Both the position numbers and the translations under genes were made by a program. DNA of 64,000 nucleotides from assembly GCA_965649765.1 (NCBI GenBank), contig OZ287754.1, positions 12,028,001 to 12,092,000 on the forward strand, in the 5' to 3' direction. The notes beneath the pieces are model-generated. The model was given only the letters and a program-made list of their open reading frames with translations. It did not search any database and was not told where the DNA came from. The stretch comes from Bispira polyomma. Taxonomy: Eukaryota. Positions 1-64,000 of this stretch are shown here, one piece after another. Position 1 is the first letter of the stretch; each line of letters starts with the position of its first letter.

Positions 1-564
1 ATAGGTTTGACGTGTACGAATCCCATGTATTTAAGTATGGAAACACTACTTACTGGTAACATCAATACCCGCACTTTTTTTGTTCATGTAACCAAAACTC
101 TGCCTCAAGTAACCCTCACTATAAGCGAGGTGAGGGTGTAGTGCACCTCACCAAATGGGACTCTTAATGACAACTACCCACCCCCCACCCCCCCCCCCCC
201 CCACCCCCCACCCCCGACCCCATTCCACCAACACTGAATATAGCCACCTTTTCAAAGTTGCTAGAGGGTTACAATATATACAAAAAACCAATACCAGGTA
301 GATTCTATTGCATATATGAACAGGGTTCTACACGAGTACAAACTGTCATGTGCACTTTGCACTATTAAAATTCAAAAAGTTACTGACACAGAGGTTAATA
401 ATTCCGTGGCTATATACCCGTTGGTCTTATTTGGGTGTGCATCATTTGTAGGTGTAGACGTGTAAATATACTTCACTCCTTTATTTCTGGATATTGTAAC
501 ATATCCCATTTTATTATTACACGATTGATCAGTCTCTCTATCTCTCTCTGGAACCATAGTAACC

Positions 565-593
565 ATGTACAGGAGGAACAGCAGTCACTACAG
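565..593 (+). CDS. Putative first coding exon (MYRRNSSHY) of the SEA-EGF gene
   Basis: ACCATG start and AG|GTGAGT donor; its phase 2 matches the acceptor at 8397. Confidence 0.55.
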
Positions 594-3500
594 GTGAGTC
601 AAAGGCACTAATTAATTCTATATATCTGGGTTTACATCTTATTCCTTAAAATGGATGTATACTTGTTTGTGTTGTTTATCTCACAGATGACCAGATTTTA
701 TACACTAAAATATATTTGGATATCATTAAATTTTGCATAGATTTTTACATAGATATACCTTTTCAACAATATTTTTAACACCTCTCAAATATCAACAAAG
801 TTTATGGTAGATATATAAACACTGCTGTAATAGACAGGACATGTTTTGTGTAAAGATAGTTTGTGAATGTGACTTATACTCCATATTACAGTTGTATCAA
901 TTATTGCAAAGAAATAAATGATTTTAAATAAGTTTCTGGAGAAGAAAAATTTATAAAAATTATGCAAAATTATTCTAGACCTCTACATATTTATATTGAA
1001 AAGGTGTCGAATATAACAAAAAGTAAAATGTATATTTAAATGTAAATAATGACTATATCTTATATATTTGTTCTGTAAAATATTATTGATTGAATCAGTT
1101 TAAAGTGACTTGTAAGCTCTCTTGTGGGCTAGGTGTATTGTATCTGTTTTTCATTTGTTGTATAGTGTTTATGTTTATATACATGTCCCTATAATTAATA
1201 AATTGAATTAAAAATTCTTTAATAATAACCTCCCTTTAAAAAAATGCACAGGTCAAAGGCATTTATACAAAAATTACAGTAGCTGCACACGCAAAATTTG
1301 GATTTTCCCTATCCGCTAAATAATGTTCCTGTTCAAATAAGTTTTCCACAGCTGAAGTCCGAGCCATAAAAATCTGTCTCTGACATCAGAAGTTGCTAAA
1401 TATATGAGAACATTATCGATTGTTTATGTCTTTGAGTCAGATAGAGGTGCATGATGAAAACATTTTATACCTAAATACATAAGTTTTAAGGCTTATACAT
1501 TTTATTACATAATCCATGGCCATATAATGCCAATGTTCATATGTGTTTATATGTTAAATAATTAATAAATGGCGTGTCTAATATTTCAAAATATGTATGG
1601 CTGCTATTCCAATATCATTTTTGTAACTACGTTCGATTTCTTCCTTACAAATTCATTCATTCAAATCGCATTTCGACATTGTTAAACCATTGTAGCACTC
1701 TGTCGTTGTTATTACCGGCTAAGATATAATTTCAAAAAGTCAGCGTTTCCCAACCAACACTGATTTTTGCCCCCCCCCCCCCCCCCCCCCTCTTTAACCT
1801 ACTACCTTAACCGATCAGATTAATTTAGTTCCTCTGAGTTTCTGCGTTTATTGTTCACCTGTTTCTGGATAGTCAAAGAACTAGTGTGGCTAGCGATGAT
1901 ACCAGTGTGCAATAGCTGCTGAACTTGAGGCAACGAAAGCCATCTGGGTGCTTGAGGCAGCCTTCAGGTCTCATTGGTCTACAGTTCCCTTAGGCCAGTT
2001 ATATAAGTGACTTTACTTATTAACACAGGAAAAACAATTGCGGTACAATACTTTATTAGTGACCAGGGTTAGACTAACATTCACTATATACAGTTAAGTT
2101 GAGAGGGGCATAAGGTAACCATAAATGCAGAAAAATTTAAGGTCACCATAAATTAGGGTAATTATGGAAAGCACGGTAAGTACTTAAGGTAACCATAGAG
2201 TAAAATAAATTTTGAGAGAGTTAAGGTTACCATAAACTAGTTTAAGGAAACCATCAATTAAGGTGACCATAAAGTGCCCGATAAAAGATTAAGGTAACCA
2301 TAAATAGGAAAATAAGTTAGAGGGAGTTAGAGGTTACCATAAACTAAGTAAAAAGTTAGATGAAGTTAAGTTTAATATATAGAGTGAAAGGATTAAATGA
2401 TTCACTGAAATTAGATTAGAATTTTATAAAAATTTGGATGAGTATGTTATGTACTAGCCAAATGTAAGGTTACCTTATGCCCCAAACAAAAGTGGTTTTC
2501 TAATTTAATTGAGTTTTTATATTTCTTGAAAAACATTTTCTGTTATACAGAGGGGACATGAATTGTCCCAGACCCCAAATACCAAATTAGTGTAGATGTT
2601 GTAAAGCAACCTGGAAGGAGTCAGCCACCTGGGTACCGACATGAGCTGAGTCAGTGATGTAACGCCAAACACAATCCGACGTCCAGGTGCCATGATGCTG
2701 AATGTCCTGTAAGGGAACATTATTGTTGAAAGCAAAAGTGGCACCGGAGCGCCGGAAAGCGTGAAATGTAAGATTAGAATCTTGCAATTTTAACAAGTGA
2801 AGGAGGTTTTTTAAATGGCTACGAACACGTGAATCAGTAAGGGGAATCCAGGTGCAGTGTAGTTTATACTGGAAGAGGGGAGCATTGGGGCCAGCGGGGG
2901 CAAGAGCCAAAGCTGCCTTGATAACCGGACATAAACTCGAACCTGGGAGGGCAGGAAGGGCAGGAAGGCAAAGCAGCCTAACTAAATCTCTTTTCTGCAT
3001 TGTTTTTCGTCCATTTCACTAACAGTATGACGTAACCAGGTTTAAGCATGACGTCCCCCTGGCCAAATGTTTCAAAGGGGAAAATGCAGCCACAGAATGT
3101 GGGCACAGTTTAGAAAGTCTTAGAAAGCTAAAGAAACTGGTGAGATATACAGTCTTAAAAGTTTGCCCCATGTATGTACAGTCACATTTTTGAATAAGGT
3201 CCAAGAGCAGGGGAATGTCAAATAAACTTTTTAGTTTCACTTTAAGAGGTCTATTTACTGATAAGGCCTTTGTGTAAAAGGCAATTCTGGCGTCCGAGAA
3301 CATCTCAGTTTTTAGTTGGAACAAATTAAACTTGGCCTTAAAAGCTGCCAAGTGGTTAGATATCTGGGAAGGGGTGACGCTGTTGAAATTAAGGAACTCC
3401 AAGTAAGCAAGTAATTGGGACGCATTCACCTGATTTATCTGCCAATCCATGAAAATGTTAAAGGCCAGAAAGAGCCTGAACATATTGCTGTAGGCCTTCC

Positions 3501-6500
3501 AGGCGGACGCAGCAAAGGCTGTATGCAATCTGTCACAAGCTAACTTGGTAAGCAGTGCACCCGCTGGACTCGAACCTGACACAAAATATAAATAACAATC
3601 TTTAAATATTATATACTCTTGTCGACCTTTAAGAGGTATGTATGTATGGGAATCCATACTACTGGTCCCACCCATTCATGCAGCAATCTGAGATTATCGT
3701 TAGTCTTGTCCCACCTGGACAACAAGTTCGCCACCTTGTTTTTAATTCCCATTATATGGATTACTCTGAGATCAATATCAAACTGACTGGCAATCATATA
3801 GATATTTCGAGAATAGGTGGCCAAAAGAGGGCCCTGTGTGCGCCCATGCGTAAGTACACTGACAACGGCCTGGTTATCGCACTTAAAAAGTACACGTTTG
3901 CCCTTCCAGGGCGAAGCCCAAAGCCTTAAGGCCACTAAAATATTGAGCATCTCTAGGGATGCTATGTTGTCCTGAGACATGTCTGAGGGAATGTTAAGCT
4001 TGTATACTTGGTTATCATAGATGCCCTCCATCCCAGTTAGGCAGGCATCCAGCTCTACCTGTGCATAAGTTGGTCTATGGGCAAAAAAACTGACTCCATT
4101 GAACTGCTGCATGAACGTGAGGAACCACTTAAGATCTCTCCTAAAATCCTTAGTTATAGGGAAGTGTTTCTCGCTGTGATTGTCTCTTAAAGTTTTGCAA
4201 CATGCAGTTGAGGTATACCCGAGAATATCTTATGCATTTCGACACATAAAGGAGGGATCCTAGCAGTGATTGTAATTCTCTCTTAGTACAAGTACTCTTA
4301 CCCTCCCACTGCTTACATAATGCTCTGATTTCCCCCAGCTTCTCTGCTAGAATAGACGTTGTAAAAGTCTCAGTGTTTACTAATATGCCTAAGCAAATGA
4401 CCTCAGTACCAGGGGGAACAAGTTTCTTAAGACTGACCGTGAGACCTAGTTCCGTCAGCAGACCCTGTAGTCTGTTATATATCTCCCCAATTTTGCTGGG
4501 AAGGGCCACACATAGATAATCGTCGATATAAGCGTGTATATGGTAGCCTTCCTGTGCCATGATGTATCTTACCGAGTCAGAAATTCGCTGGAAAATAGTG
4601 GAGCCATTCTGATATCCGAACGGTAACGATCTGTCCAGGTAATAGGACCCCCATTTAAGACCAAGCAAATCCACATCCCCAGGGTTTATAGGCACATGCC
4701 TAAATGCGCGACTTATATCGACTTTAAAGATATGGCAACCTCTGCCCAGCTCTGCCACTTCCCTAGTTACATTATCCACCGAGGGATAGGACAACAAAAA
4801 TTCAGTCCCCAGATATTCACACGCAGAAGCCCCTGCATTAACAGATCGACCAATAGGCCAACTGAGGTCTACAATGACCCTTCTGTTGGTTGAATTAGAC
4901 TTATCACGGGTCATCATGGGAGAGAAGTGCATGTTCTTTATAGGGGGTTTATCAAAAGGACCCAGTATTGCCCCGAACTTACACTCATCCGTAAAATAGG
5001 TGTTCATGTGTTCGGGAAAGTCAATTGTCTATTTATGGTTTTCCTCGTGCGACTGATCAATGTTGTCACGACTGACATCAAGGGGGAAGCCATATTTAAT
5101 AAGTAACGGTAACTGCCAGTCCCAGTAATTTTCGAGGTACTGAGCCCACTTTTCGGGTTTTAACTGAGAAGTGACCGGTAATTGCAACCCTTTAAAGTTT
5201 TGTCTGCCATCCTGGCAGAGTAATTTATGCATTCTAAGAATATCAGAACTATAATTTGTAGAGCCATGGTTCCACACCCTGCAGCCCAAGTCTGACAGTG
5301 GTGTGAAGCCATAGGCCACTCTGCTTTGAGCACACCAAGCACATTAAGTTTTACAGTTTTTTTCTTGTTCCAGGAGTTCCCTCTTATTTGCCTTTTGTTT
5401 TAACTCAAACGCATATTTGTCCGTTTCAATACTATTTGTACTGCTTTCAGTCTCAATACTTTTACAAGGATCCACCACATCAGCGATGTCCTTAAGTTTT
5501 CTAACTGAATTCTTTTTACAAGCCTTTTTTGGACTACATACGGTAGCACCCACAGTGTGATTTTCTAAGCCATTGTCATCGATTCGGTTTAACACTTCAA
5601 ATCTATTATAGACAGAGACCCCACTGGGGTTATTGTTTGCATTCACACATGCATTTACACTTCTATTAATGCCTTTGACAGATTTGCTCTCAGTTTCCCC
5701 CTGTACAGTGCTTTTCCCCCCAACACTAGTCTTGCCCTTGTGCTGGCTGGTACTGTGTGAAGTGAACTTATGGGGGACAATAGATCGATTACAGTCATTT
5801 TTAAAATCAGCATTAGAATGCTTGACCCACCTGGCATGGTGCCTAACATTTAGATTTGACCTGGAAAGACACTTTTGACTTGACAGATTTTTGCCTGACC
5901 TTTCAGGTCCCCGTGTTTGTTTCAGAACCTCACTATAACTACATTTATTCGCCACACTAGTTTTATTCACACGCGAATCCGTACTAAAAGGTCTGCTGAA
6001 CAAATGGAAGTCCTGGAAGTCAGTCTTGTAAAACTGCTCACTATAAACCAGATTTTCAGCCACTGCATTTCTGCAGTGGCCCCTCAGTTTTTTGCTGCTT
6101 TTTTACTGCAGTTTGCAGCTTTATGAGTTCCACTACAGGTTTCACACACATGCTTGAAAAAAGTGGTGTCTGTCTTATGACTGAATGGGTATTTACAAGA
6201 GCCATCTTGAAAAAATTTACAATTAGCTGTCGTAGACTAACTAAAGGTTTGATTTTTTTCCTACGCCTTTCGCAAGTGAACCCTGTAAACCACCACTGCC
6301 AGAGACATGCCTTTGAGCTTGTGCCCGCCTAAGCCGGTCAAGTTTGTCGACGTCGCTCCAATTAAGCTTTTCCATCTCCATAGTTGTTAATACAACCACG
6401 TGACATGCTTTGGCGGCCTCCCAGAAAAAATCCTGGGAGTCCTCCATTAATCCGGCCATGTAATCGAGCATGATCTCTTTGGTTTTGGGAGATTTTTCGT

Positions 6501-9500
6501 CCTGTATTATGCGTGTGAATCCGCAGACCCACTGATTTAAAGTTAGGTCATCGTAAGACGGTCTTGCCTTAAAGTTCCCGGATAGGACATGATTTTGAGG
6601 CCATTCCACCACGCGCTTTACTATGAACACCTCCCCCCCTTTGTGATTTAATCTTACCTTTCACCAAATTTTCATTTAACTGCTTGAGCTCGGCGAGTCT
6701 AACTCGACTTATTTTTGAATGTTGTCATTCTGCTTAAGAAACTGTACACTTGGTACCACAGTATTTTCACTATTCGCTGTGCTCTCCCCACTCGAACTGG
6801 TGGAAGCGGTGCTGGAAGCAGTATCTGACTTAGCAGTGCTGACACAGTTAGCGGCTGCAAGAGTCGTTTCGGTTGCAGAAACTCGCTTGTCTAGTTTCTC
6901 CATTAACTGGCCCATGGCCTGTAACTGTGATAGTATTTGCCCGGAAACAACGGCCAGACTGTCAGCACCAACCAAACTGGTGTCGATAGTCTCTTCATCC
7001 GACAGAATTTCTTCAATAGCTACTTCCTCTGATAGCACAACCTGACATTTGCTGCCTACCGGACGGGCGTGCTTAGTACCATATTTGGTACAACCGTATA
7101 CCTTGACTTTAGGCATGTTTCTATTACAGAGAGTTAATATACAATAATGCAAAATACTAAAAACAGTAAACACATGTAAAACAAGTTCTGTTCTGTGTTG
7201 AGTGTTGAACTTGCTTCCTATGCTGCCGAGTTTGAAAAGGTAGAATTATTGACGAGAGACAGCTTATATAGTGCCGCCCAGTGAGCTGTGACGAGGATTA
7301 GGCTGGTCCCCCAAGAACTGAACTCTTCACCACCGGGGTGGTGCTTTGCACTTTATTCTCAATCATCGGCATGTGACCACCCAGTTCTTAAGTCCTTCCA
7401 ATAAACATATTTTACCTGGGCCATTGACACAGTCACTCTTAACAGTTTCAGCCTGTTCAACTGCCATATTGCCCTCGTGTCTGCCATTAAAAATTTGCAC
7501 TTTACACTTACAGGTTTTTGTGATACCCCCCCCCCCCCCTCCCCACCCCCCATCCCATTCTTCACATTCAAAAGTTTTTGTGTGGCATTATTCAATTGTT
7601 TAATGCCTAAGAATATCCTCCTGTCTCCAGTCTTCCAGATGTCAACAATTATTTTGATAAGACTTGACAAATGTGCAGAACATGTGGAATTATGCTTAAC
7701 CCAGCTGGTCGATTACACATAAAGTGTAGCGTGGGGTGAAACAAATAAATGTTAGAGCTTCAAACTTTGAATACTGCAGGTTTATGCGGAGACAGCTATT
7801 TTGCATTCTGTATTTTTACTGTCACTTATTTTTAAAAGATTCTCTAAAATTTGTCATACAACAAATATTTTGACGTCTAGACTGGATGAAATAAGTCTTG
7901 TATTTCAAATTTTAGATTGATTCCTGCAATGTTATTAATTCAGAATGCCAATCTGTTAACAGCTAACAGAAAAGTAAATCTCCAAAATAGGTATGAGGTT
8001 GTAAGTTAGACAAGTTCGGTAATTTCAAAAAATGGTGGTTATCTGTCTGTGAAGATTGTAACTTGAGGTAGCTCTTTTTCTTGTGGTTAGTGTATATCCC
8101 AACATAGTCTGCATACTGGGTGCAATGACCTCTTTTATCGAGATATTGGTGATGTATATGATGACAATAACACGATTAAGCTTGTTACCCTGGGGATGAG
8201 CATAAGAATAAGAACTGTAACTTGATTGACGCAGGGTAATCAGATTCTTGTCCTCAATACATTCTTAGATTTCTCTTGGCTATGAGTTTCCATAGTTTCC
8301 GTGACATTTCAGGAGGGTCATGGGTTTGTAGGTCTTAGACAAATATCAGTGCTAAGTTCTTTTTTCAGTGTTTTCTTGATATTTGTCCTTATTTTAGGTC
8401 ATCTGTGCAAGGGGAGAACAGAGTGCGGTGGGTCATAGTGGTGATCTGTATTGCTGCAGTCTTGATGCTGGGCCTAATCCTTGGACTTTACTTTGGACTG
8501 CGAGGTAAGAAAACAAAGAAATATACAAGAAAACTTCTTCATGATGGAGCTGATCTGCATTCTCCCCAAAATTGTAGTAGATCGAGTGGGTTTAGATGAA
8601 GACAAAAAGTAGCAGTACTCTGTCCTCAAAGTAAGGTTAAGAACACACTGGTCACTCTCAATGCTCTCAATACTGAATGAATTGTAATCGATTTTAAATA
8701 AAAAAAGACTCTTAGCTAAAATGAATAATTTTAATTTTCATTAAAATTTCATTGTTTTCCTGAGAAATATGTTTTGCCTAAAATTTACCTACACAAATTT
8801 CAAAATGATTTTCATGGACGGAATGGGTAACCATCCACTAACATACCAACTCAAGGTTAAGTGGCAATACCCTTCCATGATATTTTTCCAAATTTTAAAA
8901 ATCCATAACTCAAAACCTACAAATTACAGCATAACCCTATAGCATTCAGTTTATTTCTGCGTCTGGCTGAATATCTATGGCCAAAGCGCATATCTGCCGC
9001 ATTATACCCAGGTCTCAGAGTTAGCCAAAACTTAAGCATTGTATGACTTGATTTATACACTGATTGATATACTAAAACTTTTTTTTTTAATTTTTAACTG
9101 CTGCTGGATATACTAATGTGTGTGTGAATTTTAATTACATAGAAATTACATACTCACATGTTTTTCATAAACTGTATCACTTTTGAGGCATAATATAAAT
9201 TCATAGTGTAAGCAGTACATGATATAACATTTAATTTTTTATTTATTCATTTTTTTTGCAATATGTACAATAGTTTTATATCTCTACACCATTAAAACCT
9301 CATTTTTTTCATGTTGCACTAGAAAACAATATGACTGTGTAAGGAAATTAATGGCACTGATAATGTGGCTTCCCAAAATTGTGCAAAAACAATATATACA
9401 AACAAATGTCTATGTGATTAAAGCGACCAGCATAGTTTACTGATTATGTACTAATTGCTCAAATATATTAATTTAGTTACCAATAGTTCTTTTTTGATTA

Positions 9501-12500
9501 ATTTTAAACACCAAACATACGTAACCTTTTCACACAAAAATCAAGATAATATGTAATGGTATGTTTATTTTCTTATTATTGGCCATTTTTAGTTGAAGTG
9601 GGCTATTTGTGAATGAATCTGCCATATTTAAGCCAACTTGAGATACCTACTTCTCTGTCGCAAACTCTGTCGCAAACTTCTCTGTCGCAAGTTTTTGTGA
9701 ATATCACTTAACCTAAGACAAAAGTCATTTTTCCCAAAGTTAAGACAAGTATCTTAACTTTAAGCGTGGGCCAAAGCTAAACCCTTTACTGGATGCAGAC
9801 CAATCCACACAACCCTCCATATACAAGTGTATAGGACAGTATATAAATAATTTTATGAGCTACATATGACGTAAAAGAAAGTCTACTATGGTTAATCCTG
9901 GTATTTTCGGCCTACCTCATATTTTCGGCCCATGTCACGTTTTTGGTCTTTAGTAGAGGTTAAATTATTGTCTGTAAACGAACAGATGGTTTCCTAATGT
10001 TGTACTTATTAAAGTGAACCAGTGTCACTTTATTTTCAAACTTGATTATAAAAAATAGCCTGAAAATCATTTCAAACCATAAGTGTAGATTATTGGCTTC
10101 ATAGGCCGAAAATAGGGTAAACCTTCATACATACAGTTTGCCATTGTGTCGTCAACATGCATTGTAATCGCCTCTGTTATTATATTTGAAATACATTTAG
10201 TAGACCTAAAACATACAGTAATTTATATGCATTATAATAATTATTACCACGTGCCTTTAAGGGTTGAAGATTTTACTTGATAAAAACTTTACTCTGAAGT
10301 CATGTGTCATGGAATGAGATTACAAGAGACTAAAACCCAAAGACACAATGCATTACATTGGTGACTTTTGAGTTTTACAGTCATTGAAGATAAATAAACT
10401 TTAATTGAAAACTTTCAAATTTTTATTTATTTGTTACATTTATTCCAAACTAACCTAGTGATCATAGACAAATTAAAACAACATAAAAGTTATATACCTT
10501 AAGCAAATATAGTTTTGGTTTCATCACAAAGTTTCACAGAGTTTAACAAGTCCATTTTTGCTGAATAGTAAAGCATGCAATGTTGAATAATGACGTAATT
10601 AAATTTTAAAGATCTTGTATGCTTGGTTTAATATATACATTTTTTCAGTTGAATAAACTGGCCTTTTCAATCCACATCTTATGTTTTCATCTTAGGTTTA
10701 TAAATATTCCTGAATTTGGGCTAATATTATGCTGTTACGCCTTTACAAATAAACATTGTTACATAAACTTTAAAGCCTTTTCAATTTTCTAAATATTTCT
10801 GAATAATTTTTAAAAAGTATGTAAATAAACTTTTGTATGGGTATAGACATAGACCTACTTTAATTTAACTGGTGATGATTTACATCTTCCAATAGATACT
10901 GACTTACCAAATCTGAGTCCTGATATCCCATCCAGATAAGGATTGTTTCATCATCATCGTTATTATCATCCTAACTATTCAAATATTACTGGCAAACTTT
11001 GAGCAGCAATATCTTCCATAAATCCAGTCCAGACTGGGTTACCTGCCAGACAGTGGAATTGACAATACCCGGACAGCCAAGTCTCCTATAGTTTCAAAAA
11101 TATGGTTTGATCAGTATTATTAATTCAATACCCAACAATGACTTTTCTGTTTGAAGATGATAATACTAAGCTGATATCAGTAGATGGCCAAGTGGACCTA
11201 GATCTGTTGTTCAAGGATGAGTACAAGGATCCAACGTCTGACAGTTATCAGCAGCTACAACAAGACTTCTGCACTGAGGTAAATAATCTAAACAACTTAG
11301 TATTTCAATCACTGAAAGTTTCAATTAAAGACAAACAACACTTTCCAAAGGAAATATTTCAAAATTAGTTTGACATACTATATGGCTTGGTTGTTTGAAC
11401 TAAAACGTAAAAAATAGGTTATATTTTGCTACAATTACAAATTTGGTCCAGCCCTTTATATGATTTAACTATTGTGGTTTATTTCCCACAAGATCAGGTT
11501 TACATCAGGGGTATCTAGCAGTCAAAAGATGAATCAAAATGTGTCACTTTACCTCTAAGCTGATGTACATATTCGTATTCCTTCTTTATAATTAATTCTA
11601 CAATAATATTACATTTCTTCACCAATGCAAATCACAGTTGGCACGAATCAGGTCAGTTGTTTAACAGTGTAGAGAGATTGTTATTTGACTTGGTAACCCT
11701 TCTAACCTTGGTAAACTCTTCTATTTCATGACGTTTCTATTATCCAAACAAAATAGCACTCTCCTAAGACAAGACATTGATATAATATATTTTATACTGT
11801 ACTGTATTACTAATAATTGACATTTAATTAATTTTTAGATGCAGAAGCTTTATGACAATGAAGACTTAGAAAACTGTACCATCATCAGTGTTGTGTAAGC
11901 TAAAATAATTTTGTCTTGTCCTAAATCTTTTATGTAGATATACAGTAACTTTTCCAAAGACCTAAAATCCCCACTTCAGTGTATGTGGAAATAATCTAAT
12001 TTTTGCCACTTATCTTAGTGTTGAATTCTAACATTGTGTCACATTTTACTTCACTTGGACAAAGACAGCTCTGCTTATGTAACAAAAAAAAAAATTTTTT
12101 TTGGTTTCTTTATTATGAATTATCTATTTACACCTTTGACTTCCAGTCTAAATAACATTTCAGGCAGGGATCTGTTCGGATTCGCTACCTGATCGTTTAC
12201 AACATTCAGATCGATCAAGAAGAGGGTTTTCTTCAAGAGATTTTGTCTGAACTGCAGGCTGTGCCCCAAGGGAGAAAACCAGATTTATTTAAGAGCTTGC
12301 CAATTTTAGAGCAATCTATTGTTCTCTCAATAACAACAGACATGGTCACAGGTAAGAACTTTTAGTAGTGCTTATGCGGGGTAGCGCCGTAGGGGATAGC
12401 AAGTTCAGTGCTACTAATATTTTCCTCCCTGGGTTTATGCCCTATGAACCCCTTCCTAATTGGTTACTTGTGTACTAATTAACCTCTGTTTTCCCGCTTT

Positions 12501-15500
12501 TTAGCTAGAATCCTCACTTACACTATTGAAGTCATTTAGGCAACAACGCCATCTTTAATATTTTACATTTTTACTTTTATGTGTTTTATTTTTACTTCAC
12601 TGATTTTATTATTTGTGTTATGGAAACAAGAAATGCAACAAATGATTCACTAAGTGGTGCTACACACTAAGGAGGAACTGATCTGCAGTGTTTTTGCTGG
12701 ATTCCTGTGTTTTACTCTACTTTGAGTCTTACGATTATATGCTCGTTTGAGCGGTGGTAAAGGAACGTGGTCAAATCAATTATATTGCATCAAATTCACG
12801 GCTATTTGCCTGATTACATATAATTTAATTTAGATTATCGCGTTACAGTTCCTTTAGTATAGTTACAGGTATCAAAGCCACGAGTTCTTATATTATTCAG
12901 AGGCTATGGCCCCAAGGAAACAATACTACTGTCACAAGTGTGAAACTAGTCATATTAAACCCATTGATGAAAACTGTAAAATGCATACCAGTGTGGGAAC
13001 CTCCAAGCAGAACTCTATGGCTGGCGATGGTGTAACTGCTGCCGACGTCAACCTACAAATTTTGACTGAACTCAAAGCATTAAGTGGGCGTATGACCCAA
13101 GTTGAGCAGCAAGTTTATCGCAGTTCACATGGAGCCCAGGCTTTGACGGCGTCGAGCCCGGGGGAGTGCAGCCCAACCTAGACAGGCGGACCAAACCACT
13201 TCTGAGCTACTGGTCCCGACGCTACAGACACTACGTACATCCGACTCCCTACAGACTGCAGTGGATTCACGTCTTAAGGAATTGGTGGCCATTAATGATT
13301 CAGGTACGTCAAAATCTCAAAGAGGGGGTCCCGACACTCTGTGGGTGAAGAATAAGGTGGCTTGGCCTCAGAACGTTATACTAGGGGGACAAAACAAAAC
13401 ACGAGTTACGTATGACGCGTTGTCAATGGCCCAGTGGGTCTCTGGTTTTGCCAGTATAGCTAGAGATGAAAGTAGTTTAGACGTTAAAAACCAAATGTTG
13501 GAGTATCTCACTGACCTCATGGAGGACGCTCATGACTTTTCCTGGACCTCGGCTAAGGCTAGCCATGCCGTTGTACTGTGTAAAATGGAAGAGGGTAAGG
13601 TAACCTGGGGAGATGCCCACAAGTTGGACAGGATTAGATGGGCTCATGCCCAAAGGGTTGTCATCCAGACTGCAAATAGTAATTATCAAACCAACACCAG
13701 GAAAAGTCATGAGAAGTCCATCCCATGTAGGTACTTCCAGAGGGGTACTTGCCCCCAAAAAGGGGATCACGAATTCAAAGGTGTGTCATATAGTCATGTG
13801 TGTAACCAATGCTTTCAAAATGGGAGGTCTTACCCCCACCCTGCAAAAGACTGTAAAAAATATCCGTTAAAAAACGAGTAAGGCACTGCAGTAATGCAGT
13901 GCCAGCCTATGTTTCTTCCACACAAGAGGTGGTCAGAAAAAAACTTGCACAAAAAGTTGTAAATAATTCTAAAGGTTGTCCCACTAGAACTGTGTATAAT
14001 AGTCTTAAATGTAATACTGGCAGTACACATTGGAGGGCAGATTAGGCCAAATTTGTAAATAGATCTTATGCTGATGTGGTTAAAAGAAAGGCTCCCTCCA
14101 GGTCTGCTGCCATAAAGGTTTCTGTACAAAGTGCGAATGTGACTCAGAGGTGGCAAAGTCACCAGGTTAAATGTTCACCATGTTTAAATAACAACCAAAT
14201 TTCAGAAGTGTCCACAAAACATGAACTGGGGCACAGAGTGAGTGTTAAAACTTTCACAAAAGGTGCTTCCCCTTTTACAAGTGCACAGAGGAATAATGTA
14301 ATGTCAAAAATGGGTAAACCCCCTCCAACAAAAGGTGATCAATTTGGCCAAAAGCTGGAAATCACAAAATTAGACATTCAGGGCAAATGGCCCATTTCCA
14401 CTCACAATAGGTTTTCCCCGTTGAGTGACAATGACCATTATATGGACACTAGTGACAACTCTTTCACACATTTAGCAGATACTTGTAACCAAGGTCAAGC
14501 TCTTAAAATACTCTCTCGAGGTACTGGGGGAATAAAATCAGACAAATATGACCTAGAACTACAAACTAAATCGAAAAACAGGGAACTTATAAAACGTGCT
14601 TCCAACCAGCCTCAGTTCCAACAATGGGATACTCAAACTACAGATAAGTATGAGTTTATTCCGCTAAATGACCTCCAAGTTCCCCAAACGGATAAACGAG
14701 TAAAGTCGGATAAGTCTCTGTTAGAGTTACACACTCAGATTAAGAAGGACAACTACCCAAATTATATGGGGGCACAAGTTCAATTGAAATCTGAGTTGAA
14801 CCCAGATGTATGGGAAAAATACTTGACTGACTACTGGGATAAACAACTCCCCTTTTTGATAAGATATGGGTTTCCCCTCGATTTTAATCCTGACAGCAAG
14901 TTATCTCATACAGAACAGAATCATTCATCTGCAACACAATTTCCAGATGATGTGCATGCTTATTTAAAAGAAGAGACTGAGTTAGGTGCCATGTTGGGCC
15001 CTTTCCATAAGGCCCCCATAAAAAACCTCCATATTTCTCCCTTTATGACTAGGGAAAAGCCAGGTGCCGCACACAGGCGCGTTATCATAGATTTAAGCTT
15101 TCCTCATGGCAACTCTGTGAATTCGGCTGTAGTCAAGGATAAGTATCTCGGTACTGCGTTTGCATTAACCCTTCCCACAATTGACACAATTACAAACAAA
15201 ATATGTCGTATGGGACGTGGAACGCTCTTATATAAAATTGACATAAGTCGGGCATTTCGTCACGTGAAAATGGATCCAGCTGATTACAATCTATTAGGCT
15301 TAAAATTAGACAAATACTACGTCGACTCTTGCCTCCCATTTGGTTTTCGGTACGGGAGCGCAATTTTTCAGTGATTAAGTGACGCCGTCAGGTACATCAT
15401 GAAACGTCACGGACATGACGTCACCAACTATATCGACGACGTAATCGGCTATGGTGACGTCATAGAAAGTAAACATTCATTTGATATATTGCTCAACTTA

Positions 15501-18500
15501 CTCCAGGAACTAGGCTTTGCGATTAGTCACAAAAAACTTGTTCACCCCAGCACGTCAGTAACGTGTCTGGGGGTGTTAGTTAATACAAATGACTTGACAA
15601 TCTCATTGCCAGATGAAAAGCTACTAGAAATAAACACACTTGTGCAAGACTGGCAATTAAGAAACTGCTGCAGTAAGAGGGAGTTGCAGTCACTGCTAGG
15701 TAAATTGTTATATGTATCCAAATGTGTTCGAGTTTCACGTGCTTTCTTAAACCGAATGCTTGACGTCCTAAGATCTGTAGGCCCGGATCAAAAAGTAAAA
15801 CTCACACCTGAGTTTCATCAGGATGTAAATTGGTTTAAAAAATTTTTACCAACATTTAATGGAAAAGCCTTCTTTGAACACAAACCCACTACCGATTGTA
15901 TTCAGTTGGATGCGTGCCTCCAAGGTCTGGGAGGCCGTTGTAATGATGAAGTATACCAATTCCAAATTCCTCTAGGTTATCTAGATTTCACGATAGTTCA
16001 TCTGGAAATGTTAAACATCCTAGTTGCCATTAGGCTATGGAAGTCAGCGTGGGCAGGTAAGAGGTTAATATTGCAATGCGACAATGCTGCCGTGGTCACT
16101 ATCCTAAATTCAGGCAAAACTAAAGACCTCATTTTAGCAGCTATTGCCAGAAACATCTTCATGGCCGTAGCCTCCCATGATATCAGTCTCAAAACCATTC
16201 ACATTTTAGGTAGACTTAATACAGTGGCTGATCTCCTCTCCAGATGGCAGATCACGGCCAGTAATAATGACAAGTTACTACAACTGGTATCGAATCCCAA
16301 ATGGGTAAAAGTAAAAGACACAATGTTAGAAATAGATTGGTCTATCTAATTGCAGATGTACCTTCCAAGCTAAGAAAGATTGCTACACAAGCCTCATACA
16401 GAGCCCATCAGGCCTTTAGACCAGCCACTGAAAGGGCCTATACAAATATGTTTAGGATATTCTTGGCCTATTGTAGTTTTGCTCAGGTCAGGCCTCAAAA
16501 TATCTCCCCCCTTATTATATTGGCTTTCTTAGAAGTATTAGTGGTTAATCATGTCTCTTCCTCCTCCATTGCAAACTACCTTTCGGCGGTTAATGCTAAA
16601 TTGGCCCTCTATGGCCTTGACGTCTCTACATTTGCAGATCCTAGAATTAAGTATTACCAAAAAGCCCTTACACTCAATAGCCCCTTCAGGGCTAAAATTA
16701 ACGCTATTATTGACATTCCCCTGTTACTCCAAATTACTCAAATTTGTGACAGCATGTACATGGGGCAGATCTTCAAGGCTCTGTACCTCATTGCCTTCTT
16801 TTCTTTTCTTAGAATATCCAACTTACTTCCACATGCTGTCTCTCAATTCTCTCCACTAGTCCAACTGGCCCGGGGGGACGTACTTTTTGCCTCCCCTGGC
16901 CTCCACCTCATAATAAAGTGGTCTAAAACAATGCAGTCAAAGAATGTAGCAAAAGTTATTAAAATACCGAGTCTAAGTGGCTCTAGTCTCTGTCCGGTGG
17001 CTGCCACAAGGGCCTTGCTGGCTATTACTCCTGGACACAAAAATTCTCCTCTCTTTCAGTTTAAAAAATACCATAAATGGTCTCCAATGATTGACACCCA
17101 AGCTAGGCAAAATCTCACGCAAATTTTGAGGCGTCTTGGCCTCCAGCAATCAAACATTTCTTTCCACACCTTCAGGCGTTCAGGTGCCACCTGGGCCTTC
17201 AACAATAATGTCCCAATTCAAGATATCCAGAGCCATGGCACTTGGACGTCTGATTGTGTGTGGAAATATATTGTACAGGATCACAATGCATCTGACCAAG
17301 TCGCCCTCACCTTCAAGGCCCTCCTTTCCCCTTCTACTACTTCCTAGTTGGGCTTTGGGGCTTTATTTACATACATTATATACAAATAAAATATAATAAT
17401 GCTTAAATATAAATATTTTGGGGCCACCTTACCTTATACTAATTTAATCCTTTTACATCTTTACTAAATCTCTTTTGGCAACCTCAAATAAAATCTAAGG
17501 TTACCATTTTTCTTAAATTTAAACTCATTCTAAGGTTACCCTAACTTGAAGTTAGGGTACCCCTAAATTCAACCTTAAAAATTTCAATCTTTGGTAACCC
17601 TAACTTCCAAGTTGGGGCTACTCTTAACCTTAAACTCAATCTTAGGTAGCCCTAACTTTCAAGCTAGGGCTACCCCTTAAATTTTAAAAAATCCCTTTGA
17701 TCACTTTGGCCTGTTGTCCTCAGGTTAAGGTCACCTTAAACTCTTAACTTCTCCTAAACTCTTGGGGCTAAGGTGGCCCCTTACTACACAGTATGTAAAT
17801 AATTATTAGTGATAACATAGTAAAATTAAAGCTAATATCCCCAAAACCTACCTTTCTTGTTATTTTCCTGTGTTACACCACATCTACAAGTTTACTAGGA
17901 TAGGGCACTGTGCGGGGTAGCGCCGTAGGGGATAGCAAGTTCAGTGCTACTAGTATTTTCCTCCCTGGGTTTATGCTCTATGAACCCCTTCCTAATTGGT
18001 TACTTGTATACTAATTAACCTCTGTTTTCCCGCTTTTTAGCTAGAATCCTCACTTACACTATTGAAGTCATTTAGGCAACAACGCCATCTTTAATATTTT
18101 ACATTACCCACCCACTTGCCCCTACTACTTCCTCTGTAGTTTTCAGCTATGCGTCCGTCCCTGGAGTGCTGCATGCAGTCCCTGGGGTTCCTGAAGTCTC
18201 ACTTTACACCTTGGCGCAGGGGGGTGGGGGCTCGGGGCTGTGGGCCCACGAGTTATGCATTACTGCTGGCCTTCACAGTTCCCCGCCCTTGGGGGCCTTC
18301 TGGGGCCTCAGGTGACTTATCTCCCATACTTTTCTGGGTAACACCAGGGCCCTTAGGGGCCAACACTTACTTTTAGGTAGCTGCTTGCTGCTGAGGTTGC
18401 GTCTCCTTTTGTTGTTATCAATGTATGTTACTTTATTGTCTTCAGGGTTTTCCCTTTGTTGTATATCAAATTGATAATGTTGTCAAATGTCCTGCGTCAG

Positions 18501-21500
18501 GCAGCACGATTTATATGTATACAGTATGTGAAGTCGCATCCTTTTTGTTGTCATAGTAGCATGTAAAGTATAACTATTAATGTTGTTCCTCGTCACAACG
18601 AGGACTGGATTTGTAAAATGTTTGTATTTCGCAACCTGGTGTTGTCGCTAGTATAACGTTATAATGCATTGCACATCATGTTGTGTGCAAGTGCATTTGG
18701 TAGCTTTGTGATCACATGTTGAACTGTAAGCATGTAGTTTCAGGCATACTGGATTCATGGATCTCTTGTGGCTCAGTCAGGAATGAACTCTATACAAGCA
18801 AGCACTGCCCTCCTGGAAGACAAGAGCTACTCGATTTATATTTTGCTCATGTCTGTATGCATGTTCTCTGTAAGCCATGGTAATTGTATATGCTAGGGGT
18901 TTAAGGTCTACTGAGTTTTTTGCTATTCTTATGGACTTTATTAGTGAGCAGCACAGGTTTTAGTCTCTTAGCTAGTACCATGGTTTTTAATTTCGATTTT
19001 ACCCTTTTTTGGGGGCTTTATTTACATACATTATATACAAATAAAATATAATAATGCTTAAATATAAATATTTTGGGGCCACCTTACCTTATACTAATTT
19101 AATCCTTTTACATCTTTACTAAATCTCTTTTGGCAACCTCAAATAAAATCTAAGGTTACCATTTTTCTTAAATTTAAACTTATTCTAAGGTTACCCTAAC
19201 TTGAAGTTAGGGTACCCCTAAATTCAACCTTAAAAATTTCAATCTTTGGTAACCCTAACTTCCAAGTTGGGGCTACTCTTAACCTTAAACTCAATCTTAG
19301 GTAGCCCTAACTTTCAAGCTAGGGCTACCCCTTAAATTTTAAAAAATCCCTTTGGTCACTTTGGCCTGTTGTCCTCAGGTTAAGGTCACCTTAAACTCTT
19401 AACTTCTCCTAAACTCTTGGGGCTAAGGTGGCCCCTTACTACACAGTATGTAAATAATTATTAGTGATAACATAGTAAAATTAAAGCTAATATCCCCAAA
19501 ACCTACCTTTCTTGTTATTTTCCTGTGTTACACCACATCTACAAGTTTACTAGGGTAGGGCACTGTATATATTTATATTTTTTGTCTGATGCCTACTCTT
19601 TACTCTTAGTAATGGATATGACCTAGCCACACATCATTTCATGAACAAAGCCAAATTGATTTCAATCAAGATGATTATAACACAATTGTTCAAATCTGGA
19701 CCTGAGTGACGATCAAATGCAGGTTTAGTCTAAAAAAAGCCCAAGTTGTTCGTAGCCATAACAATTTAATTTACAAGTTACTCACAAGAACATAAGTGTT
19801 CACAACAATAAAAAGTCAATGTCTAAGCTAGTCCACGTCATTTTAGATTTTTATTACCAAAACATCTGGTCATTGTGATCCAATCTCAGATGTAAATTCT
19901 GAGTCCTTTAACTTCTTTCTGTTTGACAATACTTTTGTGTTCACAACAGTAAAAAGTCAATGTCTAAGCTAGTCCAGGTCATTTTAGATTTTTATTACCA
20001 AAACATCTGGTCATTATGATCCAATCTTAGATGTAAATTCTGAGTCCTTTAACTTCTTTCTGTTTGACAATACTTTTGTGTTCACAACAGTAAAAAGTCA
20101 ATGTCTAAGCTAGTCCAGGTCATTTTAGATTTTTATTACCAAAACATCTGGTCATTATGATCCAATCTTAGATGTAAATTCTGAGTCCTTTAACTTCTTT
20201 CTGTTTGACAATACTTTTGTGTAAGTTTGTTCAATTGTCAACTGTTTGAACTTTTTTAATTGTTGAGGTTTATTACTGCTTTATTATTTTTGTTTGCAAT
20301 TGATTAAGTACATCGTCAAAACTGTTAGTAAACTGAACATGACTCAGGTTTTTGCTTCATAATGTACAATTTTATGTTGTCAGTTTCATCATTTGATTGT
20401 GATAGCGTGGCCTTTTTTAATTTGTTAAACATTATTTTTTTTCTGACATGTAATGATAATACTCATTCACACAAAGCTATTCATAACAAGATCTCAATGA
20501 TAGTAGAAGTCTATTATCTTTCATTCCTGTCAGTTAATTGTCTCCTGGAGCAGCTTTCCATAAGTAAATGGGTAATCTGATACCTAGGTTTAATGCACAT
20601 ATTCAGTAAGAGTTAGAAATATTTGAACACAGAGGCTTGATAATGACCATTTTATAAACTTTCCCAAGGTACTTAAGCCTGAGACTGGGTATAGAAATAA
20701 ATAACAGAGGACTGCCATTTTAAGTTGCCATCTAAATCCAGGTTCTTTGTATTCACAATGTTGGTGTGTCATCCTCTAAACAATGCATGGTGGTAGGTAA
20801 TTTAATTAGAACCACCTTTAGCCGTCTCTGATGGTCTTTATGACTAGATAGACCTTAGTTGTTGAAAATGATGTAATAACGAAGAATTATATCTTGCATT
20901 TTATACATGGTTAGTGGTATATTAATGTAATTTTTTTTTTGTATTGTAGGAGAGCAATGCAAGACTTCATCAGTATGTTCAGGGGCTGATGTCAATGAGG
21001 CAATTGAATCTGTCTTTCCCACCACAGGTAAAATGACATGATTTGAATGGATATTAATAATTAACTGACAATATGGTCCTGAAAATATTGTTAATGTGTG
21101 TATGATGTGTACATCTGATTTAATGCCACTAGCTTCTCACCTCTAATGACAGTAGGTTTGTCTCCTACTGCCTCTTCCATGTGAGAAAGTGGGTCATATA
21201 CTTGCTGTGCATTCAATTATTTTCCAAGTACAAATAGAACTGGATTCCTCCACCAATAAATCTAGCCATCACAATATTACTACCTTATCAATCAGACATC
21301 ATTACAAGCTATTTGATCTATCTGTGTCATAATCTGTGTCAGTAAAATGTATGTATGTGTCTTCATGTGTAATCGATAAACTATATGTAACTCACAAGGG
21401 ATCTTTATAATTTTGCAACCAAACCACTGATCTAGAGAGGTGCCAACTTGATACATTTTCTTTTTTATCTTTTGTTTTGTTTGTTGTGATTTTTTCTGTG

Positions 21501-24500
21501 GGGTGCGCTGCCATTTTGTGCTGGTATACAAACCAATACCATGCTGTCTCTAATTTATGCAATGCTTGCAGAGACCTGCAGTGATAATTCCTGCAGCAAT
21601 GGTGGGACCTGCATAGAAACAACCTCCTCTGTCATGTGTCTTTGTCATGGCACTGGCTTTGGTGGCAACACCTGTTCTGATGGTGAGTTCTCATTAACTA
21701 TTATCTAAAGCAGTAATATAGGGACCAAAAAGATTGAGTTTAGCAACACTGGTATAACCCTTTAAACTGTAAATGTTACCAGGATCGTTGCCTAGGAGAT
21801 TAGTTACCCTCAAACAATGAAATATTAGTTCTCAAAGACAATTTTATCTTGCATTATGTGTAAGTAATCGTTCGGTAACGGTTCCAATGCATTCCATCTG
21901 TAATATTATATTTCAAGTTGATATATGTGTATTCTGATACAGCCGGACAAATTTGATATTATAGTGAGTTTAAGTTTGATGCATTTGTTTGATGTGAACC
22001 CACATGTAAAATCGACACAAGCAACATAACAACACCATATCCACTACACAATGACAGAAGTCAATCTTGGTCAATATTCTACTGATACATCTCAGACTTC
22101 AAATTTTTAGGTTTTTTACTGGAGTTATATTTCAGTAGCTTTAGATCCTATATTCTTGATTGTAACTCAAGTATTACTGCAACATCCTTTTCAAAGAAAT
22201 AGCTTCTTTATGTATCTGAGGTTATCGTCTTGCTATATACAACTAACTCTTCCTATTGATCTCATTTATATTATATAGATATAGATGAATGCTTAGAGGA
22301 ACCTTGCTTACATAATGGCAACTGTACAAATAGCCCTAGCTCATTTGATTGCAGTTGTGCAGTTGGGTTTTCTGGAGCAACATGTGAAGCTGGTATGTAC
22401 ACTACATATATTTTTGTTCTTTTTTTTCTCCTTTAGATATTTATTTACCCTTTTTTACATCAGTGCAAGAAATCTGGCAAGGTGAGGGTAGTAAACCCTC
22501 CATCAAATCTATTTTACAAGTGCAGTATTATTATAAATTCTTTAACAACATTTAACAACTTTAACTATATTAAGCTCTCCGCAGTTGCATAACTCTGAAA
22601 TGGCCTTGAGGTAAGAACCATAGAATACATCTATATTATATGTTGAACCTATTCAACTCACCATGGTAGCCAATTAAGCCAAAGTTATCAAAACAAGTTT
22701 CTTCATTACCTAAATGACTTAACAACTGTTGGTCCATATATACCTAATGCATACATGTATACCTGATGTATAACATCGGTCAATTAATTATACCAAAATA
22801 TCAGTTGGCGAATAAAACATGACCACAACACAGGACGTGGATTTAATCAAAATAAAATGCGTCTAGACAAGTAATTTCCATTAATTCATGTTTATGAAAA
22901 TAATTTTCATGGTTTAGTGGTGAAATAACATGACAGATGTCATTATAACCAAAGTACAATTATGAACGCTTGAAATATATCATATATATTTGTGATGACT
23001 TCATGATACATGTGTGTGATTTATGTGCCACATGTGCCACATGTATTCTGCAGATATCAATGAATGTGACAATAGTCCATGTAATGGGGGTATATGTAGC
23101 AACAATGACGGAAGTTTTGAATGTCACTGTGATGGTACAGGATACATTGGTGATGTGTGTAGTGAAGGTTGGTAACTAGTGAACTGTCTTTATCAGAAGC
23201 TTTGGTAGAATTAACTTAAGTCTAATGTCAGATATGTGTGATGAAGGTTTGCCAATTTGGTATTATAATACAATAATTTGGTTTTTCAATATTTTACCTA
23301 CTTTATGGTCGACGCTTATTAGATATTAAATTTAGATATCACACAGGTATAAGAAACAAGCAATAATGAATGAAAATTATCTCATCTGTAAACAAATCAA
23401 AAAGTAAGCAAATAGTGAGCAAATCTTCCAATTAGTCTAATGTCATCAAACAGGACAACATTAAGATTTGTTATTATATAATTGGCACTAATTGTACAAA
23501 CTTCACCATTCACCTTCCCTGAAAAATATTATTAAAGGTTTTACTCATTCCCCAACTAATGACAACAGTCTTGCAGTGTTCATACAATTAAAACAACTAA
23601 ACTAAATCACTAAGTCAGTCAATAAATCACTAAGACAGTGATTCCATTTTCACCTGAGTCCTGAGAATTGATTTAATTTGACCAGGCGAACATGTCAGAA
23701 GCATTAGTTAACTTCATTATAATCAATTTGAAGTTAATATTAAAAAGTCCTTGGTTCAATGTGCAACAATAGCTAAAGTTATCAAGTATAATCACTTCAT
23801 TTCTCAGGTGTTTCCCTGTTGCTGTAGTATCCAGCAATCTCTAATTCTTGTCATACAGACACACAAAATATGTAAGATCTCTATATATCCAAGTGACACT
23901 TAGTAGAACCTGACTTCTCTCATTTAAATTGAACTTTAAAAGTTATGTTGAAGGTTAGATATATTGGAATATTTACTTTTTACGGATAGTACCATGACTG
24001 GTTTCTCAGCCTATTCTTTGTCTGTGATAATTATGTACTACTGATATGCTGATACTGTTTGAGATAACATTTAATGTAGCACCCCATTTCTTTATTCAGA
24101 CATAGATGAGTGCACTCCTGAAAATCCATGTCAAAATGGTGCAACTTGCAGCAATTCTGATGGGTCATTTATATGTGTCTGTGTACCTGGCTTTACAGGA
24201 GAGCTGTGTGAGACAAGTAGGTCTGGTAGTCTACAAAGAGAAATCTTTTGCAAAGATTATCTCCTGATACTAAAAACACTGATATGTTTTTATGAACACA
24301 TTTTATAAGGTTCCCCTTTTCCTTTTCATATTTATGTTTAATGCGAATAAAGAATTGCAAGTTGGTTGAATATATATATATATATAACTACCATTGAGCC
24401 TATAATTGGAACTCTGGTTTGTTCAGGAGTAAACTATGCATTATAGAGGCACCAAATCCCAACTCACACTAATCGCTAAAATGACCACTTTTGCAATAAT

Positions 24501-27500
24501 TTTTTGAGATACTAATACATCTATTTATTTATTTGGACTTTGTTAGTCTGAAGAGCTTTTAATGCAGTCCATAACAGGCAGAGTATGAAGCAGTACATAT
24601 TTTACTCTTGCCAATTTTTATTTCCTATACAACATCCCCTCTTCTATTTCAATATCTTGAATAGTCTGTAATTTTGCAAGCCCTTTTGATGCCAGGCATC
24701 TTCTGAATCAGAATCAATGGTGGCAATTATAATCAGTTTTCAAAGAAAGAAACTGATTAAGAGGATGCTTAATTATTTCATGACAATGAATTCTCTGCTT
24801 TAGGATTATCCCTTGTTGATGAACAAAACAGAACACAGTCGAATAGCAGTTACTATTGCCGATCTTTAGAATCCCTTGTTTTACACATATTTGCAAAGTA
24901 GATTAAATTCCAATTTTTATTTCTTTATATGGGAAATTATGTCAGGAACTCCTCTATAATATTGTAGATTGTTTTAAGACGTATTTCTTGATATAGCCAT
25001 AATTGTGTATTTCCTACGCCATTCAAAAATTACATGAAAGAAATACATACGATCGGTATGTACAAATATATATATTTACAGATATTAATGAATGTGAAGA
25101 AGTCAACTGTGTCAACGGTACATGCACGGACCTAATTAATTCTTTCAATTGCATTTGTGATGATGGGTATGAGGGAGAACTGTGCGCCTCAGGTATGAGT
25201 ACTATTTCTTCTTCATCCTAATTTATTTCAGAAGTTTATCAAATATTGTATTATGAGCATACATATAACCCGCAGGTTAACCTATACCAATTTAAAGAAA
25301 GTTCTCGATATCCTATATGGATAAAAATAACACCAGCTAGGAAACCTTCCTTGATTTAAACATGCATTAATGATGGTAGTCTCAATATTTTATTTGGTAG
25401 AGTAGTAAATCAATTAATAATGGTGATAAGATTACAAAATATGGTTCCCTTTGGAATAGACCATTGCTTAAAAATTTTAAATTTTATTATAGACTCAAAT
25501 ATTTTGGTACTGTGATAAAGCAAAGAAATGTGCATTGATTGTGTGCATAACCTTCAAACTGTTGGATATGTCTTATTTTGTCTTATGTTTCATGATGTAT
25601 CTCCTGAATTTCCCTAGATGTGAATGAATGTGATGATGATCCATGTCAAAATGGTGGCAATTGCTCAAATTCTGAGGGATCATTTGTCTGTGAATGTGGA
25701 CCCGGTTTCTCTGGCAATTTGTGTGAAGAAGGTAGGTCGGACAAATGAATTTTACAACAGGAGAATACACTATGCAGGTGCCAGGGCCCATCATGGATGA
25801 CCTAAATCATCAGTCAACTCAAGTAAAGACTGTATAAAAATTACTTTATTATTCCACTAAACCATTTCGGCAATGAATTACCATATGATGTCTGATTTGA
25901 CCTAGCATTATTTAATTACAATGTACACATTGCCGTGCCCGCTGATGTACTTATTCTTTACAGAGCAGTAATCTAACATAAAAGTGTAGTCAATCTCATT
26001 GAACAGTGTACTTTTTTATCAATTTACAATAATAATACGCAAGGGGGTTTAGAGTGTGGCCGGCCCCCACATTTAGAGATATTCGGCCTGGGGATTTGGA
26101 TTTTTCATGGTATTCACCGACTACTTTCATTTTTATAAAAGATTTCATCAAAAAGTAGGTCTTATGGTATGACTTTCATTGCTGTTTCATTTCTTTTCAC
26201 ACTACATACAATGGATTTTTACTCCAATCGTATCTTTCTTTCCTTGGTCAATTATTTTCTGTAGCATTTCTCTCGTAAAATTGACCGCTCATAGCATGGA
26301 GTGATGCCATCACAATATGGCAGATCTTGCTTTCAATAAAATATGCAAAAATAGATAAAAATGTTGCGAATTTAGTGAAGGACTATCATATGTTGAAGTA
26401 AAATATGACAATATACCTAACATACAACCAACTGAGCATTTTTTTTCTTTTTTACAGCATGTAATAAGAATTTTTTATCGGAACCGTGAGTATACAGTCA
26501 CCACTTTTCAGCCCGCATTCCCTTAAAAGGTACTTGGCCTTCAACAATCAGCTGATCGTTGAGATAGATACTTCTAGGTTGGCAGATAGATAGATAAACT
26601 TTTTTATTTCACTTTTAGGTAGACACGATGACAGGTCGACTTATACGTCGACAGATATATATTTTTTTAAGTTTTAGGTAAACATGTCGACAGATCATTT
26701 TTTGGGGTAAGATATAGGTTGACAGGTCGACAGATAAATAGACAATTTTTTTTGTAACGTTTAGGTTGACAGGTTTTTTGCAGGTTATAGTTAACTATTT
26801 CTGACAGTTGACTCTACACAATCTGCCAACATACAAAGCCGTGCCTGTGGCAATAGCTAGTAATAAATTAATATATTATAGAACAACTACAGAAGCCAAT
26901 GTATTTGACAGTCTCTGGTTATTTTAGTTAAACACATTTTATTATAGATTACGATTATGAATACTGCTGTACACAATGAATAATAATAGGTATATTCCTG
27001 TTTTCTGAACAAATTGTTTTACACAATTTTATAATCTTATCGTCAGTATGGAGAGGCAGTAAGAGATGTTTTAAAAATCATCAGTGGAGGGGGGATAACC
27101 CTGTCTATAACTTCCTGTATGTTTAGCTTACTTTGGGAACCTTTGTAAACATTCTGTAGTCAGCTGCGCACAGTAATAATGTTGAGTAGGGTCAAAACTT
27201 CTGTGTCACCAAGATGGAAAAGGGTGGTAAAATACCTTCGAGTATTTCTGTATTGCTAGTCTAACTCTTGCTAGTCTGTAAACTTATCCAAAGATTTGGG
27301 GTATATTGCCTTAGATGCAACAGTTAATATTACACGAATAAAGTCCAAGGGTTTTACAATGACTTGATTTACTGATTATTTCACTTTTATTTGCAGACCT
27401 TGATGAATGTATGAACCTCAGTCCCTGCAGTAATGGCACCTGTCTAAATACAGTGGGCTCATACACATGTATCTGTGATGATGGGTATACTGGGGAAGAG

Positions 27501-30500
27501 TGTGATGAAAGTAAGCACCTTTTGTACTCTTAATGTCTAAACAACATATGGTCACACAAAGCACTTGTACAAGACGATTAAAGGTCACTGTATTTTGGTA
27601 ATTACAACATCCTGCAGATGATCCTGTTTCTATCCCACAGTTACAGCCAGATAACACAGTGACTTGATGATGACCACTTATTATTGACATCGCAAGTAGC
27701 AGGCTGAAAAACCTCTGAACATTTAGGAAGAATGGTCATCTACAAGCGTAAAGTTAGTGGTTGGCTGTCATAAAAAGAATGTACCCTAGGAACTTTGTGT
27801 GCTAAAATAGAAGTACTACTTTTAAAAATGGAATGTTAATGGGATTAGTGGCTATATATTCACCCAAAGCACCATTTGCATTTATGTTTTTAGATATCAA
27901 CGAATGCAACAACAATCCTTGCTTTAATGGAGGAATATGTTCAGACACACGTGGATCTTTTACCTGTGATTGCACTGGTACTGGCTATACTGGCGACGTC
28001 TGTGGGATTGGTGGGTATATTGTGACACTTTTTCATTCAATCTGTGAAATAAGTCATTAGGTAAAAAGCCTGCAAATTATGTTACGTACCTCACATGGTC
28101 CCCCATGGCCTAGTGGTTTAAGAGTTGGTATGATGATAAGAAGGTCACGGGCTCTACTCACAGTATCGGCTGCTAGTTTTATTGGTGGAATAACATCCTT
28201 GGGTAAGATATGTACACACATTTTCCTAATGGCTCGGATGACTACTTAAAATCCCTCTGTCTTTGAGTCCTATCCCCAGTGGCAAGCTAACGATCTTTGG
28301 AGACATTGAGTAGTTGTCATCCTTCAGTTTTTGGAATGACAGTAGTAACAGATGCAGTTGACTATTCCAGTCAGGAAAGGTCAAATAGTCATATAATCAC
28401 TGTGACATCACTAGTCATTTTATTTCATTTTTTCGTAAATTACAAAATCCTTTTATATTGAACGTTATATTAAGCTGTACTTTATTGATATTTATTGAAA
28501 CATCAAAACTTTTTGTACCAAATATAGCTGTAAACAATAAACCAGAGAAATAGCATATATTTCTTAATATTTTCAAATAGTACTCTTTTTCTGGATTACT
28601 CATTGGTAACATTTACTCCTGCCCAATGACAGGTGGGACACTAGCATTGAATGTCTGCATAGCAATGAATGTCAATCTAGAATGAATATCAATCTGGTGG
28701 CATATGTAAAGTAAAAGAATAACTTATTAGACTACAACAACAATTTTCTGCTAGTTTTAGAGGTATATTGTAAATAATCATTCAAGAACACGGTACTCAT
28801 TACACACTGATCTTTCGCCAGATCTGCACAAAAATGTAATGGATTCTTCACATGTTCTACCCTCCTCAAATTGGTTAAGTAGCTTTTGTGTGATCCTTCA
28901 ATCGAACCAACTAACTAATAAACAAACAAACCAACAAACAAACCTACAGGCGTAAAAGTGTAAGTAACTAAATAAGTAACTCTGTACCTTAGAAAGACAA
29001 ATCTTTCCAAAAGACTTGCCCAGTCAATATGTGGCTGGACATTCAGTGGTAGCTGAGTACCATCATTCGCTGGTGGGTCATCAACAGTGTTGTCTCCATT
29101 TCCTAAGAATTCGCTAATGAACAACCAGTCTTGTAGTCTGCATCTCCATAAAAATGAAGTAACATGAGTCAATCCTACTCCAGACTACAGCATTTACCAG
29201 AGAATCGATAGTTGACTACTTTTTCTTTATTTGTATTTTTATGTTTGTATTATGATAATCACTTGCACCATTTATATAATGCCAACTGGATGATATTACA
29301 TCTTCCAAGGCATTTATTCTTTAATATCACTTCACATAAATTTTTCTATATACAGTAGTTTCCAGACATATGTAGTTTGAACGGATGAGAAACAGACTTA
29401 AAGGTCGTTTTTATATGCTACCATTTCTCAGTCGGTTCTGATATTGATCGATAGTTACAGATATTTCCATTTTAGTATTGATCTCATGATGCATCAACAT
29501 TTCGCCTCATATATATAAATAATTTACACCTATTTAGTAAAGTGTAGTGGGTTTTTTTCAGCCTCGTGTGAATACAGAGAAATCCACCGTTGTTTAGACT
29601 TGTTTAAACTTATCCAAAGATTTGGGGGTATATTGCCACAGATGGAACAGTTAATATCACACAAATCAAGTCCAAGGGTTTTACAATGATTTGATTTACT
29701 GATTATTTCACTTTTATTTGCAGACCTTGATGAATGTATGAACCTCAGTCCCTGCAGTAATGGCACCTGTCTAAATACAGTGGGCTCATACACATGTATC
29801 TGTGATGATGGGTACACTGGGGAAGAGTGTGATGAAAGTAAGCACCTTTTTGTACTCTTAATGTCTAAACAACATATGATCACACGAAGCACTTGTACAA
29901 GACGATTGAAGGCCACTGTATTTTGGTAGTTACAACATCCTGCAGATGATCCTGTTTCTATCCCACAGTTACAGCCAGATAACATAGTGACTTGATGATG
30001 ACCACTTATTATTGACATCGCAAGTAGCAGGCTGAAAAACCTCTGAACATTTAGGAAGAATGGTCATCTACAAGCCTAAAGTTAGTGGTTGGCTGTCATA
30101 AAAAGAATATACCCTAGGAACTTTGTGTGCTAAAATAGAAGTACTACTTTTAAAAATAGAATGTTAATGCGACTAGTGGCTATATATTCACCCAAAGCAC
30201 CATTTGCATTTATGTTTTTAGATATCAACGAATGCAACAACAATCCCTGCTTTAATGGAGGAATATGTTCAGACACACGTGGATCTTTTACCTGTGATTG
30301 CACTGGTACTGGCTATACTGGCGACGTCTGTGGGATTGGTGGGTATATTGTGACACTATTACATTCAATCTGTGAAATAAGTTATTAGGCATAAAGCCTA
30401 CAAATTATTTTACGTACCTCACATGGTCCCCCATGGCCTAGTGGTTAAAGAGTTGGTATGATGATAAGAAGGTCACGGGTTCTACTCACAGTATCGGCTG

Positions 30501-32186
30501 CTAGTTTTATTGGTGGAATAACATCCTTGGGTAAGATATGTACACACATTTTCCTAATGGCTCGGATGACTACTTAAAATCCCTCTGTCTTTGAGTCCTA
30601 TCCCCAGTGGCAAGCTAACGATCTTTGGAGACATTGCGTAGTTGTCATCCTTCAGTTTTTGGAATGACAGTAGTAACAGATGCAGTTGACTATTCCAGTC
30701 AGGAAAGGTCAAATAGTCATATAATCACTGTGACATCACTAGTCATTTTATTTCATTTTTTCGTAAATTACAAAATCCTTTTATATTGAACGTTATATTA
30801 AGCTGTACTTTATTGATATTTATTGAAACATCAAAACTTTTTGTACCAAATATAGCTGTAAACAATAAACCAGAGAAATAGCATATATTTCTTAATATTT
30901 TCAAATAGTACTCTTTTTCTGGATTACTCATTGGTAACATTTACTCCTGCCCAATGACAGGTGGGACGCTAGCATTGAATGTCTGCATAGCAATGAATGT
31001 CAATCTAGAATGAATATCAATCTGGTGGCATATGTAAAGTATAAGAATAACTTATTAGACTACAACAACAATTTTCTGCTAGTTTTAGAGGTATATTGTA
31101 AATAATCATTCAAGAACACGGTACTCATTACACACTGATCTTTCGCCAGATCTGCACAAAAATGTAATGGATTCTTCACATGTTCTACCCTCCACAAATT
31201 GGTTCAGTAGCTTTTGTGTGATCCTTCAATCGAACCAACTAACTAACTAATAAACAAACAAACCAACAAACAAACCTACAGGCGTAAAAGTGTAAGTAAC
31301 TAAATAAGTAACTCTGTACCTTAGAAAGACAAATCTTTCCAAAAGACTTGCCCAGTCAATATGTGGCTGAACATTCAGTGGTAGCTGAGTACCATCATTC
31401 GCTGGTGGGTCATCAACAGTGTTGTCTCCATTTCCTAAGAATTCGCTAATGAACAACCAGTCTCGTAGTCTAGATCTCCATAAAAATGAAGTAACATGAG
31501 TCAATCCTACTCCAGACTACAGCATTTAACAGAGAATCGATAGTTGAGTACTTTTGTTTATATTTGTATTTTTATGTTTGTATTATGATAATCACTTGCA
31601 CCATTTATATAATGCCAACTGGATGATATTACATCTTCCAAGGCATTTATTCTTTAATATCACTTCACATAAATTTTTCTATATGCAGTAGTTTCCAGAC
31701 ATATGTAGTTTGAACGGATGAGAAACAGACTTAAGGGTCGTTTTTATATGCTACCATTTCTCAGTCGGTTCTGATATTGATCGATAGTTACAGATATTTC
31801 ATTTTAGTTTTGATCTTATGATGCATCAACATTTCACCCATTATTGACTTTTTACATTATATATATAAATAATATACACCTATTTAGTACAGTTTGGTGG
31901 ATTTTTTTCAGCCTCGTGTGAATACAGAGAAATCCACAGTTGTACAGACCCACAACATTTTAAATCACTATGCAATGCAATAGGTGAGCCCCTTGAAGCG
32001 AATCAAGCGTCTGATTGTTTCGAAATGGCCTGCAATGCTACCCAAGTGAACACAATCAACTATGTACATGATACTACAATGTGTCACTTTCTTGAGTGCC
32101 AGGATTCTTTGCAGCTGGTTATAACATCATCCAACACTGAAATTTACATACGCCAGCCTGATTATGTAACCCAGGATATATTATAG
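565..32186 (+). CDS. Spliced gene: type II membrane protein, TM-SEA-10xEGF-PAN/apple-like (~665 aa, 17 coding exons)
   Basis: Exons 565-593, 8398-8504, 11157-11278, 11839-11894, 12164-12351, 20950-21027, 21572-21682, 22279-22392, 23054-23167, 24100-24216, 25082-25192, 25618-25731, 27397-27510, 27894-28010, 29724-29837, 30222-30338, 31912-32186. All introns are GT-AG with matching phases; total 1998 nt ending in TAG. Confidence 0.8.
1981..2580 (-). repeat. B terminal repeat of copy 1, containing 9 TAAGGTNACCATAAA-type motifs (2111-2479)
   Basis: Motifs start at about 2111, 2138, 2185, 2222, 2243, 2259, 2290, 2329 and 2465. Confidence 0.85.
2587..3575 (-). pseudogene. Tyrosine recombinase of copy 1 (frameshifted near 3020-3060)
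   Basis: [37 protein letters not shown]. Confidence 0.92.
3609..6087 (-). pseudogene. pol (RT + RNase H) of copy 1, disrupted
   Basis: [24 protein letters not shown] and YIDDY (RT); LDACL, LEMLN, CDNQAVV and ANLLSRW (RH). No methyltransferase domain follows RH. Confidence 0.92.
6059..6093 (-). promoter_or_regulatory. Predicted -1 programmed ribosomal frameshift signal (copy 1)
   Basis: A_AAA_AAC, a 6-nt spacer, then the hairpin GCCACTGCA-GAAA-TGCAGTGGC; the -1 frame runs directly into ORF 5344-6063. Confidence 0.8.
6084..7116 (-). pseudogene. gag-like ORF1 of copy 1 (frameshifted)
   Basis: MPKVKVYGC...; [11 protein letters not shown]...QWVCGF...[11 protein letters not shown]; C-terminal CKFFQDGSC...H...HVCETC...H...C zinc knuckle ending KN*. 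Confidence 0.85.
8398..8504 (+). CDS. Signal-anchor TM exon ([27 protein letters not shown])
   Basis: Basic residues followed by a hydrophobic helix; ttttag| acceptor and G|GTAAG donor. Confidence 0.85.
9886..10129. mobile_element. MITE-like element
   Basis: Inverted ends TATTTTCGGCCTA / TAGGCCGAAAATA. Confidence 0.55.
11157..12351 (+). CDS. SEA domain, 3 exons (11157-11278, 11839-11894, 12164-12351)
   Basis: [21 protein letters not shown] ... [15 protein letters not shown], including the SEA G-S-V motif; junction phases 1-0-2-1 are consistent. Confidence 0.8.
12375..12569 (+). repeat. Split direct repeat A1 (195 bp)
   Basis: Matches 17911-18105 with about 3 substitutions by eye. Confidence 0.95.
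12906..13881 (+). pseudogene. gag-like ORF1 of copy 2 (one +1 frameshift, probably in the G run at 13160-13164)
   Basis: N-terminal CHKC...H...C; [31 protein letters not shown]; C-terminal CRYFQRGTC...H...HVCNQC...H...C. Confidence 0.9.
13869..13903 (+). promoter_or_regulatory. Predicted -1 programmed ribosomal frameshift signal (copy 2)
   Basis: A_AAA_AAC, a 6-nt spacer, then the hairpin GGCACTGCA-GTAA-TGCAGTGCC; pol is in the -1 frame. Confidence 0.8.
13875..16349 (+). pseudogene. pol (RT + RNase H) of copy 2: one frame interrupted by TAG at 14043 and TGA at 15372
   Basis: ORFs 14076-15374 and 15399-16349 share a frame. Motifs: [48 protein letters not shown]. Confidence 0.95.
16301..17347 (+). 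CDS. Intact tyrosine recombinase ORF of copy 2 (probable exon start at 16356)
   Basis: Catalytic set present: FLRISN (R), KWSKT (K), HTFRRSGA (HxxR), HGTW (W), WKY (Y). Confidence 0.95.
   Translation: MGKSKRHNVRNRLVYLIADVPSKLRKIATQASYRAHQAFRPATERAYTNMFRIFLAYCSFAQVRPQNISPLIILAFLEVLVVNHVSSSSIANYLSAVNAKLALYGLDVSTFADPRIKYYQKALTLNSPFRAKINAIIDIPLLLQITQICDSMYMGQIFKALYLIAFFSFLRISNLLPHAVSQFSPLVQLARGDVLFASPGLHLIIKWSKTMQSKNVAKVIKIPSLSGSSLCPVAATRALLAITPGHKNSPLFQFKKYHKWSPMIDTQARQNLTQILRRLGLQQSNISFHTFRRSGATWAFNNNVPIQDIQSHGTWTSDCVWKYIVQDHNASDQVALTFKALLSPSTTS
17357..17910 (+). repeat. Split direct repeat B1 (554 bp)
   Basis: Matches 19012-19565 with about 3 substitutions by eye; directly abuts A2. Confidence 0.95.
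17911..18105 (+). repeat. Split direct repeat A2
   Basis: Copy of 12375-12569; the B1|A2 junction is GGCACTG|TGCGGG. Confidence 0.95.
19012..19565 (+). repeat. Split direct repeat B2
   Basis: Copy of 17357-17910; ends AGGGCACTG. Confidence 0.95.
19796..20222 (+). repeat. Tandem repeat, 3 x 141 bp
   Basis: Unit GTGTTCACAACA...GACAATACTTTT starts at 19796, 19937 and 20078. Confidence 0.95.
20950..21027 (+). CDS. Linker exon ([25 protein letters not shown])
   Basis: Phase 1-1, polypyrimidine tag| acceptor, CAG|GTAAAA donor. Confidence 0.65.
21572..21682 (+). CDS. EGF-like exon 1
   Basis: [36 protein letters not shown]; phase 1-1. Confidence 0.85.
22279..22392 (+). CDS. Ca-binding EGF exon 2
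   Basis: [38 protein letters not shown]. Confidence 0.9.
23054..23167 (+). CDS. Ca-binding EGF exon 3
   Basis: [38 protein letters not shown]. Confidence 0.9.
24100..24216 (+). CDS. Ca-binding EGF exon 4
   Basis: [39 protein letters not shown]. Confidence 0.9.
25082..25192 (+). CDS. Ca-binding EGF exon 5
   Basis: [36 protein letters not shown]. Confidence 0.9.
25618..25731 (+). CDS. Ca-binding EGF exon 6
   Basis: [38 protein letters not shown]. Confidence 0.9.
26578..26830. mobile_element. MITE-like element with AGGT(C/T)GACAG subrepeats
   Basis: Inverted GTTGGCAGAT / ATCTGCCAAC; internal GTCGAC/GTTGAC repeats. Confidence 0.45.
27397..27510 (+). CDS. Ca-binding EGF exon 7
   Basis: [38 protein letters not shown]. 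Confidence 0.9.
27894..28010 (+). CDS. Ca-binding EGF exon 8
   Basis: [38 protein letters not shown]. Confidence 0.9.
28095..28330 (+). mobile_element. tRNA-derived SINE (duplicated at ~30423-30660)
   Basis: A box TGGCCTAGTGG, degenerate B box GG(C/T)TCTACTC, and a CATCCTTGGGTAAGATA core motif. Confidence 0.6.
29724..29837 (+). CDS. Ca-binding EGF exon 9 (duplicate of exon 7)
   Basis: Same peptide as 27397-27510; one synonymous difference (TAT/TAC). Confidence 0.85.
30222..30338 (+). CDS. Ca-binding EGF exon 10 (duplicate of exon 8)
   Basis: Same peptide as 27894-28010; one synonymous difference (CCT/CCC). Confidence 0.85.
31912..32186 (+). CDS. Terminal exon, Cys-rich PAN/apple-like domain
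   Basis: [11 protein letters not shown]...[33 protein letters not shown]...TQDIL*; phase-1 acceptor tttttttcag|. The PAN assignment rests on Cys spacing only. Confidence 0.7.
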
Positions 32187-32391
32187 ATTGATCAAATATT
32201 GAGGATTTCATGTGATTAACCACTATTATTAACAAAGGCAGTTTTATCTAGACCTATATTAGAACTACTTCAAGTGTTATTGGTTCTGTTGTTGGCTGAG
32301 TTTCCTTTTTTTCGGCCATAGAGTCTCTATTTTTTTAGTTAGTGGGTCCAAGATATTTATATTCAAATATAATAGACAATAACTATTGATA

Positions 32392-32432
<41 letters not shown>

Positions 32433-34999
32433 GTGACATTGACATTTGAAATGGTCCTTCACAGTTTATCATCTATCTGACAATTATTTAGCATCCAATG
32501 ACAAATATTTGGGGTTCTTGTGAATAGCTATACTTTAAAGCAAAAGCCAAGCCACCTACAGTAATATTAGAGTTTGGGGAAAGAAGTGGGTCAATGGAGT
32601 TATGTATATGAATATTCCAACTTCAGACAACTGACTAAACAACAATTAGTCATGCTACACTAACAGAAAACAAATTAAAACTGATACTAACATGTTTGTG
32701 CTTCTGTAAATATCTAAGTATCTTATTGGTTTTGTCTTTGGGGAATTTTACCAACAAAAGTTTAATAAAAGTTTAATTAGTTACAAGTTTAGTTGTACTG
32801 TCTAGTTTAACACGATAGCTCATATCTCTCTCTTTATTTTATGAAGTTCATAATAGCAACCTAAACTCAAGTCAAGGTTGACGGAAACTTAAAGATTGAC
32901 ATTAAATAAACTTAAACTCTGGGCCTTAAACCAATTTAAGGTCTTCGTAAATTGTAATAATGTAGGAGTGTATATTCAAATAAATGTCTAACAAGCATAA
33001 TGTAGTTTAAATGTGTACATTATTAATTGTCTTGAGATATTGTAAATAAATTTCATTTCCCGCATTACTGTGTTTTACCTGTATCCTTGGCTGTTGAACT
33101 TTATTAGTCAAACTATTTGTCAAGACTAATACAATTTTATGTCAGCCTTTCTACTTCTGCGGAAACTGGGGCGACAAATAGAATGTTAAGAAGTGAAACT
33201 AATGAAACAAAAACTGAAGCATTCAAGAAAATATTACAATGTAATAATAATTAAAGAATATTGTAATACAATATGATGAAATGATAGATTTTTAACGTGC
33301 CTCGTTGATTCCAGGCCTCTTCTAAAGCACAACATCACTGACAAATTTGTTAAAATCATAGTCTGTTTCTAATGCAAATATGTGATCAAGGGGTGGCGTG
33401 AAAGGTAAATATGTCTATGGAGAGTAAACGATGCAAGGCCTTGAAAGATATACACAAGAAACAAACAGTAAACATTTGTAGGCTGGAGGAATGTATAAAC
33501 AAGTCTCATTTGTAGGCTGGAGGAAGGTATAAACAAGTTTTTAAGAACAGAAAAGGAAACCCTTAAGAATATTATAGAGTTTATTGGATAACTGTGCACT
33601 TTTGGATATTTTTGATAAATCTAAATCTGCTTACACACCTGAGGCAGTTTTTTTTTGTACCAGGGATCTGATAACATTAAGAGTATCATCTGCTAATGTG
33701 GGTCTGTCATGCAGCATGTAGCAAAGATATACAATTAAACAATTGAACAAGCTGCAGGTTGTCGCATTATAAATTCACCATCTCTAAAAAGGCTTGCTGC
33801 ATGTGCATCACCAAATAACTAAAAGTGCTCCAAAAAAGGGCCACAACCCTGGACAAAACTTCAATATGCATGAATATTGTGGTTAATTGTTTATCCAAAT
33901 TGTGGATATTTTCACAACTAAAAACTGATAAAAAACTCATTCATGAACTATTATTCACTGGTTTTGTTGTCCATTTAATACATATTTGTTACCAAAGACT
34001 GAGATGAACATTTTGCAAGAATTGTTTTTACAAACTACTTCAAAAAAGTGAAAAAGTGTTCCACTTACACCATAGTATACTAACTCCAGCATCCAGTCCA
34101 TATGCACAAGGTGAAATCTGAAGGTTCTAGTCTGGTCTTTATTGGCAGTTCCAATATTTATAAACAAAGACTCTCACTGTTGTGGTAAACTTTTGATCAG
34201 GATTTTGACAGTAGCCATATGGAGGAAATGGTAGTGACTGTCAGTAGCAAAGATATACCAGCTTAATTTAAAACTAACAGAAATATTAATACTGAGAAGA
34301 AAACTACGAGTGAATACTACAAAATTGACAGATGGCCACAATCACAGGATAAATGGATTGGCGTGATGGACCTAGCTCCACGGCCATTACAGATAAGAAG
34401 AGGCTCTGAATAACAACTAGACAGTTTGACTTCTACCCACAGGTAAATTGTTAAATATATAGCTGTTTTGTGAAAAACAATATTATCTACATACAAGATA
34501 GAAATCTTTCCTTTTTTTAAATTCAGGATTAAGTTGTATGTTAAACTATGTACGCGTATTATGACATAAATTAATTGTTTGTCTTTATGTTTTATATATT
34601 CTTACATTGTTCATTTTCTGTGTAATGTATGAGGACTGTTATAACATGCAAGAATAAATTAATAAATAAATCAGCTAGATATTAAAAATACATCCAGTGA
34701 TCACTATAGTTTGTATACAATTTTGGTATTGGTGTTGTAACAAATAGGTGGTCTGTTTTTTGTGGTATGATTTTTTTTAAATAATTGTGCATGGCTATTT
34801 AAGTTTAGCATAATTTCAGATATAACCCTAATGTTAGTTGTGGGTTACAGTCCAAGTGTGTAACATGACAAGTTCAACATGTCAGAAAGGTCAGGTTTAT
34901 TTTTCAAAGTCAGATTGATTTTGGTGATGATTGTAAGAAAGGTAGTAAAAGATTCAGTTTGAGCATACACGGTCAATATCCCTTGTATACAGTTAGATG

Positions 35000-36700
35000 A
35001 GCGAGTGGCACAAAGCCAAACCTTTCAGCAGTCTGTGTCATAGAGGCAGTATAGTCGCTGCAGTGACTTTGCACTTTCCATCACTTGTGTGGGAACTTTC
35101 TTTAACAGAGGATGCAAATGTTTGCAACCCCCTACTATGCGACTTACATGTTCTCTCTCACAATGTTTTGTTACATTTTTTACACAAGGTTTTTTTTGTT
35201 TCACCAACCCAATTAACCAAGATTTGTTTTGACATATTATGTCAGCTTTAAGAAGTCCAGCAGACATTTGTAAACTAAAAAACCAATGTGGTCTAATCGG
35301 TTGGGTGTTGCTGTTAATATTGATTTATGTCTGGGACCAGACATGTCCAGCAAATGTGTTTAAAAAAGGTGCCTACTGTTTCATGGCTTTTTGATTGCTT
35401 ACAGTGACTGTTGTTAACGTAGATGCAGGCAGGGTAGGTACATGGCAGTTTTTACTATTTAAAAAGTTATTGCCACTTCGAGCCCTTGGAATTTGCCTTT
35501 GTGCATTTGCACGTTTAATCCGTTCAATTTTTTCAATGTCATCCAAGCCATTAACTTCCCCTTGCTCCATCCTGCATAACAGGACAGTGTTGATCGTCTA
35601 ATAAAGCTATAATGTAATCAAACATTTATTCCCTATTGTTTTCGCACTTATCATCTCCCATGGTGCGGCAATGCCATCCATCCATTGAACCATGTTTAAT
35701 TGGTTGGAGGAGAATAGTGCTTTAGTGCTGCCAACCAGGACATATTTATCGGGCCAAGGGACCCTTTCTTTTACAAAAATGTTAACAGCCACTCCAGTTT
35801 TTTATTTTAACTTTTCATCAATACCTGTGACAGGAAGTTGTGCAACCTGCCTAAGCCTATTCTGAACCTCTCACTGTATTTTTACTTTTATTGATACTGT
35901 ATCACATCAAAAAATATCGATACTGAGTGCAGTGACAGCCGAGGCTGCCCTGGCTAAACGTGTAGCCGCGACGCTGTCTGCCCTTTTAAGTTCACGCTGT
36001 TTTTTAGTTTTACCAGTAGCACTTTTCGGTTTTCATTTCATAACCTCAAGTCGAGCACTTATTGACTGCAACTGAGCTAGAATCTGCTCATTAATCATAC
36101 CTTGAGTGTCCTAAAAACTATTACTAGCCCTAACCTTGGGTAAAGTTTGATCACTATCCCTTTCTGGGTGTACGTTCACATTAATTCTACAGCTTCTACC
36201 AGTGGGTTTAGGAGACAACACAAGACTCTCGTCACTCTCATCACTACTACTGGACCTTATTAATTGGCCCAACTGTAAGTCACTGGTATCAATACCACTA
36301 TACTCATCTTCTTCAAAGTTTGCTGAACTAGCACACTGTCGATGGAAGTCTGTGTCCTCATCTAACTGTAACTGTATTGGCATTTTTACTCTTTTTTGAT
36401 GTAGCGTATAGGGGTGAGCTGTCTGTTTCTTGCTTTTCTTTAAAGCCATAGTAACCCAAACGCCAATCACCAATCACGTAGCGTATAGGGGTGAGCTATC
36501 TGTTTCTTGCTTTTCTTTAAAGCCATAGTAACCCAAACGCCAATCACCAGGACACACAATCAAAAAATAATTTGCCTTTTTTATATGCTTGATGTTGCTC
36601 CTTTGAATTTAGCTTGAAGAATAATATTAAAGATGGAAGCAGTGATTTAGTGGGAAATCCTATTGCAGGGAGGGGGCGAAGTCTAAGACTGTGTTATGTG
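35000..36700 (-). mobile_element. 5' relic of an Ngaro-like element (copy 4; gag only)
   Basis: IFVKERVPWPDKYVLVGS...QWMDG and MEQGEV...IERIKRANAQR match gag of copies 1-3. CCATCTTTAATATT (minus, ~36623-36636) matches the end of repeat A. Boundaries are approximate. Confidence 0.75.
36401..36549. repeat. Tandem duplication, 77-bp period
   Basis: GTAGCGTATAGGGGTGAGCT...CGCCAATCACCA at 36401 and 36478. Confidence 0.9.
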
Positions 36701-38095
36701 AAATTAACTATCTAGCACCTTGATGCTATCCCGCAAATAAAATTGTTACATATAACACCAACCATGCAATTATGCCAATGTAACCAAAATGGACACATTA
36801 AAATCATTGGCCTCTCATCTCTGGGGATCAAATCCAACAGGTACTTGCAATAGGTCTGTGGTTCCCGCACCCCTAATCCTGGCCGTCGCGATATCACCAA
36901 CGCTCTGTAAAGCGATGTAAAACCTAAATAAATTAATTTAGAAAATTCCATTGAATCTACCATAATGACCTAATACAAGGCCCAAATTAATAACCATTAA
37001 TAACCCCCATGAGAATTAACCTTCACACTTGGGACCAATGTAAGCCAAACGAGGAGTCTTGGTAACATGCAAGTGTCTTAGTGTAGTAAAGTGAATTTCA
37101 AATAACACAGAGTCAGTTTAAACCAAAGATAGAAAGGCCAATGAGCAGTGAATTGCAGCAAAGCAGCTTCATACTCACTAACATGTTTGTGCAGTGTAAG
37201 TGATAATAGAATGCTGATTTGACTAACAAATTAAATTTGCCAATTTTTGCTTTATCTGGTTTTTGGATTGGAGACATGTGCCCCAACCTTCCCCAAACAT
37301 GATCTAATCTAACTGTTATAGTGCCTAATCTCTGTTATAGTTCTAGCTGATTCTAAGGGGCATAAGACAGCAAAATTAATTTCATATAGCCATTACACAC
37401 AGAGGGTGATGACCGTAGAGACGCTGGAAGTAGTGGGAATGCTAGGTGGAAAAGCAAACATCACAACAGTTAATAATTTTTAAGAACTAACTGTACAGGA
37501 CTTTATTAGTTGAAATAATATCTGCTAAACTGCAACTAAAACCTACATTAATACATTTAATATATTCTACATATACTTATATACATATAATAATTAACAA
37601 TTTAGTAAATAATGTTAAAGTGAAGCATAATTAATGTATATTAAGTTAAGACATTATGTGGGGAAATAAGTTTACATTAATTACGGAGTTTACTTTTTTT
37701 TTTTAATTCGTCTTATATCTAATTTTATTAACATGTCTTGATTGGTTCATTACAGAACATTATGAAAAGCTGGTTGGTTAAAAGTTGCATACATATAGAA
37801 TGCCCTGACAAAAATATTACAGATAATCAGTTTACATCAACTACAGAGTTGATATGTCTTTCCATTTAAAAATATTTGTCATACTTAATTTAACATATCT
37901 TGATTGGTATAGTACAGAAAAAAATCTGTTTTGTTAACACTTGCGTACACACAAGGCATTAACAAAAACATTTTGATATCCTAGGTTTAATTTAGCAATA
38001 TTACATCCTAAACATACTGTTAACTATTTATATTAACTACTTGTTGATGTTTTTTAATCTTCTCCAGACAAATTAAACATGTCTTGAACGGTCCC

Positions 38096-39269
38096 TCACA
38101 GAACATTCTGAAAACCTCTCTGTCTGTCTGCCCACATATATCTTGGAGCGTTGTAGCTAACTGGAATTCGGTACTGTAACAAAGAAGTGTTGACAACTAA
38201 ATTTCAAACTATTACAAACAAAAGGCCAACTTAACATTCTTAGAAATGCAATTCTAAAAATTTACACTTTATCTCACCTAATCAGATTGGTAAATATTAA
38301 ATATATATAAAATCAAATTGGCTGAAGCAAAAATTTAAGACTAAGAATGTTTATGAATACCAGCCTAGATAAAAACAAAGGATATAATGGGCAAAGCATT
38401 ATAATGTAGTCTTGTACCTCAAGCATTTTGGAATAGTAGCAGTTATATTATGACGTTTAAAATCTGTCCTCTGGTTAGGAGTTGTTTTGATGAAAAAGTC
38501 CCTGGTTTAATTACCGGTAGTGCTAAAATGGCTACTTAGGGATAGCATCATTGGGCAAGATGTGAACAAACGATTGTCTGCTGATAACAGACCAATACAA
38601 TGTTGTAGGACTATCCCATCTTGGAAAATAGTGTCTTAGTGGATTAAATGACGATACGCAAAGCTTCAAGATAAAATATATATATATATATATAATATTC
38701 AGCACAGTATCTTGCTGGTTTTGTAGATTCATATCACTAATTTAACGATTTTATTGCATAATTACAACCAATAATTGTATTTGCCAACTGATGATAGAGG
38801 CTGACCATTTCTCGACATGCACAAAGGTTCTTCAGCCTGCTACTGAGGATAATACCCAGTGACAGAGTATCACCATTTTAAGTAGTCAGCTGAGCCATTG
38901 TGTATTAGCTCATTCTTGCACCAAGCTGGGACAGAACCCAGGTCAACTGTGGTTGCCCAAGCCATTATGTATTTGCCAGTACCTACTGAGATAGAACCAA
39001 GGTTCTCTGTGGTCATCCAAGAGGACCATCTGCCTGTACATTTCGAGCTACATACTAGATACGATTAATAAGAACAGAAAATGGAAAGAGTAGAAGTAGT
39101 TAACTTAAGATCATGTGCAACAATTTCAGGCCATTTTTCCATGGAATGTGTTAATTTAATTATAATCTCTCCTTATATGAGACTGTAACATATACATACC
39201 CAGTACTGGCCCATTTGCTCCGGTTTACCTGCTGGATTCTGTGAGTGACTACCACTATCCTTGGTGAAA
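38096..39269 (-). CDS. Cytoplasmic tail exons 39200-39269 and 38096-38173
   Basis: FTKDSGSHSQNPAGKPEQMGQYW|YRIPVSYNAPRYMWADRQRGFQNVL*; splice sites are canonical. Confidence 0.6.
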
Positions 39270-42200
39270 CTGATATATGTCAAAATAAAAATTAGTGGTT
39301 CTTAATCATGTTAATTTGAGACCATTAGACTATGAAACTGGTTGCTGCCCAGGTTGAAGATTTAGCAAAATTAAAATCTTTGCAATGCACAAGTCTCAAT
39401 TTTGCTGTAATTAGATTTGCAGTTTACCAATTTCCACACAAAATAGACAATAAATTTCTACAAACAGTAATATTAATAAGACATACTAACAAATAGTGTA
39501 AAAAAATATTTATTTAGTTAATTATATATTTTTATGACAAAGTTGCAAATGACTTGCCTGCTTTGTAAAATACACAAATATTTCAATGCTGTACATAAAG
39601 TCATAAACTCAAGGAAAGAAAGAACTGAGAAAAATATTTGGGTAATTGTTTACAGATAGCTAAAGTCACTAAAACACAGACCATAGACATAAAATAATAG
39701 TTGCTGTAAATATTTATTATAGTGCGATACAATAAAAGTACATGGAAAACTAATTCAAGTACTCTCTTAATCTATATATAAAGGTCCTTCTTAAGCTTGC
39801 AGGTTGAGTTTTTGTACATGACTTCTTATATTTTGCAAAATGGACAGATCAGTTGCACATTTCAAGAAATCGGTATTTTCATAGATTGTACATAAGATAT
39901 TGCCTCTATTCCTTTAATTATCTATACTCTTCAAGTTACCTGCGGTAATCACATCCCTTGATGATAGCTATGGTAACCATAACAATGACCAAAGCAAAAG
40001 CCGCAGCCACACCAAGTATGATGTAGAGAACCACACTTGCCTTGGAAGACTCTTCAGCTGGCGTTGTAGACAAGACTGTCATGGATAATGTAGAAATTTA
40101 AAAAAATTTTGTATTTAACTTTATAGTATCATTTATAGTCTTGTATTCAAAGCATTGATTAACTATTAATGACAACTAGAAATTCCCCGGATTAAAAAAC
40201 CAGACGCATGATAAATGACATGACTTATCAATGTCCCCAAGGTTTTTTAGTCTGCCACTGGAGATAGAACCACACATCACCACAGTGATAGGGTACTGCC
40301 ACATTAAGTGATCATCTAAGTCACTTTATATTTGGCTGTACTTGGACACCCCAGGTTGGGATCAACCCCAATTTATCTGTGTTCCTAAGCTAGTGTGTTA
40401 CCCACTTTGCAAAAGTGGCAGAAAATAAACATAATTTAACCCTTCACTAATGAGTGAATAGCTTTGCGACATCACATTAAAAGTGCCAGTATATTTCAGT
40501 CCTTCAGGAATATGCTAAAGACGCATCTTTAAAATGATAATGGTTTTTATTTTGTGTTGGTTATCTGTTGACCTGGTTCAAGTATTAGTTTAAGACTTGC
40601 GCCTTCTAATATATATGTTTTAAAAGGGTGTTATTATTTCTGTCGTTTTAGTGGAAAAATTAAATTGTTTGGTAGCTTAATGTATTCAAATGCACATGTG
40701 CCAGATTAGTGGGGTTACTAATACATACACAAGCACTCCTACCTCTCCATAATGACATCATATTTAATCATAAAATCATAAGTTGGTGGTAGACTTGCTG
40801 AAGGTTGGTTGTTTACAGTGCAGAAATCTCGGTCAATTAACATGTACTTGTTTTTTCTACTAGTAAACTGCCCATCATGATAAAATATGCAAGTGTTAAA
40901 ACCGATATTATACCCTAAACAAACTCAATCTAAATTGGATTGGTTTTACCATTTGTCCAGTCATATTCGTTGGATTGTGGGTCACAGATTTCATCAGGAT
41001 TTGCAGCATTCCCCATCCCTTTAGGTATACACTCAGCATCAATAACACAAGATGAGTTCTACAAAGTGTTATAGTTTAGGTCACTACATTTTCCTATAAA
41101 TTTTGGAACATAACTTAAATTTGCTGCTACTCTATCATAAAACCTGATAATAGCTGAATTATATCTAACTGAATCCCAAAAATACGGAATTTCAACAAGT
41201 ATCTGATACACTTGATCTTTTATTTATCTGAATAAATTTGTTGGATGATTTGGTTTAGACTATAGAGAAGGTTTATCAAACAAAAGGGCTATTTTAGTAC
41301 ACAAACGACATGAAAATAAAAGTTGGAATAGTGAAATCGACAGTAACTACTTGAAAAAGAAAATATTAGATTATTAATACAATATTTTACTCTATAGTGT
41401 ATCTGACAGCATATGAATTTGCACTACCATATGCTACAGAAATAAAGGGGTCCTCAGTAGTGTGGTGGTAATACATTCACTTTCCATGTCAGCAGTTGTG
41501 GGTTTGAATCTCACCCATATCTATGTACGAAAGGTAGCTTTACACTTGCTGAAGGCCGGTGTTTTGAAGAAAAGAAAACCTAGACCAACTACCCTATTCG
41601 AACTTCCTCCACCAGCGAACTGCCCGTCATGACAGAACACTAATGTTTAAAGCATTGTTAGCTCAAGCTAACCTAAACCTAATACACTTTCGAAAGTACA
41701 ATGGCAAACATTACAATGGTAAAGGTTTATACAATTTTTTAACAATATGTATGTGAAAAATAGTGATTTCAACTGGTACCTAAATCCTAGTTTGTACAAC
41801 CTGATTAACACAAGTTGTACTTCAGTAACAAGTTGAAATATTTCCTCAAAATTATAAACAGATAATAATTTTCAGTTGAAAAATTCCATACATATATATT
41901 ATTATTTAAAAGGCAATCATTTTATTTGTAACTGATTAATTCGCCTGTATTTTGCATCAAACTTTGTACAATTTGCTGGGTTCTTCTTTGACACCATCTT
42001 TGTGTGCTAAATTTTACTTGCCTTTGCAAAGCAAGAACCGTTATCAAAACACAAAAACAAGATATTTAGAACCCTTGTGCAAAGTGGTTTTAAGTATGGG
42101 CACGTGTATCGTGGTGCATTCCCAAGTTGTTTAAACATTTTGAAGCAGTCAAAAAACAACTTATATGGAGTACCTTTTTATTACAGCCATCGTCAAGACT

Positions 42201-45200
42201 ACAAATCCAACAGTTACTGTCATAGATGAGAAGAGACTTGGCTTCTGAGTAGCTCTCATTGTTATTGCTGATAGACACCTCCAATATGTAGGGGAGGGTA
42301 CTTTCTGGCACAGGGCAGAATATCTTCTGGAAATGTTCAAACTGACCCTCAAATAGTTCTTGTCCCAGGGTGTCCTGCCTCTGAATCTGGAAATTATCAA
42401 GCTTATTATTTGTGTAACTATGAACAGAAATTTACCTGGATGGAAATTTAACTAGTTTATCATTTTTAGCAATTCACTGAAATAAATTTTCACTCTTCAC
42501 TAGTTTTAATACTTGTTAAAATTTTCACTGTGAATTAATTTTCATAAAATTATCATTAGTGTTCAACCTATCTAGTATTTCATGTCTTATAGATTGATGT
42601 ACTAACACTGCTTTGTAAAACAAAAATGTATTAATAGTATCAAAGATTACTTCCAAAAGGTTGTGTTGAATTGAACAAACATCACAGATGATCTGATTAT
42701 TTAAACCATATCAGTAAATACACCATTCCCTTGGTAGATAGTGATAGTCATTTTGTACACCAAGACATCATTGTTTTCATTAAGATTCACTGAAACCATG
42801 AAATCGGTAATTTATACATAATTAAACCTAAACAAATTGATGATAAGTTTAATGAGGAATCAAGATAGTTCCATTGTATGATTTTAGAGTTTGGCAAAAC
42901 AATGACATAGAACAATTTTACAATAGACCATTTTTTTCTCAACAAAACATTCCAAGCAAAATTAATTTTGGACTCACATTCCAAACTTGTACTGCACAGG
43001 TTAAATGTTCCGACTCTATAAACAAGTCTCCATATACAGGTGTGGACACACAAGGCCTGCTCAATTTGTCACACAAGCCTCCACTTGAAAAGTGGCTGAG
43101 TAATGGTATGTGGTTTTTGTCAACAGAACAATCAGTACCTGTGTAATCCTCGTCACAAACACACTCTCCTAAAAAGAAATAAAAGTGTACTTCATTTCAC
43201 AATATCACAATTGACCTAAGGCAGTTTCAACATTTATAAAGCAGCAAATTGAAGAGAACATCCTATAGTGATATCCAAAAATGTGAAGTCCAGCAAAGGT
43301 TGTTGCCAAAAAAGCATCCACCAAGGGAAAGGTGACTAAGGAAGGGGGTAGGCCAGCCTGAAAATGGAAGTTTTCAGATGGTTTCTGAAACCAGCAATTT
43401 TATCATGTGATCTGACAGTGTGTGGGAGCTTGTTTTATTCAACAGGAGCCGCAACAGCAAAACAGCACCTACCAATTTTTCTGTTTGGTCGGGTTAAGGA
43501 GACGGAGAGGCGGTTTCTCTGGGTAAGGCCACCAGATTTGAGGACAGATAAAGAAGTTGTTTGAGTTTGGTAGCCTTAAACACAAGAAGGTTGTCCTTCA
43601 AAAGAATGTGTTGTTTGCAGGTAGCCAACGGAGTTTCTTTAGATAGGGTGAGACAAGGCCTGTTATATTGAACTTATTGATACCATACAGCAAGGAGTTG
43701 CATTAGCCACCTGAACCGCATTTTTGAGAGTGAGGTACCTGCGTATTCTGTGTAGATCACGTAAATGGTAGTAGCAGGCCCCTCAGACACTGGCTACATG
43801 ACTACTGAATGAGTTATCTCGGTCGCAGATAACACCAAGGTTTTTTAATTTACTTGATGGTGACATATTCTTGTTTAGTAGACTGATCGAGAAAAAATGA
43901 TTTGCAACTGTGTCGAGTAGCATTTTCACCTATTGTGATGAATTTGATTTTATCCGGGTTGAGTTTAAGCTTGAGGCTTTCCATCCATGTTTGAACAGCT
44001 TCAAGGCATGTTGCCAACTCTGATATGCTTGAGTCAAGTTTTTGCATCTGGCGCTAAGTATATTTGTGTGTCATCAGAATACAGGTGGTGAGTGACGTTA
44101 AACTGAGAGATTATTTTACTGAGGGGAGTGGTGTACCTGGTAAAAAGAACAGGGCCCAATACAGAACCTTTTTTTGCTCCAACTAAGGACGGTGCCGTCG
44201 ATGGCAAATCAATCAGTCACACAATTAAAGGGCATAGTGTGGAGGATGGTATCAAAGGCAGCAGACTGGTTTACCATTGTTAACAGCGGTTGATACATCA
44301 TTTTGAATTTTGAAATCGGATACAGGTCTGTAATTTTTAAGGATGTTTCTTTTGAGGCTGGGTTTCTTGAGAAGTGAAGAAAGATAGGCGGTTTTAAAAC
44401 AAGAGGGAAAAATGCCTTCCTGGAGTGAAAGATTTATGGTACCAGTAATGGGTGTAATAAAAATGTCGATACATTCCTTCAACAAAGATGTTGGGATTGG
44501 ATCCAGAACCCCAGATGTATGGAAGGAAATGAAAGTGTTGCGTATAGTGGGTGATGACAGGCTGAACCCGGGTTTGATGATTTTCTCCAAGAAAAATTTA
44601 TCAAAAATATTTTCCAAATCTGCCACTTATTCGCAGTCAGGAAGTATAACTGTACAGGATTTGTTGTTTTTTTGTTTATTTTTAAATTCCACAAGGCCTT
44701 TGGGATAGCTTAGTGTAATGGCTGTGTTTGGAGAGTTTCATCCTGTGGGTGTAGCAATTAACTGCAGTGTGGTACCTGCACCTGTTTATGCTGGACATGT
44801 CTTGGCACCAGGTACTTTCCAGTTAAGCTTAAGCCGTTTAGCAGCCATGATCTCCTTGTTTATGAAACCAGTATCAGGGTGTTTTTCTTTTGCTTCTGGT
44901 GCATGTATATAGACTAGATCTTCAAAAATCTTGAAAAACTGCTATCTCAAGCATTATTTTATTAAAATTAATGTCTGAATTAATAGGATAAACTACTTTT
45001 CTGTGCCCTTTTCAAACCAAGGGCAGCAGATGTGAGAAAAGAATAAGAACATAACAATTGAGTGTAATTCTGGATACCCTTGTCAAAAACACTAAAGAAC
45101 ATACCCTGAGTACATTGGCCATAATCACTGCAGTCTGCTGGACAAATAGCAGACAAAAGATCCTCAAGGATACTGAGTCCAGAAACTGCAGAGGTGGCTG

Positions 45201-47106
45201 ACATAGTAGACAGTGTCTCATTCTTTTCCAGTTCTTCACGGCACACTGAGATAATGCTTTCTAGCTGCACAATGGCAAAGTCAGTATCCCCTGTGATCTA
45301 GACCATAAAGATTGCCCATTTAAGTTATTTATTAATTGTTTTGGTTATCGTATTTATTTATTGCCTGTTTTGTAAATTAACCATTAGATATATTGGCCTC
45401 TAGCTGAACTATGGCATGGTCAGTCATCCATGTGATTTATACAAGACTATACTAGTTTTTTGTTAATTGTTTTTGCTATTTTTGTTTATTGTCTGTTTTG
45501 TACAAATATTATTACAGATAATAGTCTAGCTGCATTATGAGAAAATGAGTGTTCCCTGTGATTGGTACCAGAAAAAGTACAATTTTTAATAATACAGTAG
45601 AACTTCTATTATCAGAACATTTTGGAAGAGCAAGATCTTGTTAGGTTAAATAAAGGTTTATAAAACAGATAAAGCATTTTTCTATCAAAACAATATGAAC
45701 AAACATATTTGGGATATTGGAAATTAATTTATAAAATTCTGATAACATAAGTTTAAATGATAGAAGTTCTAGAGTATGTTATTTGTCTGTTTTATATTTT
45801 AAAGAAATAGAGACTGTTTAACATGATAGGCAGTTCACTGGTACAGGGTATCAGAGAAGGACAGTTGGTAAAGGTTTTATGCTCTGCAAATTTCCAGTCT
45901 TCAGCAAGTTTACTACTTACATTCCCACATAGACACAAGGGTCAAGGTTAACTATAATGTATAGGTATTGTATAACGGTGTCCTTACAAATATATCCTCT
46001 ATGCAAGTATCAATGTTGTTCTGTAGGTTGACTTGCCCCTGTTCTTGACATAGTGTGACAGCAGTCCTGTTTGACAGATAGTCTGTGCAGAAATCAAGTG
46101 CACTGTTATGGCTCCATTCATTCACCCAGACTGGTTCCTACCAGAAGACAATAATGTGATGGGTTGTAAAGTTACACAATAATGTTTCTGACAGTAATCA
46201 TCTAATTTATCAGCTAGTTCACAGAGTAACCAATGAATACAATTTTGTTCTAAACATACAGTTATTTGTATTGAATAAAATTCATCTTATTTCCAATTTT
46301 ATCTAAATATATAAACAAAATAAGAAAAACCACATAACATTTGAAAACCCAATGCATGTTTATATACATGCTACTTGGGGGTTAAATATTAGAAATTGAC
46401 TATGCTTTGGGTGATTGTCTTCACAGACATAGTATAAACTATGCCATGAATATTTGTTATACCGCAGATGATTGGTCCAACTGGCAGGTATAAATATCAT
46501 TTAATCAATGTATGTATAAAAATTCACCGGTGCAACATAACTTGTATCATAGTTGAATACAAATTCATCTTCATCATCAATATCATCAGTGCTGGCAGTT
46601 TGCCGTTTGGTCTGAACACATCTAAGTCTACTGCTAACTGTGACGTCTGTCCCTAAACACCACCAAACAACAGAAACTCCAGCTGTTAGATTTCATATCT
46701 GGTCATATTCTGACATGGGCCCAGTTTGCATACATAAGAAAATAACGTAAATGTGTTAGGTCAGTAAATGGCAAACACTTTATTCAATTTAATAATGTGA
46801 ACCTTCCTTTGTGATGTATGGACGTGCATACTGGAATGTAGCCACTAGGGATTCTAAGAAACATAGTTTACTGTGTGCAAAACTATGGCCCATTATAATA
46901 ACATTATAGATGATTTATAAGTAATACTAATGCAACATACCATAGTTCTTGTAATTAATCTGAGAATCCAGAGGGGAGCACTGCTTGTTTCCTGAGGAAT
47001 CATACTCACAAAATACCACATTCTGCTCAAAACTAGTCACTGAAGTGATGACAAAGGATCCATAGAAGAGGGACTCTGTGTTTATAACCCTGTTGTAAAG
47101 TACACA

Positions 47107-47144
<38 letters not shown>

Positions 47145-50100
47145 CATATTTGTCAGAGAAGCACAGTGTTACCAGTACCACAGTGTTACCAGTACCCTGC
47201 CAATACCGGGGAGCATTTTTAAATTTCCCATTACATTATCTCCTGGTAATAAATTACTCCATGTGGTAACATAAAATTTATTTTGAGTTATGGGTGGGGG
47301 GGGAGGGAGTAGCCTTAACATTGGGGTAATGTAAACTTTACAGCAGGGCAAGAGTTTTGAAGGGTGGGGCTACTGTGTTACTGTTTAATTATTTAACTAA
47401 AATATTGTTTTGACTCTATTACCTTGACCTAAGTAGATAATGTGGGGAAGCTAGTAGTAGAATTGCTAAATGCAGTGAAGACAAATTGGCCCAGTAATCT
47501 GCTGTACTGGTTTCTACCACTAGTAATCTTTTTATCATGATATACTGTCTTTAGCAAAAGTAAAAATGCAATATTATAGAGTGTGATAATCCATCGGTAA
47601 TGTCCTGTGTACTAAAAGTAACAGTACAATAACACATTTTTATCAGGAGATATGCTTATAAAATGGCCCAATATCAATCCATATGGGCTTCCCATCACTG
47701 TTTCAAACATAATACGTGCAAATAATTGTATTAGTTTTTAGTTTAAAAATGGTGCTGTCATCATGCTTTTGTCAGATCATGATCGGCAGTTTATTGGTGG
47801 AGGAAAGGTTTAGTGACTGGAAGTGGTTACTATGATTCTATAGCAATGCTCAGATACCTCACGATAATAATGTACTTTCCGAATCCTACCTCCAGCTGTT
47901 TATGAAGTCATACGGGTATTGCCTTCCACAGTAACTATTGCACCCACAGTTATCATCAGCCAGAGCGACCTGGTCACTGTTCTTGAACTTAAGGTCATCT
48001 GTGCAGGTATCACTCAGTACTCCACAGATACCCTCTACATTGTTTACATCACTTAGGGCAGCATAGATGTATATCTCTCTGGGGTTGATGATTACCTTCC
48101 CACCAGTTGGTAGATAGATCTGAAAGTATTTGCACAGGCGTTTGCACTCACAAGAAGACAAATCACGAGTTGCAACTAAATTTAAATTTAGTTTGGTTTT
48201 ACATCACTTTTAACAGCTTTGAACATATCATGAATGGCCAGATTCAATGGCGGAAGAAACCAGTGCTGAAGCACTGTAAGCCACCAACATAAGTCAGTAT
48301 ATGGTGAGAGACCAATGATTGTGAAGCAAACACTTCAAACAACTAGGTCACTGTGGCCCCTACACAAGTTCCCACAAATCATGTGCACAGAGTACAAAGT
48401 ACTCTGCCCAAAGTTTCCTGATTAATAGATGACCAATTTAGTGATATATCATTGAATTTAAGGCATGTCAAAAATATCCTGGTCATGTCTTAGGGAATAT
48501 AGCAGAAAGAAAAGCATACATTGAAATGAAATGCTATCTTCTGATAAATAATTCCTGCGGTATTAAAACGACTATTATTATGTCACTTGCTTTTCTATTT
48601 TAAAAAGATGTTCTGATAAAAAATTCCAGCAGTATTTAAAATATTATTATTAGTTAATAAATGTATCCGGCTTTACTTTCACAATTATTTCACTTTCCTG
48701 TTTCACCCAGACCAATTACGTTTGTAAAAGCTTAATTTGGAGTTAAATAGTGCAATATATGTTGTAGTATGAATCCTTCTTGTCCTAGATAAATGTTGTT
48801 CAGGTGCCACAATTCCCACATACAGCAGGTTTGTAAGAATGTCCTTACTTTTAGCCAGGTAGACTATTTGAAATAAAATATTTCTGAAATAATATATCAG
48901 GAATCTTGGTGAAAACCATTCCTGATTAAGCCAAACATACTACAATTTCATGTCCATTTCTCTCTAATTTCAACTGCAGTGCAGAGTTGTCTTCCTGACA
49001 CTGGTAAAACTTAGCATTCAGTCCCGACCGGGCACAGTAGTTGGCCACGTAGAGGTCTCCACCAGATTGTACAGCAACCCCGCATACTGAGGTGTAAGTG
49101 TCTCGTCTCTCAAAGTAACCCTGAACCTAAAGTGTGGAGAAAAACAGATAACATTAATTCAGAATTGCGTCATGCAAATCTATACTTGACAAAAGCATTT
49201 GTTTTATATTATTTTATTATGAAAGATTATAACACCATTATTTCTAAATTATAAGTAGAACACAAAATGATACAGTTACAGTAACTAGACAAGACATATG
49301 TATGCCATATAAATCTGTATGCTAGTTGTAGTATTCCCATTAAGCCCGTTATTTTGTATTGAATGCGTACATTATAGTAGCATCAGCTGTCAGTTTCTAG
49401 AACCAGTCCACTTCAATTTATTTAACTTGTTTACAACATATATGTGACCCAGGTAGGTGACTTTAAATTGTTTACACCTATATGTCACTTATGCAGGTGA
49501 CACTTAAATCAATTGTGGTTTTAGCAATTACAGGGGAACCACAAAGGGTTCCCGCCAAAAACTTTCAATCTGGGCATAAATAAGCCAAGGTTGGCCATTC
49601 TGAATTTAAGTTCTAAGCAGTACAGAAGGAAAATTTGGAGAAACATATTTTAAATAGGGACATATACACTTATACAATATTTTACAAGGTTTTTATGTTG
49701 TTATACAGAAAGCTGTTTTTATAGTGATAACGAATAATACAGTAATAAGTGTTTTAGTGTGTTAAGTCCACAAAATGGGACCAAAGATCCATTATTCAAG
49801 AAACTCTTAAAGGGCTAGATGCTTCACGTGCATATCCCTACACAAGCCTCCAGTGAGGGAGAAGTGTCTTCGCCAGAAGATTACGGATCGTACGGCACTA
49901 TCTTCAGCACCAGAGGAACACACACTGGATGAACAGGTGATAAGTGGGCAGCTAAAGGAGGGACACCCACAGGTCACAGCAGATGAGACGGCTAACGACT
50001 CGCACGTACAGCCAGACGTCCATCCGAAATTGCGTACAAAGCCGCCTAGTAAGAAACGCAGCCATACAGCCGACATTCTAGCTAAGTTAGATGGCATGAT

Positions 50101-53100
50101 GGAGAAGTTCAAGCGCTTGGAGGAGAGGGTCAGTGAACAGGAGCAACAACGGGACTCACAACTGTCAATATAGTCCAGACCATCAGCCCACAGCTCGCCA
50201 AAGCCCAGGAAAGCGGCTTCTGGAGCGTGCACGCAGGCGTCGGGAGTGCAGAAGTTACCATCCATAGATTTCTTGCGATCAGACTCCACCATCCAAGACG
50301 AAGTAGACAAGCGGCTGTGACAATATGATGACCTATCCAGGGAGGAATTACCAGGTACTGTAAGCAAACGGTCACTTAAATCGGGCAGATACAGGGTGGG
50401 GGACCAGCGTGTCAAAATTGTGGTCCCCTGGCCTCATGAGTTATGTATGTTGGGTGAAAACCTTAAGATGACGACGTACGAAGAACTGAGTATTTAACAA
50501 TGGGTACAGGGTTTTGCAAGGTGCATGCTCCACGAAAACGACGCCGAAATCCGCAAAAACATGCTACACTACCAATACCTGCTTATGCAGGATGCCATAG
50601 ACCTTTTGTGGCCCACTGCTAAACGGGCCCACACTGCCATACTATCAGAAATAGAAAGGGGAAAGCTGGCTTGGGAGGACCTCGACAGTATTGATCGGGT
50701 ACATCAGCGCTTCACGCAGCAGACACTTAAAACGCCATATGCAGGTACCACTTCTGGGGCGAATAAGGAGCAAAGTAACAAGGTTGTAGTTTGTGGGAAA
50801 TATGCCAAAGGTTTCTGTAAGTATGAAGGAGGCCACTACGAAGGCGGGAAGCTCCAGAAGCACTCGTGTGGCTTCTGCTACAGAACAGTCAATAAAAATT
50901 ATGAGCACTCAGAGGCCAAGTGCAATCGCAAGGTGAAGGAGAGTGGTAAGCCCCACGAAAGTGACAAGGATCAACGAGTTTGATAAAATTAGTAGATTAC
51001 CCTTAAGAGTAAACAATACACCCCTGAGTGTGCTAGGCAAAATTTATTCTGATTACCATTCATACAAAGGCTGTATATCACACAGTATATTCTGGGGGAG
51101 TAAGCACCTGGGAAATTGTTTTTGTCGTTGGTGTAGTCGAGATAGACACTCAAATTATAGGGGTGTTTTGGCTGCTCTTGTAAAAAGGGAAAGTTGCAAA
51201 TGGGATAATTCTTATGAACACATTAAAGTGCTATTGTCTCCTACCAGTCAACAGCAACAAGTATATCAGTTAACAGATGTTAATTTTAACGGTGCTATAG
51301 GGCAGTCCCATAGCACGGGCATTATTGCCAGTGGTGAGCAATCAAGCATAAAGGACAGTATTAAGGTTCAATTATGTGCCAGTACCAGCATTACATATGA
51401 TTGGTATGACAACACGGGTGTTTCTGATCATATATGTAACTCAAGTGTTGATAGCTTTTCAGCACATATGTTTAGCTATAATTATAGTGTTTCACAAAGC
51501 GACGAGTTTTGTATAGATCAGACATTAAGCTCTGATCACACGTACATGGCGCCAGTAGCCATATTACAAAGTACTACATTTAGTTCAAACCTAAACAGTT
51601 CACTAGGGGGCCAGGGCTCTCATAGTATCAGTTCTATAATTGCCAGTGACACAAGTAATTGTTCATTTAGTGTTAGTATGGCTCTCAGAGAGGGCCAATT
51701 TGGTAATATGATTAATTGGGTAGAGAACGAGTCTAAGGCAGAAATAGGTGTCGGGAAAGAACATGGCATAAGGCTTAGTCTTAGCAAGGGAAGTACTGAT
51801 GAATGACTTAGCTGTCCTGTGTGAATATTTAGAATATGGCTTCCCCCTTACACTGAACTATAGTACTTTTCAGTACAATAAACAAGTTAGGAATCATGCT
51901 TCCGCTGTAAACTTCCCTGAGGCAGTGCAAAAGTACCTAGATCCAGAAGTTAGTTACAAGGCTATAGTGGGTCCTTTGTCAGAGCCCCCCTTTAGTAAAT
52001 TTTACGTGTCACCCATGATGTTCCGCCCAAAACCAAACGGGTCGAGAAGAATTATTGTAGATTTATCCTGGCACCATGGGTCTAGTGTTAATGAGGGTGT
52101 TCCCACAGATGCTTTCGACGACATACAATTCCAGTTAAAGTATCCCACAATAGACAACATAGTAGAAAAAATAGCCTGCCTAGGCCCAGAGGCACTTTTA
52201 TATAAAATAGATTTGCAGAGAGCCTATAGAAACTTGAGGTCAGACCCCCTTGATTATGCAGTCCTGGGCCTTAATTGGGGTGAATCCTACTATGTTGACG
52301 TCAGTGTCCCGTTTGGCCTAAGGTCAGGCGCATGCCAAATGGTTACCGATTCTATAACCTACTTAATGCATTCAAATAATTACTGGGTCTGTTCTTATTT
52401 GGACGATTGCATCGGGATATCGCCTCCTGGAAAGGCTAATACAGCATTCTTGAATTTGAAAAACCTAATAATAGAACTGGGTCTTCCCATTAACCAGGAA
52501 AAACTTGACGCTCCGACTGAGAGCCTTACTTGCTTGGGTATTAATATTAATGCTAGAACGGGCGTGTTGACAATTCCTGAGGATAAATTATTAGAGGCTA
52601 AGCTTTTGTGCACATAATGGTCACACAAGACCACAGCAACCAGAAAGGGCCTTCAAAAGTTGTTGGGAAAGTTATTTACATACACAGATGTGTCAAACCT
52701 GCGAGAATGTTTGTCAACAGAATCTTAGCCATTTTGAGGGGGACTCCCCCCAACGAGTCAGTGCCATTGTCGGCGAGGTTTCACAAAGACATTAAGTGGT
52801 TTTGTACATTTCTCAATAAGTATAATGGGGTCACGGCTATGCATACAAAAGAACAATATGTCCACCAAGTGTTTGTTGATGCCTCTCTTTATCCTTTTGG
52901 AATAATGAAGTGTACTCAGTTGATATCCCTGCAGCTTATAATGTGACTCTTAGTATAGTACATTCCTAACTATGACATTTGATATTGTAGGTAACCCACT
53001 GGCTAGAGAGTTAATGGCTGGGGTCAACGCACGTGTAGATACCGGATTTCGTCCACGAACATCCACAGCATACCAGGCAAAGTTTAGGGTTTTTACAGCC

Positions 53101-56100
53101 TTTTTGTCCTGTATAAAGTTTAAAACTCCTTACGAGTTACAATCTGTACTTTTGTTCATAGAGTATTTAGCTCAACAGGGTCTTAGAAGCCAAAGTATTA
53201 CAGGATACTTGGCTGTCCTCAGGCATTTTTTCCAGATGTACAAGTTTCCAACCCATGCCCTCTCAGATAGGAAGGTTACCTTGATGTTGAGATCCATTAC
53301 CAACAATGCCCCTCTTAAATACAAGATAAAGGGGGTTTTTTCTATACACAAGTTACAGCAGCTAATCACTCTGGTGGAGGGGTTTCCAGGGGCTCCAGTA
53401 TATAAAGCCATTTTCCTCTTGGGGTTTTTGGGATTTATAGATTAGCTACATTGGTCCCAAATGCAGTGGCTCAATTTCAGCCTTCTAGGTTCCCAACTCA
53501 GGAGGATGTTATTTGGGGGGAAACCAGGCGCGCACATAATAACTAAGTGCGCAATAAATATGCAGAAATCAGGTCAAATGCAGGTGGTACAGGTTCCTCG
53601 TATACAAGGCTCAAATTTGTGCCCGGTCCAAGCTTTACATAACATAATACCACAAAAGGTGTCTGCTAAAGCCCCTCTGCTGCAATTTTGCCATCAAGGG
53701 ACCACAACAGTGGTCACAGCCCACAAGGTGCGCAGGCGGTTAGCCCAGTTGTTACAAAAGACTGATCTGTCCCCAAGGGAGTTTGGCTTCCATTCTTTGT
53801 GGAGGTCTGGGGCGTCGTGGGCCTTTGACCACAAAATAGACCTGGACTACATTAAGGTACATGGGGGTTAGCGCTCCGATGCAATCTGGAAGCAAACACC
53901 TTTAAACAGCATTTAACAAAACATAACAACTACTAATACTTTGGGTTTGGCATTTTATCATATACATAATACACTTTAGTTTTTAAATACATTGGTAATA
54001 ATACTTTACATAGTCCTTAAATAAGTTAAGGTACCCTTAAACTGAAGCATGCCTTAATTAAGGTGGTAAAAGTGACTTCTAAGGTCACCTTAAATGGAGT
54101 TTAAGTGCTAGCATGCATAAACAAATAAGGTAAGCAAGGGCAAGTTAAGGTAATCATATTTAAGGCCTTGAGGCGAATCATGGTTTTGTGAGAAACAATC
54201 TCCAAAGAAATTGCAAAAGTCAACGACTATTAGAGGTTAGTAAATGACCATCGTGTATATTTCAAGACGCAATAATATCTATGATGATAAGAACTTTTGG
54301 AATGGTAAATAGTGACATATATATATTATGAAAATAGGCATATGTCACAGAGTATTTTAGGTGTCAAACAAATACTGGTGAAAATGTAAACTGACCGTTT
54401 GATAAAGTTACTATGGCCAACAAATAATCAGTTATAGTAGTGTTGAAATAGTCATATGAGTAGATATAATGTCTCTCCACTCACCTTTATTGGAAGTCTC
54501 TGATGACTGTAAAGTTCAAAGAAACCCTCAAGTTGTAACTCAAAGTACCTGTACAAAAGTTAAACTTTACATGTTGGTCGACTGCTATACTTTTGTAAAT
54601 GGCAAAGTAACATGGTTAGAGGTAATTATGTAGATATTATAAAATTATTTTAAAAGGACAATCAACTTATAAATAAAGTCATTGATTCTACAAAACATAG
54701 ATTTATATACTAAAATCATACCTTCCATCAAAAGACTTTAAATGTGGGTCATTGTGAATGTGGCAGTACTTTCCTGACAAAGCTGTCTCACCGTCATATA
54801 CACTGATCTAAATGGGAAATTGCAAAAAAGAACAAAACTTATTCTTGATCTTAAAAGAATACTTCCAAATAACATTTTCATCAAATCGTCATGTAATGTA
54901 CTATGTAACCAGTCACATAAATAACATACAAACCTCTTCAAGTAATAAACAGTAATAATTTGTCATTTTGGAAATGCCTATTCTTTTAAAATCTGGTAAA
55001 ACAGGTTCCAGATAGTACCCAAGTTAATAGCATACTGTACCTGTGTTTGTGGTAGCACCCCCTGCCAGAGTAAATTATTGAATTCATCCACCACCTCTGT
55101 CACAAAGAGTATGCTAACCTCCTTGCTTACTGAATATCTGCCATCTATTTTGGGAGAAACTGGTGTTGTGATGCGAGTTGCCACACTTGTGCTTGCCTTG
55201 GTGACGTAAGTGGTCGATATGTAGTTCAATTGAGTTACAACTGAAATCTGCTCTTTAAATAAAACTGTAGCTGTTCCAGTGATGACGGGTCTTAGACGAA
55301 TCTCCACACTACAATCGGTGCTACCATTACAAAGATAGCTGCAGCTAAGAGGAAGGAACAGGTCTGCGATGTAGTCGATGGCTCCAGCCCCTTCGAATAG
55401 ATCTATAGTCTTGGTAGTACTTTCCAATCCCACACTGATAGGGTAATAGGCAGAGGTGGTCATTCCAAATTCATTCTCATTTGATCTCTTTTGGCTTATT
55501 CTACAAACTAACTAAAATTTTGTGAAAAGAAATATGAGAATACATATGTATGTTACTTTGTAGTCAAGTCAGAGAAAACATTCAACATTAGCTATATTAT
55601 TATGTAGGAACATATAAACTAGTTTTTATCGCCTGTTCGATAGATTCTACAGGCAAATATAGTATGTGCATGGTAGCATACATGGCTTCTATATGATATT
55701 GCAGTCTGTCAGTATAGTTCAGGATTGAGTTGACACAAGGCCAGGGTCAGGGATAAGTACATGGATGAAAAATTTAAGTATTACACTTTCCGACTTGACG
55801 GTGATCAATCTTAATATGAAAAGGTAATAAAGGAATGCTATTCTCAAAATACCTTAGCTTAGTTTCAGTCTTAACTGTAATGTCTACTTCTCACATTCAG
55901 AGCCATGGTTTCCTTGGATTTAGCAATAATAATAAATATTATAATTCTTGGATGAAACTGGAGTCGTTGATGGAGAACCTTGGGTTCAAAAGACAATAAT
56001 TGCAAAAATATGATACATACATACCTCCACATTCTGCAATTCCGGGTTGACTTCCAGTATTTTAGACACTGGCAACTCAAAAGGTTGGTTACAGAACTGC

Positions 56101-59100
56101 ATGACATCTTGCTGTAATATGACCTCTTTTTCAAGCCATGTCACCCTAAGATCTACATCAAACACATCCTGTGATATGGAACACAAGTATACAGTCTCCT
56201 TTCTACACATGCCATTACCTAGTGTCACTTCCCTCTCTTCAGCACGGATAGACACCTGTATACCTTCGTAGAAAATGTCTGTAAACAAGAACAGAAAATA
56301 TTTTTAATGTTTATTGACATTAATATTTTTACTTTTTGAGCATCCCAATTGATGACCATGCATCCTATGTGGCGCACATCCCAATCAGTAAGCAAAATAA
56401 TAGTCTGATAGGAGAAAAGGATTCGTAATCACAGTTCAGTCGTCAGCAGGAGACAAAAATGTTTTTGTTGACTTCTCTATTGGGTACCAATGCAAACAAA
56501 TACAATATTGTTTGTTCTCGGTCTACTTAAGTCCTCTTGAAGCACAGAAAAATATATCCCACAATGCAACATTTAACCCAAATCTACCAAACAGGTAAAA
56601 GCAAGTTTACCTCATTTTCGTCCACAGACTTACTTTGATAGATTGGTACATAAAATCTAAACTATATCGAGCTATGATGATATCTAACCATAGAACTGAA
56701 AGGTGTTTATTAACTTTTGAGATAAATATATTATTATTATGCATTTTAATACGCTTTTTTGAAGCTAGGCATCTCCTAAAGCACAACAACAGAATCGGTG
56801 AGCCAATCATGTTGTCCATGGACATAATAAAGTTAAAAGGAAAAATGTAGGGGTATACAAAAGGGAACTGGGGTGTGTAACCATAGCTAAAAATATAGGT
56901 TTTTGGCATCACTTCTATTAAAACTGTTAAAAAAGATTTATATTCCACTGAATATATAATTTAATTCGGGCAATAATACAAAACATTTAAATCAAATTGT
57001 GACAAACTGAGTCAATGATTCACCTACCTGCTGGGCGGCACTCTTCAGAGGCAGGACCATCTGAATATGAATAGAACAATAAAGCTGTTACACCTTACTT
57101 CTTCAGGTATATTCAATGAAATTGTTTTTGATGATATATTACTATTTATATTTTTGCTACTGCTAGATCTTGAATTCAATTAATGTTATCACAACAAATA
57201 TCAATTAGCTTAAATATAATTAGTGTCATCATTTATAGGAAATGAATGTAGCAAAAAGACATACTATGTAACCTGCACTAGCAACTTCCTGTGCAGAACG
57301 AGGTACGGACAAAATGTATTCGGACAAAAAGTATTGGACCAAAAAGAACCTAGACAAAAGGTATTTGGACAAAAGTATCAAACATAGGACAAAAAGGATT
57401 TTTATTTTTTTTGCTAAACATTTATTATTATATGAACATAAACATTAACATATGTCCAATTAATTTGTACATAGATGCCATTAGTTGTCTAGTTGTCCTT
57501 CAGATATGCAACTTAACACAGTCTTATAGTATATCCTACTGACTTAAGGAAATCTTCCATGCTTTTTTCACCATTCTGCATCTAAGTTATCCATCTATAC
57601 ATAACTTTAATCCTACCTTGTTGCTTGTAATTATCTCCATGTCGAAAATAATTTGAATAATGACCAGAACAAATTTATCCAGTTTATATAGTTGTACATC
57701 CTAATCTCCCTGAGCAGGTCCATATCTTTAATCTATGCTCTGACTTTTTTGTGCACCTTTTGTAAAAAGATATTCAAAATAAAAACTCATACTAAAAAAT
57801 ACTTTTTGTCCTATGTGTGATACTTTTAGTCCAAATACTTTTTGTCTAGGTTCTTTTTGGTTCAATACATTTTGTCCAAATACTTTTTGTCCTACATCCG
57901 TACAGAACTACCCCCTGTCTATAAAGGATGGTTTAAAAGTCACCCCTCACTTTTAGGTTTTTAGCTAGAATGTTATAAGTTGTTTTCGTCTCTTTTGGGG
58001 TTTCTTTATATGTACATTTTATACTTTATTAAGATTCACATTTTGAAATACTTTAACAGTAATTTTATGGCCACCTTACCTCTGATGAGTTATAACTTAA
58101 AATTGCTTGCATATTCCCACCTGTTAAGGGGACCTTAAATTTGTGTATTATACTTAAGTTAACTTTGTTGTACTGAATGTTATACTTAAGTTTAAACTTA
58201 AATTAATGGTTTGTTATAATATACTAAACAGTCTAAACGTAAACTCAGTTTACCAACCTTAACTTTTACTTAAGTTAACCTGAAACATGTAAGGCGGTCT
58301 TAAACTCATATCTATGAGTATGTAGATATATATTTTATATTTAACAAATAATAAACTAATATACCCCAGTGCTAATCTATGTGTGTTACAAAGTCAAATT
58401 ATCATAGCTAAGGCATTACCAAGGTCAACCTGATATAACAGGGAGAGGCACTGCTTTAAAAATCACCCCCAGTGTTTCTTTTAAAATGGACGTTTGATTA
58501 AACTACCTGTACAATGCGACTCCCCTTTGATCTCCAAACAAAACACACAAACAAATACTACCCCCACCTTGTACAAAGCAGATTATTAATTGTCATTTCG
58601 TGGGAGAGTGCTTACGAGTACCGCTCCCCCCCCCCCCCCAAAATCCCTCCTCCGTACTCAATGGCCTGCCAAATACAACAAGTGTATGACGTCACAGTGT
58701 AGCCTAACGCAGTTATGAAGGACAGGCATTGCAGTATAAATGTTGTTTATTTCTGAAATGTTACATGTTTTTTAATACTACTGTTGACTAAAATATTTAC
58801 ACTAAAAGAATGTAAAATAAATTCTACAATTCTACACAGTACTAAAGCACAATATAAATACACGAGCACGTTATGACATGAGTGTGCCCAACATTTATTG
58901 AGCACTTGTAGCCACCCACATCGGACATATGTGAGGACATTATGTAACATACCATATTATATAAACACGGTACTGAGATGTTCAATGTATAATATAACAG
59001 GTTACAAAGCAGAGTGTATTACCAATTGGTGTAATGGCATGTTTATAGAGAAAAGACCACCTAGATTTAGAGAAAGACCACCTAGATATAAAAACCCTTT

Positions 59101-60163
59101 TTAAAATTTCCTAGGGGGCTGTGGTGGCCTAGTGGTTAGTAAGCATTGCGCTTCACAATCACTGGTCTCTCACCTCTGGGCGGCGTGAGTTCGACTCCCG
59201 TCGATGCCTATGTGGGAAAGGTGGTAGTTCCTTAATGTGGGCCACTGGTTTCAGTGCAGAACCTTGATCAACTGTATGCAGTGTTTCCTCCAGCATTTCC
59301 AACTATCCGTCCTAATATAACCTAAACAGGTACCAGAGTGGAAGTTAAATATTCCAATTCCAATTCAAATTTAAAATTTCCCATCACTTCAAAAATGACT
59401 TATAACTTATTAGAAATAGTTTGTGACACAGAGGAAACCCTATGATAGTTTCAATTCTCAAGAATTCATGTGTCACTTCTGATGACTTTTTACAGACATT
59501 TACCAAAATAATGAAGCATTTGTTTTATATATAACTATAAAATAGCTTACCAAGGCAGGATGATGAATTGTCTTGACACTGTTGGGCAGTCTGGTCAAAT
59601 ACCAAATCTGGACTGAAAGTGAATTACACCAGTTTAATAATTCTTTGGGGCATTTTAACAGTTAAGTGAAAAAACATGAAGTTATGTCATAATGTCATAG
59701 GGTGATATCATCAGTAATGAGACAAGATGTACTATTTAATCTTTATATTCTGATATAATATAATGAAAATACTGAATATTACTGTTTGTAATATGTATGG
59801 TGACATCACAGCATTTTTAAATTTTGTCCGTGCAAATATTTTTTTAAAAGTGACATGTGGTGCAATTATAATTTATGAAGAACATAAAAAGCTATGTTAC
59901 TGTGAACAATTCTACAAATACAATATACCATTCAGGGGGTGAAGAACTGAACTTGCTAGCACCTTAATGCCAACCCGCACAGTCCAAGATAAATGGAGAA
60001 GACTGTCTTTAGTTTGAAAGGTAAATACCAAATTCTTATGTCTAACCTTACCTGCATGACCAGTATTTAAGGACACCTGAGGTACACTGTACATAGACAT
60101 CACATCCGAGACAGGAGTGGTACTTGCCATCACTTACTAAGTAACAATCGCTGATACAGTCAC
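38096..60163 (-). CDS. Spliced gene: VWDE-like type I membrane protein with an N-terminal chitin-binding type-2 domain (>=969 aa; 5' end not resolved)
   Basis: Exons in transcript order: 60052-60163, 59551-59612, 57028-57060, 56025-56278, 55041-55511, 54722-54807, 54485-54548, 48941-49126, 47890-48119, 46941-47089, 46528-46652, 45988-46137, 45105-45297, 42978-43168, 42174-42386, 40950-41058, 39940-40075, 39200-39269, 38096-38173. All are GT-AG and phase-consistent, open to a TGA at 38096. A possible further upstream exon lies at 62593-62649. Confidence 0.8.
39940..40075 (-). CDS. TM exon of the VWDE-like gene
   Basis: VVLYIILGVAAAFALVIVMVTIAIIKG; phase 1-2. Confidence 0.85.
40950..47089 (-). 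CDS. Post-VWD, EGF-like and Cys-rich exons of the VWDE-like gene
   Basis: ...DTCIEDIF|ITGDTDFA...ICPADCSDYGQCTQ|GECVCDEDYTGTDCS...VSISNNNESYS...IYDSNCWIC...SCVIDAEC...ICDPQSNEYDWT. Confidence 0.85.
41447..41681 (+). mobile_element. tRNA-derived SINE
   Basis: GTTGTGGGTTTGAATCTCA (B box), CTTGCTGAAGGC and TTCCTCCACCA; related to 63225-63460. Confidence 0.65.
43330..44910 (-). mobile_element. Degenerate L2/CR1-like LINE ORF2 fragment
   Basis: LDPIPTSLLKEC...INLSLQEGIFPSCFKTA...NYRPVS; GSVLGPVLF; YSDDTQIY; KLKLNPDK. Confidence 0.85.
45593..45776. mobile_element. Tc1/mariner-pogo-type MITE
   Basis: TA-CAGTAGAACTTCTAT ... ATAGAAGTTCTAGAG-TA inverted ends. Confidence 0.55.
47890..54807 (-). CDS. 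VWD domain exons 54722-54807, 54485-54548, 48941-49126, 47890-48119
   Basis: YCHIHNDPHLKSFDGRYFELQLEGFFELY...VCGVAVQSGGD...IYLPTGGKV...DVNNVEGICG...DFINSWR, which carries the VWD hallmarks xDPH-xxFDG, GxCG and F..SWR. Confidence 0.85.
48176..48360 (-). mobile_element. Internally deleted SINE of the same family as 59112
   Basis: The minus strand begins GGGGCCACAGTGACCTAGTTG...GCTTCACAATCATTGGTCTCTCACC. Confidence 0.7.
51799..52946 (+). pseudogene. RT/RH remnant of copy 3
   Basis: RT motifs as above; frameshift near 52615; RH breaks off after VFVDASL. Confidence 0.88.
52991..53900 (+). pseudogene. Tyrosine recombinase remnant of copy 3
   Basis: GFRPRTSTAY, LCPVQAL, FHSLWRSGASWAF; frameshifts and stops. 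Confidence 0.88.
55041..56278 (-). CDS. VWDE-like gene exons 56025-56278 and 55041-55511 (region before the VWD domain)
   Basis: These coincide with ORF-track entries 55986-56288 and 54978-55463; a phase-0 junction gives ...NVE|LVCRISQ... Confidence 0.75.
56725..56950 (-). mobile_element. 5'-truncated 3' end of the same LINE family
   Basis: CTAAAGCACAACAACAGAATC and the (TAT)n tail are the reverse complement of 62360-62447; a KTYIFSYGY C-terminal remnant is present. Confidence 0.7.
57300..57899. mobile_element. Non-autonomous Mutator/MULE-like DNA transposon
   Basis: ~100-bp TIRs built from GGACAAAA subrepeats (57303-57400 and 57795-57899); 9-bp TSD GTGCAGAAC/GTACAGAAC; internal minus-strand peptide MEDFLKSVGYTIRL may be a transposase C-terminal remnant. 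Confidence 0.8.
57993..58453 (+). mobile_element. Orphan B-type terminal repeat of an Ngaro-like element
   Basis: Colinear with B1 of copy 2: TTTTGGGG start, GGCCACCTTACC, TTAAGGGGACCTTAA, AGTATGTA, CTAATATACCCCA, GTGTTACA, and a GGCACTG end. Confidence 0.7.
59112..59369 (+). mobile_element. tRNA-derived SINE (Meta-SINE-like), full length with TSD
   Basis: A box TGGCCTAGTGG, B box GTTCGACTC, TGTGGGAAAG...TTTCCTCCA core, (ATTCCA)n tail; TSD TTTAAAATTTCC at 59100-59111 and 59370-59381. Confidence 0.85.
59551..60163 (-). CDS. Chitin-binding type-2 (peritrophin-A/CBM14-like) domain, 2 exons (60052-60163, 59551-59612)
   Basis: CISDCYLVSDGKYHSCLGCDVYVQCTSGVLKYWSCSPDLVFDQTAQQCQDNSSSC. Confidence 0.75.
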
Positions 60164-60619
60164 CTAAAATTTAGTTTTTCTTAAATAACATATACCAATA
60201 TACCTTTATTTTGGGTAGTGACCCCAGTACAAGTTCCCTAAATGTTATTGAATAGTATATTTCCATGTCCACTGCTCCTCTCGATGGGTGAAGATATAAA
60301 AAAGATATCACTCATTATTTCTTCACTTCATATAGCAGTACCAGTAAAATCAAACAACATTGTGTTTTGTTACAATAAAGACATATTTTTTGTTACACTA
60401 AATAAATACACATTAACCTGTTCCACTTCCACACACTTTGAAAAGGTCGTTCTAAAACTCTAAAATCCTCTCCTATTAAATTTTGTGACTAGATCATGTC
60501 CTAGCCATTATTCTTAGTCAATGGCTGGGCATTCTGGTCACACCTATGACCAACATAATAAACTTTGTTTTAAAACTGCTAATGTTACTGCTTTGCTAAA
60601 AAAAACAGGGCTCAAAAAA

Positions 60620-62447
60620 AAAAAAAATTAAAAAACTACAGATCAGTGTCAAGTATCACCTTTATCTCTAAACTCTTCACAAAATCCGTGGAACAACAAA
60701 TCTCTGACCACCTCAGCACACATAACATCAAAAATTGTCACCAATCTGCTTACAGAAGTTTTACTCTACAGAAAATGCCCTTTTCGTATCAGTAATGATA
60801 TTATATATTTGCCTTGGACCGCAACAAAACCGTGGCACTCTCCCTTATTGATATCTCAGCAGCCTTTGATACAATCGACCATGGCTTACTTTGCGACACT
60901 CTCAAACAATGGTTTGAACTAAATGGTACTGTCCTTAATTGGATCAGATCTTTTCTTATTCTTAGAGCATAAAAAATAAATTACGATCACTTATCATTCT
61001 CCTTCAACCATCCACACATAGTACCCCAGGGTCTGTCCTTGGGCCTTTACTTTTTACCCTCTGTACACATCCCCTCAGCACTGTTAGCAATAACCATAAT
61101 ATCAAACACCACATGTATGCTGACGACACTCAAGTCTATCTCTCTCTTAAACCTCAAAATGCACACAAAAATATTGATCTACATTTTGACTGTCTGTCCT
61201 CTGTCCGAGCGTGGGTGAACTACTGCAAATTAAAATTAAATCCTGACAAACTGAATTCTTACTCATTGGAAAAAACAAACACAGTGAGCTCTTAAAATCA
61301 TTGTTCCCATATCCCTTTTGGGTAAACATATAATACCTTCCGAAAATGCCCAGTCACTTTTGACTCTGTCTTATTGTTTGACACATATATTGGCAACATA
61401 TGCCGCTTCTGCTATTACTAAATTTCTGACATTAAAATAATCAGAAACCACTAGACACTGCTATAACGGTTGCAAATGTTGTTGTAAGTAGTCGCCTTGA
61501 CTACTGCTACTCCCTTTTGTTTGGAGTAAACAAGTCACAGATTAAAAACCTGCAGTCCATTCAAAACTATCAATGCAGGGTTATTTTCCGTGTGGGAACT
61601 CACACTGATGTGTTGCTATACCTCAAAAAACTACACTGGCTTCTAATTTACTATACTATTTTGTTCAAAATTCCAGTCCCTACCACTCCCAAGCCAAGAA
61701 GAACTAATTCATAAGGGTATATATATTTTTATTTTATAAAATGTATATGTAAAACAGTGTAAAAAATAATTTAAACTGCAGTCTATGTACATTTCTAGTA
61801 GATTATACAAATTATTAACGTTACAATATTTCAATCTTAAGATGACGGTCATGTGGGTCTTCTAACTCTTTGAGTTTAAGTTTTATGTCAAATTTAACTT
61901 TTCACTTTAAGTTTGGTGAGCATAGGACTTACAATATAAGCTGTACACCTCAATTGTTACATGTTGTTTCTATGGACTAACTTTTTGAGCACTAACCTAT
62001 TCTGAGGGTAAAAGGGTGGGTGGGAAATCAAACGTTACTGCCACACTTGTCTGTGGCTAAATTTAAACTGAATGTAGAAATGCATGTCATCACATTCAAT
62101 GCTGTAGTCACTCAACAGCGGTCCTACCTTGCTTTCCTTCTCTCTTTCAGTAATATGAAGAGAGTAAACAGACATTATGTTTCTTCTGTAAAACCCACCA
62201 GTATGGATCCAGAGCTTTCTCTATTGCAGCCCACTTGGCATGGAACAGTATCCCAATTGACCTCAGATTACTGGAAACACTTATTGATTTCAGGAAAAAG
62301 ATTAAAACTTACAGTTTAAGCCATGCTTACCTACCTTAGTTCCCTCCTGTACACTCCTCCTGTGTGCATGGACTACACTGATTCTGTTGTTGTGCTTTAG
62401 AAGATGACCAGCATGAATAAAGTGCATTAAAAATGCATAATAATAAT
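60620..62447 (+). mobile_element. Degenerate L2/CR1-like LINE with its 3' end (interrupted at ~61700-62120)
   Basis: DISAAFDTIDH, PQGSVLGP, YADDTQVY, KLKLNPDK, SRLDYC, YGSRAFSIAA..WN; (AAT)n tail at ~62437-62447. Confidence 0.85.
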
Positions 62448-63224
62448 ATGTATATTCCAGATGTCTTGTAATAAGGTCATTGTTGTTCATTGGGTTGTCA
62501 CAATTATTACAAACAGCCAAATTAAGGGTTATCAACTGTCATCATAATACGATCACATGCCACATGCACTTTTTAACCATAGAAGTGTTTACCTCCAAAT
62601 GCATCACCAAAATCTGCGCTCAGAATGAGAATCTCAGCTGTATTCATATCTAAAATATAAGCAAAAATACGATGAATTCAGTTACCTCAATATATTGAGT
62701 CTAAGCGATAACCTAGCCTCCAAGTAGACCACAAGGTATGATTGGCAAAAACTACAGGTCCGATTTTAAATGATAATGATCGTCTACAATAAAACGTTAC
62801 CAATAATAATTGCTACAATTGGAACTGCTTGACTGTAGACTGTAAAAATATTTGATTAGTTTTTTTTATATATAATCATATGGTTAGCTTTAGACCTTAA
62901 CATTCAATGAAATCTGACCAGTCAGATCTATCTTGTAATTGATCCAGATAGTGTCTGATGGTTTCTGTATGATCTTGCAATTACAGATTTTTGTGTAAAA
63001 TATGTAGAAATATTATCATTAATATGGAACCCTACCGGTTATATTTTGAAAGCCATTCAAATTAGAGTACAAAAATAGGGGATAGCTTTGTGACTCGTGG
63101 TTAAAGTCACACTCATCAAATTTGGCGCTGTATTCAGTGTCGAAGTAGACAAACCAGCCCTTGGCTTCTGAACATGAGTTGTAGTTACAGCTTACTGAGA
63201 AACCTCTGGAACTGAAAATACAAT

Positions 63225-63460
63225 TTTAGTTTAGTTTGAGTATAAAGTTGCTTTTGAGTTTTAACATGTGTCATATCACGATTGGCAGTTCACTGGTCAA
63301 AGAATCAAAGCAGGGCAGTTGGTCACAGTTTGCTGGTCTACAAACCACTAGCCTTCAGCAAGTCTCTCTTGCGAACTTTCCCACATACATTCTCAGCCTG
63401 AGATTCAAACCCACAACTGTGGCGGTGGGAGGTATTACCATTGACCACACGCTGTAAATC
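63225..63460 (-). mobile_element. tRNA-derived SINE
   Basis: Minus strand: GTTGTGGGTTTGAATCTCA...TGTGGGAAAG...CTTGCTGAAGGC, with an (AAACT)n tail. Confidence 0.65.
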
Positions 63461-64000
63461 CATGCCTTGTACTTGTATATATAATAGTAAAACTACCCGA
63501 GTGGTGTATATTAAAAAAACTGTATGCTGAAAGATGACAAAATATAACCCAAAACAAGAATGAAGTGGTGAGAGTGGTCACCACAAATCAAGATGGTAAG
63601 TTGCTGAAGAGTACAAAAACAGTGAACTAGTCGCTGGTCCAGACTTTGTATTGCTCAACTCGTTTGTACAAAACATCTTATATTTTCGCTCACCCTAATG
63701 GCTGTTAGTATGAAGCAATTTCATTGGTTACTGAATCAGTGATTCTGATTGGCGGACCACACACACGTGAAGTTTTAAGACATCTTAACAAATAAACATT
63801 GTGTAGTTTAGAAAGCACATGGACACAAAATGTAAGCATATTTGAAAAACAAATTGAAGGGATTAATAAAACATAAGGTAAATTTTTAACAATATTATTG
63901 TATTTTTATGACAAAATAAAGAGTTTATCTTACTTTCTTGTGCCCCGAAATGTCCAGAAAAGGTCTTGCTTTTTTTTAAATAATAATCTGTGGGTATATT

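Follow-up and report, generated by a model that had tools for sequence, protein, structure and literature searches.

What reads a row of nine short near-palindromes in a retrotransposon repeat, and to what end? The question is raised by 64,000 nt, one strand, of the Bispira polyomma genome (GCA_965649765.1 OZ287754.1:12028001-12092000), referred to here as the window. An earlier note on this DNA had described the row as a dyad array with a free centre and had named the element's own tyrosine recombinase (YR), a GagN-YR product or a host factor as possible readers.

The elements and their repeats

Three elements with RT and YR (copies 1 to 3) lie within the window, and Pfam matches to RVT_1, RVT_3, Phage_integrase and SAM-like domains were obtained across them; the YR matches come from copies 2 and 3, the YR of copy 1 being assigned by similarity. 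RT/RNase H and YR lie 3' of a gag-like ORF on one strand, no methyltransferase domain was detected by Pfam among 15 ORFs, and the pol stop is followed directly by an acceptor and YR. Split direct repeats of the form A1 ... B1 A2 B2 are present in copy 2 and in relatives of copy 1; in copy 2, laid out as A1 ... B1 A2 spacer B2, the paired repeats are 98.5% (A) and 99.3% (B) identical, B1 recurring as B2 at 19009-19566. These elements are Ngaro retrotransposons, an already known kind. The main features outside the array are as follows.

1981-1987, minus strand: GAACTGT at the B end, 5' half of the B|A junction hairpin and crossover point
1981-2574, minus strand: B1 split direct repeat of copy 1, from BLAST against 30 genomic relatives, several of which have B1-A2-spacer-B2
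2052-2092, minus strand: polyadenylation signal downstream of the array, predicted from sequence (TGTA 2089-2092, AATAAA 2052-2057); order kept in 23 of 33 families
6652-6664, minus strand: AG|GTAAG, a conserved splice donor inside gag from which a GagN-YR fusion is predicted
7045-7116, minus strand: N-terminal C-x2-C-x3-H-x7-C knuckle of Gag, then a predicted long helix; second Cys mutated in copy 1, intact in L432
7202-7351, minus strand: A1 repeat of copy 1, from the same 30 relatives, with the 3' half of the junction hairpin, a GC box (7274-7279) and a TATA-like word (7264-7270)
17354-17911, plus strand: B1 of copy 2, motifs at 17496, 17531 and 17726, outer stem 17420-17431 / 17769-17780
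54027-54158, plus strand: truncated B of copy 3, three motifs at 54027, 54080 and 54146
57995-58454, plus strand: orphan B repeat, motifs at 58066, 58125 and 58290, terminal GGCACTG

The A1-ORFs-B1-A2-B2 anatomy of Ngaro, in the order DIRS, has been described (PMC9210276, PMC8547959, PMC4157794). As far as the consulted parts of those papers go, the present elements share with described Ngaro the gag, RT/RNase H and YR genes, the lack of a methyltransferase, the split direct repeats and the internal repeats 3' of YR, and differ in that A1 matches just the first 150-230 of the 850-1100 bases between B1 and B2. Between A2 and B2, 700-900 bases are without a counterpart beside A1 (18106-19008 in copy 2, and in relatives of copy 1), so that A2-spacer-B2 looks like a small separate unit; for VIPER/SIRE, the part of PMC6681497 consulted treats the A2-B2 unit as a separate element, SIRE. 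Copy 1 itself terminates at the end of B1, without A2-B2, and hence has no B|A junction of its own.

Many B repeats without a nearby YR end exactly at the junction word (L052, L109, L112, L093, L098, L099, L101 and window 57995-58454); these may be B2 copies, solo B repeats or 5'-truncated insertions. Ngaro elements are often nested inside other Ngaro (L222, L305, L314, L015, L152). The window also holds a MITE-like element with 98-bp inverted ends of 15-bp units just 5' of the orphan B (57306-57892), a 2.3-kb tandem duplication (96.5%) inside a host gene with EGF-like repeated exons (27279-31949), and three tandem 141-bp copies 230 bases beyond the end of copy 2 (19796-20222).

The array in copy 1

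The B repeat of copy 1 carries seven exact and two variant copies of TAAGGTNACCWTA, nine 13-base near-palindromes spanning 2111-2477.

2111-2123: motif 1, exact, centre A on the plus strand; last motif in element orientation; forms the 3' arm of the outer stem
2138-2150: motif 2, exact, centre C
2185-2197: motif 3, exact, centre A
2222-2234: motif 4, exact, centre T
2243-2255: motif 5, variant TAAGGAAACCATC, two mismatches, centre A
2259-2271: motif 6, exact, centre G
2290-2302: motif 7, exact, centre A
2329-2341: motif 8, variant AGAGGTTACCATA, two mismatches, centre T
2465-2477: motif 9, exact, centre T, perfect dyad; first motif in element orientation
2105-2120 and 2468-2483: arms of an inverted repeat, both common to 23 sequence groups
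2099-2346: old internal duplication, 2099-2239 against 2212-2346, 72%

The nine motifs reported earlier are thus all present, the exact ones starting at 2111, 2138, 2185, 2222, 2259, 2290 and 2465, and so is the same core where it had been placed in the other copies, at 17726, 54027 (one mismatch), 54080 and 58125 (one mismatch). The window contains 34 matches on both strands with at most one mismatch, compared with 1.37 expected, a number reached in 0 of 100 shuffles. The description of a free centre holds in that all four bases occur (A, C, A, T, A, G, A, T, T) but fails in that the centre sets a polarity and is not neutral. Nor are the spacers non-repeating, as had been stated: 2099-2239 and 2212-2346 are 72% identical over 144 bases, and the spacers derive partly from this old duplication. 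Within it, 44/44 motif letters match and 47/66 spacer letters, a comparison that is partly circular since the motifs are defined by consensus. Further tandem structure amounts to a two-copy 39-bp row, with no high-identity head-to-tail units. The first and last motifs extend into a perfect 16-bp inverted repeat (2105-2120 / 2468-2483) that brackets the array.

Breadth and conservation

Among 46 B groups behind a YR, 31 have at least two motifs, four have one and 11 have none, in a sample in which relatives of copy 1 are over-represented and some loci were found by motif search. Motif-bearing families stand on both sides of the deepest YR split in the genome, with YR identity down to 37%, and array size ranges from 1 to 10 copies. 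The order within B is YR stop, a TTTGGG-like run, the array, TGTA ... AATAAA/ATTAAA and the junction in 23 of 33 families; the array is confined to the one segment between YR stop and poly(A)-like signal, with 152 motifs in 11.1 kb of B, five in 19.5 kb beyond the junction and none in 24 kb of coding sequence. Between two subfamilies of the copy 1 lineage (31 and 6 copies), 5/108 motif positions differ as against 53/262 spacer positions (p=7e-5), the motif being kept about fourfold better.

Conservation of the dyad across families, under selection, is thus supported. These results also bear on a neutral origin, by slippage and duplication around a self-complementary word. Part of the copy 1 array is indeed an old duplication, and a few genomic sites are recent tandem arrays grown from a motif-bearing B (L061 370-1234 and L084 1565-1789, with 96-bp and 28-bp units); against this, 31 of the 46 groups share motif and position while their spacers are unrelated, motif letters are the better kept, and the array stays within one segment of B. 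Recent slippage is excluded, and neutral origin as a whole is very improbable.

Across the genome, 10,625 matches to the motif were counted, perfect dyads twice, against 142 for the reversed pattern. When 57 sites were sampled and compared by BLAST with a limited library, 17 could be matched to a B linked to a YR; of the other 40, 25 lie in clusters, many have B landmarks and some lie inside other repeats. The proposition that all genomic sites are Ngaro was accordingly rejected. The motif was found within 700 bases of YR in none of 31 Ngaro-like loci from other hosts (32 loci considered), many of them short, some with a further ORF beside YR, and all with tree rows outside the clade of this genome, so that the blank may reflect lineage and not host. 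Viral contigs yielded no YR relative and no motif pair. In L259, L260, L262 and L254, of a lineage with at most one dyad, B carries a repeated TAAGTGCA(T/A) word that shares the TAAG flank.

Site shape and polarity

In 175 motifs from 37 families, tolerance is mirror-symmetric: G4 and C10 are kept at 98-99%, positions 3 and 11 are loose, and all four bases are about equally frequent at the centre (0.19/0.31/0.25/0.25). Yet conservation is higher in the half that lies 5' of a pyrimidine centre, on whichever strand that pyrimidine is. Among inner motifs, leaving out positions 3 and 11, those with a purine centre deviate 19 times on the left and 11 on the right, and those with a pyrimidine centre 3 and 15 times. 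By within-family permutation this gives p=0.004, or p=0.0002 when up to three mismatches are allowed; with positions 3 and 11 included, the values are 0.02 and 0.0002. Once oriented, the motif reads TAAGGT(C/T)ACCTTA, a pseudo-dyad whose right half is slightly weaker. This polarity is mild, the core of the weaker side still being kept at 84-98%, and neighbour-dependent mutation may contribute to it. Because the polarity is seen in both orientations, a protein reading duplex DNA is suggested; the site would then be read as double-stranded DNA independently of orientation, and the array most plausibly offers binding sites to a dimeric protein.

The nuclear-receptor half-site is AGGTCA, which each half of TAAGGT(C/T)ACCTTA resembles. 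As in nuclear-receptor sites, every copy offers AAGGT(C/T)A on one strand, and as in AP-1-like pseudo-palindromes the dyad is of odd length with one better half. Unlike in nuclear-receptor sites, the halves overlap on the centre base, a spacing that is not known for nuclear receptors, and T is common where receptors favour C or a purine; the textbook monomeric site is also at odds with a T in position 3 and with the 44% of centres that are A or T. AGGTCA is also given as the RORE core in the consulted part of PMC8240256. An array-less clade carries plain AGGYCA half-sites in B, 15 in six repeats as against 0.6 expected. AAGGTCA / TGACCT half-sites, often as inverted pairs, were observed between the poly(A)-like signal and the junction in L439-L448 and at the B ends of L301, L309, L317, L053 and L059.

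Position relative to the crossover

B ends in (G/A)NACTG|T, which pairs with CAGT words 24-56 bases inside A. Taking the two outer pairs of this junction hairpin together, 40 of 46 are complementary (null 24.3), and 23 of 27 junctions have a partner word. The crossover hairpin covaries and is found in all clades, as GAACTG/CAGTTC, GCACTG/CAGTGC, CAACTG/CAGTTG or GGAATG/CATTCC, with examples at window 17903-17960 and in L301-L320 and L361-L380. Integration splits it into left and right halves that share one T.

The array is not the core site, because this hairpin occurs in clades with and without an array; nor does it have the inverted elements around a 6-8-bp spacer at the crossover of a YR core-type site, its centre being 1 bp and its distance from the crossover more than 75 bp. 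According to the part of PMC2817482 consulted, the arm-type sites that lambda Int and IntDOT use stand at set positions on both sides of the core. As there, the array consists of several sites away from the core, and the small N-terminal domain possibly spliced onto the Ngaro YR would parallel their arm-binding domain. Unlike those sites, the array lies almost wholly on one side of the junction, varies in number and is dispensable in sister clades; it stands 77-229 bp from the crossover in 33 families, among which no 10-11-bp phasing was detected (p 0.12-0.87), some pattern-based junction calls probably being too early. Arm or accessory sites for YR, as first proposed, consequently fit poorly with a one-sided, unphased row of 1-10 copies that is absent from young clades with the same hairpin. 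Those clades, array-less with the hairpin kept, argue against a general need of the array for recombination, as judged from sequence comparison.

Folding of the B repeat

B folds better than its shuffles (z -3.4 as RNA for copy 1, z -7.4 for copy 2), and in the copy 1 fold eight of nine motifs are paired, with complementary centres. The idea that complementary centres choose partners was rejected: first and last motifs are complementary in 13/28 families (null 10.6, p=0.16) and best partners in 9/33 (null 10.6), and 29 of 100 centre permutations of copy 1 fold equally well. Self-hairpins of single motifs were also rejected, with no within-motif compensation in a test biased by its 2-mismatch limit; six of the seven exact copies would carry an A.A or T.T clash. 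G-U and A-C counts (4:1 in multi-copy groups, 14:19 in single copies) favour neither strand and were discarded as a way to pick out the folding strand. Rfam returned no matches at E<=1.

The outer stem behaves differently from the inner copies, which show no covariation. Arms of the form GGGCATAAG ... CTTATGCCC occur in 23 groups; their centres are complementary in 15 (null 9.6, p=0.002), and four non-consensus pairs are compensated against 1.3 under the null (p=0.026), the 23 groups being mutually related; the copy 2 clade adds further compensated pairs. Among the first 100 places listed, inverted pairs agree in 22 of 24, a count made by eye in which one base dominates.

The Gag knuckle

Gag starts with the pattern C-x2-C-x3-H-x2-P-x4-C, followed by a predicted long helix. 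The residues between the knuckle Cys and His vary widely, the motif being constant. No known family or fold was found for the knuckle in Pfam, PDB sequences, the ESM Atlas or Foldseek; its model has a pLDDT of 72.9 and a pTM of 0.32, with one unnamed homologue. Among 15 elements scanned, 9 have the gag donor, and a YAG word resembling an acceptor lies just past the pol stop (about 3560 in the window), so that splicing is predicted to join the zinc knuckle and coiled coil or helix to YR.

Knuckle and array occur together in 14 cases, neither in nine, the knuckle alone in three and the array alone in none, which amounts to 2-3 independent contrasts and is not significant. In 20 further motif-bearing loci the knuckle was seen in 15, one possibly from a nested element, the rest being truncated or decayed. 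Both knuckle and array are lacking from 13 full-length short-B elements (of 20 fetched), one of them with a single motif-like word near the B end, and the array from nine variant-knuckle B repeats and the F12 lineage. F12, which is knuckle-less, carries a different quasi-dyad, GCCAGTACAGGC, two to three times in B (L258, L373, L375). The half-site excess given above belongs to six representatives of a knuckle-bearing short-B clade, its knuckle-less sister having three AGGYCA against 0.5 expected. In the knuckle-bearing clade itself, which was found by knuckle query, however, B is visible in nine of ten stretches and holds no dyads, the knuckle having been read directly in one member and by query match in the others; in the F4/7/17/23 lineage the knuckle was seen in three of four, with at most one dyad. 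The earlier proposal of a GagN-YR reader thus keeps its splice signals and the observation that no array was seen without a knuckle, and meets a large knuckle-bearing clade without an array. Two narrower ideas were dropped: that a variant dyad, TTGGTCACCAA, is tied to a variant knuckle (one locus only, absent from nine relatives), and that knuckle and array co-evolve (just 2-3 independent pairs, then a knuckle clade without dyads). In another host, L397 is a knuckle-bearing Ngaro whose short B has three GCATATAACATTATGC-like repeats.

A proposed enhancer-like array in a putative split LTR

The array is a conserved and selected part of B, and we tentatively favour the reading that it acts like an enhancer: its clustered sites would be bound by a dimeric protein, probably a transcription factor of the host, which would drive the promoter-like A; a host factor appears to fit the array layout best. 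In 27 families, A is enriched in CCAAT (18/27 against 9.1 when shuffled) and GC boxes (7/27 against 2.4) but not in TATA words (8/27 against 4.9, p=0.10), the families being related.

U3 enhancer arrays of LTR retrotransposons and retroviruses are homotypic, irregular and orientation-free, lie 5' of a poly(A) signal and core promoter, and turn over fast in copy number. The Ngaro array is likewise a homotypic, irregularly spaced cluster of variable copy number, 5' of a poly(A) signal and a promoter-like A; statistically, its sites are orientation-independent, with a centre-dependent polarity on either strand. An enhancer role here is inferred from these sequence features. It differs from U3 arrays in that the 'LTR' is cut by the recombination site and the array stays 3', preceding A2 and not A1.

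B|A may accordingly work as a split LTR cut at the recombination site: B would be U3-like, with the array and then the poly(A) signal, recombination would take place at the junction hairpin, and the core promoter would lie in A. That would put the array about 220-600 bp 5' of the TATA word, either in A2 or in a circular intermediate; from there it could drive A2-spacer-B2 RNA or transcription of the circle, acting on A1 just from a distance, with TAAGGT(C/T)ACCTTA usable in either orientation. The outermost copies likely double as a long-range stem on single-stranded RNA or cDNA, which is compatible with enhancer function as a second use of two copies.

Weighing the explanations

Selection on the motif, its breadth on both sides of the deepest YR split, the symmetric tolerance with an even centre and the duplex-type polarity all argue for the enhancer-like cluster, as do the unphased, irregular spacing within B, the CCAAT and GC boxes of A, the array-less clade with AGGYCA half-sites instead and, from the consulted part of PMC6681497, the precedent of a separate A2-B2 unit. 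A host reader in particular is favoured by the blank among other-host loci, tempered by their place outside this genome's clade and the shortness of many, and by the variability of the knuckle residues next to a constant motif. On the other side, the polarity is mild and could owe something to neighbour-dependent mutation, the centres and position 3 misfit a nuclear-receptor site, TATA is not enriched in A, and in the chromosome more than 4.5 kb separate A1 from the array downstream of it. An RNA role would suit an array that is invariably located within the predicted 3' UTR and whose outer copies pair, and an element-encoded reader would explain why no array was seen without the Gag knuckle. 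As to the former, the array might act single-stranded: its copies would pair in the 3' UTR or cDNA to give a domain of several helices that the outer stem closes, and this domain would serve in priming, in strand transfer or in packaging by the Gag knuckle. The folding of B beyond shuffles, the covarying outer stem, the poly(A)-like signal that follows the array in 23 of 33 families and, in the consulted part of PMC7192593, the single-stranded DIRS-1 cDNA with no known primer are consistent with this. Any palindromes will pair among themselves, however; centres do not choose partners, permuted centres often fold as well, single motifs show no compensation, one-motif families exist, wobble counts indicate no strand, the 23 outer-stem groups are related, and pairing alone leaves the fixed sequence and the strand-independent polarity unaccounted for. 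As the main role it is somewhat unlikely.

An element-encoded reader would be the Gag N-terminal zinc knuckle, dimerised by its helix, on Gag or on a spliced GagN-YR, binding the dyads on DNA and recruiting the recombinase to the donor in the manner of a lambda-type arm-binding domain. The splice signals that would fuse knuckle and helix to YR, the 14/9/3/0 distribution, the array-less clades with an absent or altered knuckle, the different dyad of F12 and the half-site excess in the knuckle-bearing clade speak for it. The knuckle-query clade without dyads, the few independent contrasts, the one-sided and unphased position, the hairpin kept in array-less clades, the motif-less L397 and the lack of a match to a known DNA-binding fold count against it and make it rather unlikely. 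A bolder version, in which the Ngaro recombinase is a spliced two-part enzyme whose Gag-derived knuckle reads dyads and which integrates a folded single-stranded donor, with the junction hairpin as core site and paired B copies rebuilding double-stranded arm sites, is improbable; if true, it would give YR retrotransposons their first cis-acting recognition code, one that combines features of integron attC and of lambda arm sites in a eukaryote.

Novelty and significance

The 13-mer TAAGGTCACCTTA was not found in a literature search, nor were motif arrays in Ngaro repeats in the open-access literature searched. A term search of the consulted parts of four papers (PMC9210276, PMC8547959, PMC3783388, PMC6681497) gave no mention of a motif array, palindrome or hairpin. 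What is new here is the test for polarity, the clades that lack the array, the pairing rule that failed and the reading of B|A as a split LTR.

Ngaro control signals are barely described, and the transcription, packaging, priming and integration of YR retrotransposons are largely unshown, the primer of DIRS-1 being unknown according to the part of PMC7192593 consulted. The array provides a defined cis element, with natural loss clades as controls and a short list of candidate readers. Several thousand copies of the motif are present genome-wide; if it is a site for a host factor, they would be a sizeable source of dispersed regulatory sequence.

Follow-up and report, generated by a model that had tools for sequence, protein, structure and literature searches.

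How are overlapping ORFs without start codons of their own expressed in tyrosine-recombinase (YR) retrotransposons? The question is raised by a 64,000-nt stretch of the Bispira polyomma genome (assembly GCA_965649765.1, contig OZ287754.1, positions 12,028,001 to 12,092,000), referred to here as "the window", with coordinates counted from its first nucleotide. The window holds three copies of a YR retrotransposon, all of them decayed. A sequence-only reading of the window had proposed that a single transcription unit yields Gag, Gag-Pol, and a fusion of the N-terminal part of Gag to the recombinase (GagN-YR), with pol reached by −1 ribosomal frameshifting. Here, we describe a defined signal at the gag-pol junction, and a different junction in a sister clade; for the YR, comparison of family members points to splicing. 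We put at roughly 90% the probability that a canonical −1 frameshift at the slippery heptamer A_AAA_AAC, followed by a stem, yields a Gag-Pol fusion, i.e., Gag joined to reverse transcriptase (RT) plus RNase H.

Structure and classification of the elements

Copy 2 lies on the + strand. Its gag ORF (12906..13881) has a C-terminal Cys/His knuckle, changes frame near 13150–13190, and has no Pfam match. Its pol (13869..16349), in the −1 frame, consists of an N-terminal region, RT, and RNase H, and its YR (16356..17347) lies 3′ of a predicted splice acceptor. Around these ORFs are split direct repeats: A1 at 12375..12569, which is 98% identical to A2 at 17911..18105, and B1 at 17354..17911, which is 99% identical to B2 at 19008..19566. 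Copy 1, on the − strand (2587..7116), comprises a decayed gag, pol in −1, and a YR; its gag is broken, as is that of copy 2. Copy 3 (50498..53871, + strand) comprises a decayed gag, pol entered in +1 with RT and RNase H, and a YR. Split direct repeats were not found for the decayed copies 1 and 3. In copy 2, A2 and B2 are ~900 nt apart (18106–19007), whereas they adjoin in the textbook layout. Just past B2 of copy 2, at 19796–20222, there are three tandem 141-nt copies of a sequence, 98% alike.

Passages in PMC8547959, PMC3783388, PMC3266345, and PMC9210276 describe the Ngaro layout as A1-ORFs-B1A2B2, with gag-RT-RH-YR on one strand and no methyltransferase. The elements studied here carry gag, RT-RNase H, and YR in that order, on the same strand and without long overlap, and copy 2 has the A1-ORFs-B1A2B2 arrangement of split direct repeats. 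A methyltransferase domain is attributed to DIRS1, and by implication to PAT, in a passage of PMC3266345. No Dam/MT Pfam match was found in the window ORFs or in three relatives, and pol ends soon after RNase H. DIRS1-like and PAT-like identities were ruled out, there being neither inverted terminal repeats with an ICR nor a methyltransferase domain. We classify the element as a Ngaro-type YR retrotransposon of the order DIRS, an assignment based on structure.

The gag-pol junction of copies 1 and 2

In copy 2 (+ strand), the slippery heptamer A_AAA_AAC at 13869..13875 stands in the gag frame, where it specifies Lys-Asn. It is followed by a 6-nt spacer (13876..13881) that includes the gag stop codon, TAA, at 13879–13881, and then by a stem-loop (13882..13903) with a 9-bp stem and a GTAA loop, the likely frameshift stimulator. 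In copy 1 (− strand), the same heptamer (6087..6093) is followed by a 6-nt spacer (6081..6086) with the gag stop codon, TGA, at its start, and by a stem-loop (6059..6080) with a 9-bp stem (10 bp counting one G-U) and a GAAA loop. The stop codon falls 3 nt past the heptamer in copy 2 and 0 nt past it in copy 1, within the spacer in both cases.

The sequence-only reading had singled out these two cassettes, and its sequences for 13869–13903 (+) and 6093–6059 (−) match letter for letter. Its account of their layout (an in-frame X_XXY_YYZ heptamer, a 6-nt spacer, and a perfect 9-bp stem) is accurate, as are the compensatory swap of the second stem pair between the copies, the GNRA identity of both loops, and the −1 placement of the pol frame with respect to gag. 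Other details needed adjustment: (i) pol of copy 1, described as fully open, is open over ~250 codons after the slip site and is then interrupted at 5346, 5031, and 4152, and by more stops beyond; (ii) the TAG at 14043, given as the one stop in pol of copy 2, is present, but there is a second in-frame stop at 15372; (iii) the two junctions, described as unalignable outside the cassette, match in 124 of 285 columns, so that this was slightly overstated, although the cassette is indeed the sole dense block of matches.

Within the window, a slip site followed by a GC-rich stem of at least 9 bp occurs at just these two positions, and no such combination was found in 40 Markov-chain control windows. 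The 40 nt downstream of the heptamer fold with z-scores of −4.0 and −5.0 in the two cassettes. Passages in PMC3542737 and PMC5009743 give the consensus of −1 frameshift signals as X_XXY_YYZ, 5–9 nt, and a stem-loop or pseudoknot, and A_AAA_AAC is listed among the most shift-prone heptamers in a passage of the latter. The window junctions present the heptamer in the upstream frame, a structure at 5–9 nt, and a startless, overlapping −1 ORF. In the mechanism that we propose, the stem would make ribosomes pause, and at A_AAA_AAC they would move back by one base as tRNA-Lys and tRNA-Asn slip in tandem, from A AAA AAC to AAA AAA C. The shift would be taken by a minority of ribosomes, with most terminating at the gag stop codon, 0–3 nt downstream. 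A_AAA_AAC is also the heptamer at the gag-pro junctions of MMTV and HTLV.

A run of six A at the site, seven in some copies, could also let RNA polymerase slip, such that the frame would change in the transcript rather than on the ribosome. However, the run is short, and its phase relative to the gag codons is conserved, as is the final C; moreover, transcriptional slippage would not call for a 3′ stem spaced to suit a ribosome. We consider a transcriptional shift extremely improbable and the ribosomal −1 shift the better account of the site.

Distribution of the cassette across the genome

The genome (1.04 Gb in 75 contigs) yields thousands of gag candidates at first look. The strict cassette pattern has 101 genomic matches. 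A pattern of slip site plus stem core, with the loop and the outer pairs left free and a gap of 7–9 nt allowed between slip site and core, has 722, with 0 for the reversed control; the distance from slip site to core is 8 nt in all 100 matches listed of the 722. X The cassette has no match in Rfam, where two weak matches scored far below the gathering thresholds, and viral contigs gave a single match, within unrelated phage-like genes.

To avoid motif bias, we assembled a set of 252 loci by searching with Gag protein: five genome searches supplied 150, another 100 were regions picked for spread and long gag frames, and 2 were metagenome loci. A recognizable Cys/His knuckle is present at 212 of the 252, which form 58 clusters at 88% identity. 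Among the 151 knuckle-bearing loci outside the clade of copy 3 (see below), 117 have an exact, in-frame A_AAA_AAC at the end of gag. In 109 of these 117, the −1 frame outruns the other two beyond the gag stop codon, with a median of 262 codons versus 25 and 4; family copies are related, such that locus counts do not represent independent events. Where at least 400 codons are open (45 copies with A_AAA_AAC), the open frame is −1 in 43, 0 in two, and +1 in none, and both frame-0 copies have apparent deletions. In the 30 closest copies, the −1 frame is open up to the end of the locus in 21. At loci L142, L143, and L210, the gag frame stays open through 941–1221 codons and takes in pol sequence lying downstream; a deletion is visible at the cassette of L142.

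Because pol is in +1 in the copy-3 clade, the −1 signal is to be read as valid for part of the family only.

Metagenome contigs contributed only two related loci. One of them, L223, has A_AAA_AAC with pol in −1. At the other, L222 (1300–1330), one TGA separates gag from a pol that shares its frame, there is no slip site, and the pol frame is open for 650 codons; in this single copy, the TGA may reflect either readthrough or a copy-specific change.

Pairing and covariation in the stem

An alignment of the stem was built from 65 of 82 distinct junctions, whose rows are related; the other 17, which contain indels or are poorly anchored, were excluded beforehand, and the alignment is therefore biased in favor of pairing. 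Within it, 93.2% of cells pair. Changes on both sides of a pair occur in 25 rows at pair 2 (C-G in 38 rows, G-C in 24, and U-A in 1) and in 5 rows at pair 9, which varies among A-U, U-A, G-C, C-G, and G-U. Pair 1 is swapped in 11 rows yet unpaired in 22 of 65. The covariation score over the 65 junctions is 0.192, compared to 0.055 for shuffled alignments; with slid partners it does not exceed 0.064. The number of pairs with a both-side change (three) is not above that in shuffles, being reached in 278 of 500. RNAalifold, unaided, predicts the same stem, comprising pairs 2–9. Stem pairs 1, 2, and 9 covary.

The six central pairs are near-invariant, and they encode His-Cys/Ala-Val in the pol frame as well. 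Since they hardly vary, they provide no covariation evidence, and one may ask whether the stem-loop is mainly a signal for packaging, dimerization, or reverse transcription, or a by-product of the peptide His-Cys-x-x-Ala-Val, with the slip site working alone or weakly. The core is near-invariant in its sequence itself, beyond pairing, and each arm contains the palindrome TGCA, as might be expected of a signal with another role. Some deep lineages also retain the slip site without a significant hairpin: in clusters 52, 54, and 55 and at L223, z is about +1.5 to −0.8, and the −1 frame is kept where copies are intact enough to tell. By contrast, the fixed distance between stem and slip site is not what a separate signal would lead one to expect, and selection on the peptide would not fix synonymous positions, which are fixed too. 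Furthermore, clusters 46 and 51 have a different stem (GCCAGC..GCTGGC) and a different peptide, with the stem starting at the same position. This replacement speaks against a by-product of the peptide, and it partly answers the objection raised by the invariance of the central pairs. Taking both sides together, we regard another main role for the stem-loop as unlikely and retain its reading as a stimulator of −1 frameshifting.

The GNRA loops shared by both window copies are not family-wide. They occur in 334 of the 722 genomic cassettes, far above the 1 in 32 for random loops; among the 21 clusters with the core, GNRA is exclusive in 8, mixed in 2, and absent in 11. A GNRA loop is favored, not required, and the stem would work by position and stability, not via its loop.

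An HIV-like lower stem using the spacer was considered and rejected, with a mean of 1.25 pairs versus 1.44 in shuffled tails (21 clusters). A simple pseudoknot scan of the junctions gave no convincing second stem. In the deep clusters 55 and 57 (L256–L283), A_AAA_AAC and a long −1 frame are kept, and the gag stop codon lies 21 nt further on; a long stem folds in cluster 57 (z about −2 over 70 nt), and cluster 55 has no stem.

Entry into pol

The −1 frame is closed by a stop codon shortly before the slip site, 15 nt upstream in copy 2 (13854) and 12 nt upstream in copy 1 (6105). The first ATG in the pol frame lies at 14301 in copy 2 and at 5232 in copy 1, i.e., 144 and 287 codons past the slip site. 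In 57 of 87 copies, representing 20 of 23 clusters, the −1 frame encodes the motif [ST]Y[AS]x.[VLIA] no later than codon 115; the motif was selected after the translations had been inspected, and none of the 87 copies has it in the other frames. In 33 of the 87 copies, belonging to 8 of the 23 clusters (both window copies' clusters among them), it comes ahead of the first Met. Of the 120 Pol relatives found in other assemblies, 38 have it as well. The conservation of a −1 peptide upstream of the first Met therefore indicates, at the level of sequence comparison, that protein selection acts on a stretch of pol that lacks its own start codon.

Relatives in other assemblies bear on both sides of the junction. 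Among 195 Gag relatives, 88 have the knuckle, and 73 of these 88 end at most 16 residues past it. The last residues of 57 of the 73 short-tailed proteins are KN or KNx, the peptide encoded by AAA AAC. On the Pol side, 4 of 120 relatives start with HCxxAV, the peptide encoded by the stem.

A gag stop codon 0 or 3 nt past the heptamer, as found in 86 of 117 copies, would also suit a different route, in which Pol is made by termination-reinitiation, or from an internal start near the gag stop codon, with the hairpin serving that process. Cluster 50 (L234, L240, L241, L247, L250, L252, and L253) provides an instance of the arrangement, with a pol-frame ATG that overlaps the gag stop codon in the spacer (AUGA) and is a possible second entry into pol; three Pol relatives start with MRHC, and their ATG would likewise overlap the gag stop codon. 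However, there is no ATG near the junction in window copies 1 and 2 or in their clusters, where the conserved −1 peptide comes before any start codon, and reinitiation leaves the exact, in-phase A_AAA_AAC unexplained. We judge it very unlikely as the general route into pol. The −1 frameshift, by contrast, agrees in comparative tests with the reading frame, the position of the site, its fixed spacing, the covariation and replacement of the stem, the −1 peptide, and the C-termini of Gag.

A candidate +1 signal in the copy-3 clade

The copy-3 clade (loci within L061–L090 and L181–L220) contributes 61 loci in 13 clusters, with one place counted twice. In an RT tree of 34 rows, one per cluster with a long RT match, with a midpoint root and L223 on a long branch, the 11 rows of this clade lie on one side of a branch with SH-aLRT 97. 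Gag of copy 3 ends with GAT CAA CGA GTT TGA T (50969..50984, + strand), a candidate +1 shift site. GTT followed by a stop codon ends gag at 47 of the 61 loci, in 11 of the 13 clusters. All three stop codons are used, and the next base is T in 46 of the 47 and C in 1. GTT accounts for 54 of 275 Val codons in gags of the clade. A Gln is conserved two codons before the terminal Val, with Pro in one cluster.

Pol is in the +1 frame at these sites: +1 is the longest frame at 44 of the 47 GTT-stop loci, and it is the open one in each of the 18 GTT copies whose open frame reaches 400 codons or more. Of 39 copies, 35 encode the conserved Cys/His motif FWxxxHL/IxxCxCxWC in +1, and in 33 it lies upstream of the first Met. 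No structure was detected downstream of the junctions of this clade (z of −0.9 to +1.6). Among 13 Gag relatives from other assemblies, seven end in V, three in I, and one in L, all possible NTT codons, with two ending elsewhere. Taken together, these comparisons suggest that the sister clade lacks the −1 signal and probably shifts +1 at GUU-stop.

The nearest parallel is viral. Passages in PMC3542737 and PMC4227794 describe a +1 frameshift at GUU_stop_C between closterovirus ORF1a and ORF1b, and the former describes the mechanism as unresolved. The copy-3 clade resembles closteroviruses in having GUU and then a stop codon, a polymerase in +1, no conserved ATG, and no 3′ structure. It differs in being an animal retrotransposon, in having U rather than C after the stop codon in 46 of 47 copies, in using any of the three stop codons, and in the conserved Gln two codons before Val. 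This site is the more surprising part of our findings. If true, it would give an animal-ribosome example of a poorly understood, closterovirus-like +1 mechanism, with hundreds of natural variants.

Predicted splicing of gag to the recombinase

The recombinase would have an mRNA of its own, in which splicing places the YR behind the front part of gag. In gag of copy 2, a phase-1 donor, CAG/GTACGT, is predicted at 13301..13309 (+), with the exon ending at 13303, and the AG of the predicted YR acceptor ends at 16355 (+). In copy 1 (−), the predicted donor is at 6658 and the predicted acceptor at 3576. A survey of acceptors covered 103 rows, 27 of them without matches; in 65 of the 76 usable rows, a YAG that is in phase 1 with the YR occurs, together with a pyrimidine tract, 9–40 nt past the pol stop codon. 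High-scoring gag donors number 169 in phase 1, 11 in phase 0, and 1 in phase 2, counts that include redundant copies, and the donor coincides with a Gly codon, which reads GGT-A in nearly all cases. The frame of the YR relative to pol is −1, 0, or +1, depending on the cluster. A variable YR frame combined with a conserved acceptor favors predicted splicing to GagN-YR over a frameshift between pol and YR. The proposal that GagN-YR comes from the same transcription unit thus finds support in the comparative evidence. In three runs of unspecified kind, available as contigs, the element is covered evenly, which says nothing on expression; the predicted splice joint is absent among the 15 joints listed of 40 in these runs, which are likewise silent on expression.

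With a conserved phase-1 gag donor and a conserved acceptor before the YR present in the family, Pol could in principle also come from a spliced RNA, with the gag donor joined to an acceptor where pol begins. The junction does not look like an acceptor, however: in the −1 clade it is A-rich, without a pyrimidine tract or a conserved AG, and AGs close to the junction of the +1 clade differ in phase (0, 1, or 2) from cluster to cluster. Splicing into pol is highly improbable in our assessment, and frameshifting remains the preferred route to Gag-Pol. On balance, we lean toward an overall scheme in which one Ngaro transcript would give three products, with Gag-Pol made by frameshifting, GagN-YR made by splicing, and the direction of the frameshift flipped within the family: most lineages would shift −1 at A_AAA_AAC with an exchangeable stem, and one clade would shift +1 at a structure-free GUU-stop-U, convergent with closteroviruses.

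Relation to known recoding signals

The −1 signal shares with the canonical eukaryotic signal the class and phase of the heptamer, the spacer, the 3′ stem, the position between gag and pol, and the −1 frame. It differs in its host, a YR retrotransposon without a protease or DDE integrase, in having the gag stop codon within the spacer, in the sequence conservation of the stem core, and in that no pseudoknot or lower stem was found here. The signal itself is textbook and therefore unsurprising; its Ngaro setting is new. Downstream of a single type of slip site, the family supplies numerous natural variants of the stem and loop.

Among animal LTR retrotransposons, a 2003 survey summarized in a passage of PMC5009743 found −1 frameshifting in 28 of 51 and +1 in 2 of 51. 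The family described here is similar, in that a −1 heptamer is the common route and +1 is rare, although the survey covered LTR elements and this family is a YR retrotransposon. For Ngaro elements, the layout is the same as in PMC8547959, PMC3783388, PMC3266345, and PMC9210276, where the gag-pol signal is undefined in the passages concerned. Poulter and Butler 2015, as quoted in a passage of PMC13003380, propose a −1 frameshift into the YR; here, by contrast, the YR-pol frame is variable and the splice acceptor is conserved.

The literature surveyed contains no definition of a Ngaro/DIRS gag-pol frameshift signal, although Poulter and Butler 2015 and Goodwin and Poulter 2004 may already propose one. 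In the 300,000 of 449,034 characters of PMC5009743 that were covered, there is no mention of 'DIRS', 'Ngaro', or 'tyrosine recombinase', and passages of PMC6681497, PMC9210276, and PMC7192593 contain nothing on a Ngaro/DIRS gag-pol signal.

Other features of the window

Short, Cys-rich, EGF-like-looking segments recur at 22300–31950 (repeat family D11). Among them is a 2.3-kb tandem duplication, 27279–29593 and 29605–31943, at 97% identity. A 30-aa probe from the Cys-rich segments has no Pfam match; the segments are probably exons of a host gene. At 57303–57895, there are inverted arms of ~100 nt made of 15-nt subrepeats, in a MITE- or foldback-like arrangement.
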